Assembly (NCBI GenBank): GCA_040880725.1
Contig: JBBDHV010000030.1
Coordinates: 26,643 to 90,642 of the forward strand
Direction of reading: 5' to 3'
Length of the DNA: 64,000 nucleotides
From: Acidimicrobiia bacterium
GTDB taxonomy: Bacteria; Actinomycetota; Acidimicrobiia; Spongiisociales; ZC4RG35
Shown here: one piece after another, positions 1-64,000 of the stretch
How positions within the stretch are numbered: position 1 is the stretch's first letter
Layout of the letters: every line of letters begins with the position of its first letter
Notes under the pieces: model-generated
Seen by the model: the letters and a program-made list of their open reading frames with translations, nothing else
The model's database searches: none
Told to the model about the DNA's origin: nothing
Position numbers and translations under genes: made by a program

Positions 1-301
1 AGACGACCGGGGCAACAGGGTGTACGTGCCTCGGGCGTTTACTTTCAGCGACTACGTTCACGGCGCCTTCACCGAGATCCGGTTCAACGCCGGTGGCCAG
101 CCATATGTGCTGCTGGCGCTGGTCGAGACTCTGGGCAGTCTCCTCGGCATGTTGGATGAGGCGGGCATCGACGGTCGGTCCGCCGCCCTTCAGCGGGAGG
201 CCGCCCTCACGATCGAGACGATCCGTTCCTCGGACCTGTCCGATCACGAAGAGTCGTCCCTCTACGAGGGGGCCCGCGCGGCGGGAATCGCGGTTCCCTG
301 A
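1..301 (+). CDS. 3' end of a DUF2254-like predicted membrane protein (5' part outside window)
   Basis: Translation ...TFSDYVHGAFTEIRFNAGGQPYVLLALVETLGSL... resembles the DUF2254 C-terminus; frame is open to the window edge. Confidence 0.55.
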   Translation, partial: DDRGNRVYVPRAFTFSDYVHGAFTEIRFNAGGQPYVLLALVETLGSLLGMLDEAGIDGRSAALQREAALTIETIRSSDLSDHEESSLYEGARAAGIAVP

Positions 302-356
302 TCGGCTGCAGGTCGACAACGTCTTCGGCGGGGCGTTCAGCGCGCTCGTCCGCCCT

Positions 357-385
357 TTGTGTCTACAACCATACGGTTGTATATT
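357..385 (+). promoter_or_regulatory. sigma70-type promoter with palindromic operator TACAACC-N4-GGTTGTA (364-381)
   Basis: TTGTGT(357-362)-17 nt-TATATT(380-385); perfect 7-4-7 inverted repeat fills the spacer; resembles operators of small ArsR-family repressors. Confidence 0.55.
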
Positions 386-445
386 GCGCCGTCGGTCACC
401 CATTCGCACTGACCGCGCAAGCTCAGCATCGAGAAGGGACCGGCC

Positions 446-1058
446 ATGAAACTGATGACAGTCACGCACGTTTCCGTCGACGGAGTGATGCAGGGTCTCG
501 GCGGGGCGGATGAGGATCGCAGGGACGGATTCGAGCGTGGCGGGTGGGCGTTGCCGTTGTTCGACAATGAGGTCGAAACGTATCTCGACCAGGTGTTCGA
601 GCGGGCCGACGCGTTCCTGTTCGGGCGGAGGACCTATGAGTCTTCGCCGGCTCGTGGGGCACGGGCTCCTGGGGCGCGAACGACGGGAACAACCCGATTT
701 CGACGTCATTGAACACCCATCCGAAGTACGTGGCATCGACGACGCTCACCAACCCCCAATGGGCGAACACGACTGTCCTCTCCGGTGACGTCGCGGCGGC
801 GATCGGCGAACTCAAGGCGACGCACACCGGTGAGCTGCAGGTACACGGCAGTGGCGCCTTGGTCCGATGGCTGTTCGACCACCGTCTGGTCGACGAGATC
901 ATCCTGATCACCTACCCCGTGGTCGTCGGCCAAGGACGCGTCTGTTCCCCGACACCGGCCCGGACACCGCGCTGGGCCTCGTTGACCTGCAGGCCTTTGC
1001 CAACGGCATCACCTTGCAGCTCTATCGGTCGGCTGGGAGTCCCGCGTACGCCACATGA
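446..1058 (+). pseudogene. Dihydrofolate reductase-like (RibD C-terminal) family protein with two frameshifts
   Basis: Motifs VSVDGVMQ..GRRTYE, PKYVASTTL..ELQVHGSGAL..LVDE..YPVVVGQG and RLF are spread over three frames; single-base losses near 640 and 936. Confidence 0.8.
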
Positions 1059-1119
1059 CTGAGTTGGGAACTGACGGAGCAATCGCTCACCGGCCGCGCA
1101 TGTCCGGCTCTGGAATGCA

Positions 1120-1145
1120 GTTGGGGCCCCGCGAAGGGCCCCAAC
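1120..1145 (-). terminator. Hairpin immediately downstream of rnpB
   Basis: GTTGGGGCCC-cgcgaa-GGGCCCCAAC perfect 10-bp stem; no clear U-tract. Confidence 0.55.
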
Positions 1146-1147
1146 AA

Positions 1148-1524
<377 letters not shown>

Positions 1525-1558
1525 AAGTGAACGGTACCGCGAACGTTGCTGTTCCCGT

Positions 1559-1921
1559 CTACCGGCGCCCCGCGAGCGCGCCCCCGAGACCGCCGAGCAC
1601 CACGGCCAGCAGTGCGAGCCACAGCACCTGGGTCGTCGGCGCAGGGCTCCCACCAAAACGGGCGATGACCAGTACGAGGGCGGCGAACAGGAGGCCGGTG
1701 ACCGACCCATGGAATCGGTGGGCGACAATCGCCATTCGCCCGGAGGCATATCCGCCGGCGGCGAGTCCGACCAGGACCGCCACCGTCAGACCCGTCAGGG
1801 CCGCGTCCTCGAATCCGAACACGGCGAGCACCGCCCACAGCACGAGTGACAGCACCGTGGCGACGAGCGCACCGATCCCGAGTCCGGTGAGGACGGCGAT
1901 GATCCGGAGGGAGGCGAGCAC
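1559..1921 (-). CDS. Small 4-TM membrane protein (TIGR04086/YrzE-like)
   Basis: C-terminal 120 aa of ORF 1559..3127 is four hydrophobic helices with AGGY.SGR and HG..TG motifs; GTG start 6 nt after TACGCT. Confidence 0.7.
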   Translation of the reverse strand: MLASLRIIAVLTGLGIGALVATVLSLVLWAVLAVFGFEDAALTGLTVAVLVGLAAGGYASGRMAIVAHRFHGSVTGLLFAALVLVIARFGGSPAPTTQVLWLALLAVVLGGLGGALAGRR

Positions 1922-1940
1922 GTTCGAAGCGTAGGGCGCG

Positions 1941-1992
1941 CCGAACCGTGGGCTCAGGAGTACCGAAACGGTGGTCTGGAACCCAGGGTTCG
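1941..1992. repeat. Dispersed palindromic repeat, intergenic copy
   Basis: 46/52 identical to 11501-11552; two small hairpins. Confidence 0.85.
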
Positions 1993-2026
1993 CAGTCACC
2001 CCGGGGCGGTTCGTACACTCCGGCGG

Positions 2027-3046
2027 ATGGACTGGTCTGCGATCCTGGGTCGGCTCGCCTCTGGCGACGACCTCACCCGCAATGAAGCTCGAGACGCGAT
2101 GGCGACGATCATGGCCGGGGAGGCGACGCCTGCTCAGATTTCCGCGCTCATCGTGTCGCTGCGAATCAAAGGTGAGACCATCGATGAGATGACCGGATTG
2201 GTCGAGGCGATGCGGGCGGCGGCGGTCACCGTGGACATCGGCGAGACCGTCGTCGACGTCGTGGGAACCGGTGGGGATCGGTCGGGGACGTTCAACATTT
2301 CGACCACTGCCGCCCTCATCGCGGCAGGTGCGGGAGCCAAAGTGGCGAAGCACGGCAATCGGTCGGCGTCGTCGAAATGCGGCTCTGCCGATGTGCTCGA
2401 AGGCCTCGGACTGAGGATCGATCTCGAACCCGAGCACACTGCCGAGATGGTTCGGGAGGTCGGCTTCGGCTTCTTCTTCGCTCCGCGCTATCACCCGGCG
2501 ATGCGCTTCGCCGGTCCGGTCCGCAAGGAACTCGGAATCCCCACGGTGTTCAACTTTCTCGGCCCGCTCGCGAACCCGGCGGGCGCCACTCGCCAGGTGG
2601 TCGGCGTCTCCGACGCCCGCATGGCCGAGCGGATGATCGGTGTGCTCGCCGGCCTCGGGTCGGAGTACGCCTTCGTGGTCTACGGCGAGGATGGACTCGA
2701 CGAGTTCACGACGACCGCACCCTCGTTCATCCATCGGCTCAAGAACGGCGAGATCACCACCGCCGAATTCACCCCCGAGGACTTCGGCGTGGCCCGGGCT
2801 ACGCCCGCCGATCTGCTCGGTGGTGATGTCGACGAGAACGTCGCCATCACCCGGGCGATTCTGGCGGGGGAGAAGGGTCCCAAGCGCGACGCTGCGGTGG
2901 TCAACGCCGCTCCTGCATTGGTGGTGGCCGAACTCGCCACAGGATTCCTCGACGGTGTGGCGTTGGCTGCCGAGACGATCGATTCGGGCGCAGCCGCCGA
3001 CACTCTGGAGCGGGCGATCGCGGCGAGTCGCGCGTTCGGCAGCTGA
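2027..3046 (+). CDS. trpD: Anthranilate phosphoribosyltransferase
   Basis: DVVGTGGD, NISTT, KHGNRSASSKCGSADVLE, GLDE motifs. Confidence 0.97.
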   Translation: MDWSAILGRLASGDDLTRNEARDAMATIMAGEATPAQISALIVSLRIKGETIDEMTGLVEAMRAAAVTVDIGETVVDVVGTGGDRSGTFNISTTAALIAAGAGAKVAKHGNRSASSKCGSADVLEGLGLRIDLEPEHTAEMVREVGFGFFFAPRYHPAMRFAGPVRKELGIPTVFNFLGPLANPAGATRQVVGVSDARMAERMIGVLAGLGSEYAFVVYGEDGLDEFTTTAPSFIHRLKNGEITTAEFTPEDFGVARATPADLLGGDVDENVAITRAILAGEKGPKRDAAVVNAAPALVVAELATGFLDGVALAAETIDSGAAADTLERAIAASRAFGS

Positions 3047-3047
3047 C

Positions 3048-3491
3048 GTGGCGGGACCGTCGGCCGAGGATCTGATCGGAGCCCTCCGAGCCGCGGGCAT
3101 GCGTATCACCCGGCCCCGGGTGGTCATGTGTGAGGTGCTCGCCGACGCACGTCATGAGCACCTGACCCCCCAGTTTCTGGGAGAACGGGCGCAATCTCGG
3201 CTGGGCGCCAGGATCGACCCTTCGACCGTGTATCGGACGCTCGAAGCCCTCACCGAGTGTGGGGCGGTCTATCACGTCCACCTCGGTCACGGTGCCGCGG
3301 TCATCCATCTGAGCGATCTCGATGCGCATCATCATCTCGTATGCGAAGTGTGCGATCGGACCGTCGACCTGCCGTTCGACGATGTGGTTGCCTTGACGGA
3401 CCACATCGGCAAGACCCATGACTTCGTGGTGGATTCGGTGCACTTCGCCATGGTCGGTCGATGTGCGAGCCATGATCGAAACGAAGCATGA
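3048..3491 (+). CDS. Fur-family regulator, probably nickel-responsive Nur
   Basis: RITRPR, STVYRTL, HVHLGHG (Nur-type metal site), HHHLVCEVC; Nur-type box and Ni/Co transporter downstream. Confidence 0.85.
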   Translation: MAGPSAEDLIGALRAAGMRITRPRVVMCEVLADARHEHLTPQFLGERAQSRLGARIDPSTVYRTLEALTECGAVYHVHLGHGAAVIHLSDLDAHHHLVCEVCDRTVDLPFDDVVALTDHIGKTHDFVVDSVHFAMVGRCASHDRNEA

Positions 3492-3543
3492 ATTCGGTGC
3501 CGTCGGAGTGTCGGTAGAGCACCGATCGCCGTAGCTTGGCATT

Positions 3544-4176
3544 GTGCGTTTCTGGTCCTTTGTCATCCTCGTCGTCGTTCTCGCCGCCTGCGGTGGGAAT
3601 GGTGCCGACTCGACGCCCGGCACCGCTTCGACGCCGATTTCTGCGGTTCCCGACGCACCCGCGTCAACGGTGGCTCCTTCGGGTGAGGCAATATCCACGA
3701 CTGTGGCTCCTCGGGACGCCGGGACGACCACGACACGGCCCGCTCCGAACCCGGACCGCCAACTGGCACCCGACTTCTCGTTGACGTTGAGTGACGGCAT
3801 CGAGTACCAACTCGCCAACGAAACCCGGCCGGTCTACCTGGTGTTCTGGGCTGAGTGGTGAACGACATGTCGACGGGAGTTGCCCGTCGTCGATCAGATC
3901 TCCCTCGACTACGCCGACGAGGTGACGTTCGTGGCTCCGGCCTGGAAGGGCACGCTGCCTGCCACGACGGACCGTGCGAAACAACTCCTTCCGTCCGGGG
4001 TCATCCGATGGGGCCTGGACGAGGACGAGGTCGTATTCCAGGCGTTCGGGGTTCCGTATCAGCCGGTGACGGTGCTCATCGCGGCGGACGGCACGATCTT
4101 CGAGAGATGGGCGGGATTCAGGGACGAAGCGGGGATCCGCGAGTCGCTCGACCAGCTCGTTCCCGACGGGCTCTGA
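3544..4176 (+). CDS. TlpA/ResA-like thioredoxin-fold lipoprotein, predicted selenoprotein (UTTC)
   Basis: ORFs 3544..3861 and 3880..4176 are one frame: lipobox LAAC, APDFSL, VYLVFWAEW-TGA-TTCRRELP, cis-Pro FGVPYQP; hairpin directly after the TGA. Confidence 0.85.
3862..3892 (+). promoter_or_regulatory. Candidate bacterial SECIS element
   Basis: Stem CGACGGG(3871-3877)/CCCGTCG(3883-3889), loop AGTTG starting 16 nt after the UGA, with G at loop position 2. Confidence 0.65.
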
Positions 4177-4183
4177 GAGTCGC

Positions 4184-4210
4184 TATTCTTGTTGCAACCA
4201 GCTTGCAACA
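4184..4210 (+). promoter_or_regulatory. -10 box plus Nur-type operator TGTTGCAA-N5-TTGCAACA
   Basis: Perfect 8-5-8 inverted repeat 4190-4210 between TATTCT (4184-4189) and the AGGAGG RBS; matches the Streptomyces Nur consensus tTGCaa-N5-ttGCAA. Confidence 0.8.
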
Positions 4211-4219
4211 GGAGGCCGT

Positions 4220-5203
4220 GTGCACATCCCCGAAGGATTCATCAACCTGCCGACGTCGCTCGGTGCGGCCGCCGTTGCCGGAGGCAGTGTGTGGGGATCG
4301 CTGCGTGCGTCGAGTCGTGATCTGAAGGACCGCCTCGTCCCCTTCGCCGGATTGACCGCAGCATTCATCTTTGCGCTGCAGATGCTCAACTTTCCCGTCG
4401 CCGCGGGAACTACCGGCCATCTGCTCGGGGGCGCGCTGGCCGCAATTCTTCTCGGCCCATGGCTGGGGATCGTGGCGGTGACAGTGGTCGTCGTCGTCCA
4501 GGCGCTGCTCTTCGCCGATGGCGGCCTGGTGGCAATGGGCCTCAACGTCGTCAACATGGCGGTGATCACCTCGTTGTCCGGTTGGTATGTGTTTCGGGCC
4601 GTGGCCAAGTTGCTGCCCCGCCGGTCCGGGGTGTTGACGGGTGCATTGGCGGGAGCATGGGCGTCGGTGGTGGTGTCGTCGATCGGCTTTTCGCTGCAGT
4701 ACGCCATCGGCGGCGTCGGGGGAGTCGACCCTGGTCTCGTGTTCAGTTCGATGGTGGGAGTTCACGCCCTGATCGGGATCGGAGAAGGTCTGATCACCGC
4801 GGCGGCGGTCGGCGCGGTGCTTGCCGCCCGACCCGACCTGGTGACCGGAGCGCGGGATCTCGAGGACATGGAGTCGGCCGCGACGTCGCTGTCACGAAAA
4901 GCGGTCGGAGGCTTCGTCGGGGCGGGCCTGGCGGTGGCGGTGGCTCTCGTGGTGTTCGTCACCCCGATCGCCGGATCCGACCCCGACGGTTTGGAGCGGG
5001 TCGCCGAAGACACCGGGTTCGCGGCGGAAGCCGGCGACAACGCCTACAGCGGTCCGCTGGCGGACTACGGCGTCGCCGGACTCGACAACGAGGCGCTGGG
5101 GACGATCATTGCGGGAATCGTCGGGACCGGACTCACCTTCGCCGCCGGAATGATCCTGGTCGGTATCGCCCGAAGGCGGGCGCATCCTGTCGAGACTGCG
5201 TGA
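4220..5203 (+). CDS. Ni/Co ECF transporter substrate component, CbiM/NikM fused to PDGLE (NikN) domain
   Basis: N-terminal MHIPEG, FALQMLNFP, GHLLGG, HALIGIGEG, C-terminal DPDGLE. Confidence 0.93.
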   Translation: MHIPEGFINLPTSLGAAAVAGGSVWGSLRASSRDLKDRLVPFAGLTAAFIFALQMLNFPVAAGTTGHLLGGALAAILLGPWLGIVAVTVVVVVQALLFADGGLVAMGLNVVNMAVITSLSGWYVFRAVAKLLPRRSGVLTGALAGAWASVVVSSIGFSLQYAIGGVGGVDPGLVFSSMVGVHALIGIGEGLITAAAVGAVLAARPDLVTGARDLEDMESAATSLSRKAVGGFVGAGLAVAVALVVFVTPIAGSDPDGLERVAEDTGFAAEAGDNAYSGPLADYGVAGLDNEALGTIIAGIVGTGLTFAAGMILVGIARRRAHPVETA

Positions 5204-5964
5204 GCGGAGGCCATCTCCACGCCCTGCATGTGCACGGGCATTCGCCGGTGCACCGCATGGCGCCGGAGGCCAAGGTCGCGGCGCTTTTCGTCTTCGTATT
5301 GGGGGTCGTCGCCACTCCCCGCGAGGTGATGTGGGCATTCGGAATTCACGCGTTCCTGCTGCTCGCAGTCGTCACCTTCGCCGAGCTACCGGTCGGCTTC
5401 GTGCTTCGCAGGATGACCATCGAACTGCCGTTCATCGCCTTTGCGCTGTTCCTGCCGTTCCTCGGTGGCGGTCCGCAGACCGAGGTCTGGGGCATCGGAC
5501 TCTCCCAGGAGGGCCTGTGGGGCGCGTGGAACATCTTCGCCAAGGCCACCCTGGGGGTGGGGGCGTCGGTGACGCTGATCGCCACCACCGAGATCCCCCA
5601 TTTGCTGCACGGGTTGGATCGCCTGCGGGTGCCGCGGCTGTTCACCGCCATCGCCGGCTTCATGGTCCGGTACATCGAGGTGATCGCCGGTGAGGTCCAG
5701 CGGACGAGGACCGCGATGACTGCGAGGGGCCACGACCCCCGCTGGCTGTGGCAGGTGGGGCCCCTCGCGACGGCCGCAGGTGCCCTCTTCGTTCGGTCCT
5801 ACGAGCGGGGGGAGCGGGTGCACCAGGCGATGGTGGCGAGAGGCTACGACGGGCGCATGCCCACGCTCGACGAGAGGAAGGCGACGGCAGTCGAGTGGCT
5901 GTCGGCGATGGCGATCCCGTTGACGGCGTGGATGACCGTCCTGTTGGTGCTGGTGACGCCGTGA
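5200..5964 (+). CDS. cbiQ: Ni/Co ECF transporter T component
   Basis: SPVHR..PEAK, RYI.VI, LFVRSYERGERVHQAM.ARGY; GTGA overlap with upstream stop. Confidence 0.93.
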   Translation: MSGGHLHALHVHGHSPVHRMAPEAKVAALFVFVLGVVATPREVMWAFGIHAFLLLAVVTFAELPVGFVLRRMTIELPFIAFALFLPFLGGGPQTEVWGIGLSQEGLWGAWNIFAKATLGVGASVTLIATTEIPHLLHGLDRLRVPRLFTAIAGFMVRYIEVIAGEVQRTRTAMTARGHDPRWLWQVGPLATAAGALFVRSYERGERVHQAMVARGYDGRMPTLDERKATAVEWLSAMAIPLTAWMTVLLVLVTP

Positions 5965-6695
5965 GTGCGCTCGAGGTACGGGGGTTGCGTTTCAGCTATC
6001 CCGATGGGACGGAGGTGCTGCGCGGCGTCGACCTGACCGTGGGGGCATCCGAGCGGGTTGCGCTCCTCGGTCCCAACGGTGCGGGCAAGACGACGTTCGT
6101 GCTGCACCTCATCGGGATTCTCAGGGCCGCCGCGGGCACGGTGGCGGTCGACGGGGTGGAACTGACCGATGATTCGGTGCGCGAGCTGCGGGCGCGGGTC
6201 GGTTTCGTGTTCCAGGACCCCGACGACCAGTTGTTCATGCCCACGGTGCGACAGGATGTCGCCTTCGGACCTGCGAACTTCGGGCTCCGGGGGGACGAAC
6301 TCGAGCTGCGGGTGAAGGAAGCACTGACGATGGTGGGGATGAACCACGCCGCATCGAAGGCGCCACATCATCTCTCGGGGGGAGAGCGACGCCGGGTGGC
6401 GATCGCAACGGTGCTGGCCATGCAGCCGTCGATCCTCATCCTCGATGAGCCGTCGACGAATCTCGACCCTGCCGGGCGCAGGGAGCTCGCCGAGATCTTG
6501 TCCGGGCTCGACGTGACGCTCTTGATGGTGACACATGACCTTCCGTACGCCTTCGAGATCTGCGAGCGTTCGGTCGTGATGAGCGAAGGTGCGATCGCCG
6601 TCGACGGTCCCACTGCCGCAGTCCTCTCGGACGCCGAGGCCATGACCCGGCACCGCCTCGAACTCCCCGCCGGTTTCCACCCCCACCACCTCTGA
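5961..6695 (+). CDS. cbiO: Ni/Co ECF transporter ATPase
   Basis: GPNGAGKT, VFQDPDDQLF, HLSGGE, LDEP. Confidence 0.93.
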   Translation: MSALEVRGLRFSYPDGTEVLRGVDLTVGASERVALLGPNGAGKTTFVLHLIGILRAAAGTVAVDGVELTDDSVRELRARVGFVFQDPDDQLFMPTVRQDVAFGPANFGLRGDELELRVKEALTMVGMNHAASKAPHHLSGGERRRVAIATVLAMQPSILILDEPSTNLDPAGRRELAEILSGLDVTLLMVTHDLPYAFEICERSVVMSEGAIAVDGPTAAVLSDAEAMTRHRLELPAGFHPHHL

Positions 6696-6743
6696 CGGCT
6701 TCTTTCAGGGTCAGCGGATAGGCAGGCCGGCTTCGCCGTCGGT

Positions 6744-6791
6744 TTCTTAGCGAACGAGCGCGTCAGAAACAGCGCGTTTCGCGTGGTAGAA
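6744..6791 (+). repeat. 48-nt imperfect palindrome A, copy 1
   Basis: 43/48 identical to reverse complement of 25528-25575. Confidence 0.9.
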
Positions 6792-6797
6792 AAGTCG

Positions 6798-6823
6798 GGA
6801 ACCTGTCGGTGTCGGGAGACGTC
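6798..6823 (+). promoter_or_regulatory. Candidate ECF (SigE/SigH-type) promoter GGAAC-N17-CGTC
   Basis: Motif ends 8 nt before the ATG at 6832 and no RBS is visible. Confidence 0.5.
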
Positions 6824-6831
6824 ACATCGGT

Positions 6832-8175
6832 ATGCGGATATTCGGAATCACGCTCGTACTCGTCGTCTCGGCATGCGGTGGAGGGGAAGTGATCGATTCG
6901 CCGGCCGGTGACTCGGACGCGATCCCCCTCTGTGAGGACGTTTCCACCATCAGCGCGCCGGATGATCGCTACGCCGATCGTCCGGTATACGTGGGAAACG
7001 AGATGCCGATCGACGAGGTCCAGACGTGGGCCGAGACCCAACCGGGATTCGAGACGCTGTGGATCGACCGGGACCACAACGGCTGGATCACGTTGGCCTT
7101 CAGCGAGAACGCCGACCAACGCCAGGCAGATGTCGAGGAGTTGTTCGCCGACGCCGGCGTCGTGGTGGTGCAAGTCGATTGGGCGATGGACGACCTCTCG
7201 GCCCTCCAATCATCCATTCCGGGCCGTTTCGAGCCCGGATTCGTCCAGACGACGGGCATCTCGGTCACACAAGGAGTGGTCACTGTCGGGATCGGACCGT
7301 TCACCGCCGAGCGTATTGCCACCGCCACCGCAGAACTCGCCGGTGAGCCGGTGTGCCTGGAGGGGATCGATCCAGAACTCGTTCCCGAACCCGGTCCGCA
7401 ACCGGAGGCCGGCGACGACTGGCGACTGCTCGCCGACGAGAAGACCGGGCAGGCGTACCGGACGATGATCGCCACCAACCTCGCCGACCTCGAAGAACTC
7501 TGGCGAGAGGCGGGAATCACCTCGCCGCTCCCCGATGTCGACTTAGAGGACGAAATCGTGATCTGGTTCGGCGCGGTCTACGGGTCCAGCTGTCCGAACC
7601 TGCGCATGGACGACGTGGTGATCGAAGACGGGCTCGTGTACCCCGAAATCGTGAATGTGGACGCACCCATGGCCTGTACCGGCGACGCCAATCCGCATGC
7701 CTATGTCGTCGCGGTCGAACGGTCGGCGTTCCCGTCCGAAGGGTTCGTCGTCCGCCTGCAAGCCGAGGAGCCGCCTCCCGGGGTGGTCGACCAGGAGACG
7801 ACAGTGCTGGGCGATGTGACGATTCCCGGGTCCTACGTTGTCGGAATTCGAGAAGAGCTCCCGACCGACCCCGGACTGCCCTCGGTCGAGGACGGCGGGG
7901 TGATCGAGCCCGGGTATCCGTGGATGTATCAGCTCTACGCCCACTGCGGCGTCGAATGGCTCGGAGAGGTCAATGGTGTTCAGTGGCGGGCCGAGCGGGT
8001 GGACGGTTCGATCGACTTCGTTCCCGAGGAGTGGCGAGCCGAGATCGATGGCGAGCAGTACCTCACCGTCGAGATTCTGTTGACCGAAGGTGATCCACCG
8101 GTGCTCGAAGCGACGGCGGCAGGGCACACCGTTCGCTACCTCCCGGCGACCGAAGATCCGCCGGGATGTGACTGA
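6832..8175 (+). CDS. Acidic multidomain lipoprotein of unknown function (central PrcB_C-like domain)
   Basis: Lipobox VSAC; paired Cys; PDVDLEDEIVIWF..GSSCP..ACT.D resembles PrcB C-terminal domain. Confidence 0.75.
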   Translation: MRIFGITLVLVVSACGGGEVIDSPAGDSDAIPLCEDVSTISAPDDRYADRPVYVGNEMPIDEVQTWAETQPGFETLWIDRDHNGWITLAFSENADQRQADVEELFADAGVVVVQVDWAMDDLSALQSSIPGRFEPGFVQTTGISVTQGVVTVGIGPFTAERIATATAELAGEPVCLEGIDPELVPEPGPQPEAGDDWRLLADEKTGQAYRTMIATNLADLEELWREAGITSPLPDVDLEDEIVIWFGAVYGSSCPNLRMDDVVIEDGLVYPEIVNVDAPMACTGDANPHAYVVAVERSAFPSEGFVVRLQAEEPPPGVVDQETTVLGDVTIPGSYVVGIREELPTDPGLPSVEDGGVIEPGYPWMYQLYAHCGVEWLGEVNGVQWRAERVDGSIDFVPEEWRAEIDGEQYLTVEILLTEGDPPVLEATAAGHTVRYLPATEDPPGCD

Positions 8176-8182
8176 CAGGCGC

Positions 8183-8230
8183 TTTTGGTCTGCGTTGCGC
8201 TTCATTGGTGGACCGCTGCCCCGCTAAAAA
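8183..8230 (+). repeat. 48-nt imperfect palindrome B, copy 1
   Basis: 42/48 identical to reverse complement of 25447-25494. Confidence 0.9.
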
Positions 8231-8259
8231 GCGATCTGGGCCATCTACCGTGGCCGGTC

Positions 8260-9681
8260 GTGCGCACATGGGAAACGGTTCAGTTTGCCGTCGTCGCCGT
8301 CGCTGTTCTCCTCCCGGTGGTGCTCGGCTACCGGCTGAAGCGGGGACGGCTGGCGGTCGTGCTTGCCGTGGCGATGGTCGCCCAACTGGTCATCGAGGGA
8401 TATCGCTGGCAGTTGCTGCCGCTCGAGGTCACCACTCTGGGCCTGGCCGTCACCGACGTTCTCCGCGAGGAGCGGCGCGTGCGCGGTGTGCAGCGGTTCC
8501 GACGCGGCGTGCTCGGTCCGGTGGGAGTCCTCGCGCTCGTGGTCCTGCCCATGGCGTTGCCGATACCTGAACTCCCCATCCCGACCGGGCCGTTCCCTGT
8601 CGGGACCCAGACGTTCGTGGTGATCGAAGAAGAACGACTCGAGGAGTACGGACTTCCGGAACAGGCGGAAGGCGAGGATCCGCCGGAACCCAGTGAACCC
8701 CGGCGGTTCGTCGTCCAGGCGTGGTACCCGGCCGCCGATGTGGAAGGGCTCGAACCGCTTCCCTGGAACCCCGACTTCGACGACTTCCGACCTGTTCTCG
8801 CTCGTCGTCTGGCGGTTCCGGGCTTCCTCCTGGGGCACCTCTCCGACCTCTCCTCGTCGAGCTACGACGGTCCCACTGCGGTGTCCGGCCGTCTCCCGGT
8901 GGTGATCTACTCGCACGGCTGGACCGGTTCTCGCACGCTCGCACTCCACCAACTGGAGTCGCTCGCCAGTCGCGGATTCATCGTGCTGGCCGCGGATCAC
9001 AGCTATGGATCGGTCGCATCGGTCTTTCCCAACGGCGAGGTCGTCGAGTACGACCCGCGCGCGCTTCCCGAGGACCTCGAGGCTGACTCCGAGGAATACC
9101 GCGCAGCTGCCGAACAGCTCGTTGAGACTTTCTCCGAAGACCTGATCTCGATCCTCGACGCCCTCGAAGCGGGTGCGAGCGGCCCGCTCTCGCGTCTGCG
9201 GGCCGACCCAGATCTGTCTCGCATCGGGATCTTCGGCCACTCCACAGGGGGCGGTGCCGCCGTCCGAACCTGCATCGAGGACACCCGCTGCGCGGCGGTG
9301 CTGGGCCTCGATGCCTGGGTCAATCCGATTCCCGACCGCGTCGTCGCGGTGGAACTCTCCCAGCCGAGCCTCTTCATGCGCTCGGACGGGTGGCGGGGCA
9401 CGCCGAATGACGGGCGTCTTCGTGGCTTGGCGGAACGCAGCGCGTTCGAGTCCTATTGGATCGGGATCGACGGGGCTGCGCACAACGACTTCTTGCTGAC
9501 TCCGGTCTTCTCGCCGGTCGCCGCCCGGCTGGGATTGAAGGGTCCGATCGACGCCGACCGGGTCATCCCGATCATCGACACGTACCTCACTGCCTTCTTT
9601 CAGCGCCACCTCATGGGAACGGGCGGGTCAGCCCTCGACGAATCGCCCCCCGCCGAGGTATCTCTCGAATTTCTTCCTTGA
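8260..9681 (+). CDS. Membrane-anchored alpha/beta hydrolase (PAF-acetylhydrolase/chlorophyllase-like)
   Basis: N-terminal TM helices with EGYRWQ; PTGPFPVG, YSHG, LASRGF, nucleophile GHSTGG, LDAW, His in GAAHND; start estimated. Confidence 0.88.
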   Translation: MRTWETVQFAVVAVAVLLPVVLGYRLKRGRLAVVLAVAMVAQLVIEGYRWQLLPLEVTTLGLAVTDVLREERRVRGVQRFRRGVLGPVGVLALVVLPMALPIPELPIPTGPFPVGTQTFVVIEEERLEEYGLPEQAEGEDPPEPSEPRRFVVQAWYPAADVEGLEPLPWNPDFDDFRPVLARRLAVPGFLLGHLSDLSSSSYDGPTAVSGRLPVVIYSHGWTGSRTLALHQLESLASRGFIVLAADHSYGSVASVFPNGEVVEYDPRALPEDLEADSEEYRAAAEQLVETFSEDLISILDALEAGASGPLSRLRADPDLSRIGIFGHSTGGGAAVRTCIEDTRCAAVLGLDAWVNPIPDRVVAVELSQPSLFMRSDGWRGTPNDGRLRGLAERSAFESYWIGIDGAAHNDFLLTPVFSPVAARLGLKGPIDADRVIPIIDTYLTAFFQRHLMGTGGSALDESPPAEVSLEFLP

Positions 9682-9711
9682 TTCGTGGTCGGATCGGCCG
9701 ACAGGACAACC

Positions 9712-10104
9712 ATGAACCCTCCCACAGGCAAGGTGGTGCTCCTGATCGAGGACCATCCTGCGATCCGACATCTGATCTCGGTAGTGCTCGAACGCCCGGA
9801 CATCCACATCGTGTTCGCCGCGGACGGACTGAGCGGGCTCGAAGCGATCGACGCCCACGAACCCGACCTGCTCCTACTCGACCTCCTGCTGCCCGACATC
9901 AGCGGGTGGGAGGTGCTGCAGTGGGTCAGGGCACGGAGGTCGGAGTCCGAACTCCCCGTTCTCATCGTCACCGCGTATGGGGGCGACGGGGACGAACACA
10001 AAGCCTTCGATCTCGGCGCGAACGGCTATCTCGCCAAGCCGTTCGACCCGGGAGCGCTGCGGGATGCCGTCACCGGGATGCTGGGCGGCTGTCCCGCCGT
10101 CTGA
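9712..10104 (+). CDS. Single-domain response regulator (CheY-like)
   Basis: LLIEDH, LLDLLLPD, TAY, YLAKPF. Confidence 0.9.
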   Translation: MNPPTGKVVLLIEDHPAIRHLISVVLERPDIHIVFAADGLSGLEAIDAHEPDLLLLDLLLPDISGWEVLQWVRARRSESELPVLIVTAYGGDGDEHKAFDLGANGYLAKPFDPGALRDAVTGMLGGCPAV

Positions 10105-10698
10105 TCAGTCCTCCGGGCTGGACTGCACGTCGCCGACGACCTGCTGTCCGGGGTCCTCGCCGCGCCTGATCGCATCGAGAGTCTGGCCGAGCAGCAGGGC
10201 GTTCGACTCGCCCTGGATCTTCCCGACGACCACGCCGTCGCCATCGATGAAGTACGTCTCGGGGACACCGAAGACGCCAAAGGAAATCGCCGCCCGCCCG
10301 TTCGGGTCATCGAGGTACAGGGTGCTGTCGCTGCGCCCCAGGTCGTCGAGAAACGCATTGGCGTCCGCCACGTCGTCCTGAAATGCCACTTGCACCACCC
10401 GGACGCCGGATCCGCTGAACCCGTCGGCCACCGCAACGAGGTCGTCGTGTTCGAGCCGGCACTCGAGGCACCAGGAGGCGAAGAAGTTGACGACGACGAT
10501 GGACCGGTCGCCCGTCGGAAGTTCCACCGTTCCGGAGCCGTCGAGCGCCGGGAGGGCGAACGTCGGAGCGGGACGTCCGATGAGTGGCGACGACACCAGG
10601 TTCGGGTCTCCGCCGAAGCGTGACGCCAACACCACGCTGAGGGCGACAGAGAAGATGACCACCGCCCACGCGGCGCGTCGGACCCATCGGGTGGTCAC
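10105..10698 (-). CDS. ccmG: CcmG/DsbE thiol:disulfide oxidoreductase
   Basis: TM anchor, SPLIGRPAP, NFFASWCLEC, GVPETYFID; last gene of ccm operon. Confidence 0.88.
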   Translation of the reverse strand: MTTRWVRRAAWAVVIFSVALSVVLASRFGGDPNLVSSPLIGRPAPTFALPALDGSGTVELPTGDRSIVVVNFFASWCLECRLEHDDLVAVADGFSGSGVRVVQVAFQDDVADANAFLDDLGRSDSTLYLDDPNGRAAISFGVFGVPETYFIDGDGVVVGKIQGESNALLLGQTLDAIRRGEDPGQQVVGDVQSSPED

Positions 10699-11471
10699 GC
10701 GCACGGCTCCCCGTTCGACGCCAAGGCGAGATCCGCTTCGACCTGGCTGCGGGTGACGGCGTCGAGTTGGTCCGAACCGAGTACCTGTTCGAAGAGCTCG
10801 GTGGCAGCCACAGCGTCGCCCGAGCCACACCACAGGATCTGGCCCTTGACGTAGATCGCCTCGGTGGATACGGGCGTGGCTTCGATCGCCCGGTCGATCA
10901 CCTGCAGCGCCAGGTCCACCTCACCGTTGCCGACGAAGGTGATCCAGGCGATCCGGGTCATCGTGGCAGTGAAGAGATCCGGGGGCGGGTCGCCGGCGAG
11001 GATCGCCTCGTAGTGACCGAACGCTCGTTGGAACTCGCCGCGTTCGAAGTACCGCTCGGCGAGCGCGAAGCGCATGAACGGGAGCTGGGCTGCGACTTGG
11101 GGGTCGTCGGCGTTGGCGGCGATCACCGCCTCCATCGTCTCGTCCGAGTAGTCCTCGGGATCGAAATCGCCGCCGCTCGCGATTCCCTGCAGCGCTCCCG
11201 ACGGCTCTTCCGCGGTGGATCCGAGAACGGCAATGGTGATGGCGAATCCGGTCACGAGAATGAGGGCGCCGCCGATCAGCCGCGGGCGAGAGCGGGACGC
11301 TGCCGCGGGTGCGGTGCTGGGCGACTCGGTTGCCAGGGCATCGAGTTCGGAGCGATACAGGCTGCGGAGTCGTTGGGCGGTCTCCTCGTCGATCTCGCCT
11401 GCGGCGACCTGCTGTTCGACGTCTTCGAGATCGAGGCGGACCTGCGCGATCTGTTCGGTGACGTCCGTCAT
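10695..11471 (-). CDS. CcmI/CycH-like TPR membrane protein
   Basis: L.D.E...AAGEID....LR..Y motif, TM helix, TPR-like helices; position in ccm operon. Confidence 0.75.
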   Translation of the reverse strand: MTDVTEQIAQVRLDLEDVEQQVAAGEIDEETAQRLRSLYRSELDALATESPSTAPAAASRSRPRLIGGALILVTGFAITIAVLGSTAEEPSGALQGIASGGDFDPEDYSDETMEAVIAANADDPQVAAQLPFMRFALAERYFERGEFQRAFGHYEAILAGDPPPDLFTATMTRIAWITFVGNGEVDLALQVIDRAIEATPVSTEAIYVKGQILWCGSGDAVAATELFEQVLGSDQLDAVTRSQVEADLALASNGEPCA

Positions 11472-11974
11472 CGTTCGACCTCTTCTGGCAGGTCCGCGTC
11501 CCGAACTGTGGGCTCAGGACCACCGCCACGGTGGTCTGGAACCCTGGGTTCGGGACCACCGCCACGGTGGTCGGGGGCCCACGGTTGGGGGCGGTGGCGG
11601 GTGCGGGAGAGGGCGGCGGTGATTCCGAGAGCGAGGGCGAGAGCCGGGATCAGCCAGAGAGCGGCGGTCTCCACGGTCAATGGGGGGTCGAGGAGTTGGG
11701 CGCCGCTGTACGAGGCGATCAACTCGTCGATGATCTGGTCGTCCGAGAGGCCCTCTGCGATCCTGGCGCGAACCAAGGCCATCATGTCTTCGGCGAGTGG
11801 TGCGGGGGAGTCGACGATCGCTTCGCCCTGGCAGGTCGGGCAGCGGATCAGCGCCCCGATTTCCCGGGCTCGGTCCTCATCCGGGGGGGCGGCCGTGACG
11901 GTGGCCACCACGATGAACGCGGCGAGAGCGATCGTCACCGCCACCCGGAGTCGTCCCAGCACCCCTTCAGGCAT
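11468..11974 (-). CDS. ccmH: CcmH cytochrome c biogenesis protein with repeat-derived C-tail
   Basis: IRCPTCQG..I.DS, G.SDDQI....Y, LW.IP; tail contains PDHRGGGPEP twice. Confidence 0.9.
   Translation of the reverse strand: MPEGVLGRLRVAVTIALAAFIVVATVTAAPPDEDRAREIGALIRCPTCQGEAIVDSPAPLAEDMMALVRARIAEGLSDDQIIDELIASYSGAQLLDPPLTVETAALWLIPALALALGITAALSRTRHRPQPWAPDHRGGGPEPRVPDHRGGGPEPTVRDADLPEEVER
11501..11590. repeat. 36-bp-period palindromic tandem repeat inside ccmH
   Basis: GGACCACCGCCACGGTGGTC occurs twice, 36 bp apart, with related spacers; homologous to 1941-1992. Confidence 0.88.
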
Positions 11975-13994
11975 GGATCTGCTGTTTTTGCGGTGCGTTG
12001 CGCCTGGCACGCAGCGAGATGAATCCGCCTGCCGCCGCCAGGATCCCTCCCAGCCACACGAGCCATTGCAGGGGCGAACTGTCCAACGAGACGATGATCT
12101 CCCGCGAGCCGGGATCGATCGTCCGCAACGTCGTGTAGAGGTCCCCGGCCGGAGTGGTGTGCACCGACGGGGTGATGATCGCCTGCGCGGAGTTGTCGTA
12201 TTGGGCGAGTCTGGGACGGAGCGTCGTCACCGGGTCGCCGTCACGCGCCACGTCGAGCCGAACACCGACGATCGTCCGGTTGGGCTCGTTGACCGTGAAC
12301 GGGGCGACGTAGGTGACTTCCCAGCCGTCGAACCGCACGACGTCGTCCGGCACCATCGTGACCTGATCGTGTACCGCGAGGTTCGACGCGAACGCGATGC
12401 CGAGCGCGAGCACCGCCACTCCGACATGGGACACCTGGCCGCCCCAGTATCCGGGGTCGCGGGCAAAGAGGCGGCGTCCCTCCGCCCACACGCCGGTCTC
12501 CCGCACCGATGCCGCGTGTCGTGCCTGGGCCCAGAAATGGTTCCCGATGACGGCGATCACGAAGGTGCAGAGCACCACCGCGATCACGACCCACCCGATG
12601 GTCGTCGTGGCAATCACGGTCACCGCACCCGCCGCGAGGGCGACTTGCAGAGGGCCGTGGATACGGGACCACACCAGATCCGGCCGGGCCACCCGCCACG
12701 GCATGACCGGACCCACCCCCATCCCCAGCAGCAGCGCAAAGCTCAGCGGCACCGCCAGTCGGTTGTAGAACGGCTCGCCAACCCGCACGGTTGAACCGGT
12801 GATCGCCTCGAGGAACAGCGGATAGACCGTTCCCACGAGGACCACGAAGGCGTACACCGTGAGGATCAGGTTGTTGTACAGGAACGAACCCTCCCGGCTG
12901 GACAGGGACTCCAGGCGGGACGGCTGGGCGACGTCATTGGCGCGCAGGGCGAAAAGACCGAACGAGACGATCAGCACGATGACGAGGAACGCAAGCAGGA
13001 CCGGTCCGATGGCGGACTGGGTGAACGAGTGGACCGAGGCGATGGTCCCCGAGCGGGTGAGGAACGTCCCGAGGATCGTCAGCGCGAAGGCGGAGATGAC
13101 GAGGACGAAGTTCCAGGACTGGAGCATGCCGCGGCGACGTTGCACGAGGGCGCTGTGGATGAAGGCCGTCGCCACGAGCCACGGCATGAACGAGGCGTTC
13201 TCCACGGGGTCCCACGCCCAGTATCCGCCCCACGACAGGACTTCGTAGGCCCACCATCCTCCGAGGACGATGCCGAGGGTGAGAAACGCCCAGGCGATGG
13301 TCGTCCACCGCTTGGACCGGTCGAGCCACGCAGGGCCCGAGATGCGCTGGGCGAGGGCGGACATGGCGTAGGCGAACGGGACGGTCAGACCGACGTAGCC
13401 GATGTAGAGCATCGGAGGGTGGATGGCCATGAGCAGATGGTTCTGCAGCAGCGGGTTGGGCCCGGCCCCATCGGCAGGGCTCACTGCACCGACGAGTGGG
13501 AGGGGGGACGAGTCCAGGCAACGGCTGACTCCTTCGGCGATGGCGGTGCACGTCTCGAACGGGTTGGACACGGTGACCATCAGCCCGAAGAAGAACACGC
13601 TCACCATCCCCATCACCGCAACCGCACCAGCTCCGAGTTTGTCGGGGGTGAGACCGTGATCGCGGGCGACCACCCAGGTGAACCCTGCCAACACGAGTCC
13701 CCACAGGACGATCGAACCTTCCAGTGCCGCCCACGCAGTGGCGACGTCGAAGGGGAAGGGCGTGGCGCTCGAATGGTTGTTGGCCAGATACGACAGGGTG
13801 AAGTCGTTCACCTGCAATCCGACCTGGAGGACACCCATCGCGGCGATCGACGCCCACAGCAGGATCCGCGCCGGGCGACGGAGGTCGGCTGCCACCTCCG
13901 GTGTCCGCGCCGTTCGTACCGCCTGTGCCGTCAGGACGACGGCAGCTCCGAGGGCCACGAGCATCGTGACGGTGCCCGCGAGGGCAAGCATCAA
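11967..13994 (-). CDS. ccmF: Cytochrome c synthetase CcmF
   Basis: NPLLQ..HPP, WWD domain WAYEVLSWGGYWAWDPVENAS, SVHSF, HVGV. Confidence 0.96.
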   Translation of the reverse strand: MMLALAGTVTMLVALGAAVVLTAQAVRTARTPEVAADLRRPARILLWASIAAMGVLQVGLQVNDFTLSYLANNHSSATPFPFDVATAWAALEGSIVLWGLVLAGFTWVVARDHGLTPDKLGAGAVAVMGMVSVFFFGLMVTVSNPFETCTAIAEGVSRCLDSSPLPLVGAVSPADGAGPNPLLQNHLLMAIHPPMLYIGYVGLTVPFAYAMSALAQRISGPAWLDRSKRWTTIAWAFLTLGIVLGGWWAYEVLSWGGYWAWDPVENASFMPWLVATAFIHSALVQRRRGMLQSWNFVLVISAFALTILGTFLTRSGTIASVHSFTQSAIGPVLLAFLVIVLIVSFGLFALRANDVAQPSRLESLSSREGSFLYNNLILTVYAFVVLVGTVYPLFLEAITGSTVRVGEPFYNRLAVPLSFALLLGMGVGPVMPWRVARPDLVWSRIHGPLQVALAAGAVTVIATTTIGWVVIAVVLCTFVIAVIGNHFWAQARHAASVRETGVWAEGRRLFARDPGYWGGQVSHVGVAVLALGIAFASNLAVHDQVTMVPDDVVRFDGWEVTYVAPFTVNEPNRTIVGVRLDVARDGDPVTTLRPRLAQYDNSAQAIITPSVHTTPAGDLYTTLRTIDPGSREIIVSLDSSPLQWLVWLGGILAAAGGFISLRARRNAPQKQQIHA

Positions 13995-14404
13995 CCCGGC
14001 TCCGACTCGGGGACGTTGCCGCTGGGAGGTGCCTCGTACTCGGCCTCATGGCGGATGAGCGCCTCGTCGGCCTCGAAGATGTCGCCGGACCACGCCCCTT
14101 CCAACAGCACCTCGACGTTCTCGCCGAACAGCGGTGGCGGCAGCGAGACCAGGCGGACGGTCACGGTTGCCCCACCGTCGGAGATGTCGAAGGTGGACTC
14201 ACCCCGCCCTTCCACCACGGAACCGGGAACGACGGTTCCGGCGATGCGAAAGCGCTGACTGTCCGGAAACTCGGCCTTGGCCTCGACGGCCTCGTTGGCG
14301 TAGAGGTAGTAAACCGACGCGTCTCCCGCCGCACGGACGAGAAAGACCGATGCCACGCCGATTCCGAGGATCGCCGGGACGAGAAACAGCCGGTAGTTGG
14401 TCAC
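13991..14404 (-). CDS. ccmE: Heme chaperone CcmE
   Basis: N-terminal TM, YY, R.AG.V.PGS, PP.F, HxxxY heme motif (HEAEY). Confidence 0.9.
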   Translation of the reverse strand: MTNYRLFLVPAILGIGVASVFLVRAAGDASVYYLYANEAVEAKAEFPDSQRFRIAGTVVPGSVVEGRGESTFDISDGGATVTVRLVSLPPPLFGENVEVLLEGAWSGDIFEADEALIRHEAEYEAPPSGNVPESEPG

Positions 14405-14520
14405 GGCCGGCGGTCAGTCGACTGATCGTGCTGACGGAGCCGGCGCCACAGCGTGACGGCGTACCCGACGATCAGTCCGTACGTGGCGAGATAGGCGGCC
14501 CAGATGTAACCCTGGCTCAC
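14401..14520 (-). CDS. ccmD: CcmD small membrane protein
   Basis: 39 aa MSQGYIWAAY..TM..RRLR between ccmC and ccmE with overlapping start/stop codons. Confidence 0.8.
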   Translation of the reverse strand: MSQGYIWAAYLATYGLIVGYAVTLWRRLRQHDQSTDRRP

Positions 14521-15233
14521 GACAGTCCCTCGAGATTCGGTTTGGCGACGGTACGGCCGGCGAGTTCGGTGTCGGCGACCGCAGCGATCTCTTCCACCCG
14601 TGCCAGGCGGACACGTTCGACCATCAGGTACAGGTACAGCAGCGTGAAAGCCGCGATGTTGGCGAGGAGTGCGACGACCATCGATCCGTCCATCGCGATG
14701 CCGTCCGGGCGGACGGTCATGCCCTGGTGGAGCGACCGCCACAACGTCACCGAGAAGTAGACCAGGGGGACCTGGACGACGGCAACGATTCCGAGGATGG
14801 CGCTGCGCCGAGCACGGGCGATCGGGTCGTTCACGGATCTGCGTAGTGCCAGATACCCGAGGTAGACGAAGAACATGAGCGCGGTCGAGGACATGCGGGG
14901 GTCACTCCAATCCCAGAACGTCCCCCACACGGGGTAGCCCCACAGCATTCCTGTGAAGAGCGACACGGCAGTGAACAAGACGCCGATCTCGGCGGATGCT
15001 TCGGCGATGCGGTCGAACGCCATGCGCTTGGTGAGCAGCCAACCCGCCGAGCCGAGCGCCGTGACGCCGAAAGCGAGAAACGCGAGCCACGACCCGGGGA
15101 CGTGGACGTACAGGATCCGCACGTAATCGCCTTGGAAGACGTCGGGCGATGAGGTGAACGCCAGCCACAATCCGGAGGCGATGGCGACCAGCGCCGCGGC
15201 TCCGAGGATCGCTCTGGGGATCGTACGGCTCAT
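14517..15233 (-). CDS. ccmC: Heme exporter CcmC
   Basis: RILYVHVP, WG.P.WGT.W.W.DPR, WRSLHQ. Confidence 0.95.
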   Translation of the reverse strand: MSRTIPRAILGAAALVAIASGLWLAFTSSPDVFQGDYVRILYVHVPGSWLAFLAFGVTALGSAGWLLTKRMAFDRIAEASAEIGVLFTAVSLFTGMLWGYPVWGTFWDWSDPRMSSTALMFFVYLGYLALRRSVNDPIARARRSAILGIVAVVQVPLVYFSVTLWRSLHQGMTVRPDGIAMDGSMVVALLANIAAFTLLYLYLMVERVRLARVEEIAAVADTELAGRTVAKPNLEGLS

Positions 15234-15904
15234 GTGTTCGACTCCTCCAATGCGCGTGCCGTCACCACGCCGGTGACGGCCAAAGCGAGGTCAGTGACCA
15301 CCAGTGTCAGCACCCACGGAAGGGTAGTTCGCCCCCGGACAACCGATTCCAGCGCCTGGGCCGCCCCCAGCAGCAGTGGGACCGAGACCGGGACGATCAG
15401 CAGCGGGGCGAGGGACGTGCGGGTGGCGAGGCCGGCAGTGACGTCGCCGGCAAGTGTCGACACCATGGCCAGGCCCAGCGCGAACAGCACGAGCACTCCC
15501 GCCATCGACCACGGCCGCGCGATCGGTTCGGGGTCATAGAAGAGCAATACCAGGGGGGCGGTCACCACGAGAACGACCAGCACCAACGCCGCAGCGGAGA
15601 GCACACGACCGGTGAAACGCGCCACAGGGTCGACTCCCAGAAGTGCGAGTTGCCGACGCTGGGAAGGGGTTTCCATCGCCGACTGTCGCAGCGCGACCTG
15701 CATGCCGAACAGCAACCCGACGAGCCAGTAGACGGGGAACGCCAGCGTGGCGAGCCGCACGTCGAGGGCGTCGGTGGCGAACGGGACGACGAAGACCGCC
15801 GCCGCGGCGAAGGGCACCACGACGGCGACCGTCTCACGAGACCGCCCCTCGACGATCAGATCGCGCCGCGCGATTGCCAGCGCCTGTGTCCAGAACCTGC
15901 TCAC
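15230..15904 (-). CDS. ccmB: Heme exporter permease CcmB
   Basis: ARRDL.VE.RSRE start, L.PLL..P..VP.L motif, about six TM helices; between ccmA and ccmC. Confidence 0.85.
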   Translation of the reverse strand: MSRFWTQALAIARRDLIVEGRSRETVAVVVPFAAAAVFVVPFATDALDVRLATLAFPVYWLVGLLFGMQVALRQSAMETPSQRRQLALLGVDPVARFTGRVLSAAALVLVVLVVTAPLVLLFYDPEPIARPWSMAGVLVLFALGLAMVSTLAGDVTAGLATRTSLAPLLIVPVSVPLLLGAAQALESVVRGRTTLPWVLTLVVTDLALAVTGVVTARALEESNT

Positions 15905-16536
15905 GGCGCCTCCGAGTCGAGGATGAGGACCTCGTCGCATTCCGCGCGGAGGCGTGCGGCGTCGTGGGAAACCATCACGACGGCACCGCCCCGGCGACAG
16001 GTGAGATCGGTGAGGGCGCCGACGATGGCGTCGGCGTCCTCGTCGAGGCCGGCATGTGCCTCGTCGAGGCAGAGCAGATCGGGTCGGCGCATCAGCAACG
16101 CCGCGAGGTCGGTACGCCTGCGCATGCCGTTCGAGGACAACCCGGCCCTGCGATGTCCGGCAGCGGCCAGCCCCACCCGGCCCAGCGCGTCGTCGGCCTC
16201 CTCGCGGGACAGCCCGGCGAGGTCGGCGGTGAGGTGAAGGTTCTCCTGCAGTGTGAGATCGTCGTACAGGGAAGGCTCGTGGCCCGACCACCCGATTCGA
16301 GGTCGAATGTTCCGCACACCGTCCGTCCCGAGTTCTGCCCCGAGCACCCGCCCCTGTCCGCCGGCAACCGGGACGAGTGTGGCGATCACGCCGAGCAGCG
16401 TGGTCTTGCCGACGCCGTTGCGGCCTCCCACACCGACGACCATGCCCGCCTCGACCTGCAGTCCCACGCCCGACAGCACGGTGGTCGGTCCGAAACGGAC
16501 GGAGACATCGTCGAGCATCACGATCGGACCAGGCAT
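15901..16536 (-). CDS. ccmA: Heme ABC exporter ATPase CcmA
   Basis: GRNGVGKTT, GH...LY.DLT..ENL, S.GMRRR, LDE. Confidence 0.88.
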   Translation of the reverse strand: MPGPIVMLDDVSVRFGPTTVLSGVGLQVEAGMVVGVGGRNGVGKTTLLGVIATLVPVAGGQGRVLGAELGTDGVRNIRPRIGWSGHEPSLYDDLTLQENLHLTADLAGLSREEADDALGRVGLAAAGHRRAGLSSNGMRRRTDLAALLMRRPDLLCLDEAHAGLDEDADAIVGALTDLTCRRGGAVVMVSHDAARLRAECDEVLILDSEAP

Positions 16537-16542
16537 CCGGCG

Positions 16543-16586
16543 AGTGTATGGCGCATGTCCCGGGGGGACAGAAACAGTTCCGAAAC
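16543..16586 (-). promoter_or_regulatory. Leaderless ccmA promoter with 11-bp-period direct repeat
   Basis: -10 TACACT 6 nt before the ATG; GTTTCGG-N4-GTTTCTG (16569-16586) at and above the -35 region. Confidence 0.5.
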
Positions 16587-16637
16587 CGTCGTGGGTTGAC
16601 GCAGTACCGGGACGTGTCGCCCCATACGATGTCGTGT

Positions 16638-17327
16638 GTGGCTACCCGATCCGACCGCATACTCGTCATCGACGACGAACCGAGAGTGCGCCAGGTGGTC
16701 GCCGCCTACCTCGAACGTGAGGGATTCCGGGTGGATCAGGCCGCCGACGCGTCCGAGGCACGGGCGCTGCTGGCAGGCCCGCCTCCCGACCTGGTGGTGT
16801 TGGACGTCATGTTTCCCGGCGCCTCCGGACTCGACCTCCTTGCCGAGCTGCGGTCGTCTTCGGATCTTCCGGTGATCCTGCTCACCGCCAGGGCCGAGGA
16901 GGCCGACCGGGTGACCGGCCTGGAGTTGGGAGCGGACGACTACGTGGTCAAGCCGTTCTCGCCGAGGGAACTCGTTGCCCGCGTCCGCGCGGTGCTGCGG
17001 CGCACCCGTCGCCGTCCCGAAGTCGGGCGCATCGAACACTCCGAACTCGTGATCGACGTTGCGGCACGGGAGGTGAGCGTTTCCGGCCGAGCCGTCGACC
17101 TGACCGCCAAGGAATTCGACCTCCTCGTCCACATGGCCGGGCGGCCCCGCGAGGTGTTCAGCCGCAACCAGCTCCTCGAGGACGTCTGGGACTCGTCGTC
17201 GGATTGGCAGGACCCCGCGACGGTGACCGTCCACATCCGCCGGCTCCGCACCAAGCTCGAACCCGACTCGACCGAGTCGCGGTGGCTCGAGACCGTGTGG
17301 GGCGTCGGATACCGGTTTCGACCGTGA
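16638..17327 (+). CDS. OmpR/PhoB-family response regulator
   Basis: LVIDDE, LDVMFP, GADDYVVKPFSPREL, TVTVHIRRLR, TVWGVGYRF. Confidence 0.95.
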   Translation: MATRSDRILVIDDEPRVRQVVAAYLEREGFRVDQAADASEARALLAGPPPDLVVLDVMFPGASGLDLLAELRSSSDLPVILLTARAEEADRVTGLELGADDYVVKPFSPRELVARVRAVLRRTRRRPEVGRIEHSELVIDVAAREVSVSGRAVDLTAKEFDLLVHMAGRPREVFSRNQLLEDVWDSSSDWQDPATVTVHIRRLRTKLEPDSTESRWLETVWGVGYRFRP

Positions 17328-18481
17328 TCCGCCTCGTTGCCGCCGTGGCCGCGATCGTCGCCGGCGTGCTCCTCCTCACCGAGGTGTCGATGCAGCCGAC
17401 CGCCGAGGAGCGTCGGTCGCTGGCGACGATCTACGCAGTGGCGGCGATCGTGACGGTCCTGGTCTTCGTCTGCGGACGGGCGATGAGCACCCGTCTGCGG
17501 TCGCTGGGTTCGTCGCTGCAGGTCATTGCCATCGCGTCCGTCGGTGTCGCGAGTCTCGCGGTGTTCCTCGCCGCCCAGACCATGTTTCTCTCCGTGCACG
17601 ACCGGAATCTCGTGCTCGCCGCGCTCGTGCTGGGCGTCGGGCTTGGTTCGGCGTTGGCGATCGCCTTCGGTCGGCAGGCCGGAGAGGACCTGGCACGAGT
17701 CAGTGATGCGGCAACTCGGGTCGCCTCCGGAGAGCTCTCCGCTCGCGCAGGTGTCATCCGCCGGGATGAGGTGGGCCGCTTGGCCGAGGCGTTCGACGCC
17801 ATGGCCGGCCAACTCGACGCTGCCCATAGGGAGCGGGCCGTGTTCATGGCTTCGGTGGGTCATGACTTGCGGACTCCACTGGCGTCACTGCAGGCGATGA
17901 TCGAGGCGGCGCAGGACCAGGTGGTCGAGGTCGACGACAGGTTGCTGTCCAGCATGGAGCGCGACATCGCTCATCTGTCCCGACTCGTCGAAGACCTGTT
18001 CCTGTTCTCACGGACCGAGGCGGGGACGATCGAGCTCCGCCTCGAGACCGTCGATCTGGCAGACCTGGCGGATGAAACCGCCGAGGTGCTGGCACCCATC
18101 GCCGCGAAGCGGGATGTGACCATCGAGACAGTGGGTAACGGCAGGGTGACGATCCAGGCTGATCCGTGGGCACTGGGGCGGGTTCTGCGAAATATCGTCG
18201 ACAACGCGGTGCGTTTCTCTCCTGATGGTGGCGTCGTACGGATCGGGGTCGACCGGATCGACGGCCGGGGGGTCGTCACGGTGTCCGACGATGGACCAGG
18301 GTTCCACGAAGAAATACGCGCAGTGGCGTTCGAGCGGTTCCGTCGGGGCGATGCTGCGAGGAGCAGGGACGGTTCAGGGTCTGGCCTCGGGCTGGCCATC
18401 GCCCGCGGACTGGTCGAAGCTCACGGTGGGGCGGTTTCCATCGAGGATGGTCCCGGCGGGCGGGTACGCGTCAATCTGTGA
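17324..18481 (+). CDS. HAMP sensor histidine kinase
   Basis: Four TM helices, HAMP, HDLRTPL, N box NIVDNA, DDGPG, GSGLGLAI. Confidence 0.95.
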   Translation: MIRLVAAVAAIVAGVLLLTEVSMQPTAEERRSLATIYAVAAIVTVLVFVCGRAMSTRLRSLGSSLQVIAIASVGVASLAVFLAAQTMFLSVHDRNLVLAALVLGVGLGSALAIAFGRQAGEDLARVSDAATRVASGELSARAGVIRRDEVGRLAEAFDAMAGQLDAAHRERAVFMASVGHDLRTPLASLQAMIEAAQDQVVEVDDRLLSSMERDIAHLSRLVEDLFLFSRTEAGTIELRLETVDLADLADETAEVLAPIAAKRDVTIETVGNGRVTIQADPWALGRVLRNIVDNAVRFSPDGGVVRIGVDRIDGRGVVTVSDDGPGFHEEIRAVAFERFRRGDAARSRDGSGSGLGLAIARGLVEAHGGAVSIEDGPGGRVRVNL

Positions 18482-19122
18482 CCGGCGACTGCGATCACGA
18501 CGCCCACCACCACTGCCGCGAGGTACCACTCGACCGGACCGCCGGAAATGGACACCCTGAGGGGTTCGGTCAAGGCGCGGACGCCTCCCGCGGCGGCGAT
18601 GCCGAGCCCGGTTGCCGTCCATGGACGGGTTGGGAATCCCGCGACGAGGACGGCCGCGACGACCATGCCGATCGCGGCGTAGAGCTCGACCGGGTGACGT
18701 GTCACCGCGGTACCGGCAGAGGTCATCGCCCACGGGACATCGGAGACAGTCCCGAGGCAGGTGCCGCGCCAGAGGCAGCCACCGTGCCATCCCGCCAGAC
18801 CGGCCAACGCCGCAGGTGCGAGCTGATCGAGGGCGGTGGGCAGCCGGTGGCGGTGGGTCCAGGCCAACGTCGCGAGTGCGCCGAGGGTGGCGAAGACGGT
18901 CGAGACGCCGCCGCGCACGATCAGGATGTCCCCGGGGCGGAGCAACGGGTTGACCCCCGTCCCGATCATCGCCGCCACCCTCCCGACTGCGAGACCCACC
19001 GCCGCCGCGCCGATCAGGGCGTCGGTGGGGCGGTCGACCTCCACACGGCGGGCGAGAAGACGATTGGTGACCCAGACTGCGGCGGCGCCGGTCAGCGCGG
19101 CAGCAAGCAGAGTGAGCTCCAT
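18421..19122 (-). CDS. Divergent Lgt-like membrane protein
   Basis: Lgt-like order of motifs: GR, RGG.S, LD..AP, G..G...D.PW, HP.ELY; catalytic positions altered. Confidence 0.7.
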   Translation of the reverse strand: MELTLLAAALTGAAAVWVTNRLLARRVEVDRPTDALIGAAAVGLAVGRVAAMIGTGVNPLLRPGDILIVRGGVSTVFATLGALATLAWTHRHRLPTALDQLAPAALAGLAGWHGGCLWRGTCLGTVSDVPWAMTSAGTAVTRHPVELYAAIGMVVAAVLVAGFPTRPWTATGLGIAAAGGVRALTEPLRVSISGGPVEWYLAAVVVGVVIAVAGHRLTRTRPPGPSSMETAPP

Positions 19123-19595
19123 CAGTCCTCGGCCAGGAGGTCGTCGATTCCGAGTGCGAGGGCGCTGTCGTCGATCACGCCGAAATGGGTTCGCATGATC
19201 TCGCCTCCTGGGCGGACGAACACAGTCACCGGAAGCCCGGTGGCGCCGAGATGTCCTCGGATCGCACCGGATCTGTCGAACCGGTTGTCGAATCTCAGTT
19301 CGAACTCGTCGAGGAAGGTGAGCGCGTCGGACTGTGTGTCTTCGGTCGCCACGCCGAGGAACGTCACGTCATCACCGAAGGTGGCGTGAGCCTCCCGCAG
19401 CAGCGGTGCCTCGGAACGGCACGGGATGCACCACGACGCCCACAGGTTCACGACCATCGGCCGTGGCGAGGCTTCGACCATCGCCTGGAATTCATCGACG
19501 GTGATCGGGTCCAGTTCACCATCGATGGGCGACATCTCATCCGAGCATGCACCGAGCACGGCGACGATGACGATGACGATGACGGCTCGGCGCAT
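19122..19595 (-). CDS. TlpA-family thioredoxin lipoprotein
   Basis: Lipobox LGAC, VNLWASWCIPCRSEAP, GLPVTVF. Confidence 0.92.
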   Translation of the reverse strand: MRRAVIVIVIVAVLGACSDEMSPIDGELDPITVDEFQAMVEASPRPMVVNLWASWCIPCRSEAPLLREAHATFGDDVTFLGVATEDTQSDALTFLDEFELRFDNRFDRSGAIRGHLGATGLPVTVFVRPGGEIMRTHFGVIDDSALALGIDDLLAED

Positions 19596-19642
19596 TCGGG
19601 CATGCTGGCACGACCGCCCGTCAAGCTCATGTCGGCCGTGTC

Positions 19643-20251
19643 TCAGCCGCGTCGTCCTTCGAGCACGTCGAGGACGATGTCCGGGTCGATGCCCCGCTCG
19701 GCGAGGACGACCAGCGTGTGATACACCAGGTCCGCGACCTCTTCGGCGACTCGGCGATCATCGGCTTTCCCGGCGGCGTGGTCTTTGGCGGCGAGCAGCA
19801 CCTCGACGGCCTCCTCGGCGACCTTGCGGCCCGGACCCTCGGGGCCGTCCTCGAGGAGCGAGGTCGTATACGAGCCGGCCGGGAGGTTGACAGCCCGGTC
19901 GGCGATGACGCTCCACAAGGCATCCAGCCGTGCGAACCCGGCACCCATCGCGTCATCGTCGAAGCACGTGACCGAACCGGTGTGACAGACCGGACCGGTC
20001 GGGCGGGCCATGACAAGGAGAGTGTCGTTGTCGCAGTCCCAGGCCGCAGATACGAACTCCAGCTGATTCCCACTGGATTCGCCCTTCTGCCACAGCTCGG
20101 TGCGCGACCTCGACCAAAACGTGACGAGACCCGACTCGTGGGTCAGCCGGTAGGCGTCTGCGTTCATCCACGCCAGCATCAGCACCCGGCCGGTATCGGG
20201 ATCCTGCACGATCGCCGGAACGAGGTCGGTGTCCGACTGCCACTCGGTCAT
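19643..20251 (-). CDS. hisIE: Bifunctional phosphoribosyl-AMP cyclohydrolase / phosphoribosyl-ATP pyrophosphatase
   Basis: SRSR..LW.KGE.SG, DCD.D, CHTG..TCF, SYT..L, K..EEA.E, E.ADL.YH. Confidence 0.95.
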
Positions 20252-21015
20252 GGCGCACTCCGAACCGGGATTCCTGCACGTGCCATCGCCGCTTTCACCG
20301 TGGCGATGTCGATCTCGCGGCGGTGAAAGATGGAAGCTGCGAGCACCGCAGACGCGCCGCCGTCGGTCACAGCGGCCACGCAGTGGTCGACTGTCCCCGC
20401 CCCGCCGGACGCGATGACCGGGACCTCGACGGCGTCGGAGACGGCCCTGGTCAGTTCGATGTCGAAGCCGTCCTTGGTGCCGTCTGCGTCCATCGATGTG
20501 AGGAGGATTTCGCCGGCTCCACGCTCGACCCCCTCGATTGCCCAGGCGATCGCATCCCGGCCGGTGGGCGTTCTCCCGCCGTTGACCACGACGTCGAATC
20601 CGCCGGCGGGGCGGCGACGGGCGTCGATGGCGAGAACGACGCACTGGCGTCCGAACCGGGCGGCGCACTCACTGATGAGTTCGGGCCTCGCCGTGGCGGC
20701 AGTGTTCACGCCCACTTTGTCGGCACCGGCCCGCAATGTGGCTTTCATGTCGTCTGGGGTGCGGACACCACCCCCCACGGTCAGCGGGACGAAGACGTTC
20801 TCGGCGGTACGACGGACGACGTCGAGCATCGTCGGTCGTCCGTCCGGCGAGGCGGAGATGTCGAGATAACAGATCTCGTCCGCCCCCTCTGCCGCGTAGC
20901 GCTCGGCCAGTTCCACCGGGTCGCCCTCGTCGGTGAGGTTGACGAAGTTGACGCCTTTGACGACCCGTCCGTCCCGGACGTCGAGACACGGGATCACCCT
21001 GGTGCGCACGTTCAT
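20248..21015 (-). CDS. hisF: Imidazole glycerol phosphate synthase cyclase subunit
   Basis: [33 protein letters not shown]. Confidence 0.97.
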
Positions 21016-21626
21016 GCCCGTGCTCGGATCGTCGACGCCACGAAGTTCCCGAGCATCGCCAGACCGACGGGTCCCGAACGCTCGGGATGAAACTGGGTTC
21101 CCGCCACGAGTCCGCTGCGAACCGCAGCAACAAAAGGCCGGCCGTGAGACGAGCGAGCGATGACGACGTCGGCCGAACTCGGCACCGGAGCGTAGGAGTG
21201 CACGAAATACACCTCCGGGGACGGGTCGAGACCGTCGAACAGCGGGTCCGGCTCCGTGTCGAGGACGTTCCAGCCGATGTGGGGGAGCGTCGGCGCATCC
21301 CGCAGCCTTTCGGTGGTGCCTTCGATCAGGCCGAGCCCGACCGCACCGTCCTCTGCCGACCCCTCGAAGAGCACCTGCATTCCCACACAGATCCCGAGGA
21401 GCGGGTGCGGCCAGTCCTTCAGCACAGGCTCGAAGCCGCCGGAGCGGATCCCGTCCATGACGGTGGCAGTCGCCCCCACCCCGGGGAGGACGACGCCCGC
21501 GGAACCGTCGAGGTCGTCGGGGGAGGTGGCGATGCGTACGGAGGCTCCGACACGTTCGAGCCCGCGCGCGATCGATATCAGATTGCCCGCACCGTGGTCG
21601 ATGACTGCGATGAGCGGCCGCGTCAT
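21012..21626 (-). CDS. hisH: Imidazole glycerol phosphate synthase glutaminase subunit
   Basis: [34 protein letters not shown]. Confidence 0.96.
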
Positions 21627-21636
21627 GGGAGTCCGC

Positions 21637-22227
21637 TCACGTCAATGTGCCTTTCGTCGACGCCACTCCGCTGCGGCGGGGATCCGCGGTGACGGCGGCG
21701 CGCAGTGACCTGGCGAGCGCCTTGAATCCCGCCTCGGCAACATGGTGATCGTTGAAGCCGGTGACGGTGAGGTGGATGGAGAACCCGCCGGTGCGCGCCA
21801 GCGACTCGATGGCATGTGACAGGTTCTGGGTGGAGCAGTTGCCGATCGAAGACTGTCGGAAGGCCATGTCGATGACGGCGTACGGTCGGCCGCTCAGATC
21901 GATGGCACAGCGTGCCAACGCCTCGTCCATGGGGACGGACGCATCGCCGAAGCGCTGAATACCGGCACGGTCGCCGAGGGCATCGGACAGCGCTGACCCC
22001 AACGCCAGGGCGGTGTCTTCGACGGTGTGGTGGTCGTCGATCTCCAAGTCTCCCTTGGTGGCGATCCGCAGGTCGAACAGGGCGTGTGATCCGAGGGAGG
22101 TGAGAAGGTGGTCGAAGAATCCGACGCCCGTGTCGACGGACACGACTCCTGCACCGTCGAGATCGAGTTCGACCTCGACCGCGGTTTCCTTGGTGGTGCG
22201 ATCCACCCGGCTCGTTCGGGACATCAT
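21637..22227 (-). CDS. hisB: Imidazoleglycerol-phosphate dehydratase
   Basis: RTTKET, DDHHTVED, PMDEAL, NDHHVAE. Confidence 0.96.
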   Translation of the reverse strand: MMSRTSRVDRTTKETAVEVELDLDGAGVVSVDTGVGFFDHLLTSLGSHALFDLRIATKGDLEIDDHHTVEDTALALGSALSDALGDRAGIQRFGDASVPMDEALARCAIDLSGRPYAVIDMAFRQSSIGNCSTQNLSHAIESLARTGGFSIHLTVTGFNDHHVAEAGFKALARSLRAAVTADPRRSGVASTKGTLT

Positions 22228-23519
22228 TTCTCCTGTGGTCGTTCGAAGCGGATCCTGGCAGCGAGAGCGTGGGCGTCGAGGCCTTCGGCCTCGGCGAGAC
22301 CGGTGATCGTCGGAAGGAGAGTTCGCAGACCGCCTTCGTCGAGCGTCTGAAACTGTGTCCACGAACCGAAGTCCTCAACCGCGAGCGGCCCACAGGCGGC
22401 GGCAAGCCCACCAGTCGGGAGGACGTGGTTGGCGCCGGTGGCGTAGTCGCCTGCGGATTCCGGTGACCACCGTCCGATGTACACCGAGCCCGCGGCGCGT
22501 ATTTCTCTGCCGGCCGCTTCGGGCGATGCGGTGTGGACCGACACATGCTCGCCGGCGTAGCGGTTGGCGATGTCGATCATCGTCGCACGGTCGTCCACGA
22601 GGACTGAGACTCCATGGGAGCCGAGTGCCTGTTCGAGAATGGCCCCGCGGCGAACGCGTCCGAGCAACTCGGTGATCGCCTCGTCGACCTGGTCGGCGAG
22701 CTGCGGGTCGTCGGTGACGAGGATGGCGGGGGAGTCGGGGCCGTGCTCGGCCTGGCACAGGAGGTCCGCGGCCACCAGATACGGATCAGCGGTGTCGTCG
22801 GCGATCACCAGGACCTCGCTGGGGCCGGCCGGAAGGTCGATCGCGACAGTTCCGTAGACGGCCAACTTGGCCGCAGTCACCCAGCTGTTGCCGGGTCCAA
22901 CGATCTTCTGGACGGGTCGTAGGTCTCCGGCGCCGTGCGCGAGTGCGGCGACCGCCTGGGCTCCTCCGACCGCCCACAGCTCGTCGACCTCGAGGATGGC
23001 GCACGCTGCAGCCAGCGTCGGATCGACCGAGCCGTCCGCAGCTGCGGGCGACGCGACGACGACTTCGGTGACGCCTGCGACGCGGGCAGGAACCACGGTC
23101 ATCACCACGGTCGACGGATACGCCGCCTTTCCTCCCGGGACGTAGCAGCCGACCCGATCGAGGGGTGACCACCTCCGCTCGATGCGGACCCCGGGTGTCG
23201 GCTCGGTGACCGTTGGCACGGGCTTCTGGGTGCGGTGATAGATCTCGACGGCAGAGGCCGACGCGTGGATCGCGTCCTGGACGTTGGCAGGGGTGGCCGC
23301 ACGCGCGGTCTGAAGCTCCTCGGTCGTGACCCGTCGGAATCCGCCTCCGAAGCGCTCGGCGTACTCGACGACGGCCGCAGTTCCCCGTGCACCGACGTCG
23401 TCACAGATCCGTATCGCACCGGCGCGCACTTCTGGGTCAGGAACCGCACTGCGCCGCAGGAGTTGGCTGCGCGCGGTGTCGTCGGCATCGGACCACACCA
23501 GACGTCGGAGAAGAGTCAT
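22224..23519 (-). CDS. hisD: Histidinol dehydrogenase
   Basis: YVPGG.A.YPS, GGAQA, GPGN, AGPSE, QAEH, GDY..G.NHVLPT. Confidence 0.96.
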   Translation of the reverse strand: MTLLRRLVWSDADDTARSQLLRRSAVPDPEVRAGAIRICDDVGARGTAAVVEYAERFGGGFRRVTTEELQTARAATPANVQDAIHASASAVEIYHRTQKPVPTVTEPTPGVRIERRWSPLDRVGCYVPGGKAAYPSTVVMTVVPARVAGVTEVVVASPAAADGSVDPTLAAACAILEVDELWAVGGAQAVAALAHGAGDLRPVQKIVGPGNSWVTAAKLAVYGTVAIDLPAGPSEVLVIADDTADPYLVAADLLCQAEHGPDSPAILVTDDPQLADQVDEAITELLGRVRRGAILEQALGSHGVSVLVDDRATMIDIANRYAGEHVSVHTASPEAAGREIRAAGSVYIGRWSPESAGDYATGANHVLPTGGLAAACGPLAVEDFGSWTQFQTLDEGGLRTLLPTITGLAEAEGLDAHALAARIRFERPQEK

Positions 23520-24361
23520 CCGAGAACCTGGGTGATCGGAAGCACGAGAATGCCCCGGCCCCCTGCGGTCTCGAGGCGCGGTAACAGGTTCCAGACGTCA
23601 CCGGCGGACACCACCGAGTGGATCGCCACCCAGCCTTCTTCGGCGAGCGGCACGACCGTCGGTGCTTCGAGCCCCGGAATGATGCGGGCGATCTCGGGGA
23701 CTGCGGACTGCGGGGCGTTGAGGACGATGTACCGCTTGGAGCGTGCTCCGACCACCGAACGCAGTGCCGTTTCGAGCCGGGCGGCCTCGGCGTGGGAGTG
23801 ATCTGCCCGCCACACCAGCACCGCCTGGGACTCGAGCAGCGTGCCGATCTCGCGCAGTCCGTTGACGACGAGCGTCGAACCGGTGGAGACGAGATCGACG
23901 ATCGCGTCCGCAATGCCCAGTTTCGGTGCGACCTCCACCGAACCGCGCAGCTGGACCACGTCGACCGAGATCCCGCGCTCGTCGAAGAAGCTCTGGGCGA
24001 TGTGGGGGTGGGAGGTGGCGAGGCGGCGGCCGGCCAGATCCTCGAAGCTCGTGGCGTCAGAGGTGCTGGGGACGGCGGCGGACACCCGGCAATGCCCGAA
24101 GCCCAATTCCAGGACCTGCTCGAGCTCGGAGCCGTCCTCGGCGAGAAGGTCCTGGCCGGTGATTCCCGCGTCCGCGACTCCGTCGTCGACCAATTCGGGA
24201 ATGTCTTCGGTTCGCACGAACAGCAACTCGATGGAGGCATTGCGGACGCGGGCAGTGAGCGAGCGGTCGGTCACTTCGAAGCTGAGACCGGCATCTTTGA
24301 GGAGCCGGATGGTGGGTTCGTTGAGGCGGCCCTTGTTGGGCACGGCAAGGCGGACCGTCAT
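23516..24361 (-). CDS. hisG: ATP phosphoribosyltransferase, long form
   Basis: AVPNKGRL, R..DIP, GSVE.AP..G.AD.IVDLVSTG.TL, C-terminal PG...PT regulatory domain. Confidence 0.96.
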   Translation of the reverse strand: MTVRLAVPNKGRLNEPTIRLLKDAGLSFEVTDRSLTARVRNASIELLFVRTEDIPELVDDGVADAGITGQDLLAEDGSELEQVLELGFGHCRVSAAVPSTSDATSFEDLAGRRLATSHPHIAQSFFDERGISVDVVQLRGSVEVAPKLGIADAIVDLVSTGSTLVVNGLREIGTLLESQAVLVWRADHSHAEAARLETALRSVVGARSKRYIVLNAPQSAVPEIARIIPGLEAPTVVPLAEEGWVAIHSVVSAGDVWNLLPRLETAGGRGILVLPITQVLG

Positions 24362-24654
24362 GTCGCCAGCCGGTCGAGCATGGCCCGGTACCCGCCTGCG
24401 CCGTGCTGGCGCCACTGGTTGATGCGGGTGATGGTGGCGGTGGAGGCTCCCGTCGTAGCCGAGATCTCCCGGTAGGGGAGCCCGGATTCGAGCAGCCGGG
24501 CGATCGCCCAGCGGGAGCTCATCTCCTCCAACTCCCGACGGGTGCAGAGGTCGCGGAAGAACGCCGCCGCTTCTTCGACGGTCTCCAGGCGGAGGATCGT
24601 TTCGAAGAGGGTGCGCGTGTCGTCGGTACGCCAGTCGTCGTTGGGGAGTGTCAT
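24358..24654 (-). CDS. YerC/YecD TrpR-like regulator (HisR candidate)
   Basis: FFRDLCT..E...M..RW, YREI...TGASTATITR; first gene of his operon, overlaps hisG start. Confidence 0.9.
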   Translation of the reverse strand: MTLPNDDWRTDDTRTLFETILRLETVEEAAAFFRDLCTRRELEEMSSRWAIARLLESGLPYREISATTGASTATITRINQWRQHGAGGYRAMLDRLAT

Positions 24655-24703
24655 GTGCCCTCGCCGGGTTGCGGAATGATAGGGTGGTGTTTCACGCAGG
24701 AAG

Positions 24704-24723
24704 CACTTTAGCACATTAACACA
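24704..24723. promoter_or_regulatory. Candidate HisR operator CACTTTA-gcacat-TAACACA
   Basis: AT-rich imperfect palindrome between divergent hisR and hisA; resembles the Firmicute HisR consensus YACTTTA-N6-TAAAGYR as I recall it. Confidence 0.65.
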
Positions 24724-24745
24724 GACCCGAGGACGAGAGGTTCGA

Positions 24746-25453
24746 ATGCTCGAAATCATCCCGGCCGTCGACGTTCTCGACGGCGCCGTCGTACGCCTCA
24801 CCCACGGGGACTTCGACGCAGTCACCGTGTACGACGACTCGCCGGTCGGCAGGGCGAAGCGGTGGATGGACGAGGGTGCGTCCCTCGTTCACGTCGTCGA
24901 TCTCGATGGCGCCCGCACCGGAACGCCCGATCGGGGTTTGTGGGACACCCTCGCGTCGGCGGGAGTTGCGTTCCAGGTCGGGGGAGGGATCCGTACCGCG
25001 GAGACCGCACGCTCCGCGCTGGCCGCGGGAGCCGAACGGGTCGTGCTCGGGACTGCCGCCGTCTGGAACCCCGACGTGCTCGGTGCGATCGACCAGGCTG
25101 ATCGCGTCGTCGCCGCGGTTGACGTCCGCGGTGGCCGCGCCACGGGTGCTGGATGGCTCGACGAGGGCCGTGCCGTCGGCGACGTCCTCGACGACCTCGC
25201 CGCCCGCGGGGTGGCAAGGCTCCTCGTCACCGGGATCGGTCGCGACGGCACCATGGAGGGTCCCGAGATGGAGTTGTTGGATGCGGTGCTCGCCGACCAA
25301 CGCTTCGCGATCATCGCCTCCGGCGGGGTCGGCACGCTCGACGACCTCCGGCGCGTCGCCGAGGCCGGCTGTGAAGCCGTGATCGTCGGTCGAGCCCTCT
25401 ACGAGTCCCGCTTCACCCTCCCCCAAGCCCTCGCCGCCATTTCGCGTTTTTAG
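24746..25453 (+). CDS. hisA: ProFAR isomerase HisA
   Basis: IIPAVD..DG..VRL..G, HVVDLDGA, QVGGGIR, T.I.RDG, IASGG. Confidence 0.95.
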   Translation: MLEIIPAVDVLDGAVVRLTHGDFDAVTVYDDSPVGRAKRWMDEGASLVHVVDLDGARTGTPDRGLWDTLASAGVAFQVGGGIRTAETARSALAAGAERVVLGTAAVWNPDVLGAIDQADRVVAAVDVRGGRATGAGWLDEGRAVGDVLDDLAARGVARLLVTGIGRDGTMEGPEMELLDAVLADQRFAIIASGGVGTLDDLRRVAEAGCEAVIVGRALYESRFTLPQALAAISRF

Positions 25454-25575
25454 CGGGGCAGCGGTTCATGGATGAACCGGAACGCAGACCAAAACGGCTT
25501 ACGGGTGTCGGCCGGATTGTTCACGATTTCTATCACGCGAAGCGCGTCGTTTCTGACGCGCTGGTTCGCTAAGAA
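25447..25575 (-). mobile_element. 129-bp 'empty' A-B element (palindrome A 25528-25575, 33-nt spacer, palindrome B 25447-25494), MITE/REPIN-like
   Basis: Both halves match the flanks of gene 6832-8175; outer ends form a 13/17 terminal inverted repeat; mobility is inferred. Confidence 0.65.
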
Positions 25576-25621
25576 CGCGTTCGGGTCCGGGGTAGATTGG
25601 GGGGAGCGAATGGAGTGGCGT

Positions 25622-26830
25622 ATGGATTTTGAGTGGCCCGAATCTGCGGAGGCGGTCCGGCGCGAGGCGCGGGAATGGCTGGACGAAGTGCTCGCAGAGG
25701 ACTGGGGGGGCACCGGGACCATTCCCACCTCCGAACTCGGCGACTGGATCCAGCAGTGGCGCAAGCAACTCGCCGACGGAGGGTGGATCGGACTCGAGTG
25801 GCCGACCGAGTACGGCGGGCGGGGCCTGTCGGAGATCGAGGCGATCGCGGTCATGGAGGAGTTCGCCAAGGCCGGAGTGCCGATTCATGGTCCCAACGAT
25901 GCGTTCTCAGTGGGGATGCTCGGCAACACCCTCCTCGCCCTCGGGTCCGAAGAACAGAAACAGCTTCTCATCCCGCGGATCATCAGCGGAGAGGATGTGT
26001 GGTGTCAGGGCTACTCCGAACCGGAGGCGGGTTCGGATCTCGCCGGGGTGAAGACCCGGGCGATCCTCGACGGTGACGAGTGGGTCATCAACGGCCAGAA
26101 GGTGTGGACCTCGGCGGGTCATCTCGCCAACTGGATCTTCGTCCTCGCCCGGACCGACCCCGAAGCAGCCAAGCATCGGGGGATCTCGTTCCTCTTGGTT
26201 CCGATGGACCAGCCCGGGGTCGAGGTCAGGCCGATCCAGATGCTGTCGGGTGACTCCGAATTCAACGAGGTGTTCTTCACCGACGCCCGGACTGCCCGCG
26301 CCAACATCATCGGCGAGGTGAACGACGGGTGGCGGGTGGCGATGACGTTGCTGGGCTTCGAGAGAGGCAAGGACGCGGCGGTCGCATCACTCGCATTCCG
26401 CCACGAGCTCGACCGCCTGGTGGCACTCGCCAAGGAGAACGGCGCGATCGACGACCCGCTCATTCGTGAGCGGCTCGTCCGGGCGCACGAACGGGTGGAG
26501 ATCATGCGGTTCATGGGCTATTCCCAGCTCACGAAGTTCGCACAGGGCCACAAGCCGGGACCCGACGCCGCGCTGACCAAGGTCTGGTGGTCCGAGCATC
26601 ACACCGCGCTCACCGACCTGGCGATGGACATCCTCGGCCCGGACGGTCTGATCGCCGAGGGCCGGCGTCCCTCGTCGGCATTCCGCACCGACGACTGGGG
26701 GGCGCCGAACAGCACGGCGTCGTGGCAGACGGTCTTCCTGAATGCCCGGGCGGGCACCATTTACGCCGGTACCAGCCAGATCCAGCGCAACATCATCGGG
26801 GAGATGATGCTGGGTCTCCCGAAGGGTTGA
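25622..26830 (+). CDS. Acyl-CoA dehydrogenase
   Basis: WP.EYGG.G, WCQGYSEP.AGSDLA, INGQKVWTS, FNEVFF, TIYAGTSQIQRNII. Confidence 0.95.
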   Translation: MDFEWPESAEAVRREAREWLDEVLAEDWGGTGTIPTSELGDWIQQWRKQLADGGWIGLEWPTEYGGRGLSEIEAIAVMEEFAKAGVPIHGPNDAFSVGMLGNTLLALGSEEQKQLLIPRIISGEDVWCQGYSEPEAGSDLAGVKTRAILDGDEWVINGQKVWTSAGHLANWIFVLARTDPEAAKHRGISFLLVPMDQPGVEVRPIQMLSGDSEFNEVFFTDARTARANIIGEVNDGWRVAMTLLGFERGKDAAVASLAFRHELDRLVALAKENGAIDDPLIRERLVRAHERVEIMRFMGYSQLTKFAQGHKPGPDAALTKVWWSEHHTALTDLAMDILGPDGLIAEGRRPSSAFRTDDWGAPNSTASWQTVFLNARAGTIYAGTSQIQRNIIGEMMLGLPKG

Positions 26831-28469
26831 GCCCGACGACACCGTCGTCGAGGTGATCGAGGCGTTTTGCGGACCGCGGCGGCATCGCCAGGACGCCGGT
26901 GACGTCCACGAGCCGGGTCCCCGGGTCGTTCAGCCACTTCCAGATCACGTCGGCTTCTTCCTGTGCGGTCACGGACGGGGCGACCCACTGAGCGGCGAGC
27001 TCGACCGGAGGAGCGACGAGCGGCACGTCGGATCCGGCCCAGGCAACCACCAACGCCGCTCGATCGATGACCGCCCGCTCCTCTCCCGAGTGCGCCTCGA
27101 TGCGCTCTGCAGTCTGCAGCGCTCGCCACGCCTGACGCCGTTCGAGCGACCGGACGAGCGCCCGATGCCGGTCCCGCGCCCACGCCGCCTCCTCGTAACG
27201 TCGCTCCAGGGCCAGGGACGCAATCCGCTCGACGAGCGGGTCGAGAAGCATTGCCGGATCGGAGTCGATGGCTCCCACGAGTCGGTCGACGACCTCCCGG
27301 TAGCGGGCCTCGGGAAGGGAACCGTCGCACGGACAGAGGGCGATTCCCATCTGCGCGGCGGCGCACCGTCCGCTTCGGGACCCTGCCCGCCCGGTGCAGC
27401 GGCGGATCTCGGTGGCGTCCCAGAGGGCACTCGTCACGAGTTCTGCCGTCGCCCGCCGTCGGAACGGTCCGAGGGTGAGGAGCGCGTCTCGGTGCACGGT
27501 GCGGGTGATGGAGAGACGCGGGAACGGCTCCGACGTGAGCGTGAGCCAATGGTTCGACTTGGGTGGCTTGGACCGCCGATTGTGCCGCGGTCGGTGCGCC
27601 CCGATCAGGCGTAACTCGGTGATTGCGGCGTCGAGGTCGCCTGCGCACACGCGGTGGTCGACGTCGGCGAGTTCCTTGAGCATGGTTGCCACCGAGCGGC
27701 GGGGGTCGCCGTAGAAGTACGCCGAGACCCGGGTCCGCAGGTTGCGGGCCTTCCCGACGTAGATCACATCGCCGGTTCGATCCTTGAACAGGTAGACACC
27801 GGGACGGCGCGGGAGGTCGCGGGCGAGATGGATCTTGCGGTACTCGGGCGCTCCTTTCGCCTTCGGGAGTGTCAGCAGGTCTTCGAGGGCAGTCACGCCG
27901 ATGGTCCCGGCTCGTTCGAGCAGGGCGTGGAGCACGTGCATCGTTGCCGTCGCGTCGTCGAGCGCCCGGTGGATCGGTGTGGTGGGGGAGCGGAAGTGGG
28001 CGGCGAGGGTGGCGAGTCGGAGGTTGCGGACCTCGGAGCGCACCAGGCGCCGGGCGAGCGCCGCGGTGTCCACCGAACGGTTCTCGGAGAATCGGCGGTA
28101 GCCGAGGCGACCGGCGGACGCATCCAGGAATCCAAGGTCGAAACGGACGTTGTGTCCGACGATCACCGCGTCCGCGACGAACTCGGCGAACGTGGGCAGC
28201 ACGGTTTCGATGCGTGGTGCGTCGATCACCATGGTCTGGGTGATTCCGGTGAGCAGGACGATCGAAGGCGGTATCGCTGCGCCAGGGTCCACGAGGGTCT
28301 GGAAGGTCCCGAGGATCTCGCCACCTCGTACTTTCACCGCGCCGATCTCGGTGATGAAACAGTCTGCGGTCGACCCGCCGGTCGTTTCGAGGTCGAGCAC
28401 GCAGAACGTGACATCGGAGAGGGGGGAGCCGAGTTCTTCGAAGCTGCGCTGGGCGGGGGCGAGTGCCAT
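26793..28469 (-). CDS. DEDDh 3'-5' exonuclease fused to UvrC-like GIY-YIG nuclease (Rv2191-like)
   Basis: DLETTG, HN..FD, HRALDDA, then PGVY.F..VIYVGKA.NLR.RV..YF and a Cys cluster. Confidence 0.93.
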   Translation of the reverse strand: MALAPAQRSFEELGSPLSDVTFCVLDLETTGGSTADCFITEIGAVKVRGGEILGTFQTLVDPGAAIPPSIVLLTGITQTMVIDAPRIETVLPTFAEFVADAVIVGHNVRFDLGFLDASAGRLGYRRFSENRSVDTAALARRLVRSEVRNLRLATLAAHFRSPTTPIHRALDDATATMHVLHALLERAGTIGVTALEDLLTLPKAKGAPEYRKIHLARDLPRRPGVYLFKDRTGDVIYVGKARNLRTRVSAYFYGDPRRSVATMLKELADVDHRVCAGDLDAAITELRLIGAHRPRHNRRSKPPKSNHWLTLTSEPFPRLSITRTVHRDALLTLGPFRRRATAELVTSALWDATEIRRCTGRAGSRSGRCAAAQMGIALCPCDGSLPEARYREVVDRLVGAIDSDPAMLLDPLVERIASLALERRYEEAAWARDRHRALVRSLERRQAWRALQTAERIEAHSGEERAVIDRAALVVAWAGSDVPLVAPPVELAAQWVAPSVTAQEEADVIWKWLNDPGTRLVDVTGVLAMPPRSAKRLDHLDDGVVGLNPSGDPASSPR

Positions 28470-28479
28470 GCTCCGGACG

Positions 28480-28509
28480 ACCGTAGACCGAACAGGTGTT
28501 CGATGTCAA
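28480..28509 (-). promoter_or_regulatory. sigma70 promoter with LexA (SOS) box
   Basis: TTGACA-N18-TACGGT; TCGAAC-acct-GTTCGG (28488-28503) fills the spacer. Confidence 0.85.
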
Positions 28510-28529
28510 CGACGGTCGAAACCGAAGGA

Positions 28530-29345
28530 TCAACCCGCGGTGTCGTCCGGCGTCTGCCTGCGTTGGCGGACGGCCTCGTACAGCACCACTCCGGCCGCCA
28601 TCGCCGCGTTGAGCGAGTCGGCCATCCCTGCCATGGGGATGCGGACGCGGATGTCCGACGCCTCGAGCCAGGCCTCGGACAGGCCGTACTGTTCGGAGCC
28701 GACCACCATCGCGACCGGTCCCCGCAGATCGGCGTCCCACAGGTCGGTGTCGGTGTCCGGGGTGGTCGCGACGATCGCGACGCCTCGGTCGACGAGCCAG
28801 GCGATGGTCTGCTCGCTGGTCGTCACTGCCAACGGGACGGTGAACAGCGTCCCGGTCGACGCCCGCACGACGTTGGGGTTGAACGGATCGGTCGTGGCGT
28901 CTGCGACGATCACCCCGTCGGCCCCCACCGCATCGGCGGTGCGGAGCATCGTGCCGAGGTTGCCGGGCTTCTCGATAGACTCTGCGACGAGCAGCAGCGG
29001 CGCCCGTTCGGTGCGAAGGGCGGTGAGCTCAGTGTCGAACTGGGGTGCGACGACCAGCAACCCCTCCGGTCGATCTCGGTACGAGACCTTGCGAAACGGT
29101 TCCTCGGCGAGTTCGGAGACTTCGATGCCGGCGGACTCGAGTTCGGAGATGAGGGCGTGTTCGTTCGGACCCAGGAACAAGGACGGACAGGTGTGGAGGG
29201 TGGTCATTGCGACGCCGGCATCGGTCGCTCGGCGGATCTCCCGGTAGCCTTCGATGACGAACTGGGAGGTGCGATCGCGGTGGCGCCGTTCTCGGAGTCG
29301 GACGAGGTCCTTGACTCGGTCGTTCTGCAGCGAGGTGATGATCAC
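28530..29345 (-). CDS. TrmH/SpoU family RNA methyltransferase
   Basis: ITS.QN, IEG, PGNLG..LRTADA.G, G.E..GL, IPM.G..DSLN. Confidence 0.93.
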   Translation of the reverse strand: MIITSLQNDRVKDLVRLRERRHRDRTSQFVIEGYREIRRATDAGVAMTTLHTCPSLFLGPNEHALISELESAGIEVSELAEEPFRKVSYRDRPEGLLVVAPQFDTELTALRTERAPLLLVAESIEKPGNLGTMLRTADAVGADGVIVADATTDPFNPNVVRASTGTLFTVPLAVTTSEQTIAWLVDRGVAIVATTPDTDTDLWDADLRGPVAMVVGSEQYGLSEAWLEASDIRVRIPMAGMADSLNAAMAAGVVLYEAVRQRRQTPDDTAG

Positions 29346-29923
29346 GGTTCGACCGCCTCTGTCGCCGTTTCGGCGGCATAGAACTCTTCGAGACGCCTGC
29401 GGGCGCGGAGGGCGGCGACGCGGACGGCGCCGGGTCGCATCGTGAGGCGGGCGGCGACTTCCTCGTGGGTGAGCTGTTCGACCTCACGTAGCCACAGGAT
29501 CTCGCGATCGCGGGCCGAGAGGTGAGCGAGGGCGGCGCGGATCGTGTGGTGTTCCTCGCGAATCAGGACGATCGATTCGGGATCGTCCACCGGCCCGTAT
29601 TCGAGTTCGCGTTCGACCCGCCCCTTTCTCCTGATCCGGGAGCGCAGCCGGTTGCGGGCGATCGTCCAGAACCAGCCTTCGAAGGCATCCGGTTCCCGGA
29701 GGCGCCGGATGCTCTTGACCATTCCTTCGATCGCCTCGGAGGCGAGCTCTTCGGAGTCGGCCGCCGACAGCCCCATGCCCCGATAGAAGGCGACCAGTCG
29801 TGGGAACCCTTTGAAAAGGATCGCTCCGAGCGCGTCGTTGTCGCCGATGCGAGCGCTCTCTATGTGCTGTCGGGACGGAGGCCATCCCGACGCGCCGGTG
29901 CGGCTGCCGGATTCCCCCGTCAT
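29342..29923 (-). CDS. ECF sigma factor (SigD-like region 4.2)
   Basis: F.GWFWTIARN, L..RDREIL.LR, EVA..L....GAVRV...RA. Confidence 0.88.
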   Translation of the reverse strand: MTGESGSRTGASGWPPSRQHIESARIGDNDALGAILFKGFPRLVAFYRGMGLSAADSEELASEAIEGMVKSIRRLREPDAFEGWFWTIARNRLRSRIRRKGRVERELEYGPVDDPESIVLIREEHHTIRAALAHLSARDREILWLREVEQLTHEEVAARLTMRPGAVRVAALRARRRLEEFYAAETATEAVEP

Positions 29924-29933
29924 GCAGACCAGC

Positions 29934-30650
29934 CTACGGCTGGTTGCCTCCACGGTTGGGATTGCCGGGACCGGGTGCGCCGTCCGACGGCGACTCGTCC
30001 GGCGGGCCGGGTTCGTTGTTGCCGCTGTTGTTGTCCGGGCCGGTGTTCGGGTTGTCGTTGTCAGGGCCGACATCGTCAGGGCGGTTGGACCGCTCTTCGG
30101 ACAGTCGTTGCCCGAGCCGGCGGGCGAGTTCTGCGACATCCTGGCCGGTGGCGTCGGTGTGACCGACCGAATGGGCGACGGTCACGAGATCGTTCAGCAC
30201 CAGTTCGGAAACGGCGCCGGGAGCGCCTTCGAGTTCGGCGACGAGAGTCTGCAACTCGGTGTCGGGATCGTCGGACTCGAGCACCTTGCCAAGGGTCTCC
30301 TGCACGAGCTCGAGGGCAGCGCCCAGGTCACCTCGTTCGACGAGGACGCCGGTCTCCTGCAAGCGTTCCGACACCCGGGGTCCGCCCAATCCGGTCAGAT
30401 CGACGACCTGTTCGTAGGCACGGTCGACGCCGTACAGGGCGTCTCCGGGGGCCGACGAGTCGGCGGTGGCCGCGAGGGCGACGTTCGACACGCCCAGGAG
30501 GCCGGTCGCGAGCAAGGCGACGAGTGCTTTGCGGGGCCGGCGGGTCGGTGACGACATCCCAGCACGCACCGCTCGCTGAGCGGTGGACGGCGAGACCTCG
30601 GAGGCGAGATCGTCGGCGTAGCGGCGAAGGTCGTCGAACGGTTCGTTCAT
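29934..30650 (-). CDS. Single-TM DUF5667-like protein, putative anti-sigma factor
   Basis: Short N-terminal helical region, TM, PGD.LY...RA.E motif, P/G/N-rich tail; directly upstream of ECF sigma. Confidence 0.7.
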   Translation of the reverse strand: MNEPFDDLRRYADDLASEVSPSTAQRAVRAGMSSPTRRPRKALVALLATGLLGVSNVALAATADSSAPGDALYGVDRAYEQVVDLTGLGGPRVSERLQETGVLVERGDLGAALELVQETLGKVLESDDPDTELQTLVAELEGAPGAVSELVLNDLVTVAHSVGHTDATGQDVAELARRLGQRLSEERSNRPDDVGPDNDNPNTGPDNNSGNNEPGPPDESPSDGAPGPGNPNRGGNQP

Positions 30651-30662
30651 GTCATCCTGAAG

Positions 30663-30687
30663 GTCTGCGAAGCGCTGTCGACGTTAC
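30663..30687 (-). promoter_or_regulatory. Candidate ECF promoter GTAACG-N16-GAC
   Basis: Ends 12 nt upstream of the ATG at 30650; same architecture as 54478-54502. Confidence 0.6.
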
Positions 30688-30733
30688 ATCCGGCCAGCGT
30701 GTTCCCAGAAGGGGATGGTCCTATGCTTCCGGC

Positions 30734-31060
30734 ATGGCGGCCATGGTGCTGACGACCTTTTCCTCCCGCATGGAAGCCGACATCGCGGTCGCCAAGCTGG
30801 CGTCGAGCGGCATCAGGGCCTGGATCCAGACCGATTCGGCGAACGGCTTCGAACCGCAGTGGGACTTCATCCGTGGCGTGAAGGTGCTGACCCAGCAGGT
30901 CGACCTGTCCGATGCCGCCGAGGTGCTGGGTGTCGTACCCCCCGAGCCGCTTCCTCCCCTTTCCGAGGAGCGGGAGACGTTCGTACGCCTCGTGCGCAAT
31001 GCGATCTTCCTCGTCGCAGGCGGGGGAGTGCTGCTGGCTCTGTGGCAGGCGTTCAGCTGA
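30734..31060 (+). CDS. DUF2007-like protein with C-terminal TM
   Basis: TF....EA......L...GI.A, V.V.....D...A.EVL. Confidence 0.75.
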   Translation: MAAMVLTTFSSRMEADIAVAKLASSGIRAWIQTDSANGFEPQWDFIRGVKVLTQQVDLSDAAEVLGVVPPEPLPPLSEERETFVRLVRNAIFLVAGGGVLLALWQAFS

Positions 31061-31655
31061 CATCCGGCGGGGTCCACACCTCACGATGAACGGTGCCAGG
31101 ACGCCTTCCCCTGACAAGCGACGAGGACTTGCGGTCAGGGGCGGGATGTCCGATCGTCACGACCCCGATCGGCGCAACTTCGGCGGGAATGGCGAGTAGT
31201 TCCGCGAGTCCCTCGAAGGACTGCGCCCCGAGAAAACCCGCCGCCAGTCCCTCGTTGACCGACGCCAGGAGGATCGCCATCAGCGATGCCCCGGCATCCA
31301 CCCACCAGTACGGGACGGGCCAGTCGGTTTCCTGTCCCGACGCGTCGGTCTTGTCGGGTTCCCGGTAGCGGTCGTGATATGCCGCCTCGGACACGCAGAC
31401 GACGATGTGGACCGGTGCCCGGGACACCCACGGGTCGAATCCTCGTGCGACGTATTCCGGCTCTCCCGCGAGCTCGGCGATACGGGACCGTGTGTCCGGC
31501 TCGGTGACGACGACGAACGACTGGCCCTGAGTGAAGCCGGCGCTCGGGGCTCGGAGTCCGGCGTCGATGATGCGGTCGAGCGCGGCGGCGTCGACAGGGT
31601 CGCCGGTGTAGTTGCGCACCATGCGTCGACGGCGCACGACGTCGACGAATTCCAT
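31053..31655 (-). CDS. Nitroreductase family protein
   Basis: RRR.VRNY, APSAG..Q, W.VD.G, LL....EGL. Confidence 0.92.
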   Translation of the reverse strand: MEFVDVVRRRRMVRNYTGDPVDAAALDRIIDAGLRAPSAGFTQGQSFVVVTEPDTRSRIAELAGEPEYVARGFDPWVSRAPVHIVVCVSEAAYHDRYREPDKTDASGQETDWPVPYWWVDAGASLMAILLASVNEGLAAGFLGAQSFEGLAELLAIPAEVAPIGVVTIGHPAPDRKSSSLVRGRRPGTVHREVWTPPDVS

Positions 31656-32017
31656 CAGGCGGGCCCCATCGACGCTCGGAGGGCACGGACGAGCCCCACG
31701 ATGGCGGCGGCGATGACGACGACACCCACCAAGAAGACGGTCGGTGTCGAAATGAACACCGCAGCAGTGACGACGAGCGCGCCGCCCAGCAGAGTGAGAC
31801 CGAAGAGGATCGGGTGGGGTCGGCCGTTGGTGCCGTGCAGCCGTTCTGGCTCGACGGTCGCGAACCAGATGAGCACCACGACGGAGGCAACGAGGGTGGC
31901 GACGACGACGGTGCCGGGAGAGGCGAAGAAGGTGAGCCACAGGACGGCGAAGGCTGCACCGATCCCGAACATCAAGTCGCGCCGCACGTCCGGCACGATA
32001 CCGAACCACTCCCACAC
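31655..32017 (-). CDS. Small 4-TM hypothetical membrane protein
   Basis: Hydrophobic 120 aa ORF packed between pntB and nitroreductase. Confidence 0.7.
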   Translation of the reverse strand: MWEWFGIVPDVRRDLMFGIGAAFAVLWLTFFASPGTVVVATLVASVVVLIWFATVEPERLHGTNGRPHPILFGLTLLGGALVVTAAVFISTPTVFLVGVVVIAAAIVGLVRALRASMGPA

Positions 32018-32028
32018 GCGGAGCAGGC

Positions 32029-33399
32029 TCAGAGTTCCTTGACCGCTCCGACGATCTCTCCGATGCCTTCCTTCGCATCGGCGAAGAACATGAGGGTGTT
32101 CTCGTTGTAGAACAGGGGGTTGTCGATGCCGGCGAAGCCGGGCGAAAGGCTTCGCTTGATGACGATGACATTTCCGGCACGGTCGACGTCGAGGACGGGC
32201 ATGCCGTAGATCGGGCTGGTGGAGTCGTCCCGGGCGGACGGGTTGACCACGTCGTTGGCGCCCACGACGAGGGCGACATCGGTTCGAGGGAAGTCGCCGT
32301 TGATGTCTTCGAGGTCGTACAACAACTCGTAGTCGACGTCGGCTTCGGCCAACAGGACATTCATGTGGCCGGGCATGCGGCCGGCCACAGGGTGAATCGC
32401 GTAGCGCACCTCCACGCCTTTCGACTCGAGGAGGGCGGCCAACTCCCTGAGCACATGCTGGGCCTGGGCGACGGCCAATCCGTATCCCGGCACGACGACC
32501 ACACGTTCGGCATACGCCAGCGTGACCGCGACATCATCTGCGGACGCGCTCCGGGTCACCTTCTCGGTGCCGTCGTCGGCGACGGCAGCCGAACCGGCAC
32601 CGAACACCGAGAACAACACATTGGCGAGCGTGCGGTTCATCGCCTTCACCATGATGTTCGTGAGGATGAGTCCGGCCGCGCCCACGAGCGCACCCGAGAT
32701 GATCAGCGCGTTCGAGTCGATCACGAACCCCGCGGCGGAGGCTGCGAGCCCGGATGCAGAGTTGAGGAAGCTGATCACCACCGGCATGTCGGCGCCACCG
32801 ATCGGGAGGGTCCGGGTGATGCCGAGGGCGAAGGCGACGGCGATGAGGATCCACGCCCACAGCATCGAACCGCTGGTGGCCAGTGCGATCACGCCGGCCA
32901 CACCGGCGATGGCGAGGAGCGAATCGACCACGATCTGGCCGGGGAAGGTGATCGACTGCCCGCCGAGCACGCCTTGGAGCTTGCCGAACGCGACAAAACT
33001 GCCCGAGAAGGTGAGGGCGCCGATCAGCACGGAAATGCCGATCGTGACGAGCGTTCTCGTGTCGGAGTCGGGTTCGGTGGCGAGGGCGGAGAGCGCCACC
33101 AATGCGGACGCACCACCTCCGAATCCGTTGAATGCGGCGACGAGTTGCGGCATCGCCGTCATCTCCACCGTGCGTGCCAGGTACGCGCCGATGGCAGCTC
33201 CGACGACCAGGCCGGCGATCACGGCCCCGTACCCGATGATTCCGGCGTCGAGGAGTGTCACGACGATGGCGAGGAGCATTCCGATCGAGGCGAACCGGTT
33301 GCCCGTCCGGGCGGTCGCAGGCGAGGTCAGCCGCTTGAGGCCGACGATGAACAGGACCGCCGCGAGGAGATAGAGGAATCCTTGGAGGGTGATGTTCAC
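32029..33399 (-). CDS. pntB: NAD(P) transhydrogenase beta subunit
   Basis: MTAMPQLVA, IGGADMPVVIS.LNS, VPGYGLAVAQAQH, HPVAGRMPGHMNVLLAEA. Confidence 0.97.
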   Translation of the reverse strand: MNITLQGFLYLLAAVLFIVGLKRLTSPATARTGNRFASIGMLLAIVVTLLDAGIIGYGAVIAGLVVGAAIGAYLARTVEMTAMPQLVAAFNGFGGGASALVALSALATEPDSDTRTLVTIGISVLIGALTFSGSFVAFGKLQGVLGGQSITFPGQIVVDSLLAIAGVAGVIALATSGSMLWAWILIAVAFALGITRTLPIGGADMPVVISFLNSASGLAASAAGFVIDSNALIISGALVGAAGLILTNIMVKAMNRTLANVLFSVFGAGSAAVADDGTEKVTRSASADDVAVTLAYAERVVVVPGYGLAVAQAQHVLRELAALLESKGVEVRYAIHPVAGRMPGHMNVLLAEADVDYELLYDLEDINGDFPRTDVALVVGANDVVNPSARDDSTSPIYGMPVLDVDRAGNVIVIKRSLSPGFAGIDNPLFYNENTLMFFADAKEGIGEIVGAVKEL

Positions 33400-33686
33400 C
33401 GGCGGTCACCCCGCTTGAACATCTCCAGCATCCGGTCGGTGACCATGAAGCCGCCGACGACGTTGATCGTGGCGAACGTGACGGCCAGGAATCCGAGCAC
33501 GGTGGCCGTGGTGGTGTCGGAACTTCCCACCGCGACGATTGCGCCGATGACCGTGATGCCCGAGATCGCGTTCGAACCGGACATCAGCGGCGTGTGGAGC
33601 GTTGGTGGCACTTTGGTGATGACTTCGAAGCCGACGAAGGCGGCGAGCACGAACACGGTGATCGGGATGAGGAGGGATTCCATCAT
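33396..33686 (-). CDS. pntA: NAD(P) transhydrogenase alpha subunit part 2
   Basis: KVPPTLHTPLMSGSNAISG, NVVGGF.VTDRML.MF. Confidence 0.95.
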   Translation of the reverse strand: MMESLLIPITVFVLAAFVGFEVITKVPPTLHTPLMSGSNAISGITVIGAIVAVGSSDTTTATVLGFLAVTFATINVVGGFMVTDRMLEMFKRGDRR

Positions 33687-34783
33687 TGCTCCAGGAGTCG
33701 GGAATGGACGACGGAGCCGTCGCGGCAGATCATCGAGTCGATCACGATGTCGTCGTCGACCGCAGGATCGAAGGAGCCGTCGGCGGCGGTGACGAGAGCG
33801 AGGAAGGAAGAGACGTTCCGGGAGTACATGCGGCTGGCATCTGCGGACACCCGTGCCATGAGGTCGGTGGCGCCGATGATCGTGACCCCGTTGTGACTCA
33901 CTGTCTCCCCGGGAACCGTCGCCGCGCAGTTGCCTCCGGTGGCCGCCGCCAGGTCCACGATCACCGATCCCGGACGCATGGCCTCCACGGTGCGGGTCTC
34001 GATGAGCAGGGGGGCGGGCCGCCCGGGGATGGCTGCGGTGGTGATGACCACATCACTCTGGGCAACGATCGGGGCGAGCCCGTCGAGGATCCGCTGTTGC
34101 TCGTCGTCGGCGACCTCCTTGGCGTATCCGCCCGCCTCGGCGGCATCCTGGGCGGGGACTTCGAGGGTGACGAACTTCGCTCCGAGGCTCTCGACCTGTT
34201 CGCCGGCCGCCGCACGCACATCGAATGCGGACACGACTGCACCGAGTCGCCGCGCCGTGGCGATGGCCTGGAGACCGGCGACGCCTGCGCCCAGCACCAG
34301 CACTGCCGCCGGACGTATCGTGCCGGCGGCGGTGGTCAGCATCGGAAAGAACCGGTCGGAGGCGACGGCTCCCTCGAGGACTGCCTGATATCCGGCGACT
34401 GTCGCCTGCGACGACAGCGCGTCGATCGACTGGGCGCGGGTGGTGCGGGGGACGGCTTCGAAAGCCCAAGCGGTGACTCCGGTCGCAGCGAGTGCCGTCA
34501 TCGCCTCCGGCTGGTCGAACGGTCGGAGCATCCCGAGCACCGCACGCCCCGGCACCGTTCCGGAGGTCGGCAGTTCGATGACGGCGACGAGGTCCACATC
34601 CGACGGCACTCCGATCTCCGCTCCTGCCTCGCGGTAGGTGTCGTCGGGGAAGCCGGCTGCCTCACCTGCGGAAGGCGCGACAGTGACGTGATGGCCCGCG
34701 GCCACGAGCTTCTTGACGACGTCCGGCACCAGCGCGACACGCCGTTCGCCCGGTTGATCTGCGAGGAGTACTCCGATGTGCAC
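33683..34783 (-). CDS. pntA: NAD(P) transhydrogenase alpha subunit part 1
   Basis: ERRVA..P, PRTTRAQS.D.LSSQ, GAGVAGLQAI, DLAA..GGNC. Confidence 0.95.
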   Translation of the reverse strand: MHIGVLLADQPGERRVALVPDVVKKLVAAGHHVTVAPSAGEAAGFPDDTYREAGAEIGVPSDVDLVAVIELPTSGTVPGRAVLGMLRPFDQPEAMTALAATGVTAWAFEAVPRTTRAQSIDALSSQATVAGYQAVLEGAVASDRFFPMLTTAAGTIRPAAVLVLGAGVAGLQAIATARRLGAVVSAFDVRAAAGEQVESLGAKFVTLEVPAQDAAEAGGYAKEVADDEQQRILDGLAPIVAQSDVVITTAAIPGRPAPLLIETRTVEAMRPGSVIVDLAAATGGNCAATVPGETVSHNGVTIIGATDLMARVSADASRMYSRNVSSFLALVTAADGSFDPAVDDDIVIDSMICRDGSVVHSRLLEQ

Positions 34784-34853
34784 GGCCCATGACCCTAACG
34801 ACATCGGGAGCGGCATCTGTCCCTGAGTTCGGGGGCTCTGATACGGTCACGGT

Positions 34854-35753
34854 GTGCCTTCCCACATTTTCCGCGCGGGCGCGCCGACGCTCTGGACGAG
34901 GGGGCAAGGCTGCTCCGAGCTGGCGGAACTCCTCTCTCCTGTCGACGCCGTGCGCGCCGAAGGAGACCTGGTCGAAGCCTGTCTGCGTGCTCGTGCCGAT
35001 GCGGTCGTGTCGCGCAGGCTCTCGTCGAGTTTCGAACTCGTCCCGCAGATCGTGCCGGACGGGATCGACCTGTCCCGGTCAGGGTCGATCGTTGCCGCCG
35101 TGTCAGGCGGCCCGCACTCGCCTCTGGCGGCTGCCGTCGCCGCCCGGCTCGGGCGGGCCACGTCGCTGCCCGCCTCGATGGTGTGCGCGTACCGCGACGA
35201 GGAGGGACAGGGCCACGCGGTGTCGCTCATCCAGGACCTCTACCAGCAGATCCCGGACATCGAATACCGGTTGGTGGAGGCCGAGGATGCCCACTCGCTC
35301 ATGAGTCAACTCCCCGATGACGCCTCCCTCGTGCTGGGCGCCCCGGGAGGGGGATGGTTGCAACGAACGTTCTTCGGGCAGGGCGCCAAGCTCATTCAGG
35401 CCGCCTCCGCGGGGGCGATTGTGGTGCGTTCCGCCCCGCGGCGGGTGTTTCAGGAGATGGGCGAACCCGTCTACGTGTCTCCCTTGCACGATGCAGCCGA
35501 CCTGCTGAGGATTCATTCCGAGGCCAGCCTCGCCGTGGCGGACGCCGGCATGCTCGTGGGAATCGTCCGCCGGGACGCACTCGAGCTCGCCGATCCCGGC
35601 GTCGCGGTGTCGGAGTTGATGCAGGCTCCGACGTCGGTGAGCGCCCTGGATGCTGTCGACGACGTGGCTGAAGTGTGGAAAGAGTTCGATCCCGACCCCA
35701 TCCCGGTCACCGACGCCGACGGGGCGCTTCTCGGCGGACTCGTCGTTTCCTGA
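34854..35753 (+). CDS. USP-like plus CBS-pair hypothetical protein
   Basis: I...V.GGPHS..A and LVLGA....W....FFG (USP-like); LVGIV and PV.D.DG.LLG (CBS-like). Confidence 0.65.
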   Translation: MPSHIFRAGAPTLWTRGQGCSELAELLSPVDAVRAEGDLVEACLRARADAVVSRRLSSSFELVPQIVPDGIDLSRSGSIVAAVSGGPHSPLAAAVAARLGRATSLPASMVCAYRDEEGQGHAVSLIQDLYQQIPDIEYRLVEAEDAHSLMSQLPDDASLVLGAPGGGWLQRTFFGQGAKLIQAASAGAIVVRSAPRRVFQEMGEPVYVSPLHDAADLLRIHSEASLAVADAGMLVGIVRRDALELADPGVAVSELMQAPTSVSALDAVDDVAEVWKEFDPDPIPVTDADGALLGGLVVS

Positions 35754-35787
35754 ATAGGCGCCTGGTCCGATCGGGCTCAGCCGCCAG

Positions 35788-36008
35788 ATGACGCCGATGG
35801 TTTCGCATCCCTCTTCGCCTCCCCTTGCTGTTCGACTGTGGCGCGCCCTGTTCTGGTTCGTCGCGGTCGCAGTGCTCGTCGTCCATGTGGTGGCCGGTTG
35901 GATGTTCTCGGGCCGGATCATCGACGAGGCGTTCACGCCTCGCGGGAGCTCGCCGCCGCGGCCTACGACCAGCGGGTGCTCGCGTTTTTGGAAGCCCACT
36001 GGCGGTAA
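35788..36008 (+). pseudogene. Internally deleted membrane-anchored hydrolase-like gene
   Basis: N-terminal TM (..VAGWMFSGRIIDEAFTP) abuts, out of frame, a C-terminus-like AAAYDQRVLAFLEAHWR*. Confidence 0.5.
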
Positions 36009-36038
36009 CGTCGCCGTTTGGCGCGCGAGGGAGCGGAC

Positions 36039-39000
36039 GTGGCACAACGCGGGTATTACCGACATCCGACCATTCATCGAGACACCGTCGTCTTCGTCTC
36101 CGAGGATGACCTGTGGGCTGTCGAGAGCTCAGGTGGGGTCGCTCGGAGGCTCACCGCAAACCCCGGAATGCAGACGTTTCCCCGTCTTTCGCCCGACGGA
36201 GCGCTCCTGGCCTTCACGAGCCGCGACGAGGGCGCGGGCGAGGTCTTCGTCATGGAGGCCGCCGGGGGAGCGGCGCGTCGGCTCAGTCACTTCGGTGCGA
36301 ACACCAATGTCGTGGGGTGGACGCCCGACGGCGCGGGTGTGATCGCCGCCACGGACCATCGTCAGCCATTCACCGGATGGCATCACTTGTGGACGGTCCC
36401 GGTCGGTGGTGGACCTGCGGAGCCTGTCGGTGTGGGACCGGGTGTTGGGATGTCCCATGCCCCCGATGCCAAAGGCGCCGTGATGAGCCGTCACGGGTTG
36501 GATCCCGCCCGGTGGAAGCGGTATCGCGGGGGCCGGGCCGGCACTCTGTGGGTGGATCGCGAGGGGTCGGGTGACTTCGAGGTTCTCGTCGACCTGGCGG
36601 GGAATCTGGCGTCGCCGATGTGGATCGGACGACGCATCTACTTCGTGTCGGACCACGAGGGTGTCGGCAACCTGTATTCGGTGACACCGACGGGTGCCGG
36701 CCTGACACGTCACACCGAGCACCGTGACTTCTACGTGCGCTTTCCGAGTGCCGACGCCCGTCGGGTCGTCTACCAGGCCGGCGCCGACCTGTTCGTACTG
36801 GACACACGTTCGGACGAGGTCACGGGTTTGGATGTCTCGATCCCTTCGGCTCGGCCGCAACTCAACCGCCAATTCGTCACCCCGAGCCGGTTCCTCGAGT
36901 CGGTCGATCTGCATCCCGAGGGCCATTCGATCGCCGTCAACGCCCGAGGCGGATCGTTCACGATGCCGCTGTGGGAGGGCGCCTCCCGTCGCCACGGCGA
37001 GGTGTCGAAACACCGTCGCCGGCTGACGACATGGCTTCCCGATGGCGAACGCATCGTCTCGGTCACCGATCAGACCGGTGAGGAGGCGCTCATCATCGAG
37101 CGCGCCGACGGGTCCGGCGACGCCGTGCTGATCGAGCGGGACTTCGGACGCATCCGTTCGATCGTGGCCTCACCGAAAGGGCCCTTGCGGCTGGCGGTGA
37201 CCAACCATCGCCACGAAGTGCTCGTGGTCAACGTGTCCCGCAAGTCGGTGAGTGTCATCCACCGCAGCCCCCACACGTGGATCGCGGGGACGGCATGGAG
37301 CCCCGACGGTCGCTGGTTGGCGTTTTCGGCGGCGCTGACCCGGCTCACGTCGACGATTCATCTCTACGACGCGTCCAATCGACGGGTCCATGCGCTGGGT
37401 CTTCCGCGTTTTCGCGACGTCACCCCGACGTTCGATCCGAGCGGCCGATACCTGGCGTTTCTCTCGGGACGTGTCTTCGATCCGGTCGCCGACGGACACT
37501 TTCACGATCACGGGTTCCCTCACCCCCATGTGCCGATGGTCATTCCGCTCCCAGCCGATGCGCCGTCGCCGTTCGCACTCGAACAGCGCGCACCGAAAGC
37601 CCCTGGCGGCAACAACAACACCGGTGGTGACGGCGACTCCGAACCCGTCGCCTTCGATCCCGCCGACTTGGTCGATCGCGCGCAGGTCGTTCCGGTTCCT
37701 CCCGGAAGAATGAGCCGGATCGCGTTCGGGTCGGGGAGGCTGTTCTTTCTCGGTCTGCCCCTGGTCGGGTCGCGCCCCGTGTCGTGGGGGCCATCCGAAC
37801 GTCCCAAGGGGACGCTGTCGGCGTGGGATTTCAATTCCGACAAGGTCGAACAGATCGCCGACGGCGTGACAGGTATGACCGTGTCGGCAGACGGCAAGGT
37901 GCTGGCGATCCTCGCCGACCGTCGGATCCGCGTCGTCGGGGTGGGGTGGAAGGACGACAAGTCGGGCAAGGACGGTGCGGGCCGCGAGTCGGGATGGCTG
38001 GACCTCGACCGGATTCGGATCGAAGTCCGACGCACCGACGAGTGGCGCCAGATGTACTCCGAGGCGTGGAGGTTGCAACGGGATCTGTACTGGTTCGAAT
38101 CGATGGGTGGTGTCGACTGGGTCGAGGTTCACGATCGCTACGCCTCCCTCGTCGACCGTGTGGGGTCCCGGGCGGAGTTCTCGGATCTGTTGTGGGAGAT
38201 GCAGGGTGAACTGGGAACCAGCCATGCCTACGAGATGGGCGGGTCGTATCGGCCGGAGCCGAAGGTCACGCTCGGACGTCTCGGTGCGGATTTGGCGTGG
38301 AGTCGGGGTGCGTGGCGGATCACGGGTCTGCCGGAGGGCGACTCGTGGGATCTGAAGGCAGCTTCACCGCTGGCGGCTCCCGGCGTCGAAGCCCGGGTGG
38401 GCGACCGCGTGCTGGAAGTCGCCGGCGTCGCGCTGGACAGGGACACCGATGTGGGTGAGGCGCTCGTCGACCATGCGAACAGGGCCGTCTCCGTCGTCCT
38501 GGCACGGGGCCGGTCTGCCCCCCGCCGAGTGGTGGTGAAGCCACTGGGCGACGAGACGATGCTGCGGTATCGGGACTGGGTCGAGTCGAACCGGCGGGCA
38601 GTTCACGAGGCCACCGACGGTCGAGGCGGCTACCTGCACATTCCCGACATGATGGGCTGGGGTTACAGCGAGTTCAATCGCGGATGGTTGGCCGAGGTCG
38701 AACGGGCCGGGCTCGTGATCGACGTCCGATTCAATCGCGGCGGGAACGTCAGTCAACTTCTGCTGCAGCGGCTTCTGCGGCGACGCCTCGGATTCCGGGT
38801 GACGCGATGGACCGACCCGACCGGCTTCCCCTACGAGTCGCCGACTGGGCCGATGGTCTGTCTGACCAACGAGCTCGCGGGCTCCGATGGCGACATCTTC
38901 AGCCACGCGTTCAAGATGGCAGGCCTTGGCCCGCTCATCGGCACCCGGACGTGGGGTGGAGTGGTGGGCATCTGGCCGCAGCAATCCCTCGTGGACGGCA

Positions 39001-39236
39001 CCGTGACGACGCAACCGCAGTTCGGGACATGGTTCTCCGACGTCGGGTACGCCGTCGAGAACCACGGGACCGACCCCGACATCGAGGTCGTGATCAGCCC
39101 CCAGGACCACGCCGCGGGCCGTGATCCTCAGCTCGATCGGGGCGTCGCCGAGCTGCTGGCGCGTATTGCCGATGCCGGGCCGCTCCAACCCGACTTCGGT
39201 CCCGAACCCGTGGTGAAGCCGCCCACGTTGAATTGA
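36039..39236 (+). CDS. Tricorn protease (S41B)
   Basis: GYYR.P.I, EDDLW, WKRYRGG.AG, GEL..SHAY, PDZ, DVR.N.GG, GSDGD, GTRTWGG. Confidence 0.95.
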   Translation: MAQRGYYRHPTIHRDTVVFVSEDDLWAVESSGGVARRLTANPGMQTFPRLSPDGALLAFTSRDEGAGEVFVMEAAGGAARRLSHFGANTNVVGWTPDGAGVIAATDHRQPFTGWHHLWTVPVGGGPAEPVGVGPGVGMSHAPDAKGAVMSRHGLDPARWKRYRGGRAGTLWVDREGSGDFEVLVDLAGNLASPMWIGRRIYFVSDHEGVGNLYSVTPTGAGLTRHTEHRDFYVRFPSADARRVVYQAGADLFVLDTRSDEVTGLDVSIPSARPQLNRQFVTPSRFLESVDLHPEGHSIAVNARGGSFTMPLWEGASRRHGEVSKHRRRLTTWLPDGERIVSVTDQTGEEALIIERADGSGDAVLIERDFGRIRSIVASPKGPLRLAVTNHRHEVLVVNVSRKSVSVIHRSPHTWIAGTAWSPDGRWLAFSAALTRLTSTIHLYDASNRRVHALGLPRFRDVTPTFDPSGRYLAFLSGRVFDPVADGHFHDHGFPHPHVPMVIPLPADAPSPFALEQRAPKAPGGNNNTGGDGDSEPVAFDPADLVDRAQVVPVPPGRMSRIAFGSGRLFFLGLPLVGSRPVSWGPSERPKGTLSAWDFNSDKVEQIADGVTGMTVSADGKVLAILADRRIRVVGVGWKDDKSGKDGAGRESGWLDLDRIRIEVRRTDEWRQMYSEAWRLQRDLYWFESMGGVDWVEVHDRYASLVDRVGSRAEFSDLLWEMQGELGTSHAYEMGGSYRPEPKVTLGRLGADLAWSRGAWRITGLPEGDSWDLKAASPLAAPGVEARVGDRVLEVAGVALDRDTDVGEALVDHANRAVSVVLARGRSAPRRVVVKPLGDETMLRYRDWVESNRRAVHEATDGRGGYLHIPDMMGWGYSEFNRGWLAEVERAGLVIDVRFNRGGNVSQLLLQRLLRRRLGFRVTRWTDPTGFPYESPTGPMVCLTNELAGSDGDIFSHAFKMAGLGPLIGTRTWGGVVGIWPQQSLVDGTVTTQPQFGTWFSDVGYAVENHGTDPDIEVVISPQDHAAGRDPQLDRGVAELLARIADAGPLQPDFGPEPVVKPPTLN

Positions 39237-39286
39237 CCCTCGGTCCGGGGGACGTCGCCACCTCGGCCGGCAGCCACAGCGAAGTG

Positions 39287-39316
39287 ACTAGTTCTTGTGT
39301 GGGACAAAAAACTAGT
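39287..39316. promoter_or_regulatory. AT-rich inverted repeat upstream of CAP-SLH gene
   Basis: ACTAGTTCTTGT-N5-ACAAAAAACTAGT. Confidence 0.4.
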
Positions 39317-39351
39317 TAAGCCACCGCCCGAAAGCGACGACATCCCAGAGC

Positions 39352-40341
39352 ATGAGAGCTGGGGCCCGAATGATGGTGGTTGCGCTGACCGCCGTGTTGG
39401 TTGCGACGACGATGCCGCTGGTATCGGCCGCTGCGGTCGATCCGGTGTCGGCTGAACACCAGTTCGTCGACCTCATCAATCAGGAACGCCGACAGCGGGG
39501 GCTCACCCCCCTGGCCACGAACAGCGATCTCGTCGCAGGCGCACGCTTCCAAGCCGACGCCATTCGCGACGCCGGGCGACTCTTCCACAATCCCGACCTC
39601 GGTTCCGTCACGACCGGTTGGACCAAGTTGGGCGAGAACGTCGGATACGGCAGCACGGTTTCGGGCCTGCACGTCGCCTTCATGAACTCGCCGGGCCACA
39701 GGGCCAACGTCTTGGACCCTTCGTACACCCATGTCGGGCTGGGCGTCGTGGTGGAGGGCTCGAGGATCTGGGTCGCCGAAGTGTTCATGCACTCGAAGGT
39801 CGCGACCGTCCAACAGCAGACGACCTTCACCGCGCCGTTCCGCGACGACGACGGATTGCCGTACGAATCCGACATCGTCGCTCTCGCCAAGGCCGGCGTC
39901 ACCACGGGGTGCAGCACCGACCGGTACTGCCCCTACGGATTCGTCTCCCGCGCGGAGATGGCCAGCTTCCTGCAGCGGGCGCTGAACCTGCAGGCTCCGA
40001 CCACCGACTTCTTCTGGGACGACAGCAACTCCGGTCACCACGGGGCGATCAACGCACTCGCATACAACGCGATCTCGTCAGGATGCGGCGGTGGCCGATA
40101 TTGCCCTGGCACCACGGTCTCCCGAGGGGAGATGGCGACCTTCCTGGTACGGGCACTGCGATTGTCGCCCACCAGCCGGGACTATTTCTGGGATGACAAC
40201 GGGTCCGCCCATGAGGCGTCGATCAATGCCATCGCAGCAGCGGGAATCTCCAGCGGCTGTGGAACCGGCGCCTTCTGTCCCTGGGGTGGGCTCACCCGAG
40301 GAGAGATGGCGACGTTCATGGTGCGAGGCTTCGACCTCTGA
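39352..40341 (+). CDS. Secreted CAP (SCP) domain protein with three SLH repeats
   Basis: Signal peptide; IN.ER...GL, GENVG, MNSPGHRAN.L; three GC....YCP...V.R.EMA.FL repeats. Confidence 0.92.
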   Translation: MRAGARMMVVALTAVLVATTMPLVSAAAVDPVSAEHQFVDLINQERRQRGLTPLATNSDLVAGARFQADAIRDAGRLFHNPDLGSVTTGWTKLGENVGYGSTVSGLHVAFMNSPGHRANVLDPSYTHVGLGVVVEGSRIWVAEVFMHSKVATVQQQTTFTAPFRDDDGLPYESDIVALAKAGVTTGCSTDRYCPYGFVSRAEMASFLQRALNLQAPTTDFFWDDSNSGHHGAINALAYNAISSGCGGGRYCPGTTVSRGEMATFLVRALRLSPTSRDYFWDDNGSAHEASINAIAAAGISSGCGTGAFCPWGGLTRGEMATFMVRGFDL

Positions 40342-40353
40342 CCGAGGCGGGGT

Positions 40354-41418
40354 CTACGACACCCCGGTGATGCGATCTGCGATCAGATCACCGATCTCCG
40401 TGGTCGACCTGCCCATGTCGGGACCGCCCATCGTCTTCAGATCGGGGAGCACGCTCGCAGCAGCCTGTTCCACCGCCGCGGCCGCGTCGGTCTCACCGAG
40501 GTGATCGAGACACATCGCCGCCGAGATCACGGCCGCCACCGGGTTCGCCCAACCGTTGCCGGCGATGTCCGGCGCGGAGCCGTGCACCGGTTCGAACATC
40601 GAGGGCTTCTGGCGGGACGGGTCGAGGTTGCCCGATGCGGCCAGCCCGAGGCCGCCCTGGATGGCCGCCCCGAGATCGGTGACGATGTCGCCGAACAGGT
40701 TGTCGGTGACCATCACGTCGAAACGCTCCGGTGAGTTCACCATGTACAAGCAGGCAGCGTCGACGTGGACATAGTCGAGAGCCACGTCGGGGTAGTCCGA
40801 ATGCACCTCCTGGGCGGTCCGCCACCACAGGTCGCCGGCGAAGGTGAGGACATTCGTCTTGTGGGCGACGGTGAGCTTGCCGCGTCGCCGCTGGGCTCGA
40901 ACGAACGCATCGCGGACGACCCGTTCGACGCCGTGGCGGGTGTTCACCGATTCCTGGGTCGCCACCTCGTGCGCGGTTCCCTGCTTGAACACCCCTCCCA
41001 TCCCCGTGTAGAGGCCCTCGGTGTTCTCGCGAACGACCACCATGTCGCACCGGTCCGGTGTGAGTCCGTCGATGGGGGACGGCACCCCCTCATACAGCTT
41101 GACCGGGCGGAGGTTGACGTACTGGTCGAAGTCGAAACGGAGCTTGAGGAGCAGACCTCGCTCGAGGACGCCAGGCGGGACGTCCGGAGTCCCGACCGCG
41201 CCGAGCAGGATGGCGTCGTGGCCGGCGAGTTCGGCCTGAACTGCCGTGGGGAGCACCTCGCCGGTGGCGAGATACCGCCCCCCTCCCAAGTCGTAGTTCG
41301 TGTAGTCGACGGAGAATCCGAACCGTTCCCCGGCCGCGTCGACGGCTTTCACCGCCTCCGCGGTCACTTCGATGCCGACCCCGTCCCCGGGGATGGTCGC
41401 AATCCGGTAGGTGGTCAT
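40354..41418 (-). CDS. leuB: 3-isopropylmalate dehydrogenase
   Basis: [45 protein letters not shown]. Confidence 0.95.
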
Positions 41419-41419
41419 C

Positions 41420-42928
41420 TCAGGCGGTCGCCTTGTTGAGGGCTTCGACGAATGCCTCTGCGGAGCCCTCCACCACATCGGTGTTGATCGACCGGCCACT
41501 GAAAGTGTTGTCGTCGACTCTGACGACCACGTTGACTTCGGCCATCGCGTCGGCGCCCGAAGTGACCGGCACGACCCGGTAGTCCACCAGACGGGCATCG
41601 ACCTTGAAGCCTTGCTTGATGGCGGCGAAAGCGGCGTGAACCATGCCGTCGCCGTGACCCGTGAACTTCATCTCGTTTCCTTCCACGATGAGGGTGACGG
41701 TTGCCTCGGGGGTCACGTCATGTCCGCCTGCGACGTGCAGGCCGCCCATCACGACGTTGCCGGCCACCGCGATGGCTTCCTCATCGACGATCGCTCGTAC
41801 CTCGTCCTCGCCGATGTGCACCTTGCGGTCGGCGAGGTGTTTGAACTTCTCGAACGCCCGGGAGAAGGCGGCGTCCTCGAGGGTGATCTCCAGCTTGGAC
41901 AGCGCGTCGGCGAACCCTGCCCGACCTGAGTGCTTTCCGAGGATGATCTGGGCTGCCTGCTGGCCCACGGATGCCGCGTCCATGATCTCGTAGGTCGTGC
42001 GGTCCCGCAGCACCCCGTGCTGGTGGATGCCCGACTCGTGCGCGAATGCGTTGCGTCCGACGACGGCCTTGTTGTACTGCACCGGATAGCCGGTGAGGCG
42101 GGACACCAGGCGGCTGGTCTCGAACAGTTCCCGGGTGTCCGCACCGATCTCGACTCCGTACACGTCCTGGCGTGTCTTGATGGCCATGATGATCTCTTCG
42201 ATCGAAGTGTTGCCGGCCCTTTCCCCGATGCCGTTGATGGCCCCTTCGATCTGTCGCGCCCCCGCAGAGATCGCCGACAGCGAGTTGGCGACCGCCAGAC
42301 CGAGATCGTCGTGACAGTGCACGGATACGATCACGTCGTCCCGGTCGCCTTTGACCTCCCGGAAGACGTTCTTCATGAGCTCGGAGAAGTCCGTCGGGGT
42401 GGCGAAACCGACGGTGTCGGGGATGTTGATCGTCGTCGCCCCCGCCTCGACCGCTGCCTTGCAGACGTCGATCAGGAACTGGTAGTCGGTGCGGGTGGCG
42501 TCCTGGGGACTGAATTCGACGTCGTCGGTGTACTGGCGGGCTCGCTTCACGCCTTCCACCGAGGCGTCGAAGACTTCCTGCGGCGTCATGCGCAGCATCT
42601 TTTCCATGTGCACCCCGGAGGTGGACATGAACACGTGGATGCGGAACTCGTCTGCGGCCTTGAGGGCGTCGTACGCCTTGTCGATGTCGTCGGGATGCGC
42701 CCGGGCCAGCGAGGCGATGACCGGACCTTTGACTTCGGTGGCGATGCGGTTCACCGCCTGCCAGTCACCGGGGGAGGAGGCGGCGAATCCCGCCTCCAGT
42801 ACATCGACTTTCAGCTTCGCCAGCTGATGGGCGATCGATACTTTCTCACCCGGAGTCAACGCGATGCCGGGCGCCTGCTCGCCGTCGCGCAGGGTGGTGT
42901 CGAAAATGATCAGTCGGTCGTCGGACAT
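41420..42928 (-). CDS. leuA: 2-isopropylmalate synthase
   Basis: [36 protein letters not shown]. Confidence 0.96.
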
Positions 42929-43048
42929 GTGGGTCTCCTTGGGAGCGAAATGGGGTCTGCGTGCCGAGCCGGGTCGAGACGCGCGCGTCCCGCCCGGCTA
43001 CCGAAGTTCGAGCAAGCCCCAGTGATGTCCGACGCCGGAATGGCTCAC
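42929..43048 (-). promoter_or_regulatory. Candidate Leu leader peptide (42998-43048, [16 protein letters not shown]) and structured leuA leader
   Basis: GTG overlaps ilvC TGA; three Leu codons in the last five; nested helices between the leader stop and the leuA RBS. Confidence 0.6.
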
Positions 43049-44052
43049 GGGGCGTCCTTCGGCTCCATGAAGCTCATGAGTCCCCGCAGTTCCTTGCCGA
43101 CGCTCTCGATCTGGTGGCCCCGGTTCGCTTCGCGCTGCTCGTAGAGATACGGAGCGCCTTCCCGTGCCTGGGCGAGCCATTCGGTGGCAAACGCACCGGA
43201 CTGGATCTCGCTGAGCACCTTCTTCATCTCGGCACGGGTCTCGTCGGTGACGATGCGCGACCCGCGGGTGTAGTCGCCGTACTCGGCGGTGTCCGAGATC
43301 GAATAGCGCATATAGGAGAGGCCGCCTTCGTAGAGAAGGTCGACGATGAGCTTCAACTCGTGGAGGGTCTCGAAGTACGCCGACTCCGGCTGATAGCCCG
43401 CTTCGACCAGGGTTTCGAACCCGGCCTTGATCAGTTCGGAGACGCCACCGCAGAGCACCACCTGCTCGCCGAAGAGATCGGTCTCGGTCTCCTCCTTGAA
43501 CGTCGTTTCCAGCACGCCGGCCCGGGCGCCACCGATGCCCCAGGCATACGACAGCCCCAGGTCGTGGGCGTTGCCGGTCGCGTCCTGATGGACGGCGATG
43601 AGGGCAGGGACACCGGAGTTCTCGGTGTAGGTGCGACGGACGAGATGGCCGGGGCCCTTGGGGGCGACCATGAGCACGTCGACGCCTTCGGGCGACGTGA
43701 TGGCACCGAAGTGGATGTTGAACCCGTGGGCGAACATGAGAGCGTCGTTGGGGTCGAGGTTGGGAGCGATCTCCTCGGTGTAGATGTCAGCCATGTGCTG
43801 GTCGGGAACCAGCATCATCACGACGTTCGCCCACCGCGCCGCCTCCGAGGGAGTCATCACTGTGAGGCCGGCCGTCTCGGCCTCCTGGCGGCTCGATGAA
43901 CCTTCCCGCAGACCGACGGCAACTTCGACACCTGAGTCCTTGAGGTTGTTGGCGTGGGCGTGGCCCTGGGAGCCGTAGCCGATGATGGCGACGCGCTTGG
44001 CCTTGATGATCGAAGGATCGGTCTCGTTGTCGTAGTAGATGGTTGCTGGCAT
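43045..44052 (-). CDS. ilvC: Ketol-acid reductoisomerase
   Basis: [44 protein letters not shown]. Confidence 0.97.
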
Positions 44053-44075
44053 CGGTCCCACTCGTTTCTGTTCGT

Positions 44076-44582
44076 TCAGTTCACTGCCCGCAGACGTCCC
44101 TGCGGCTTGCCCTTCAGATCTCGTGCCAAGGCGATCCGACCCGACTTCACGAGGTCGACCACACCGTATGGACGCACCAGGTCCAGGAAGTCGTTGATCT
44201 TGGCAGGCTCGCCGGAGACCTGAAAACACACCGTGGCGTGGCCCACATCGACGGCGACGGCCTTGAAGATGGCGGCGATCTCCAGCACTTCGGGTCGCTT
44301 CGCGGGCGGCGTGGACACCCGCACCATCATCACTTCTCGCTCGATGGCCTGCTCGGGGTCGAGTTCGGTGATCTTGACCACGTTGATGAGCTTGTGGAGC
44401 TGCTTTTTGACCTGTTCGAGTTCGGGTGCCTCGACGACGATCGTCATCTTCGACATTCCGTCCTCATTCGAGGGCCCGACGGCCAGGGAATGGATGTTGA
44501 ACCCGCGACGCGCCAGCAACGATGAGACCCTGGCCAGGACGCCGGGCTTGTCCTCGACGAGGACTGAGAGGGTGTGGTTCAT
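44076..44582 (-). CDS. ilvN: Acetolactate synthase small subunit
   Basis: [33 protein letters not shown]. Confidence 0.96.
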
Positions 44583-44598
44583 GTTCTCGTTCCTCGTT

Positions 44599-46323
44599 TC
44601 AGGGAAGGTCGGACGGCTTCATGACGACGCGCTCGCCGGGGCCGACGATCACGTCGTCGTTGCTGCCGCCCGCGGGGACCATCGGGAACACCATCTCTTC
44701 TGGGTCCACAACGAAGTCGATCACGACCGGGGCATCGTCGATGGACAGTGACTTCTCGATGATGGGTGCGACTTCGTCGGGTGTCTCGGCCCGCAGGCCG
44801 ACACATCCCATCGCTTCGGCGAGTTTCACGTAGTCGACCTTGTTGCCGAGCTGGGATGCCGAGAACCGGCCCTCGTAGAACAGTCGCTGCCATTGGGTGA
44901 CCATCCCGTGCACGCCGTTGTTCATGATGGCGATCTTGACGGGAATCCCGTCGGTGGCGGCGGTGATGAGCTCCTGGCTGGTCATCTGGAAACACCCGTC
45001 GCCATCGATGGCAAAGACCAGCTCGTCGGGCATTCCGGCTTTGGCGCCGACGGCGGCAGGCACCGCGAAACCCATCGTGCCCAGCCCACCGGAGTTGATC
45101 CAGCGGCGGGGGTTCTCGAACTTCCAGAACTGGCTCGCCCACATCTGATGCTGGCCGACGCCGGAGACCACGATGGCGTCCCCGCCCGTGATGCGGTGCA
45201 GTTCCTCCACCACGTACTGCGGCTTGATCGGACCATCGGGCTGCTGGTCATAAGAGAGGGGGTGCTGGCGCTGCCAACCGTTGATCGTCTGCATCCATGG
45301 CGTGCGGTCCGGCGCGTCCCGGTCGCCCCATGCCTCGAGCATCTGTTCCATCACCCGCTTGGCGTCACCGACGATGGGCACCTCCGGTGTCCGGACCTTG
45401 CCGATTTCTGCGGGGTCGACGTCGACGTGGATCACTTTGGCGTGTGGTGCGAAGTGCCGCGGGTCACCGGTCACCCGGTCGTCGAAACGAACCCCGATCG
45501 AGACCAGCAGATCAGCTTTCTGGATCGCAGTGATGGCGGTGTAGGTGCCGTGCATCCCCGGCATCCCCATGGCGAGTTCGTGCGAGTCGGGGAAGGCACC
45601 CCGGCCCATCAGGGTCGTGGTGACGGGGACACCGGTGCGTTCGGCGAGGGCGAGGAGCACCTCGGCTCCGTTCGCCTTGATGACACCGCCGCCGACATAC
45701 AGCACGGGGCGTTCGGCCGATTCGATGAGTTCGATCGCCTCCCGTACCCGACGGGGGTGACCGTCGACGGTCGGCTTGTATCCGGGCAGAGCGAACACGA
45801 CAGGCTCGCGCCACGACGTCGCCCGGTTGAGGATGTCCTTCGGGATGTCGATCAGGACGGGTCCCGGTCGGCCGGTCCGCGCGATGTGGAAGGCTTCGTG
45901 GACGATGTCGGGGATCTCGTCGGGATCGGAGACGAAATAGTTGTGCTTGGTGCACGGCATCGTGATCCCGGTGGTGTACGCCTCTTGAAAGGCGTCGTTG
46001 CCCACGGAACTCGTCGCAACCTGGCCGGTGATCGCCACCATCGGGACCGAGTCCATGAGGGCGTCGGCGAGCGGGGTGACGAGGTTGGTCGCACCGGGTC
46101 CGGAGGTGGCGATGCACACGCCCACCTTGCCGGTGGCCCACGCATAGCCCTCGGCCATGTGCCCCGCACCCTGTTCGTGCCGTGCCAGGACGTGGCGGAT
46201 CGACGAGTCGAGGATTGGGTCGTAGGCGGGCAGGATCGCTCCTCCCGGCACGCCAAAGGCGATTTCGACGCCCTCATGCTCCAGCGAGGTGATGAGTGAC
46301 TGGGCTCCGCTGATGGTGGTCAT
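44599..46323 (-). CDS. ilvB: Acetolactate synthase large subunit
   Basis: FG.PGGAILP, RHEQGAGH, TSGPGATN, GMHG, SGGLGTMG, DGDG.F.M. Confidence 0.97.
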   Translation of the reverse strand: MTTISGAQSLITSLEHEGVEIAFGVPGGAILPAYDPILDSSIRHVLARHEQGAGHMAEGYAWATGKVGVCIATSGPGATNLVTPLADALMDSVPMVAITGQVATSSVGNDAFQEAYTTGITMPCTKHNYFVSDPDEIPDIVHEAFHIARTGRPGPVLIDIPKDILNRATSWREPVVFALPGYKPTVDGHPRRVREAIELIESAERPVLYVGGGVIKANGAEVLLALAERTGVPVTTTLMGRGAFPDSHELAMGMPGMHGTYTAITAIQKADLLVSIGVRFDDRVTGDPRHFAPHAKVIHVDVDPAEIGKVRTPEVPIVGDAKRVMEQMLEAWGDRDAPDRTPWMQTINGWQRQHPLSYDQQPDGPIKPQYVVEELHRITGGDAIVVSGVGQHQMWASQFWKFENPRRWINSGGLGTMGFAVPAAVGAKAGMPDELVFAIDGDGCFQMTSQELITAATDGIPVKIAIMNNGVHGMVTQWQRLFYEGRFSASQLGNKVDYVKLAEAMGCVGLRAETPDEVAPIIEKSLSIDDAPVVIDFVVDPEEMVFPMVPAGGSNDDVIVGPGERVVMKPSDLP

Positions 46324-46375
46324 TGGTGGGTTTCCTCCATGTGGGCCGAACGCTTGGTGTGCCGTTCGGGGTATG

Positions 46376-46401
46376 AAAAACCCCCCCGGGTCTCGGGAGG
46401 G
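46376..46401 (-). terminator. Attenuator intrinsic terminator upstream of ilvB
   Basis: CCCTCCCG-agacc-CGGGGGGG followed by TTTTT. Confidence 0.85.
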
Positions 46402-46438
46402 CATCAGGGCGCACACGCCGGGGTTTGTGGCGTGCGCG

Positions 46439-46468
46439 CTAGGGAAGTACGAGAATCGTGTGGAACAT
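46439..46468 (-). CDS. ilvB leader peptide MFHTILVLP
   Basis: Consecutive Ile-Leu-Val-Leu codons followed by alternative hairpins and a terminator. Confidence 0.85.
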   Translation of the reverse strand: MFHTILVLP

Positions 46469-46478
46469 GTGCTCTGCC

Positions 46479-46507
46479 AGTATGCCGCTGCGCTCCCTGA
46501 GAGTCAA
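46479..46507 (-). promoter_or_regulatory. sigma70 promoter of ilvBNC-leuAB
   Basis: TTGACT-N17-CATACT, 10 nt before the leader ATG. Confidence 0.7.
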
Positions 46508-46628
46508 AATCATTGGGAAATCCTGTCGCAGCCTCGCCTCGGACCTGGAGACGGCTACGAAGCTGGAACCGCGGTGAGCCCTGCAGCGTCTCAGTTTCGA
46601 GATCGAGAGTTCGAAACAAAAGACATTC

Positions 46629-46988
46629 ATGCAGAACACGTTCATGTTGCACGAACAAGCGATCCCGAAAGCCGGCATTCCCGAAACCCTGTTCCTTGCC
46701 GTGTTGGGTGCGGCCATGGTGAGTGTCGTGCTCCGGTACCGGTCAACGATCTTCGCCGGTCCGGTCGCCCTGGCAGTTGCCGCCGGGGCCGCATTCGCGG
46801 TCGCGCTGGCGGCCGACCTGGTGATGGATCAGAACTTCTATCTCGAGGACGGGTTCAAGTTCGTGGGGATCTGGACGTGGGCCGGCTTCCTCGTCATGTT
46901 CTCGCGGCAGACGATCTTGCGGGACGCGGAGGGAGCCATGTCGCTCCAAGACGACGCCGATCGGTCGCCCTCGGACAGCATGCGCTGA
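46629..46988 (+). pseudogene. Probable 5'-truncated membrane protein fragment
   Basis: Begins at an FMLHE motif, three TM helices, EDGFKF.GI..W; no RBS or upstream coding signal visible. Confidence 0.5.
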
Positions 46989-47030
46989 CGAGACGCGTGA
47001 TACTGGGTGCCGGGTCGAAAGGAGTCCCGG

Positions 47031-47438
47031 ATGACCGACGACGGCAAACCGCGCATACTCGACATCGAGGACGAGACGCTCAGCAACGAGACGTTCCGAA
47101 CCACCGTGTGGACGGGCGAGCACCTCCAACTCACGGTGATGAGCATCGAGCCGGGTGACGACATCGGACTGGAAGTCCACCCGGACACCGATCAGTTCCT
47201 GCGGATCGAGCGGGGGCGGGGGCGTTGTCAGATGGGGCCGGCCGAGGATGAGCTGGATTTCGACGAGCAAGTCGGCGACGACTGGGTGGTGCTCGTTCCG
47301 GCAGGCACGTGGCACAACATCACCAACATCGGTGACGAACCGTTGAAGGTGTATGCGCTGTACGGCCCACCCGACCACGTACGAGGGACGGTGCACCCGA
47401 CCCATGAGGACGCCCGCCAGGATCCCAACGAGGACTGA
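47031..47438 (+). CDS. Cupin domain protein
   Basis: FRT..WTG.HLQ..VM, IGLEVH...DQF, VPAG.WHN, Y.PP.H; AAAGGAG RBS. Confidence 0.92.
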   Translation: MTDDGKPRILDIEDETLSNETFRTTVWTGEHLQLTVMSIEPGDDIGLEVHPDTDQFLRIERGRGRCQMGPAEDELDFDEQVGDDWVVLVPAGTWHNITNIGDEPLKVYALYGPPDHVRGTVHPTHEDARQDPNED

Positions 47439-47592
47439 GTGCGCCCCTCGGTTCGGAGGGCTCGGTCGGGATCCCGACGAAGTCATCCCTTGAATCAGTT
47501 GACGGAGGGCCAATCGAACCATCTGCGCGGTGGCCGTCGCGCATACGGGAGCGAATGTTGGGGAGACGCTGCCGAGCGACGACAATCAGACC

Positions 47593-48783
47593 ATGTCCGA
47601 GCGACGCGACGAGGTGGTGGACGGCCTGCTGGAACCCGCGCACACCGCCGCGCATCGTGCGCTGGTACGCCTCGACGACGATGACGTCCCTGCCGCACTT
47701 CGATCGGTCCGGGCGGCGTCCAAGAAGCGCACGCTCCCGCGACCCTTCCGCCGTGTGCTGGCCGCTCATCTGGAAGAAGCCTGGCTCCGCGACCTCGCAG
47801 TCGCAGAGTTGGCGAACGGCGACAGTCCGGCCGACCAGGCATCCCGTGCGTTTCTGACTCGTCCCGATGGCTGGCAACAACACATCGAGGCGCTGGCCCA
47901 ACAGCAGGAAGAACGCCAAGGGCGGCTGGATCTCGTCTCTGTCGAAGCCGAAAAGCGCCGCCTGGAGGAGGTGAACGACGAGTTGAGTCGCCGTCTTCGT
48001 GAAGCCGATGCCCGGATCCAGGACGTGGAACAGCATCTCGGCTCCGACGAGCGGCTCGAGGGCCTTCGGAATCGGGTCGAAGCTGCCAACCGGACGATCG
48101 CCCGGCTCGAATCCGAGATCGGTAACCGCTCGACCGAAGTCGCGCGGCTTCGAGCCGAGTTGGACGAAGCCGACGAGCGCATCGGTGTCCTGCGTGCCAA
48201 GGCAGCGCGCACGACAGACGCCGCTCGGGAGGGCAAAGAGGGGCACCGCGCCTTCGGGCGGGGACGACCGGTCGACACGGCCAGGTTTCTCGACGAACTG
48301 GTCGAGACGATGCGACCGCAACCGGGGACCGTCGAGGCCGGCGTCGAGGTGCCGCCATTGGCGTTGCCTCGTGGGATTCGCCCTGACTCCGACGAGGCGA
48401 TCGACTGGATCCGCACCGTCGAGCGCAGGGTGCTGGTTGTCGTCGACGGTCACAATGTGGCACACGACCTCGATTCCGAGCCGGGAAGGACTGCCCGCGA
48501 CCGGGTCGTCTCGGAGGTGGCTCGGCTCCGCAGGCTCTCCGACGGACCAGTGTCGGCCATCGTGTTCTTCGACACCGGCACCGATGCCGAGGCACACAGC
48601 AACTTCGGGGTGGCGGTTCGCTACGTCGAGGATGCCGATTCTGCGATCGAATCGGTCGTGGCCGCCGCGGACGTCGACTGCATCGTCATCAGCACCGACA
48701 AGGGAGTACGGGAGCGCACGGCGGTCCACGGTGCGTTGACGCTGTGGGGAACGGCACTTTCGGACTGGATCATGCGACGCTGA
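47593..48783 (+). CDS. Coiled-coil plus NYN/PIN-like (YacP-type) domain protein
   Basis: Long coiled coil, VVDGHNV, VFFD, AD..I, VISTD; start estimated. Confidence 0.85.
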   Translation: MSERRDEVVDGLLEPAHTAAHRALVRLDDDDVPAALRSVRAASKKRTLPRPFRRVLAAHLEEAWLRDLAVAELANGDSPADQASRAFLTRPDGWQQHIEALAQQQEERQGRLDLVSVEAEKRRLEEVNDELSRRLREADARIQDVEQHLGSDERLEGLRNRVEAANRTIARLESEIGNRSTEVARLRAELDEADERIGVLRAKAARTTDAAREGKEGHRAFGRGRPVDTARFLDELVETMRPQPGTVEAGVEVPPLALPRGIRPDSDEAIDWIRTVERRVLVVVDGHNVAHDLDSEPGRTARDRVVSEVARLRRLSDGPVSAIVFFDTGTDAEAHSNFGVAVRYVEDADSAIESVVAAADVDCIVISTDKGVRERTAVHGALTLWGTALSDWIMRR

Positions 48784-48854
48784 ACGTCGCCCCCGGCGGA
48801 CCGGTGGAGGCCCATTCCCCTCCCCACCGGCCCGCTCCGACCTCTGTCTGGCAC

Positions 48855-49061
48855 TCAGCCGGCAGCCGCTGCCGGCGGTTGGCGATCCTCGACCAGTCGC
48901 AACCGGGGGACCAGACCCACCTCCGAGAGTGCTTCGAGGGCGTCCTTTTCGGTGTCGTCGATCTCCAGGGGACCGGGACCGATCGACAGCAGGACGCCGA
49001 CGACACAGTCGTCACACGCCGTGGTGTCCCGCATGGAGCACCTGTCACAATCGATCAGCAC
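48855..49061 (-). CDS. Small conserved Cys-rich actinobacterial protein
   Basis: IDCDRC.......CDDCVV and E..AL..L...GLVP.LRL; GGAGG RBS. Confidence 0.85.
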   Translation of the reverse strand: MLIDCDRCSMRDTTACDDCVVGVLLSIGPGPLEIDDTEKDALEALSEVGLVPRLRLVEDRQPPAAAAG

Positions 49062-49091
49062 GTTGCACCTCCGTGGGAGTGGCCTGTGGAC

Positions 49092-49113
49092 AACATACGA
49101 ATCGGGTGTGACA
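49092..49113 (-). promoter_or_regulatory. RecA-NDp/PafBC-like promoter TGTCAC-N10-TATGTT
   Basis: Same architecture as 55871-55892. Confidence 0.6.
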
Positions 49114-49123
49114 CAATCTCGGG

Positions 49124-50164
49124 GTGACCGATCCTGTGGCCCTCGTCACCGCGGCGGGGGACGACCTCGACCGCCTCGGGTGGACCACCGCCGACCCGTT
49201 CCCCACCGTCCGGGTCGAAATCGAACGGCGAGTGGCGGACGGATCGTCCGGAAGGCTCGGGTTCACCTACCGCGACCCCGCACGGTCGACGACACCCACC
49301 GAATCATGGCCGTGGGCTCAGTCGATCGTCGTCGGACTCATGACCTACCTCCCGCACGCCGGCACTGCCACAGGACCTGGCAGGGTTGCCCGCTTCGCAG
49401 AGCGGAACCACTACCTGCCGCTCCGGTCATCGATGCAACACATCGCCGATGCACTGGTCGGTGGCGGATATCGCGCCGAAGTGGTCATCGATGACAGTCG
49501 ACTGGTCGACCGGGCGGCGGCGCATCGGGCAGGACTCGCCTGGTGGGGGAAGAACACGATGCTTCTCACGCCGGGGCTCGGACCGTGGTTCCTCATCGGA
49601 TGTGTGGTGACCGACGCGCCGCTACCCGACACCGCGGCGATGCAGCGTGACTGTGGGACGTGCTCTGCCTGTCTGCCCGCCTGTCCGACCGGAGCCCTCG
49701 TCCAGCCCGGAATCCTCGATGCCCGGCGATGTCTCGCCGCGATCCTGCAAGCCCCCGGGGACATCCCGGTCGAATACCGTGCCGCGGTCGGTGACCGTAT
49801 CTACGGATGCGACGACTGCATCGACGCCTGCCCGCCCGGTGCTCGACTTCGGGACACGGCCACCGACGACCGGGGGTCGGTGGACCCGGTCGAGGTGCTC
49901 GAGCTCGGCGATCGTGAACTCCTTGCCAGGTTCGGGCACTTCTATCTCCCGGGAGGCAATCCCCGCTTTCTTCGTCGCAACGCGCTCGTGGTGCTGGGCA
50001 ACGTGGGAGAGACGTCTCACCTCGTGCTGCTCGCCGGGTATCTCCTGCATCCCGACGCCATGCTGCAGGCCCACGCCCGCTGGGCGATCGGCACCATCGG
50101 CGGCCCGGTCGCTGAGAGAATCCTCGCCGGAGTTCAGTCCGAAGGGCGGCCCATCGGGAAGTAG
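49124..50164 (+). CDS. queG: Epoxyqueuosine reductase
   Basis: G.VARFA...Y, DR..A..AGL.W.GKN, CG.C..C..ACPT.A, YGCD.C...CP, RNA...LGN. Confidence 0.93.
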   Translation: MTDPVALVTAAGDDLDRLGWTTADPFPTVRVEIERRVADGSSGRLGFTYRDPARSTTPTESWPWAQSIVVGLMTYLPHAGTATGPGRVARFAERNHYLPLRSSMQHIADALVGGGYRAEVVIDDSRLVDRAAAHRAGLAWWGKNTMLLTPGLGPWFLIGCVVTDAPLPDTAAMQRDCGTCSACLPACPTGALVQPGILDARRCLAAILQAPGDIPVEYRAAVGDRIYGCDDCIDACPPGARLRDTATDDRGSVDPVEVLELGDRELLARFGHFYLPGGNPRFLRRNALVVLGNVGETSHLVLLAGYLLHPDAMLQAHARWAIGTIGGPVAERILAGVQSEGRPIGK

Positions 50165-52266
50165 GCGAGGTCGCAGTAGTCCGACAGCATTCGGTGAGAG
50201 GAGAACTGCACGAGGGAGGACACCACTGCCTCTTTCATCCGGTTCACCCACTCTTCGGGTACGCCGTCCGGGTTCTGGTCGTAGAACAGGGGAGCGATCT
50301 CGTCGGCGAGGGTGCGGTAGAAGTCGTCGGCGTCGTCATGATCGGCGGCTTCCCAATCGTCGTTTGCAGACTCGGAACCGAACACCCAGCCGTTCTTGCC
50401 GTTGTACCCCTCCACCCACCATCCGTCGAGCACCGAGAAGTTCAGTGTTCCGTTGATCGCCGCCTTCATCCCCGAAGTGCCACTGGCCTCCATCGGCGGG
50501 CGCGGATTGTTCACCCACACATCGACGCCCTGGGTCATGAAGCGGGCGATGCGGGCGTCATAGTCCTCGAGCATGAAGACATGGCCCCGGAACTCCTCGG
50601 ACTTCGAGACCTCGGTGATCTCCCGGATGAACGCCTGCCCGTACCGGTCGGCGGGATGGGCTTTGCCGGCGAACACGATCTGCACCGGTCGGTCCGGGTT
50701 CGTCAGGAGCGCATGCAGCCGTTCCCTGTCCCGGAAGAGCAGTGTCGCTCTCTTGTAGGTGGCGAACCGGCGAGCGAAGCCGAGAGTGAGGCGGCCGGTC
50801 GGCAGCATCGTCGAGACCGCAGCCAGCTCGTCGGGTGATCCGCCGTGGCGGGCGAGCTGGCGCCGGATCCGACCCCGCGCGAAACGGGCGAAGATCTCCT
50901 TGCGCCGCATGTGCGCTTCCCAGACCCCAGCGGAGTCGAGAAGCCGTCCTTCCTCGACGAGAGCGGGCTCTTCCAACAGCTTCGTCGGCCACTTCGAACC
51001 GAACCGGCGCGCCAGCATTCGCGCGCCATCCCGGCCGATCCACGACGGCGTGTGGACGCCGTTGGTGACATACGCGGCGTCGGCTCCGATCAGTTCCTTC
51101 CAGTCCGCAGTCGCCACGTCGCCGTGGCGTTTCGATACCCCGTTGGTGATCGAAGCGAAGCGGATCGCCAGCGACCCCAGGTCGAAGCGGTCGGTGCTCG
51201 TGCCGTCGGCACTCGCCAGAACCATGAGGTCGTCGATCCCGAGTCCGAGCTTCTCCGCCCACGGCATGAGGTATTTGGCTGCGATCGGGGCATCGAAGAC
51301 TTCGTTTCCGGCCGGAACGGGAGTGTGGAGGGTGAAGAGCGTCTGTGCTCGGATCTGCTCCTGGGCGGTCGCCAGAGTGGCGCCGGTCGACATGCGCTGG
51401 ACGGCTCGTTCCAGCAGGCTCATCGCCGAGTGGCCCTCATTGACGTGCCACACCGCCGGTTCGATCCCCAGTTCTTCCAGTGCGCGCACTCCTCCGACAC
51501 CCAGCACCAGCTCCTGGCAGAAGCGCATCTCACGCCCGGAGACGTAGAGCTGATGGGTGATCGGCCTGTCGTAGACGTTGTTCTCGGGGAGGTCGGTGTC
51601 GAGGAGAAGGAGGGGGACGCCACCCACATCCAATTTCCACACTGCGACGTACACCTCGCGGCCGGGAAACTCCACGGTGATCTTCAACTGTCCGCCGCCG
51701 TTCGCAGACACCGGCCGGACCGGCAGACGACGCAAGTCGAGTTCCGGATAGAAGTGCTGCTGGTCTCCGTCCATGTCCACTTCCTGGCGGAAGTAGCCCC
51801 TGCGGAACAACAGTCCGACGGCCACCAACGGGATGCCCAGGTCCGACGCCGACTTGAGGTGATCCCCGGCGAGAATCCCCAGCCCTCCCGAATAGAACGG
51901 CACGGAATTGTGGACGCCGAACTCGGTGCAGAAATACGCCACCGGGCCCGACATCGGGGACCCCTGACGCTCATACCACGTCTCCCGGTCGCCGGTGTAG
52001 GCGTCGAATGCGCTGAGCGCGCTGTGCGTCAGGTCGTGGATCGCTTCGACCTGTTCGATCTGCCGCCACCGGGTCGGGTCGATCGAAGAGAGCAGATCGA
52101 TCGGGTTGTGATATTGCTCCCAATGCAGCTGGTCGATCGACGCCCACAGGTCACGCCCCTCCGGGTGCCACGACCACCACAGGTTGTAGGCCAGGTCGGT
52201 CAGTCTCCGGAGACTGCGCGGAAGCACCAGCTCCGCATTGGGAAGAGTGGGGATGTCGAAGGTCAC
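50134..52266 (-). CDS. glgP: Alpha-glucan phosphorylase
   Basis: LAYNLWWSW, YSGGLG.LAGD, NEGH, ARRFATYKR, EASGTSGMK, S.LDGWW.EG. Confidence 0.96.
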   Translation of the reverse strand: MTFDIPTLPNAELVLPRSLRRLTDLAYNLWWSWHPEGRDLWASIDQLHWEQYHNPIDLLSSIDPTRWRQIEQVEAIHDLTHSALSAFDAYTGDRETWYERQGSPMSGPVAYFCTEFGVHNSVPFYSGGLGILAGDHLKSASDLGIPLVAVGLLFRRGYFRQEVDMDGDQQHFYPELDLRRLPVRPVSANGGGQLKITVEFPGREVYVAVWKLDVGGVPLLLLDTDLPENNVYDRPITHQLYVSGREMRFCQELVLGVGGVRALEELGIEPAVWHVNEGHSAMSLLERAVQRMSTGATLATAQEQIRAQTLFTLHTPVPAGNEVFDAPIAAKYLMPWAEKLGLGIDDLMVLASADGTSTDRFDLGSLAIRFASITNGVSKRHGDVATADWKELIGADAAYVTNGVHTPSWIGRDGARMLARRFGSKWPTKLLEEPALVEEGRLLDSAGVWEAHMRRKEIFARFARGRIRRQLARHGGSPDELAAVSTMLPTGRLTLGFARRFATYKRATLLFRDRERLHALLTNPDRPVQIVFAGKAHPADRYGQAFIREITEVSKSEEFRGHVFMLEDYDARIARFMTQGVDVWVNNPRPPMEASGTSGMKAAINGTLNFSVLDGWWVEGYNGKNGWVFGSESANDDWEAADHDDADDFYRTLADEIAPLFYDQNPDGVPEEWVNRMKEAVVSSLVQFSSHRMLSDYCDLAYFPMGRPSD

Positions 52267-52344
52267 AGGACCCCGCAAGTTAACTGCTCTGTCGCTCGGG
52301 GCGCGCAGGACGGGGTGGTGGTTTGCCTCGCACTTCGTAGGCGT

Positions 52345-53613
52345 TCAGTCGATGGCAGTGACTTCCAGTACGGGCAGAATGCCGCCGTCAGATGGTTGTC
52401 CGGCGATCGTCGGTTGGTCGGCACTGTCACTTGTCGTCTGAGCGTGACCGGTCGGGTCGGTGCTCGGTACGGACGAGACGGCGCCGTCCGTCTCCGGTGT
52501 CTCCGGTAGGTCGCCGACGACAGAGCCGGTGGTGTCGGTCGTCGCTTCGAGGATGTCATTGGTGGGTTCGTCCGCCTCGTCGAGGACGGTCGCGCCTGAG
52601 AGCTCGGACCAGACCCCGAGGGTTGCCACGAGGCTCGCGGGCGATACCACCGGAATCATCGACACCATGGCCTCACCGGGGGCGGCGACAATGCCGATCC
52701 GTGCAACGCTGTCGATGTCAGAGTCGGGGTGCGGGGCGGGCATGGTGGAGCGTGCGACGGTCCCGTCGACCTGGACTCTGGGCGCCAGAGTCGCTCCGTC
52801 CCCGGGCGCGAAGGGTGCGGCCGTGACGGCGGTGATCGCGACTGCTGCCGCGAGCCCGGCGGCGAGCCCCACGGCGGAGCCGGCGGACACCGCAGAGGCC
52901 GCGGCGGCGCTGACTGTGACCGCAGCGGAGTGAGTGCCGGCGGTGAAGGTTCCGGCGGACGCGGCTTCGGACAGCCAGTCGGCGAAGGGGCCTGGTCGAC
53001 GACTGAACGGCCGGCGGAGCACGAGAAGGCCGCCGCCGACGCTGGGGAGCCGATCGAGGTGTGCCCGCAATTTGTTCAGCGCTCGGGACTGGTAGACGCG
53101 GACTGCACCCTGGGACAGTCCGAGCCGCTCAGCGACCACCTTGACCGGCTGTTCGTCGATGATGCGCGCCTCGATGATCTGCCGGTCCCGTGCGGAGAGG
53201 ATGTCGAGGGCCGCGAAGGCGGAGGCGGCGGTTTCGTGGTCGTCGTAGATGATCTCAGGCGAAGCGACCACTGGCGAGACGGCGGTGTCGGCGGGAGAGT
53301 CAGTGAGGACTTCGGGGCTGGCGTACCACCGCCGTTGAGTGTCGGTGATCCGTCGGAACGCAATCGTGTACAGCCATTTGCCGAATTCGTAGGACGTGCC
53401 TGCGAACCGATCGCGGGAGGCGTAGGCGTCGGCGAGAACTTCGCCGGCGACTGATTCCGGATCGGAGCATCCCTTCTTACGGGCGTAGCCGACGAGACGT
53501 GACCAATGATCCCGGGCCAGGTCGTCCCAGGTGTACCCGTCCGATGTCACCGTCAGGTCGGTCGTCGACAGTGTTCGGGTCTGAGTTGCTGTGAGAGTTG
53601 TGGATCTGATCAT
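52345..53613 (-). CDS. ECF sigma factor with long C-terminal extension (Ala-rich hydrophobic segment plus acidic low-complexity tail)
   Basis: WLYTIA.RR..D, L..RDRQII, VA..LG.S.GAVRV.Q.RAL; about 220 extra residues; start uncertain. Confidence 0.8.
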   Translation of the reverse strand: MIRSTTLTATQTRTLSTTDLTVTSDGYTWDDLARDHWSRLVGYARKKGCSDPESVAGEVLADAYASRDRFAGTSYEFGKWLYTIAFRRITDTQRRWYASPEVLTDSPADTAVSPVVASPEIIYDDHETAASAFAALDILSARDRQIIEARIIDEQPVKVVAERLGLSQGAVRVYQSRALNKLRAHLDRLPSVGGGLLVLRRPFSRRPGPFADWLSEAASAGTFTAGTHSAAVTVSAAAASAVSAGSAVGLAAGLAAAVAITAVTAAPFAPGDGATLAPRVQVDGTVARSTMPAPHPDSDIDSVARIGIVAAPGEAMVSMIPVVSPASLVATLGVWSELSGATVLDEADEPTNDILEATTDTTGSVVGDLPETPETDGAVSSVPSTDPTGHAQTTSDSADQPTIAGQPSDGGILPVLEVTAID

Positions 53614-53659
53614 TCGTGAAAGTCCGGACAAGAGCTGCTGGCGGATGCTGTGCGGGAGT

Positions 53660-53700
53660 GCCTGCCTTCGAACGGGCCGCGCGCTCGTTCGAAGGCAGGC
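53660..53700. terminator. Strong hairpin between the single-TM protein gene and sigma gene
   Basis: GCCTGCCTTCGAACG / CGTTCGAAGGCAGGC perfect 15-bp stem, no U-tract. Confidence 0.55.
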
Positions 53701-53741
53701 CGGCGGTTTGTCGCTTGCGTATGTGCCAGTGCTGCGTTGGA

Positions 53742-54296
53742 TCAGCCGTTCAGGCCGATCTCGGAGCTCATTGTCGCTGAGCCTTCAACGCTTGCAACGG
53801 CGTCAACTGGAGCTTCCACCGTCACGTCAGTGTCGGTGTCCAGGCCGAACTCGGCGTTGAGGTTGGCAGTGCCAACGCCAGCCGTCTCACCTTTCGCGTT
53901 GGCGGCTGTTTCACCCTTGGAGGATGCGACGGCCACGACGGCAGCCTTTTCAGTGTCAGACGCTTCGTCTTCGCCGTTGTTACCCGCTCCCAGGGCGGCT
54001 TCGGTCACGGCGGAGGCGTGCGCAACCGCGTTGGTGGCAATGTCGGCCGCGGGCGTGTCCCCAACGTTGGCCGCCACATGGCCGGCCAGGTCGGCGCGGG
54101 CGTCGACGCCGGTCTCGACGGTGGCTTCTATCCCGGACGGTTCGCTGCGGGCGTCGGCTGCGACATCCGCTTCGGCGGTCACCGCACCACCAGCCACCGC
54201 TTCGACCGGTGCCGGGTCAGGGGACCCGACCGCTGCGGCTCCGCCGATGACGGCTGTGGCAGTGAGGGCCGCGATCAGTTGAATCGTGTTTGTCAT
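53742..54296 (-). CDS. Ala/Thr/acidic low-complexity single-TM or secreted protein (alternative in-frame start near 54464)
   Basis: AGGAG RBS before MTNTIQLIAALTATAVIGG; frame also open from MGLRQW with GGGAG RBS. Confidence 0.65.
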   Translation of the reverse strand: MTNTIQLIAALTATAVIGGAAAVGSPDPAPVEAVAGGAVTAEADVAADARSEPSGIEATVETGVDARADLAGHVAANVGDTPAADIATNAVAHASAVTEAALGAGNNGEDEASDTEKAAVVAVASSKGETAANAKGETAGVGTANLNAEFGLDTDTDVTVEAPVDAVASVEGSATMSSEIGLNG

Positions 54297-54342
54297 TGCT
54301 TCTCCTACTTGTCCGTACACGGCTGAGACTTTCTCAACCCCC

Positions 54343-54467
54343 GAGATGGGTCCCGAGTGGGCTGATACAGCCGCTTCGGCTTTCATCCGGACGATCCACG
54401 AGGCGAGTGGTTCGTCCGCCGGTAGCCGGTCTGTGCCGTATCTGATCCACTGTCGTAGTCCCATCTC
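54343..54467 (-). ncRNA. Candidate structured RNA: 125-nt rod-like hairpin
   Basis: Six nested helices of 8, 5, 8, 5, 7 and 4 bp with near-symmetric internal loops; a G-U pair favours the minus strand. Confidence 0.45.
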
Positions 54468-54477
54468 ACTCCCCGTA

Positions 54478-54502
54478 ATCGGATGGGACCGCCTGGCGTT
54501 AC
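54478..54502 (-). promoter_or_regulatory. Candidate SigD-type ECF promoter GTAACG-N16-GAT
   Basis: Matches the GTAAC..GAT pattern and the site at 30663-30687. Confidence 0.6.
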
Positions 54503-54778
54503 ACCCGATGTGGCGGTTCTTGGAGCAGCGCTCGTATGCGCGACGAGAGAGAAACTCCGGAATCTCGAATGCTCGTGCAGCATGGCGGGTCACCGAGGAT
54601 GTCCCACGACAAATAGGCCCGCGAGGGGCCGGTCGATCTGAGTTCGGATGTGTGGATGGCTGTTTGATCGTGCGATGGGGGCGATCCCCCTGCGCCCGCC
54701 GGACACGTGGCTGATGTCGGGTGTGCGGGCGTTTCGCTCGATGCCCCTGAGGGGCGAAGTTGTGGAGGTCGACGCGGT

Positions 54779-55864
54779 TCAGGGTCCGGCGCGGACCGGA
54801 CGGCGACGCAGGAACGTGCGTCGTTGCGGCGGCGAGGCAGCGTCGATCTGCCTGCCCTGTTGGTGGATGACCACATGATGGTGATACCAACACACCGTGA
54901 TCAGATTGTCCGGATCATGGGTCCCACCCTCCGAGTAGGGGATGAGATGGTGGGGTTGGAGCCGGGTACGGGAGTTGCAGCCGGCGATGACACAACGATG
55001 TCCGTCCCGTTGCAGCACCAGCCTGCGCACCGTTGAGGGGATCGTCCGGGATGTGGGTGTGGTCGACACTGTCCGGGTGTCATGGTCAAAGAAGATGACC
55101 TGTCCGGTCCCCGAACAGAGGATCTCGGCGAGGGTGTTCGGTCCGATACGCGGTCCGGAGACGACACTGGCTCCCGCCTGACCGTTGGTGACTGATGCGA
55201 GGTTGCCGTCGATGAAGATCTCCGCCGCCAGGTCATGACCGCCGATCTCACCCGACAGCCATTCGGATGCGACCGACACCAACCCGTCGGCCCGGTCCTG
55301 GGAGGTGGTGGTGTCGGGGTTGTCGGGGAGGGTGTCGACCGCGGTCTGGATGGCCTTGTCCACGATCCGTCCGTCCACACCGGAGAGCTGTCCCCACACT
55401 TTCCACGATGACTCGTCCAACGACGGCTGCAGATGCAGGTACCGGTCCGAGAAGCTGTCGGATTCGTCCTGGCTGCTGATCCGCCGATGTTGGGAGACCA
55501 TCTGGCGGACCCCTGCGAGGTCTCGTCCCCAACTGTGCGCAATGGTGTTCTCGTCGGCCCCGGCAGTCCGCAGGCCGGTGACCGCGGCGGCCCGGTCGGT
55601 GGTGATCTGTCCGTCTTCGAGGGCGGTTTCCACATCGGGGTCTTCGGCCCGGGCCAAGGCGACCAGCGTCCTTGCGGTGGAAGTTTCGAGGTCGAAACGG
55701 CCTGCCACCCACTCCACCAGGGTGCGGGCCCCGTCCACAGTGGCGGCCTGGGCGACGTCCAACTCCCGCAGGATCTGCAAGCAGAGGGCATCCAGGCGGG
55801 AGCCTGCTGCGATCAACTCGGCGAAGTCCCGTTCCAGGGCATCGATGGTCCTCGTTTCATCCAT
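54779..55864 (-). CDS. DUF222/HNH endonuclease (13E12-repeat-like family)
   Basis: G.RT..EW, RADGL, RD.HRC..AGC, HH....S.GG.....NL...C.YHH...H. Confidence 0.9.
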   Translation of the reverse strand: MDETRTIDALERDFAELIAAGSRLDALCLQILRELDVAQAATVDGARTLVEWVAGRFDLETSTARTLVALARAEDPDVETALEDGQITTDRAAAVTGLRTAGADENTIAHSWGRDLAGVRQMVSQHRRISSQDESDSFSDRYLHLQPSLDESSWKVWGQLSGVDGRIVDKAIQTAVDTLPDNPDTTTSQDRADGLVSVASEWLSGEIGGHDLAAEIFIDGNLASVTNGQAGASVVSGPRIGPNTLAEILCSGTGQVIFFDHDTRTVSTTPTSRTIPSTVRRLVLQRDGHRCVIAGCNSRTRLQPHHLIPYSEGGTHDPDNLITVCWYHHHVVIHQQGRQIDAASPPQRRTFLRRRPVRAGP

Positions 55865-55870
55865 GCGACC

Positions 55871-55913
55871 AACGTACAGGAGGGGTGTGACAGAAAGTCG
55901 AACGCCTGTTCGA
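55871..55913 (-). promoter_or_regulatory. PafBC-like promoter (TGTCAC-N10-TACGTT) plus perfect LexA box
   Basis: TCGAAC-gcct-GTTCGA at 55898-55913; -10 lies 6 nt before ATG. Confidence 0.8.
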
Positions 55914-55934
55914 TCCATTCGAGAAATTCTCGAT

Positions 55935-56008
55935 TCAGGCTGAACCACTGCCGTACGGGCGGGTGATGACTCGAGCATGTGGCCGTCGGGGTCCTCGAAG
56001 TAGACGCC
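55935..56008 (-). pseudogene. C-terminal remnant of a VOC/glyoxalase gene
   Basis: GVYFEDPDGHMLE, then after a 1-nt shift ITRPYG..*. Confidence 0.65.
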
Positions 56009-56052
56009 GTCGACGGGAGTCGGGCGACGGGGGTCGTCGGTAGTGTCGGCAG

Positions 56053-56433
56053 ATGCCCGAGAACCAAGACGTGCCCGCCTCCGAACTCATCGACCGCTAC
56101 ATCTCCGGGATCGACGACTGGCGGGGCGAGCGGCTCGCCCACATCCGCGACCTCATCCACGAGGCGGACCCGGATGTGGAAGAGACGTTCAAGTGGCGCG
56201 GGAACCCGGTGTGGGAACACGACGGCATCATCTGCGTCGCCGGTGCCTTCAAGTCCAAGGTCAAGATCACCTTCCACAGTGGGGCCTTCATCGAGGACCC
56301 GAAGAGCGTGTTCAACAACGGACTCGACGGAAACAAGTGGCGGGCGATCGACATCACCGAGGACCATGTCCTCGACGAGGCGGCTTTCCAGGGACTGATT
56401 TCCGCGGCGGTCGCTCACAACACGGCGAGGTAG
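56053..56433 (+). CDS. DUF1801 (YdhG-like) protein
   Basis: DWRG..L..IR.LI..ADP...E..KW.G.PVW...G, DP...FN.GLDGN..R.ID. Confidence 0.9.
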   Translation: MPENQDVPASELIDRYISGIDDWRGERLAHIRDLIHEADPDVEETFKWRGNPVWEHDGIICVAGAFKSKVKITFHSGAFIEDPKSVFNNGLDGNKWRAIDITEDHVLDEAAFQGLISAAVAHNTAR

Positions 56434-56499
56434 CCGCCCTGCCGGCTCGGTTCCTTCGGTCGAGCGATGACGGCGTCCTGGTGGCGTACCCTGGGAGCC

Positions 56500-58170
56500 A
56501 TGAGCCTCAAGATCCACTCCCAGGACGTCACGGAGGGTCCGTCGAAGGCCGGAGCACGCGCCATGCTGCGTGCGGTCGGTCTGACCGACGATGACTTCTC
56601 CAAGCCCCAGGTCGGACTCGTCTCCGCCGGGAACGAAGTCACCCCTTGCAACATCACCGGACCCGAACTCGCCGACAAGGCGAAGGAAGGCGTCATTTCG
56701 AGTGGGGGTGTCGGTCTCACGTTCGCCACGATCGCAGTTTCGGACGGCATCTCGATGGGACACGAAGGGATGCGCGCGTCGCTGGTGTCGCGGGAGGTCA
56801 TCGCCGACTCGGTGGAACTCGTCATGCATGGCGAGCGGTTCGACGCCATGGTCACCATCGCCGGATGCGACAAGTCGCTGCCCGGCATGTTGATGGCGGC
56901 GGCACGGACGAATCTTCCATCGGTCTTCCTGTACGGCGGGTCGTCGCTGCCAGGGCGCTACAAGGACCGTGACATCGACATCGTCGACGTGTTCGAAGGA
57001 ATTGGCGCACTGTCCGACGGGCGCATCACTGCCGACGAGATGCTCGAGATCGAGCGCAACGCCTGCCCGGGGGCGGGATCGTGCGCAGGGATGTTCACTG
57101 CGAACACCATGGCTTCGGTCGGCGAAGCGATCGGCATGTCGCTGCCCGGTTCGGCATCGGTTCCCGCCATCGATCCTCGTCTGCGGGACTACGCCGTCCA
57201 GTCAGGGGAGACCGTGATGCAGCTGCTGGCGGACAATCTTCGGCCCCGCCAGATCATGACCCGGCCCGCATTCGAGAACGCGATCACCACCGTGATGGCC
57301 CTCGGAGGTTCGACCAACGCCGTGCTCCATTTGATGGCGATCGCCCACGAGGCCGAAGTCGAACTGACGTTGGAGGACTTCGACCGGATCAGCCGGCGCA
57401 CACCGCACATCGGCGATCTGCGCCCGTTCGGCAAGTACCACATGGTCGGGCTGGATCGCATCGGGGGCGTGCCCGTGGTGCTCAAGGCGCTGCTGGACGA
57501 AGGACTGATCCAGGGCGACGTTCTCACCGTGACCGGGCGAACTGTCGCCGAGAACCTGGAAGGTGTGACCGTTCCGACCGACCAGGATGTGATCCGGCCC
57601 TTGCACGAGCCACTGGCGCGGGAGGGTGGAATCGCCGTGCTGCGCGGGTCCCTCGCTCCCGACGGAGCGGTCGTGAAGGTGGCAGGAATCGATCTGGACA
57701 CCTTCGAAGGCCCCGCCCGAGTCTTCGAGGGCGAGCAGTTCGCGCTCGACGCGTTGTTCAACCATCGCATCAACAAAGGCGACATCGTGGTCATCCGCAC
57801 CGAGGGCCCCAAAGGCGGTCCGGGCATGCGCGAGATGCTGCAGATCACTGCCGCCATCAAGGGGGCAGGCCTCGGCAAGGATGTGCTCCTGATCACCGAC
57901 GGTCGGTTCTCGGGCGGTACCACCGGACTGTGCATCGGCCACGTCGCACCCGAGTCCGAGGTGGGGGGCCCGATCGGTCTCGTCGAAGAAGGAGATCGCA
58001 TTCGGGTCGAACTCTCGTCCCGTCGGCTCGACGTGTTGGTCTCCGAAGATGTGCTCTCCGAACGCAGGGCGAACTGGAAGCCGCAGCCGCCTCGCTACAC
58101 CTCGGGCGTACTTGCCAAGTACGCGACGCTTGTCGGCTCCGCGGAGACCGGTGCGGTCACGACCGCGTGA
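56500..58170 (+). CDS. ilvD: Dihydroxy-acid dehydratase
   Basis: [46 protein letters not shown]. Confidence 0.97.
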
Positions 58171-58466
58171 TCAAGGTCTATGCGATCGTCCTTGCGGTCG
58201 GTGTGGTCCTGCTGATCGCATGGATCCTGATGACGGTCCTGGCAGGAAATCTCGACCGTCCCTCGATCGATCCTGAGGCACGGTTCGGCCTTGCCGGACG
58301 CCGAGTTGTCGCCGGATCGGTCGGGTTCGGCATGGCGGGCATGTCAGCGGAGTACTCACCGCTGGGTATCTCGTGGCCGCTCGCACTCGTACTGGCTGTG
58401 GCCGGGGGTGGGGCGCTCGCCTGGTACTCGGCGAAGGTGGGCCTCGAATCCGACGAAACCGCGTGA
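58167..58466 (+). CDS. Small 3-TM hypothetical membrane protein
   Basis: GTGA overlap with ilvD stop; hydrophobic helices with FGMAGMSA. Confidence 0.7.
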
Positions 58467-58467
58467 C

Positions 58468-59253
58468 GTGCTGATCGTCTCCGACGTCCACGGTGCCTTC
58501 GAGCCGCTCGCCGCGCTGGCCCGCGGCCCGGAGCCGGTGCTCGTGCTGGGCGACCTTCTCAACCTCATGGACTACCGGACAGGCGAGGGCATCACCGCGG
58601 ACATACTCGGCCGTGACGTTGCCAGGCGTATCGGTCGAGCGCGGGCTGCCGGCGACTTCGGTGGAATGCGGGCGATCTGGGCTGAAGAGATCGGATCGGA
58701 CCACGAGGGGTTTCGGGCACAGTTCGAGGCCGGGGCCGTCGGTCAGTACGAGGCGATGCGTGACGCCCTCGAAGGAACCAGCGGATACGCGACGTACGGC
58801 AATGTCGACCGTCCTGCGCAGCTGAAGTCCCACCTCCCGGAGGGATGGCGGTTCGTCGACGGCGAGGTGATCGAGTTGGAAGGCTGGAGGATCGGCATCG
58901 TCGGAGGGGGTGTTTCGACCCCGTTGCATGCGGCGGGCGAAGTCACCGACGAGGAGATGGAATCGAAGCTGCAGGCGATCGGCCCCGTGGACATCCTGTG
59001 TTCGCACCTCCCTCCGCAAGTGCGTCCGATGCACTTCGATGTGGTCACCGGCCGCAAGGAGCGGGCGTCGCGCCCCATCCTCGAATACCTGCTCGAACAT
59101 CGCCCGCAATACCACTACTACGGCGACGTTCATCAGCCGCAGGCCTCGCGGTGGCGGGTCGGAGACACCATCTGTCGCAACGTCGGCTACTTCCGGGCCA
59201 CCGCCCGCCCCGTGCGTCATGAGCCGAGGTTCGGTTCCGCCGCTGCTCGCTAG
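58468..59253 (+). CDS. Metallophosphoesterase
   Basis: SDVHG, LGDL, GNVD, SHLPP, GDVHQP (His of usual GHVH replaced by Asp), NVG. Confidence 0.88.
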   Translation: MLIVSDVHGAFEPLAALARGPEPVLVLGDLLNLMDYRTGEGITADILGRDVARRIGRARAAGDFGGMRAIWAEEIGSDHEGFRAQFEAGAVGQYEAMRDALEGTSGYATYGNVDRPAQLKSHLPEGWRFVDGEVIELEGWRIGIVGGGVSTPLHAAGEVTDEEMESKLQAIGPVDILCSHLPPQVRPMHFDVVTGRKERASRPILEYLLEHRPQYHYYGDVHQPQASRWRVGDTICRNVGYFRATARPVRHEPRFGSAAAR

Positions 59254-59285
59254 CCTGGGACTCCGAACACCAGGAGGATCCGCGC

Positions 59286-59732
59286 GTGGCCGAAGGGACC
59301 GTTCAAAGCATCGAAGTCGACGCAGATCCTGCTGCGTGTTTCGCGGTTGCGAGCGATGTCGCCGCCTATCCGGATTGGGCCACGGGAGTGCGGTCCACCG
59401 AGGTGATCGAAACGGACGACCAGGACCGGCCTTCCCGCGTTGCGTTCGTGATCGACGGGATGGTCAAGGAGATCGCCTACACCCTCACCTACTCCTACGA
59501 CGAGCCGCATTCGATGTCGTGGACCGCGGAGCCGGGTGCAGATCTCAAGTCGCTCGAAGGGTCCTACACGTTCAAGGAGCTCGGCGAGGGACGCACGGAG
59601 ATCGTCTACGCGCTGAAGGCGGACCCCTCGTTCACGATTCCCGGGTTTCTTCAGCGTCAGGTCGAAAAGCAGATCGTGGGTACGGCATTGCGCGGCCTTC
59701 GCGAGCGCGTCGGCGCCGTTGCGGGAGGCTGA
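59286..59732 (+). CDS. SRPBCC/polyketide cyclase family protein
   Basis: SI...A.P, D...YP.W, Y.L.Y, L.GSY. Confidence 0.88.
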   Translation: MAEGTVQSIEVDADPAACFAVASDVAAYPDWATGVRSTEVIETDDQDRPSRVAFVIDGMVKEIAYTLTYSYDEPHSMSWTAEPGADLKSLEGSYTFKELGEGRTEIVYALKADPSFTIPGFLQRQVEKQIVGTALRGLRERVGAVAGG

Positions 59733-59735
59733 GGC

Positions 59736-60926
59736 ATGCGCATCCTTCTCGTGACCGGGAAGGGTGGGGTCGGCAAGACCACCGTGGCCGCGGCGACCGC
59801 GCTGGCTGCAGCGGACCGCGGCTACCGCACCCTGGTCAGCTCGACAGATCCTGCCCACAGCCTGGCCGATGCCCTCGATGTCGCACTGGGTGATCGCCCG
59901 ACCCGGGTGGTCGAAAACCTCGACGGCCAGCAGATCGACACCCAGGAGCAACTCGAGCGGCATTGGGGGTCGATCCGCGACCAGCTGATGAACGTCTTCG
60001 ACTGGGGTGGGGTCGGCGGGATCGAAGCCGAAGAGTTCCTGGTGTTCCCCGGGATGGACGAGTTGTTCGCCCTGCTGGACGTCAACGAGCACGCACGTTC
60101 GGGTGACTACGACCTCCTCGTCGTCGACTGCGCCCCCACCGCAGAGACCCTGCGCTTGTTGAGTCTGCCCGAAGTCCTGTCGTGGTACTTCGAGCGGGTC
60201 ATGCCCACCGAGCGGCGGATCATGCGGGCTGCTCGCCCGTTCCTCACCAGGATGACCGACCTTCCGGTCCCCGAAGACCGCATGTTCGAGGCCGCCCAGT
60301 CAGTGTTCGAAGGCATCGAGCAAGTCAAGGAGTTGCTGTCCGATCCGACGGTGACGTCCGCACGGCTGGTGATGAACCCCGAGAAGATGGTCATCGACGA
60401 AGCGCGTCGGACCTACACCTATCTCGGCCTGTTCGGATATGGCGTGGACGGGGTCGTGGTCAACCGTGTCCTGCCGGACACGATCAGCGACCCGTACTTC
60501 GCCAAGTGGCGCACGATCCAGGCCGGGCATCTCGAGACGGTGGATTCGGCGTTCGCCGAGGTGCCGCGCTTGCGGCTGCGGCTCTTCGACGATGAGATGG
60601 TGGGTGTCGATCGGCTGCGGGAGATGGCCGCCGAGCTGTATCCGGAGGTCGACCCGGTGGCCGACTTCGAGGCGGTGAGCCCCTTCCACCTTCATGAGGA
60701 AGGCGATGAGGTGGTCGTCGAGATGGACGTGCCGTTCGCCTCGAAGGACGAGTTGGACGTGATCCGGCGCGGTACCGAGCTGGCGATCACCATCGGCCCG
60801 TACCGGCGCTCGCTGGTGCTCCCCGATTCGCTGCAGCGGCGTCCCGTCACAGCCGCGTCGCTCACCGAGGGCCGGTTGAAGATCCGGTTCGGTCAGGCGC
60901 CACGCAAGACGCGGAAACCGGCATGA
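59736..60926 (+). CDS. ArsA/GET3-like ATPase with C-terminal alpha-crystallin-like domain
   Basis: GKGGVGKTT, STDPAHSL.D, PGMDE, DCAPT.ETLR.L. Confidence 0.92.
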   Translation: MRILLVTGKGGVGKTTVAAATALAAADRGYRTLVSSTDPAHSLADALDVALGDRPTRVVENLDGQQIDTQEQLERHWGSIRDQLMNVFDWGGVGGIEAEEFLVFPGMDELFALLDVNEHARSGDYDLLVVDCAPTAETLRLLSLPEVLSWYFERVMPTERRIMRAARPFLTRMTDLPVPEDRMFEAAQSVFEGIEQVKELLSDPTVTSARLVMNPEKMVIDEARRTYTYLGLFGYGVDGVVVNRVLPDTISDPYFAKWRTIQAGHLETVDSAFAEVPRLRLRLFDDEMVGVDRLREMAAELYPEVDPVADFEAVSPFHLHEEGDEVVVEMDVPFASKDELDVIRRGTELAITIGPYRRSLVLPDSLQRRPVTAASLTEGRLKIRFGQAPRKTRKPA

Positions 60927-61123
60927 ACCCCGAGTCCGAGTCCGAGACCGCAGCCGCGTTGAAGCGTGCGGGAGTTCGTGTGGCGTTCCATTTGCTGCGG
61001 GCCGGCGTCGAATCGCTCAAGGCGATCGAGGCCGTCGTGGACGAACTCGGCAAGGTGGGGACACGCCGCAGCGACGAGGCGGAACCACCGGAGGACGGGC
61101 CGGTCCGCATCGAGGTCGAGTGA
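60923..61123 (+). CDS. Small hypothetical protein
   Basis: Overlaps both neighbours; HLL.AG.E.L.A and terminal RIEVE. Confidence 0.75.
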   Translation: MNPESESETAAALKRAGVRVAFHLLRAGVESLKAIEAVVDELGKVGTRRSDEAEPPEDGPVRIEVE

Positions 61124-62058
61124 CCGCGGTCGGGCTGGACCTCGGCGGGACGGCGCTCAAATACGTGGTGCTCGACTCCCGGGACGACGTCGTCGAGCGC
61201 GGACAGGTACCGGTGAGGCCCGGCGACGCACTCGATCTCGTCGTCCGCACCGCCCGCGAGCTGATTTCCGGCCACTCGTCACAGGCGGTCGGTGTGGGAC
61301 TCGCCGGACTCGTCACCTATCCGGACGGGGAGTTCGTCTGGGGTCCCCACCTTTCCGGTCACGCGGTTCCCTACCGGGCGGCGCTCCGTGATGCGCTCGG
61401 TTTCGCGGTGGCGGTGGACAACGACGCCAATCTCGCCGCCCACGCCGAATGGTTCGTCGGGGCAGGTGAACAAGTTGATCCGATGGTGATGGTCACGCTG
61501 GGCACCGGAATAGGGGTGGGCTGCGTCATCGACGGCCAGGTCTACCGGGGCGCGTCCTTCGCAGGTGAGGCGGGGCACATCGAGATGTTGCCGGACGGCG
61601 GCGAATGCTCGTGTGGGCGACGCGGGTGCTGGGAGACTCTGGTGTCAGGTGCGGTTCTCGACCGGAGCGCCGCGGAACTCGCTGTCGCCGACCCGACCGG
61701 TCCGGTCGCCATTCACGCCGACGGATCTCCGTCGACCGGCGTGCACCTCGCACTGGCCGCCGAGGCCGGTGACGTCGGAGCCGTTCGAGCCTTGTCCGAG
61801 GCGGGGGGATGGCTGGGCAGGGGGATCGCGAACCTGATATTGATGCTCGACCCGCGCCGGGTGGTGGTCGGCGGGGCGGCGGCGGCCGCAGGGCCGATCC
61901 TGTTCTCGGCCGCCCGCCAAGTCGTCGCTGCGGCCATGTCCGGCTCCGCTTTTCGGACGGAGGTTCCGATCGTGCCGGCTCGGTTCGGAACGTGGTCGGG
62001 TGCGGTGGGCGCTGCATTGGCCGGTCGGCGTGTACACAATGGTCGCGATGAATGGTGA
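61120..62058 (+). CDS. ROK family glucokinase
   Basis: GLDLGGT, NDAN.AA..E, TLGTGIG, GE.GH, C.CG..GCWE. Confidence 0.92.
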   Translation: MTAVGLDLGGTALKYVVLDSRDDVVERGQVPVRPGDALDLVVRTARELISGHSSQAVGVGLAGLVTYPDGEFVWGPHLSGHAVPYRAALRDALGFAVAVDNDANLAAHAEWFVGAGEQVDPMVMVTLGTGIGVGCVIDGQVYRGASFAGEAGHIEMLPDGGECSCGRRGCWETLVSGAVLDRSAAELAVADPTGPVAIHADGSPSTGVHLALAAEAGDVGAVRALSEAGGWLGRGIANLILMLDPRRVVVGGAAAAAGPILFSAARQVVAAAMSGSAFRTEVPIVPARFGTWSGAVGAALAGRRVHNGRDEW

Positions 62059-62470
62059 CCCGCTCAGACCGGACGAAGTGATCGAGCCCGGCGGCCGCAT
62101 GGAATTGCGGAAGCTGGCAGCCGACGCCGCCGGCACGATCCCCAACATGGGGAAGCTGATGTGGCGCCTGCTCCGCGATCCCAGGGTGCCACGGCGCACC
62201 AAGCTGGTTGTCGGCGCTGCTGTCGCATACGTGGCGTCCCCGGTAGATCTCGTTCCTGATTTTGTGCCAGTCATCGGCGTCGCCGACGATCTCCTGGTGT
62301 TGGCATTCGCCGTGCATCACATCGTCGAAATGGCCGGTGAGGATGTGGTGCTGGAACACTGGGATGGCTCCCGGGACCTTCTGGAGCTCGTCCGTTCGAT
62401 CCTCGACGTGGCGTCGGACTTCGTGCCGGCGCGGCTGCGCCGCACGGTGAATCGGCTGTCGGGCGCCTGA
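62048..62470 (+). CDS. YkvA/DUF1232 family protein
   Basis: DPRVP, Y..SP.DL.PDF.PV.G..DD. Confidence 0.9.
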   Translation: MNGDPLRPDEVIEPGGRMELRKLAADAAGTIPNMGKLMWRLLRDPRVPRRTKLVVGAAVAYVASPVDLVPDFVPVIGVADDLLVLAFAVHHIVEMAGEDVVLEHWDGSRDLLELVRSILDVASDFVPARLRRTVNRLSGA

Positions 62471-62506
62471 CCGGACGGCGGTCGGTGCTCCGTTAGCCTG
62501 CCGGCG

Positions 62507-63679
62507 ATGGACTTCCGCCGGATCGACAACCTCCCCCCGTACGTATTCGCCGAGGTCAACCACGCCAAGCTGGCCGCCCGTCGGGCCGGCGAGGACATCG
62601 TCGATCTGGGCTTCGGGAACCCCGATATCCCCTCCGCCCCCTTCGTCGTCGACAAACTGATCGAGGCGGCCGGGAACGAACGCAACCACCGCTACTCGGT
62701 TTCCAGAGGCCTCCCCAATCTCCGCAAGGCTGTCTCGGAGCGGTATCGCAGACGGTTCGGCGTGGAGTTGGATCCCGACACCGAGGTCATCTCCACCATC
62801 GGGGCGAAGGAGGGGCTCAGCCACCTCATGTGGACGCTGGTGCAGCCGGGTGATGCCGCCATCGTGCCCGAGCCCTCCTATCCGATCCACATCTACGCGC
62901 CGGTGCTGGCGGGTGCGGAAGTCCGTCGAGCGCCGATCACGTCCGAGGATGACTACTTCGAAGTGCTGGAGCGGATGTTCGGGAACTCGTGGCCCCGGCC
63001 TCGGGTGATCATCGTGTCATTTCCGCACAACCCCACCACCACAGTCGTCGAACTCGACTTCTTCGAAAAGCTCGTGGCCTTCGCGCACGAACACGGAGTG
63101 GTGCTCGTTCACGACTTCGCCTACGCGGACATCAGCTTCGACGGGTACACCCCGCCGTCGCTCCTGCAGGTGCCGGGAGCCAAGGAGGTCGGCGTGGAGC
63201 TGTACACGCTGACGAAAGGCCACTCCATGGCGGGGTGGAGGGTCGGGTTTCTCGTCGGGAATCCTGAGATCGTTGCTGCCCTCGGAAAGCTCAAGTCGTA
63301 CCTCGACTACGGCACGTTCCAACCGATCCAGATCGCCTCGATCATCGCTCTCAACGAAGGTGACGATTACGTGACGGAAGTCAACGAGATCTACTTGCGG
63401 CGCCGCGACACGCTGATCGACGGACTCGCCCGGGGCGGGTGGAAAGTCGACAGGCCCCGGGGAACCATGTTCGTGTGGGCTCCGATCCCCGATCCCTATC
63501 TCGACATGGGCTCCCTCGATTTCGCCTATCACCTGCTCGGCGAGGCAAAGGTCGCGGTGAGCCCCGGCGTGGGCTTCGGCCCGAGCGGCGACGGGTTCGT
63601 CAGGTTCGCCCTCGTTGAGAACGAACACCGCATCGCCCAGGCCACCCTCGGGCTGCGGCGGGCCCTCACCCGCCTCTGA
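62507..63679 (+). CDS. Class I/II PLP aminotransferase (AlaC-like)
   Basis: LPPYVFA, DLG.GNPD, HRYS.SRG, FPHNPT, HDFAY, K...MAGWRVG, KSYLDYG. Confidence 0.92.
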
Positions 63680-64000
63680 CGTTCTCGGTCACGATCGGAA
63701 TGAGATCGCCCAGGTCGGCGATCTCGTGGGTCACGATGTCCTCGGGAGCGCGCATCCGGCCCTGCGGGTTGTACCAGCAGGTGGCGATGCCGTAGTTCGC
63801 CCCGCCGGCGATGTCGGAGGTGAGACTGTCGCCGATCATCAGGGCGGATTCGGTTGCCGGGGCACCCAGGCGCTCGAACGCGATGTCGAAGATCTCTCTG
63901 CGTGGCTTCGTCACGCCCACCTCCGAGGAGATGACGACGGCGTCGAAACGGTCGGCGATTCCCAGCCGCGCCAGCCGTGCCCGTTGCACGTCGCTCAGGC
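63666..64000 (-). CDS. HAD hydrolase, YjjG-like (5' part outside window)
   Basis: IS.EVG..KP...[13 protein letters not shown]. Confidence 0.88.

Follow-up and report, generated by a model that had tools for sequence, protein, structure and literature searches.

TlpA-like selenoproteins with a UxxC motif have been in print since 2005 (PMC1088965; also PMC2398784 and PMC13188914), so the first-pass annotation of the DNA described here was right to treat UxxC thioredoxin-fold selenoproteins as an existing class. As far as these reports were available to us, the selenoproteins from marine metagenomes include UxxC proteins named "thiol-disulfide isomerase-like" (cd02966) and "Prx-like thiol:disulfide oxidoreductase" (PMC1088965, PMC2398784, PMC13188914). 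Thioredoxin-like seleno-lipoproteins and ResA-like selenoproteins are also already recognised in two curated families (NF041057 and NF041054). For Actinomarina, selenocysteine (Sec) machinery and about five predicted selenoproteins per genome have been reported (10.64898/2026.04.03.716425), and the part of that report available to us mentions neither thioredoxin nor TlpA. We found no paper that names the Acidimicrobiia selenoprotein family described below, which supplementary tables might list.

A reading frame for a predicted TlpA-like lipoprotein

In the window, by which we mean the whole 64,000-nucleotide stretch of DNA analysed here, a forward-strand frame opens with GTG at 3544 and ends with TGA at 4174-4176. 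Frame reading and full-length ortholog alignment delimit it as a complete selenoprotein coding sequence of 210 codons plus the terminal TGA (3544..4176, + strand). Its single internal TGA, at 3859-3861, is codon 106 and lies in the context FWAEW-U-TTC-RRELP. The first-pass annotation had proposed an exported selenoprotein split by the ORF caller, with TGA at the first Cys position of the motif and the frame intact to 210 aa; the sequence agrees with this, and the gene calls of the window indeed contain a 105-aa N-terminal piece (P0076) and a 98-aa C-terminal piece (P0077). The database entries are fragments, mostly annotated as "hypothetical protein [Acidimicrobiia bacterium]". Judging from the sequence, 3544-4176 is very probably one selenoprotein gene, with the UGA decoded as Sec and a product that would be exported, anchored and active on thiols and disulfides.

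The N-terminus resembles a signal peptide whose last residues form the lipobox L-A-A-C (3544..3591, + strand), in which Cys16 (codon 3589-3591) is invariant in all 28 N-terminally complete sequences. Both Lgt and LspA are encoded in the window's genome, and together with the lipobox pattern they predict that the product is a lipoprotein, as the earlier reading had it. By this pattern, the protein would be exported through its lipoprotein signal peptide and acylated on Cys16. A Pro/Thr/Ser/Ala-rich linker follows (3592..3753, + strand) and is predicted to be disordered from its low pLDDT (means of 49-66 per 10-residue block over residues 1-60) and variable length; in alignment A2 it is length-variable and poorly conserved. 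With about 55 residues, it would tether the lipoprotein to the cytoplasmic membrane on its outer side.

The remainder of the protein is a thioredoxin-fold (TlpA/ResA-like) domain (3757..4173, + strand) according to Pfam, AlphaFold2 and Foldseek. Redoxin (PF08534) matches residues 74-191 with 40.1 bits (cut-off 26.6), and AhpC-TSA (30.6 bits, cut-off 26) and Thioredoxin (31.7 bits, cut-off 23.5) are also above their cut-offs. The AlphaFold2 model has a pLDDT of 84.9 overall and of 91-98 from residue 71, and places U106 just before a helix at residues 107-123. Foldseek ranks ResA first (1su9_B, with a target TM-score of 0.92 and an rmsd of 1.4 Å), and the best folds are ResA, DsbE and DsbF. Invariant Gln173-Pro174 (4060..4065, + strand) occupy the place of the cis-proline loop of the thioredoxin fold, and we infer the cis configuration of Pro174 from the family. 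Family models and fold together predict a TlpA-like thioredoxin-fold oxidoreductase, which upholds the earlier TlpA-like assignment.

The U106-T-T-C109 motif would sit at the start of helix 1 of the ResA/TlpA-like domain. Most likely, U106 would attack a disulfide of an envelope protein to form a mixed selenosulfide, resolved by C109 (3868..3870, + strand), an invariant alignment column and the putative resolving cysteine of the UxxC motif. A CcdA/DsbD-type electron carrier of the membrane may then reduce the Se-S bond again; the window's genome encodes two such carriers. Catalysis would on this reading run in the reductase direction and not as an oxidase; against this, the mycobacterial relatives DsbE and DsbF, which are among the fold matches, are oxidants.

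Genomic neighbourhood and possible clients

The two Cys paralogues that the first-pass annotation had listed are present in the window, FASWCLEC at 10108-10833 (- strand) and WASWCIPC at 19125-19595 (- strand). The former is located beside ccm genes and carries GVFGVPET, which we take to be a CcmG signature. In 11 genomes, including that of the window, ccmE is encoded 4-13 kb from the selenoprotein gene. At loci L035 and L046 the selenoprotein gene is convergent with a CcmG-like redoxin and a TPR gene, and at L043 a redoxin adjoins it, while in G228 and G140 ccmE and the selenoprotein gene share a contig but are separated by more than 400 kb. CcmE was detected in 277 of the 301 genomes of the class and the selenoprotein family in one order only; being nearly universal, CcmE does not explain this confinement. 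As regards the client, the conserved neighbourhood is a weak pointer to the cytochrome c maturation (Ccm) cluster. A bolder proposal would dedicate the seleno-lipoprotein, as an extracytoplasmic partner, to a metal or haem pathway (the adjacent CbiM-type Ni/Co transporter under the neighbouring Fur-family regulator, or the nearby System I Ccm machinery), its selenolate acting on a metal ion or on a specific client such as apocytochrome c or CcmH and not as a general reductase, and would make it, with selD, a main reason why the order keeps the Sec machinery; we consider this unlikely.

Upstream is a gene for a Fur-family regulator (3048..3491, + strand; Pfam FUR, 73.3 bits), and 14 of the 29 loci have a homologue of it adjoining the selenoprotein gene. 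Downstream is cbiM (4220..5203, + strand), encoding a transporter protein with CbiM (189 bits) and PDGLE (53 bits) domains. In the gap that separates the stop codon of the selenoprotein gene from the start of cbiM, a motif search identified the palindrome TTGCAA-N5-TTGCAA (4192..4208, no strand assigned), the sole match in the 64 kb, where 0 are expected by chance. With at most one mismatch, it is found in all 13 loci with cbiM and in none of the 16 without. With these neighbours, the UxxC lipoprotein might, instead of being a general disulfide reductase, be the extracytoplasmic Ni/Co/Cu partner of an adjacent, Fur-controlled CbiM-type ECF transporter, with the selenolate-thiolate pair capturing the metal or handing it over. 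The arrangement of Fur-family gene, then selenoprotein gene, then cbiM occurs in 13 of 29 loci. It is kept among orthologues down to 47% identity, from two or more families of the order, and transport-system selenoproteins have been proposed to bind heavy metals in the part of one report available to us (10.1101/2022.07.06.499078). However, the candidate operator lies 3' of the selenoprotein gene and directly before cbiM in 13/13 loci, so cbiM appears to have its own regulated promoter. Moreover, in 16 of the 29 loci the selenoprotein gene is present but cbiM is not, and there it adjoins a PAF-AH-like hydrolase or a CcmG-like redoxin, and both the fold and the best matches are those of thiol-disulfide oxidoreductases. 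We therefore regard a role as metal partner as improbable, and retain the reading as a thiol-disulfide reductase.

The UGA codon, its hairpin and the selenocysteine machinery

The window's genome encodes selA (437 bits), an adjacent selB (283 bits), selD (389.5 bits) and tRNA-Sec (78 bits; anticodon tca by ARAGORN), with selA, selB, selC and selD all above curated cut-offs, and its selD is itself a selenoprotein with U in GAG-U-ACK. The search for the machinery that the first-pass annotation had recommended was therefore positive; its remark that Sec use is uncommon does not apply here, since Sec use is common in the order (selA in 37 of 41 related genomes). Across the 29 orthologue-bearing genomes, the TGA form tracks the presence of the machinery. 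The only one in which none of selA, selB, selD and a convincing tRNA-Sec was found is G015 (95% complete; best tRNA-Sec score 50 bits), which carries the TGC form. In G035, which carries the TGA form, no selA match was found, yet its tRNA-Sec (80 bits), TGA-containing selD and partial selB make an assembly gap the likelier cause.

Behind the TGA is a putative bacterial SECIS hairpin (3871..3889, + strand). Its 7-bp stem is made up of CGACGGG (3871-3877) and the complementary CCCGTCG (3883-3889), and the enclosed loop, AGTTG (3878-3882; AGUUG in the transcript), starts 16 nt downstream of the TGA. As given in the available part of its description, the published bSECIS model has a loop of 3-9 nt, a stem of 4-16 bp, an energy of at most -7.5 kcal/mol, a G in the first two loop positions and a distance of 16-37 nt from the UGA (PMC13188914). 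The hairpin is within this model (5-nt loop, 7 bp, 16-nt spacing, -15.8 kcal/mol), and its loop positions 2 and 3 are G then U. Both the 7-bp hairpin with a G-containing loop and its fit to bacterial SECIS geometry, as claimed in the first-pass annotation, are thereby borne out. By the established bacterial mechanism, SelB with Sec-tRNA(Sec) would bind this hairpin and the UGA at 3859-3861 would be translated as Sec.

The 39-nt stretch that starts at the UGA folds with -15.8 kcal/mol (z = -2.49), a stability equalled by 4 of 200 shuffled sequences, and the energy of a 60-nt segment is not exceptional against shuffles (z = -0.26), its lowest-energy fold lacking the hairpin. Folding energy alone is weak evidence, and the case for a SECIS element rests on the comparative evidence. 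Across the orthologues, 98.9% of 189 alignment cells are paired, compared with 34-79% in slid controls; four of the seven stem pairs show compensatory changes, and the covariation score of the stem was matched by 0 of 500 shuffles. In the Cys (TGC) orthologue, only two of the seven pairs can form by hand count. The seven conserved pairs double as codons for the conserved peptide C-R-R-E-L-P-V, so conservation of the stem is partly at the protein level; the compensatory changes alter encoded residues. Rfam gave no match on 3700-4050 at E <= 10, which carries no weight because bacterial SECIS elements are poorly represented there.

The reading of the UGA (3859..3861, + strand) as Sec, at the first position of U-T-T-C, is supported by TGA in the same alignment column. 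Including the window, 28 of 29 orthologues have TGA there (27 of 28 in other genomes, which answers the homologue search that had been suggested), and the remaining one, locus L034 of G015, has TGC. This conserved column spans orthologues of 100-40% identity across genus, family and order. Sampling 301 genomes from the class gave a single TGA in 60 of 63 matches, all in one order. A database search for proteins of near the same length gave 74 matches at E <= 1e-10, of which 67 are full-length proteins with FWAEW-C-x-x-C; together with the TGC of L034, these provide Cys homologues aligned at the Sec position. The residue after U varies in the Sec forms (Pro in 6 of 28), whereas Pro follows Cys in 66 of the 67 Cys forms. 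A scan of a genome collection with alignment A2 and the pattern FWAEWCxxC, which demands a Cys codon and is blind to TGA forms, returned among the matches listed only distant Cys relatives, which align over short stretches with 22-50% identity.

One database protein (P0057) has Trp at the Sec position (FWAEW-W-GSC), as would be expected if a near-cognate tRNA read the UGA as Trp or Cys, or if TGA were a sense codon throughout the lineage, giving a protein without selenium. This is very improbable, considering that TGA ends the 3544-4176 gene itself as an ordinary stop, as it does in 20 of the 29 orthologues, that one Trp form stands against 67 full-length Cys homologues, and that a covarying hairpin at SECIS distance is lost in the TGC form while the TGA form follows the Sec machinery. 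As to sequencing error, contigs from three metagenomic DNA runs of one study have no other letters at 3859-3861, which agrees with the read check that had been suggested; contigs drop rare variants, however, and the runs may include the source sample, so they provide no independent support for the TGA.

Within the genus, differences in the half 3' of the internal TGA number 353, 256 and 956 at first, second and third codon positions; 666 codon differences are synonymous and 462 non-synonymous, and substitution is dominated by third positions as it is upstream. A true stop, leaving a pseudogene or two small genes (for 105 aa and for 98 aa), is hardly credible: hundreds of gene-caller records do hold two pieces (at E <= 1e-8, 583 short proteins are matched) and the conserved TTG in the hairpin loop is the start in 103 of the best 120 of these 583, but the break would interrupt the active-site motif of what is one thioredoxin fold, predicted with pLDDT >90 across both halves, it is kept in those 60 of 63 matches across the order with both halves under purifying selection in one frame, the Cys forms are continuous, and the TTG is CTG in L034.

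Comparison with described thioredoxin-like proteins

Two curated (seleno)protein families and one Ccm family were compared with the window protein, and it belongs to none of them: it scores 22.2 bits against a cut-off of 190 for NF041057 ("Rcas_1661 family thioredoxin-like (seleno)lipoprotein"), 23.0 against 300 for NF041054 ("ResA-like WAxxUGC motif-containing protein") and 32 against 123.15 for CcmG/DsbE (TIGR00385). Its motif is WAEW-U-x-x-C, as opposed to the WAxxUGC of NF041054. The proposal of an exported UxxC seleno-lipoprotein in the first-pass annotation is supported as a reading, but its novelty was overstated, such proteins being already described or curated.

Bacillus subtilis ResA (1su9, 1st9) is the best structural match, with an rmsd of 1.4 Å over 137 columns and 24-27% identity to the ResA chains listed. 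Both are, or are predicted to be, membrane-tethered extracytoplasmic thioredoxin folds with the active-site motif at the same place. ResA itself has a C-E-P-C motif and a transmembrane anchor. The NCBIfam ResA model (NF002854) gives the window protein 48.8 bits, below its cut-off of 170, and ResA serves System II cytochrome c maturation whereas the window's genome has System I.

Among solved structures, the best sequence-profile matches are 4hqs, 4hqz and 2yp6 (E = 1.5e-21 to 4.8e-20), followed by ResA. These are deposited as "thioredoxin family protein", and in the fold search their titles refer to the pneumococcal exposed lipoprotein thioredoxins Etrx1 and Etrx2. By these PDB titles, the Streptococcus pneumoniae proteins are lipid-anchored, surface-exposed thioredoxin folds, as is predicted here. 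They use Cys where the window protein would use Sec. The known client of Etrx1 and Etrx2 is an extracellular methionine sulfoxide reductase fed by CcdA.

Many split records of this order-wide gene could be mended with a family model in which the TGA is translated as Sec. In Acidimicrobiia of sediment, soil and water, the family would bring selenium-based redox chemistry to the outer side of the membrane, and its natural Sec/Cys pair offers a test of what Sec brings to an exported thiol oxidoreductase. What is known of Sec decoding and of the kinds of bacterial selenoproteins is unchanged, and the UxxC TlpA-like lipoprotein is an addition to an already described selenoprotein type. With the marine UxxC selenoproteins, compared here by their published description and as far as that was available, it shares a TlpA-like thioredoxin fold, Sec at the first position, abundant Cys homologues and a SECIS element directly after the UGA. 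The available descriptions assign those proteins neither to lipoproteins nor to Acidimicrobiia, and the Acidimicrobiia family was found in a single order, with the Sec form dominant (60/63).

Reading frame and conservation of the TGA codon

The subject gene runs from a GTG start at 3544 to a TGA stop at 4174-4176, with a sole in-frame internal TGA at 3859-3861 (codon 106; context VYLVFWAEW-U-TTC-RRELPVVD). The gene calls of the window split it into proteins of 105 aa (P0076) and 98 aa (P0077). Judged from its sequence, 3544-4176 is a real selenoprotein gene hidden by current annotation, and the first-pass annotation was right to propose a UxxC selenoprotein split by the ORF caller, given the conserved UGA, the covarying hairpin and the Sec machinery described below.

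A six-frame search over 40 related genomes and the window's own detected one orthologue each in 28 other genomes, at 72-40% identity. The first-pass annotation had proposed to check homologues for TGA at the Sec position, and 27 of these 28 carry it (28 of 29 with the window). The single non-TGA orthologue, L034 from genome G015, has TGC (Cys) at codon 106. A TGT paralogue at 34-35% identity (L048, genome G023) was excluded from the orthologue counts. The orthologue and selA tallies over the 41 genomes include the unpublished G027 and G038, and no claim depends on either singly. Among seven sequences of the genus, substitutions 3' of the TGA are distributed over codon positions 1, 2 and 3 as 353:256:956, with 666 synonymous versus 462 non-synonymous codon differences, and the 32 codons 5' of it show the same pattern (106:78:285). 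Invariant residues occur both 5' of the codon (P96, F101, W102, A103, and W105) and 3' of it (C109, E112, L113, P114, W156, D159, Q173, P174, W189, and G191).

Of 301 genomes evenly drawn from the class, 59 have a match at E <= 1e-25, every one in the window's order (families f1, f2, f5, f6, f9, f10, and f12), and no match was found in the other families of the sample at this threshold. One TGA lies inside the match in 60 of the 63 matches listed and none in three (G015 and G216, of the same genus, and G097); this figure counts TGA per match, while the codon column was located in the 29 orthologues. Genomes of f12 encode a further copy that is more divergent (39-43% identity) and also has one in-frame TGA (G035:C15:43682-44191, G270:C9:3592-4029, G136:C106:2-403, and G144:C150:426-833); it may represent a Sec-containing paralogue that arose by duplication.

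Contigs of three DNA runs (X1-X3, sediment metagenomes from one study) show no alternative letter at 3859-3861, the closest variant being A>C at 3862. TGC or TGT, which the first-pass annotation regarded as evidence against Sec, is thus missing from these contigs, but the support is weak because the runs may include the window's source sample and contigs lose rare variants. In X1-X3, the summed depth of contigs is about three to four times higher across the TGA and hairpin (3842-3909), and a 44-nt contig (3856-3899) was found in each run. Both observations fit several co-occurring relatives that share an identical SECIS stretch, at which assemblies break.

In a near-length database search, 74 proteins matched at E <= 1e-10. 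Full-length Cys forms account for 67 of them (mostly FWAEW-C-P-[VT]-C); the rest are five N-terminal fragments ending in FWAEW, one protein without the motif and one with W at the Sec position. The latter, P0057 (JGI record), is full-length and reads FWAEW-W-GSC, which reflects TGG at this codon or, alternatively, translation of the record under a genetic code with TGA as Trp. The residue after the first Cys is Pro in 66 of the 67 Cys forms (C-P-V/T-C), and the residue after U is Pro in 6 of 28 Sec forms and otherwise T, S, G, L, H, I, R, or A; in these sequences, the constraint on the residue after position 106 seems relaxed where Sec replaces Cys. A search among shorter proteins gave 583 matches at E <= 1e-8. 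Among the best 120 of these, 103 start at the TTG (a Leu codon) of the hairpin loop, four end in FWAEW, and six examples from the other 13 each start 3' of the TGA. Most of the recorded names read "hypothetical protein [Acidimicrobiia bacterium]". These short records indicate that splitting of the selenoprotein gene is routine in databases.

The hairpin and the Sec machinery

A perfect 7-bp hairpin immediately follows the second Cys codon (3868-3870), with arms CGACGGG (3871-3877) and CCCGTCG (3883-3889) and a loop AGTTG (3878-3882) that starts 16 nt from the TGA. In the alignment of the 28 TGA forms, standard pairs occupy 98.9% of 189 cells over the seven stem pairs; when the 3' arm was slid by 1-3 columns as a control, pairing dropped to 34-79%. 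Two-sided changes occur in four of the seven pairs (C-G to G-C; G-C to A-U or C-G; A-U to G-C; G-C to A-U), and none of 500 shuffles reached the observed covariation score. Since the compensatory changes alter encoded residues (peptides CARELPA, CKRELPV, and CQRELPV), keeping the stem comes at the expense of the protein sequence. By hand count, only two of the seven pairs can form in the TGC orthologue L034.

The bacterial SECIS model published in PMC13188914 has a loop of 3-9 nt, a stem of 4-16 bp, a UGA-loop distance of 16-37 nt, an energy no higher than -7.5 kcal/mol, and a G within loop positions 1-2, with G or U usually coming next. The 3871-3889 hairpin agrees with this model on every point, and the 39 nt from the UGA fold at -15.8 kcal/mol (z = -2.49). 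Two results count against the hairpin: the folding energy of a 60-nt window is unexceptional compared with shuffles (z = -0.26), and an Rfam search of the region gave no match. By the established bacterial mechanism, SelB and Sec-tRNA(Sec) would bind this hairpin and insert Sec.

All four genes that the first-pass annotation had suggested searching for (selA, selB, selC, and selD) were found in the window's genome, an assembly of 60 contigs that is 86% complete. They comprise selA (437 bits) with selB alongside (283 bits), selD (389.5 bits) and a tRNA scoring 78 bits against the tRNA-Sec model, with anticodon tca. The selD gene (L010, G000:C21:96106-97029) contains one in-frame TGA, read as U in the site GAG-U-ACK, with a strong hairpin of its own after it. 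This selD is itself a selenoprotein, and G035 has its selD in the same form.

The selA gene is present in 37 of the 41 genomes, so Sec use is less rare here than the first-pass annotation stated. The four genomes without a match are G015, G021, G023, and G035. In G015, which is 95% complete and has the Cys orthologue, selA, selB, and selD were not found, and the best tRNA-Sec score (50 bits) is at the level of other tRNAs. G021 and G023 have neither a selA match nor an orthologue. G035 is the exception, with a TGA form and no selA match; it has a tRNA-Sec (80 bits), the TGA-containing selD and a partial selB, and its missing selA more likely reflects a gap in the assembly. The analysis establishes that the gene is one frame in which the UGA is conserved, that the hairpin, placed at SECIS distance, covaries, that Sec machinery is present, and that the Sec/Cys pair tracks this machinery.

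The predicted lipoprotein and its genomic neighbourhood

The analysis likewise establishes a lipobox and a fold resembling ResA in which U takes the nucleophile position. Residues 1-16 show a signal peptide pattern ending in L-A-A-C. The lipobox Cys is invariant in the 28 N-terminally complete sequences (L026, an orthologue cut by a contig end, lies outside this count), and Lgt and LspA genes were found in the window's genome. A length-variable Pro/Thr/Ser/Ala-rich stretch of low model confidence follows, and from residue 71 onward the predicted model has block-mean pLDDT values of 91-98. Redoxin, AhpC-TSA, and Thioredoxin score above Pfam cut-offs. The top structural match of the model is Bacillus subtilis ResA (1su9_B; target TM-score 0.92, rmsd 1.4 Å), followed by DsbE, DsbF, Etrx, SdbA, StoA, and CcmG. 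By sequence profile, the closest solved structures are 4hqs, 4hqz, and 2yp6, whose titles in the fold search name them as Etrx1 and Etrx2, exposed lipoprotein thioredoxins of the pneumococcus. By analogy with its protein family, the lipid-anchored domain would face outward, U106 would attack a client disulfide, C109 would resolve the selenosulfide and a CcdA/DsbD-type carrier would re-reduce the protein; the window's genome has two CcdA/DsbD-type genes.

The gene is preceded by trpD (2027-3046) and a Fur-family regulator (3048-3491). Beyond it are cbiM with a PDGLE domain (4220-5203), an ABC ATPase (5748-6695), a gene without a Pfam match (6832-8175), a PAF-AH-like hydrolase (8185-9681), a response regulator (9685-10104), and a System I cytochrome c maturation cluster on the minus strand (10105-16536; CcmG-like redoxin, TPR protein, CcmH, CcmF, CcmE, CcmC-type gene, and ABC ATPase). 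The CcmG-like redoxin of this cluster contains GVFGVPET. Both Cys paralogues reported earlier for the window were confirmed, one with FASWCLEC at 10108-10833 (-) and the other with WASWCIPC at 19125-19595 (-). The second, which is thioredoxin-like, has a lipobox-like V-L-G-A-C, and a weak Lgt-family match (47 bits, ~18487-19098, minus strand) adjoins it on the downstream side.

Within about 1.5 kb per side, trpD neighbours the selenoprotein gene in 17 of 29 loci, the Fur-family gene in 14 and cbiM in 13. Fourteen of the 16 cbiM-less loci were scanned (L028 and L040 were omitted at contig ends), and five of these have a PAF-AH-like hydrolase 3' of the selenoprotein gene, directly or past one small gene. 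Loci L035 and L046 have a convergent CcmG-like redoxin and TPR gene, and another redoxin or thioredoxin gene adjoins in L041, L042, and L043. Among genomes with both positions listed, ccmE lies 4-13 kb from the selenoprotein gene in 11, including the window's, and shares a contig with it at a distance above 400 kb in G228 and G140; in the remaining genomes of this set, the two are on different contigs. Since 277 of the 301 class genomes have CcmE, the link between the selenoprotein and ccm is positional only. That tally includes the unpublished G278 and G297, the former also in the class selenoprotein sample, and no claim depends on either singly.

The palindrome TTGCAA-N5-TTGCAA (4192-4208) is the sole match in the window (0 expected). 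With at most one mismatch, it is found upstream of cbiM in all 13 cbiM-bearing loci (the window, L020-L027, L030, L036, L037, and L039, with cbiM beside the Fur-family gene) and is absent from the 16 others. Its position, and its resemblance to the operator of Nur, the Streptomyces nickel regulator, suggest that cbiM has its own regulated promoter 3' of the selenoprotein gene and that the CbiM-type transporter may belong to a Nur-like regulon.

Comparison with known selenoproteins

The selenoprotein lies outside the curated NCBIfam models tested and passed none of them: ResA (48.8 bits versus a cut-off of 170), DsbE (32 versus 123), the Rcas_1661 seleno-lipoprotein (22 versus 190), and WAxxUGC (23 versus 300) all score below. 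Selenoproteins with UxxC that are homologues of thiol-disulfide isomerases, as well as Prx-like thiol:disulfide oxidoreductase selenoproteins, were described from metagenomes of the Sargasso Sea and GOS (PMC1088965 and PMC2398784). A table in a 2026 review (PMC13188914) lists these proteins, among them a UxxC family assigned to cd02966 (TlpA-like) and a TlpA family that contains UGC, and NCBIfam already curates a thioredoxin-like seleno-lipoprotein family. The window gene is of the same broad kind as these metagenome, review and NCBIfam families, and would work in a like mode. This type of selenoprotein is already known, and the window gene is a further member.

Follow-up and report, generated by a model that had tools for sequence, protein, structure and literature searches.

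Introduction

Few non-coding features of bacterial genomes are as common as REP-type repeats, and the RAYT tyrosine transposase, known mostly from Proteobacteria, is to our knowledge the only enzyme that has been tied to them so far. The systems closest to the one described here are the REP/BIME/REPIN elements that, together with RAYT (TnpA-REP) genes, make up the “REPtrons” (Nunvar 2010, PMC2817692; Bertels & Rainey 2011, PMC3116915; Ton-Hoang 2012, PMC3333891). As outlined in these reports, the repeats are short extragenic palindromes with a conserved GTAG tag that number in the tens to hundreds, and inverted doublets are found in excess. The dedicated gene, which codes for a HUH Y1 (IS200/IS605-like) transposase, invariably has its own repeats on both sides; it is single-copy, keeps to a fixed locus and has disappeared from some lineages, and several pairs of gene and family may coexist in one genome. 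For a further group, the CGTC-tagged REPs, no tyrosine transposase partner is known and no dedicated gene is reported, according to the sections of Di Nocera 2013 (PMC3733652) drawn on here.

The system analyzed below resembles REP/RAYT but is built on an unrelated enzyme. Its two palindrome families, A and B, lack the GTAG and CGTC tags as these sources give them; their units are longer (~48 nt) and are bounded by TTYT...ARAA, and the enzyme is an AbiEi-like winged helix-turn-helix (wHTH) protein with a Vsr/DUF559 PD-(D/E)XK nuclease domain, not a Y1 transposase. Like the CGTC-tagged REPs, they are REP-type families without a known tyrosine transposase partner, but here a specific gene is framed by the repeats. 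The locus also recalls integron cassettes, in which a single gene is bounded by imperfect palindromic sites; unlike those, A and B lack attC-type cores (GTTRRRY/RYYYAAC), as the initial annotation of this DNA had noted, and the sites mostly have no gene between them.

Results

Palindromes A and B in the Window

The window is a stretch of 64,000 nt of an Acidimicrobiia bacterium (GCA_040880725.1, contig JBBDHV010000030.1, positions 26,643 to 90,642 of the forward strand); its own genome, G000, is a 2.48-Mb assembly of 60 contigs that is 86% complete. Features discussed below are collected in Table 1. The initial annotation described two copies each of A and B, all 48 nt long and arranged in the same order and orientation at two places, and these positions and strands proved correct, with 43/48 identical nucleotides between the A copies and 42/48 between the B copies. 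Its spacers (1391 nt at the lipoprotein locus vs 33 nt at 25447-25575) and the start of B copy 1, 7 nt past the TGA of the 447-aa open reading frame, were likewise reproduced. In BLAST comparisons against the whole 2.48-Mb genome, the A/A and B/B matches had E-values of 1e-10 to 1e-11, so the likeness of the window copies is not due to chance.

Table 1. Repeats and genes discussed in the text; positions refer to the window unless a contig of G000 is given
Feature	Position	Strand	Description
Palindrome A copy 1	6744..6791	+	A family; head TTCTTAGCGAAC on the left, toward cbiO stop; nhmmer 54.2 bits
Palindrome B copy 1	8183..8230	+	B family; head ...CCCCGCTAAAAA on the right, toward downstream hydrolase gene; 54.3 bits
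Palindrome A copy 2	25528..25575	-	Left partner of short head-out A-B doublet, between hisA and acyl-CoA dehydrogenase gene
Palindrome B copy 2	25447..25494	-	Right partner of the same A-B doublet, beside hisA
Lipoprotein-like gene	6832..8175	+	447 aa; no Pfam match; lipobox-like ...VVSAC at N-terminus; resident, outside the repeat system
Third repeat, truncated 5′ part	6704..6747	+	Unrelated to A/B; abuts head of A; full length ~125 nt, ~50 copies
Single palindrome, ...ACCCTGGGTTC... type	1942..1993		Nuclease-linked family; cognate paralogs on contigs C15, C54, C43
Doublet, ...ACCCTGGGTTC... palindrome superfamily	11498..11586		Repeat matches
A-cognate nuclease gene	G000:C7:38326-39234	-	302 aa; outside the window; inverted A copies on both sides
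B-cognate nuclease gene	G000:C43:44672-45640	+	322 aa; outside the window; inverted B copies on both sides

The term “palindrome” holds loosely for single copies and more firmly for the families. Single-strand folding of the first copies of A and B was at the level of shuffled sequences (z -0.54; 56-57 of 200 shuffles equally stable), and the z-scores of individual copies span only -0.5 to -1.95. At the family level, stems are backed by conserved and compensatory pairs: pair 19-30 of A is GC in 16 copies and CG in 10, and pair 17-30 of B is CG in 11 copies and GC in 6, symmetry being kept through two-sided changes. For family A, RNAalifold gave the outer 5-bp stem only, and inner pairs were counted via hand-set columns.

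No transposase or integrase was found among the 54 frames of the window scanned against Pfam, in agreement with the initial annotation, and the absence of a RAYT extends to the genome, since the Y1 transposase model PF01797 had no match in G000 at its 86% completeness. The single promoter that had been placed between A and B found no support in a scan for σ70 consensus elements (0 sites in 6600-8400), a test that is weak for this phylum.

A and B Are Dispersed Families of Head-Out Palindromes

Searching the 2.48 Mb of G000 with nhmmer retrieved 29 copies of A and about 20-22 copies of B (22 hits, two of them partial). The consensus heads are TTCTTAGCG for A and, on the reverse strand, TTTTTAGCG for B. 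None of the 51 copies lies within a chosen coding frame; the families are thus extragenic and dispersed on a gene map that is crude, GC3-based and mis-calls at least cbiO, and that also underlies the chance estimates below. This map also mis-calls some strands, so no claim is made on gene-relative orientation. At least 8 of the 51 copies supply, with the TAG of the head, the stop codon of the neighboring frame, and the hisA frame of the window (His_biosynth, 24683-25450) ends in the TAG within the head of B copy 2 (gap -7).

Copies that lie close together obey a strict rule. With all types taken together, 12 of 12 close pairs (spacer of at most 100 nt) point head-out, as do 16 of 17 neighboring pairs at most 2.5 kb apart. 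The description of A and B as non-autonomous, mobile-type repeats is supported. Abundance and disorderly pairing had together been named as what would speak against the initial reading; the copies are indeed abundant, but their pairing is ordered. Six of the 12 close pairs are short A-B doublets, and the 33-nt pair 17 kb from the lipoprotein gene is one of these, an ordinary head-out doublet and no emptied cassette. Spacers vary from one doublet to another, so the doublet does not look like a copied unit, unlike that of REPtrons.

No two copies are identical (best non-self identity of 92-94%), which gives no sign of very recent movement. A palindromic CGCG adjoins the heads and could belong to the element or to the target alike. 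Target-site duplications, which mark the MITEs of classical insertion sequences together with terminal inverted repeats like those of a transposase-bearing parent, were seen neither in copy flanks nor in comparisons of filled and empty sites, whose edges are blurred by the 20-25% divergence between most genomes.

One can ask whether the elements are structured RNA modules, such as terminators, mRNA stabilizers or a small-RNA family, under selection for RNA folding. Their conserved stems with compensatory changes and their position at gene ends would suit such modules; yet Rfam gave no match at A or B (whole window at the gathering threshold; 6600-8400 at E <= 1), a terminator scan of 6600-8400 found 0 sites, both orientations and head-out pairs occur whatever the neighboring genes, and the framing of nuclease genes described below would be left unexplained. 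We consider this reading extremely unlikely.

On the crude gene map, 37 of 2191 inter-frame gaps hold a copy of A or B, and four frames have both adjacent gaps occupied, against a random mean of 0.58 (P(>=4) = 0.002). Two of these frames are the cognate nuclease genes. The others, the lipoprotein gene and a 71-aa open reading frame on contig C60 that lies in a head-out B/B bracket with a 296-nt spacer, are near chance expectation on the same map (P(>=2) = 0.11). A and B frame only the nuclease genes and these two small resident genes in G000.

The Lipoprotein Gene Is a Resident of Its Locus

The initial annotation took A and B for the two boundaries of a non-autonomous cassette for gene capture or transfer, with the lipoprotein locus as its loaded and the 33-nt doublet as its empty state; the survival of the gene in a relative free of the repeats was named there as decisive against it. 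Such a relative is G002, which has the gene at the same locus with both sides repeat-free, and the capture reading is largely refuted by it. The gene is also present in G001 and G004, is N-terminally truncated in G007 and is absent in G005. It is thus ancestral at its locus within the genus, a resident and not captured cargo, which sets the arrangement apart from integron cassettes as well.

The repeats around the gene differ in type, orientation or number from one relative to another. In G001, it sits between palindromes of G001's own type; in G004, between two palindromes that point in the same direction; and G007 has an A/A doublet on the upstream side only. G004 and G005 share the same two palindromes, which enclose the gene in G004 and only 45 nt in G005, as capture or excision might produce. 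However, the gene is whole or truncated in five of the six genus genomes with an assembled locus, so G005 represents a deletion, and this deletion spared ~20 nt next to the left element and ~8 nt next to the right one, which is no clean excision at element ends. A second lipoprotein cassette was absent elsewhere in G000, where the search matched the repeats and not the gene. The topology of the locus, with heads outward, is that of the nuclease cassettes and doublets, and the 71-aa gene provides a second short gene within a head-out pair; such bracketing of two non-nuclease genes is nevertheless within chance, as given above. All in all, capture is very improbable. The A and B copies on either side of the lipoprotein gene arrived separately, one in each intergenic space next to this resident. 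At the hisA/acyl-CoA dehydrogenase site, G003, G004, G005 and G007 each have a palindrome of their own type, and G001 and G002 have none.

Each Family Frames a Nuclease Gene

The proposal to look for a nuclease gene flanked by A and B was fruitful: two such genes were found, one framed by A/A and one by B/B, each lying 4-48 nt inside its inverted pair. The A copies that frame the C7 gene are the best two of the 29 (59.5 and 58.0 bits), despite the model having been seeded from window copies. The two proteins are 59% identical and combine an AbiEi-type DNA-binding module with a DUF559/Vsr-like nuclease. Both exceed the Pfam cut-offs, the C7 protein with 31.3 bits for AbiEi_4 (PF13338; cut-off of 25) and 35.8 bits for DUF559 (PF04480; cut-off of 20.6), the C43 protein with 28.6 and 31.5 bits, respectively.

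All six full-length paralogs in G000 are framed by inverted repeats of 46-96 nt, each with 39-90 further BLAST hits within the genome, and two truncated paralogs have no framing repeats. There are several nuclease paralogs per genome, each with a private palindrome family; family sizes reach 87-117, and the family around a gene is the one private to its lineage, not the most abundant one.

The Vsr-like homing endonucleases go by the class name “EDxHD”. Among 45 homologs, D234, H252 and D261 are invariant, and E245 and R264 are at least 90% conserved. In the A- and B-cognate nucleases and their close relatives, the D that most homologs have in an E-x-D motif is replaced by Q, N, H or L; judged from these residues, the cognate proteins could be nickases or inactive.

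An AlphaFold2 model (pLDDT of 92) matches AbiEi (6y8q, E 2.9e-5), the catalytic domain of the homing endonuclease I-Bth0305I (3r3p, TM of 0.71-0.83) and Vsr. The C-terminal ~100 residues share the fold of I-Bth0305I/Vsr (PDB 3r3p, 1cw0, 1vsr; PMC3424549), with conserved acidic and His residues kept and with Q in place of one Asp in the A-/B-cognate clade. Unlike those of such homing endonucleases, the gene is free-standing and lies in no intron or intein, an AbiEi-type module is fused to the nuclease, and dispersed palindromes take the place of one homing site. The N-terminal ~200 residues share the fold of the AbiEi antitoxins of type IV AbiE systems (PDB 6y8q; Rv2827c, 1zel); in contrast to AbiE, there is no AbiEii-type partner frame between the palindromes, where one sizeable coding frame fits, and a nuclease domain is fused instead.

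Could the palindromes be operators of a regulon, with the AbiEi-like proteins as autoregulating repressors and the nuclease domain serving another purpose? AbiEi proteins repress at inverted repeats. AbiEi-type wHTH proteins bind DNA and the model has the AbiEi fold, one palindrome lies 11-90 nt upstream of every nuclease gene, and the symmetric two-sided changes suit a dimeric binding site equally well as a hairpin. However, each nuclease gene has a further copy that overlaps or adjoins its stop codon, and many copies abut or supply the stop codons of unrelated genes. Sites are gained and lost between sister species and the families are large, and neither private families for several paralogs in one genome nor invariant nuclease residues are what a regulon would lead one to expect. 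We regard operators as unlikely.

Framing and Co-Occurrence in Relatives

In a set of 31 genomes of the same order, repeats scoring 31.6 bits or more frame 26 of 30 homolog loci (24 of 28 excluding two from G000), compared with one of 200 random control intervals that reached 30 bits. The framing arms are again ~48-nt palindromes with TTYT...ARAA ends and have lineage-specific cores. The framing palindrome is scattered in all three other genomes tested, with 7 places in G016, 22 matches in G009 and 42 in G030. Phylum-wide, 11 of 30 loci were positive, and in the other classes of the phylum framing was seen at 7 of 25 loci, three of them from unpublished genomes; the layout is therefore not claimed to be universal for the protein family. 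As kin are non-independent, the support is weaker than the genus and order counts suggest.

Two fusion-free genomes, sampled in part (383 kb of G018 and 216 kb of G015), showed no REP-like family; each sample has four repeated segments, all tandem, tRNA or coding. The 400-kb samples of the fusion-bearing G000 and G030 have 35 and 49 repeated segments.

The nuclease genes hold the same syntenic loci across the genus, and G001 and G007 have the nuclease cassette in the opposite orientation between the palindromes. Of eight genus genomes, four have a filled B-type locus and the other four an emptied one. Where the B-type nuclease is present, a 17-mer of the B head (at most one mismatch) was counted 20, 15, 31 and 19 times per genome; the four genomes whose syntenic locus lacks the gene have 0, 0, 2 and 4 occurrences, and a reversed control gave 0. 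G005, which has no B-type nuclease, has B-like palindromes at all four G004 B sites examined, so the 17-mer count understates relics, and loss of the nuclease does not quickly erase the palindrome family. The same comparison of G004 and G005 (~93% identical) yielded no clean empty site among these four. G005 retains one palindrome at its emptied B-nuclease locus, which matches that of G004 at 34/48 positions, compared with 43/45 and 49/53 for the flanks, a sign of turnover.

The idea that doublets are worn-down nuclease cassettes was considered and rejected: by eye, their spacers are unlike the inner cassette ends, and emptied B-nuclease loci retain head remnants or a single palindrome, no doublet.

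These data bear on whether some other enzyme moves A and B as ordinary MITEs or REPs, or whether they have lost their mobility, the nuclease genes being favored landing sites or selfish genes that insert between existing palindromes. Catalysis by the nuclease is putative, and we know of no PD-(D/E)XK nuclease that performs strand transfer on its own; B-like copies persist in G005 without the B-type nuclease, and G000 has further repeat families. Yet the repeats around a nuclease gene are those of its own lineage rather than the most abundant ones, the genes are syntenic and not roaming, and the B motif follows the B-type nuclease across eight genomes. The 86%-complete G000 has no Y1 transposase, and A and B frame no gene besides the nuclease genes and the two small resident ones. 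Movement by another enzyme is thus quite improbable.

Discussion

Framing, repeat dispersal, one family per paralog, fixed gene position and the joint occurrence of the B family and its nuclease are observed in these genomes. We conclude that A and B are probably two REP-type families of extragenic palindromes of ~48-55 bp, each partnered with one self-framed, single-copy gene for an AbiEi-like wHTH + DUF559/Vsr-like (PD-(D/E)XK) nuclease. The protein, through its wHTH module, would recognize its own palindrome, and the nuclease would cut at or beside it, both activities being putative. Repair or re-insertion from other copies could then spread the family and homogenize it, and orthologous sites with species-own variants would follow from this use of other copies.

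The features listed in the Introduction for REPtrons, as the cited reports outline them, recur here: short palindromes that lie outside genes and number in the tens to hundreds, with an excess of inverted doublets, a dedicated gene flanked by its own repeats (6/6 paralogs in G000, 26/30 loci in the order), a single-copy gene at a fixed locus that some lineages have lost (the B-type locus, four filled and four emptied) and several such pairs in one genome. Both the chemistry and the substrate must be different here; the latter is probably double-stranded DNA. In the open literature, our search found, among the papers listed and judged by their titles and the opening of their abstracts, no description of DUF559/AbiEi genes with palindromic repeats and nothing on REPIN/RAYT in Actinobacteria.

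More tentatively, AbiEi-like wHTH + Vsr-type nuclease genes may drive an undescribed, actinobacteria-wide kind of palindromic selfish DNA, a “homing REP” with no transposase, in which breaks made by the nuclease would be repaired from other copies and the repeats would thereby spread and be homogenized. Now and then a resident gene would come to lie within a head-out pair and be prone to deletion or inversion. This may have happened to the lipoprotein gene, which G005 has lost and G007 has in truncated form, and to the nuclease cassettes with opposite orientation in G001 and G007. For annotation, palindrome-framed, gene-sized units should not be called cassettes before relatives are compared.

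What emerges is a REP-like logic on a structurally unrelated DNA-binding nuclease, with private families that each have a single framed, syntenic gene, found in uncultured Acidimicrobiia and, less clearly, in other parts of the phylum. Should the partnership prove functional, it would be a second, independent origin of repeat-plus-caretaker systems, would give the large “DUF559/AbiEi-like” gene family a function and would offer sequence-specific nuclease/target pairs that are directly testable.

The bracketed lipoprotein locus

The four palindromic elements of the initial annotation lie where it placed them, with the A-B order and orientation equal at both sites and spacers of 1391 and 33 nt. 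At the first site, B starts 7 nt past the stop of a 447-aa ORF that carries a lipoprotein-like signal and matched no Pfam family. The neighbours are also as named: a cbiO-like ABC ATPase gene upstream and a hydrolase gene downstream, with hisA and an acyl-CoA dehydrogenase gene at the second site. The single promoter claimed inside the bracket was not recovered, a consensus scan returning 0 promoter-like sites. Shuffled sequences fold as well as single copies do, so the word "palindrome" is valid for the family pattern only; an Rfam search found nothing at A or B.

Features in the window and related loci of the Acidimicrobiia bacterium genome (G000; C, contig; positions without a contig are those of the window)
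Feature	Position	Strand	Remark
Palindrome A, copy 1	6744-6791	+	43/48 positions same as copy 25528-25575
Palindrome B, copy 1	8183-8230	+	42/48 positions same as copy 25447-25494
Palindrome A, copy 2	25528-25575	-	at hisA/acyl-CoA dehydrogenase junction
Palindrome B, copy 2	25447-25494	-	at hisA/acyl-CoA dehydrogenase junction
Palindrome of superfamily shared by three paralogs	1942-1993
Palindrome copies, superfamily of three paralogs	11498-11586
A-framed nuclease gene	C7:38326-39234	-	between A/A
B-framed nuclease gene	C43:44672-45640	+	between B/B
Third repeat, window copy	6704-6747		5' part only, fused to A
Third repeat, examples	C20:59-179; C5:26947-27057
DUF222 + HNH endonuclease gene	54782-56086	-
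Bacterial RNase P RNA class A	1147-1521	-	282 bits

A and B had been read as the ends of a gene-capture cassette, "loaded" at the lipoprotein gene and "empty" at the 33-nt doublet. The lipoprotein locus was compared in seven other genomes of the genus (G001-G007), contig ends breaking it in G003 and G006. In G002 the gene lies between the same neighbours with palindromes on neither side; a relative that keeps the gene without the repeats was named in the initial annotation as refuting the cassette. The four elements are genuine, and their reading as a cassette is incorrect. In G001 the gene is flanked by G001-type palindromes, the type that also frames the nuclease locus L002 of that genome, and in G004 it lies between two palindromes of equal direction. 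G005, whose flanking DNA is ~93% identical to that of G004, has the same two palindromes with just 45 nt between them; the gene is gone, leaving ~20 nt past the left element and ~8 nt ahead of the right one. In G007, an A/A doublet follows cbiO, the first half of the gene is missing, and the downstream side is without a palindrome. Judged from this comparison of genus sequences, the lipoprotein gene is evidently ancestral at the locus, and the palindromes would be later, species-specific arrivals.

The loci orthologous to window positions 6696-8260 in G007 (L034) and G005 (L035) represent two independent deletions, of the first half and of the whole gene, respectively, both starting at most ~25 nt from a palindrome. 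They could be nuclease-related, or these could merely be the sole tolerated end points.

On a crude gene map of G000, an A or B copy occupies 37 of 2191 gaps, and four frames are flanked by occupied gaps on both sides. Nuclease genes account for two of the four, and two further cases are near chance expectation (P(>=2) = 0.11). Beside the lipoprotein gene, the sole other non-nuclease gene so bracketed is an ORF of 71 aa that ends in a hydrophobic tail (C60:25459-25848), located between head-out B/B with a 296-nt spacer.

At the hisA/acyl-CoA dehydrogenase junction, G000 has A+B, G007 has an A of the G007 type next to a B-like unit, G004 and G005 share an inverted pair of the G004/G005 type, G003 has one G003-type palindrome, and G001 and G002 have none. 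Since each occupant resembles the palindromes framing the nuclease gene of its own genome, this points to a site that was either used repeatedly or had its old copies overwritten.

The A and B families

Iterative nhmmer searches of the G000 assembly (2.48 Mb, 60 contigs, 86% complete), seeded with the window copies, retrieved 29 copies of A and 22 hits for B, of which 2 are partial. The window itself is C30:26643-90642 of this assembly. A begins TTCTTAGCG and B ends in the reverse complement of TTTTTAGCG, so that the two share one type of "head". The 49 full copies form 17 neighbouring pairs within 2.5 kb, 16 of which are head-out (heads facing outward) and one tandem. All 12 pairs whose spacers measure 15-66 nt are head-out, and heterotypic A-B doublets are present alongside A/A and B/B. 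Spacer sequence varies between doublets. Stems are kept in the family alignments, where both sides change together at A pair 19-30 (GC in 16 copies, CG in 10) and at B pair 17-30 (CG in 11, GC in 6). No two copies are identical (best identity 92-94%), and no target duplication was found at A/B copies. On the crude gene map, no copy lies within the chosen coding frames, and the TAG of the head is the stop codon of the adjoining frame in at least 8 copies, a pattern that suggests insertion at the 3' ends of genes or slightly within them. At window positions 25451-25453, the head TAG is the hisA stop codon.

Nuclease genes framed by private palindromes

Four head-out pairs are wide, and two of them enclose homologous genes, both outside the window: the A-type (C7) and B-type (C43) nuclease genes, whose ends are 4-48 nt from the palindromes. 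The two proteins are 59% identical, and their AbiEi_4 and DUF559 matches exceed Pfam cut-offs. Six full-length and two truncated paralogs are present in G000. All six full-length paralogs are framed by inverted repeats (46-96 nt, 75-89% identical), each with 39-90 more BLAST hits in the genome; the truncated ones have neither framing repeats nor dispersed hits. By nhmmer, the family of the C21 paralog has 33 copies, and an overlapping superfamily around three paralogs has 87-117.

The AlphaFold model (pLDDT 92.2, pTM 0.83) matches the AbiEi antitoxin (6y8q, E 2.9e-5) over its first ~200 residues, and the I-Bth0305I homing-endonuclease catalytic domain (3r3p, TM 0.71-0.83), Vsr (1cw0, 1vsr) and NGO0050 (3hrl) over its last ~100; Rv2827c (1zel) matches over 237-254 alignment columns. 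PMC3424549 groups VSR, DUF559 and DUF2726 in a single PD-(D/E)XK clade, to which a group I intron homing endonuclease also belongs. G24, A78, G180, E203, D234, H252 and D261 are invariant in 45 homologs, with E245 and R264 at least 90% conserved. Where the other homologs have the Asp of an E-x-D motif, the clade that contains the nucleases partnered with A and B has Q, N, H or L.

Among 31 genomes of the same order, a homolog (E <= 1e-10) was found in 25. Of the 30 loci listed, 26 are framed by an inverted repeat that scores 31.6 bits or more (one, L010, from unpublished G021), and 1 of 200 random 900-nt G000 intervals reached 30 bits. The unframed loci are L008 and L016 (cut or partial genes), L013 and L020. 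At L008 (G007:C19:20808-21714), the match to the A-type homolog is split into two neighbouring segments (query 1-235 and 234-302), and the gene is possibly frameshifted. The arms are palindromes of ~48 nt that have TTYT...ARAA ends and a core varying by lineage, and orthologs of the A-type and B-type genes have A-type and B-type arms, respectively. The framing palindrome is scattered in 3 of 3 other genomes tested (G016, 7 places; G009, 22 matches; G030, 42 matches). Throughout the genus, the nuclease genes occupy the same syntenic loci. At L026 (G001) and L029 (G007), the flanks are conserved and the entire palindrome-nuclease-palindrome unit between them is flipped, which is what recombination between the inverted palindromes would produce.

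In a search of the wider phylum at E <= 1e-15, homologs were found in 58 of 201 genomes, with framing at 11 of 30 loci; for other classes of the phylum the figure is 7 of 25, three of them from unpublished G048, G202 and G176. The layout is common in this order but not universal for the protein family. One homolog (L022/L104, G019:C9) is framed by short tandem arrays of two ~37-nt units with a AACCCTGGGTT core, not by single palindromes.

Gain, loss and turnover

The B-type locus is filled in G000, G004, G006 and G007, where the B-head 17-mer (at most 1 mismatch) occurs 20, 15, 31 and 19 times. In G001, G002, G003 and G005 it has shrunk to 55-109 nt between anchors, with head remnants left, and the counts in these genomes are 0, 0, 2 and 4; the reversed 17-mer gave 0. 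The 17-mer count is too low and B-like relics persist, because G005 still has a B-like palindrome at 4 of 4 examined G004 B sites, two near-identical and two with many differences that include paired stem changes. At the emptied G005 locus, the surviving palindrome matches G004 at 34/48 positions (flanks, 43/45 and 49/53), and its head is now of an A-like type.

Two genomes without the fusion gene were sampled: G018 has no DUF559, and G015 has only a 132-aa open frame. No REP-like family was found in samples of 383 kb (G018) and 216 kb (G015), each with 4 repeated segments, all tandem, tRNA or coding. In 400-kb samples from G000 and G030, there were 35 and 49 such segments, respectively.

A third repeat

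Another repeat of ~125 nt, found at ~50 places in G000, begins CAGGGTCAGCGGATAGG, usually preceded by CTNA, and has a hairpin inside. It is frequently located less than 200 nt from a contig end, and at several places is inside or against an A or B head (C16:18127, C21:60951, C21:116560, C28:10018). The window's DUF222 + HNH endonuclease gene has the domain pair of mycobacterial REP13E12 repeat proteins.

Discussion

Each private palindrome family has one framed, syntenic, conserved nuclease gene; palindromes are gained, lost and type-switched between species, and family and gene co-occur. We consider it probable that nuclease and palindrome are partners and that, at the lipoprotein locus, a resident gene received independent insertions. 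The wHTH module would read the palindrome, perhaps as a dimer on a symmetric site, and the nuclease would cut there; the family may then be spread and homogenised as breaks are mended from other copies or as the released DNA is re-inserted. The break-repair detail is less likely than not. Against the model as a whole stand the missing target duplication, the lack of identical copies, the altered motif residue and the B-like copies that persist in G005.

The overall logic is that of REPtrons, in which REP repeats accompany a RAYT gene flanked by its own repeats, and inverted doublets are termed REPINs (PMC3116915). However, the defining enzyme of REPtrons is a Y1 transposase, of which there is none in the 86% complete G000 assembly, and A and B are without the GTAG tag. 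We assign A and B to a REP-like system in which the partner is a nuclease and not a RAYT. Such a system appears to be undescribed in print: a literature search, with subscription journals and supplements outside its scope, found no paper that connects dispersed repeats with DUF559 or AbiEi-like genes. The locus in the window is a worked case of a gene bracketed by such palindromes that is not a cassette, and it documents the system in the class Acidimicrobiia, with a count of family versus nuclease across a genus.
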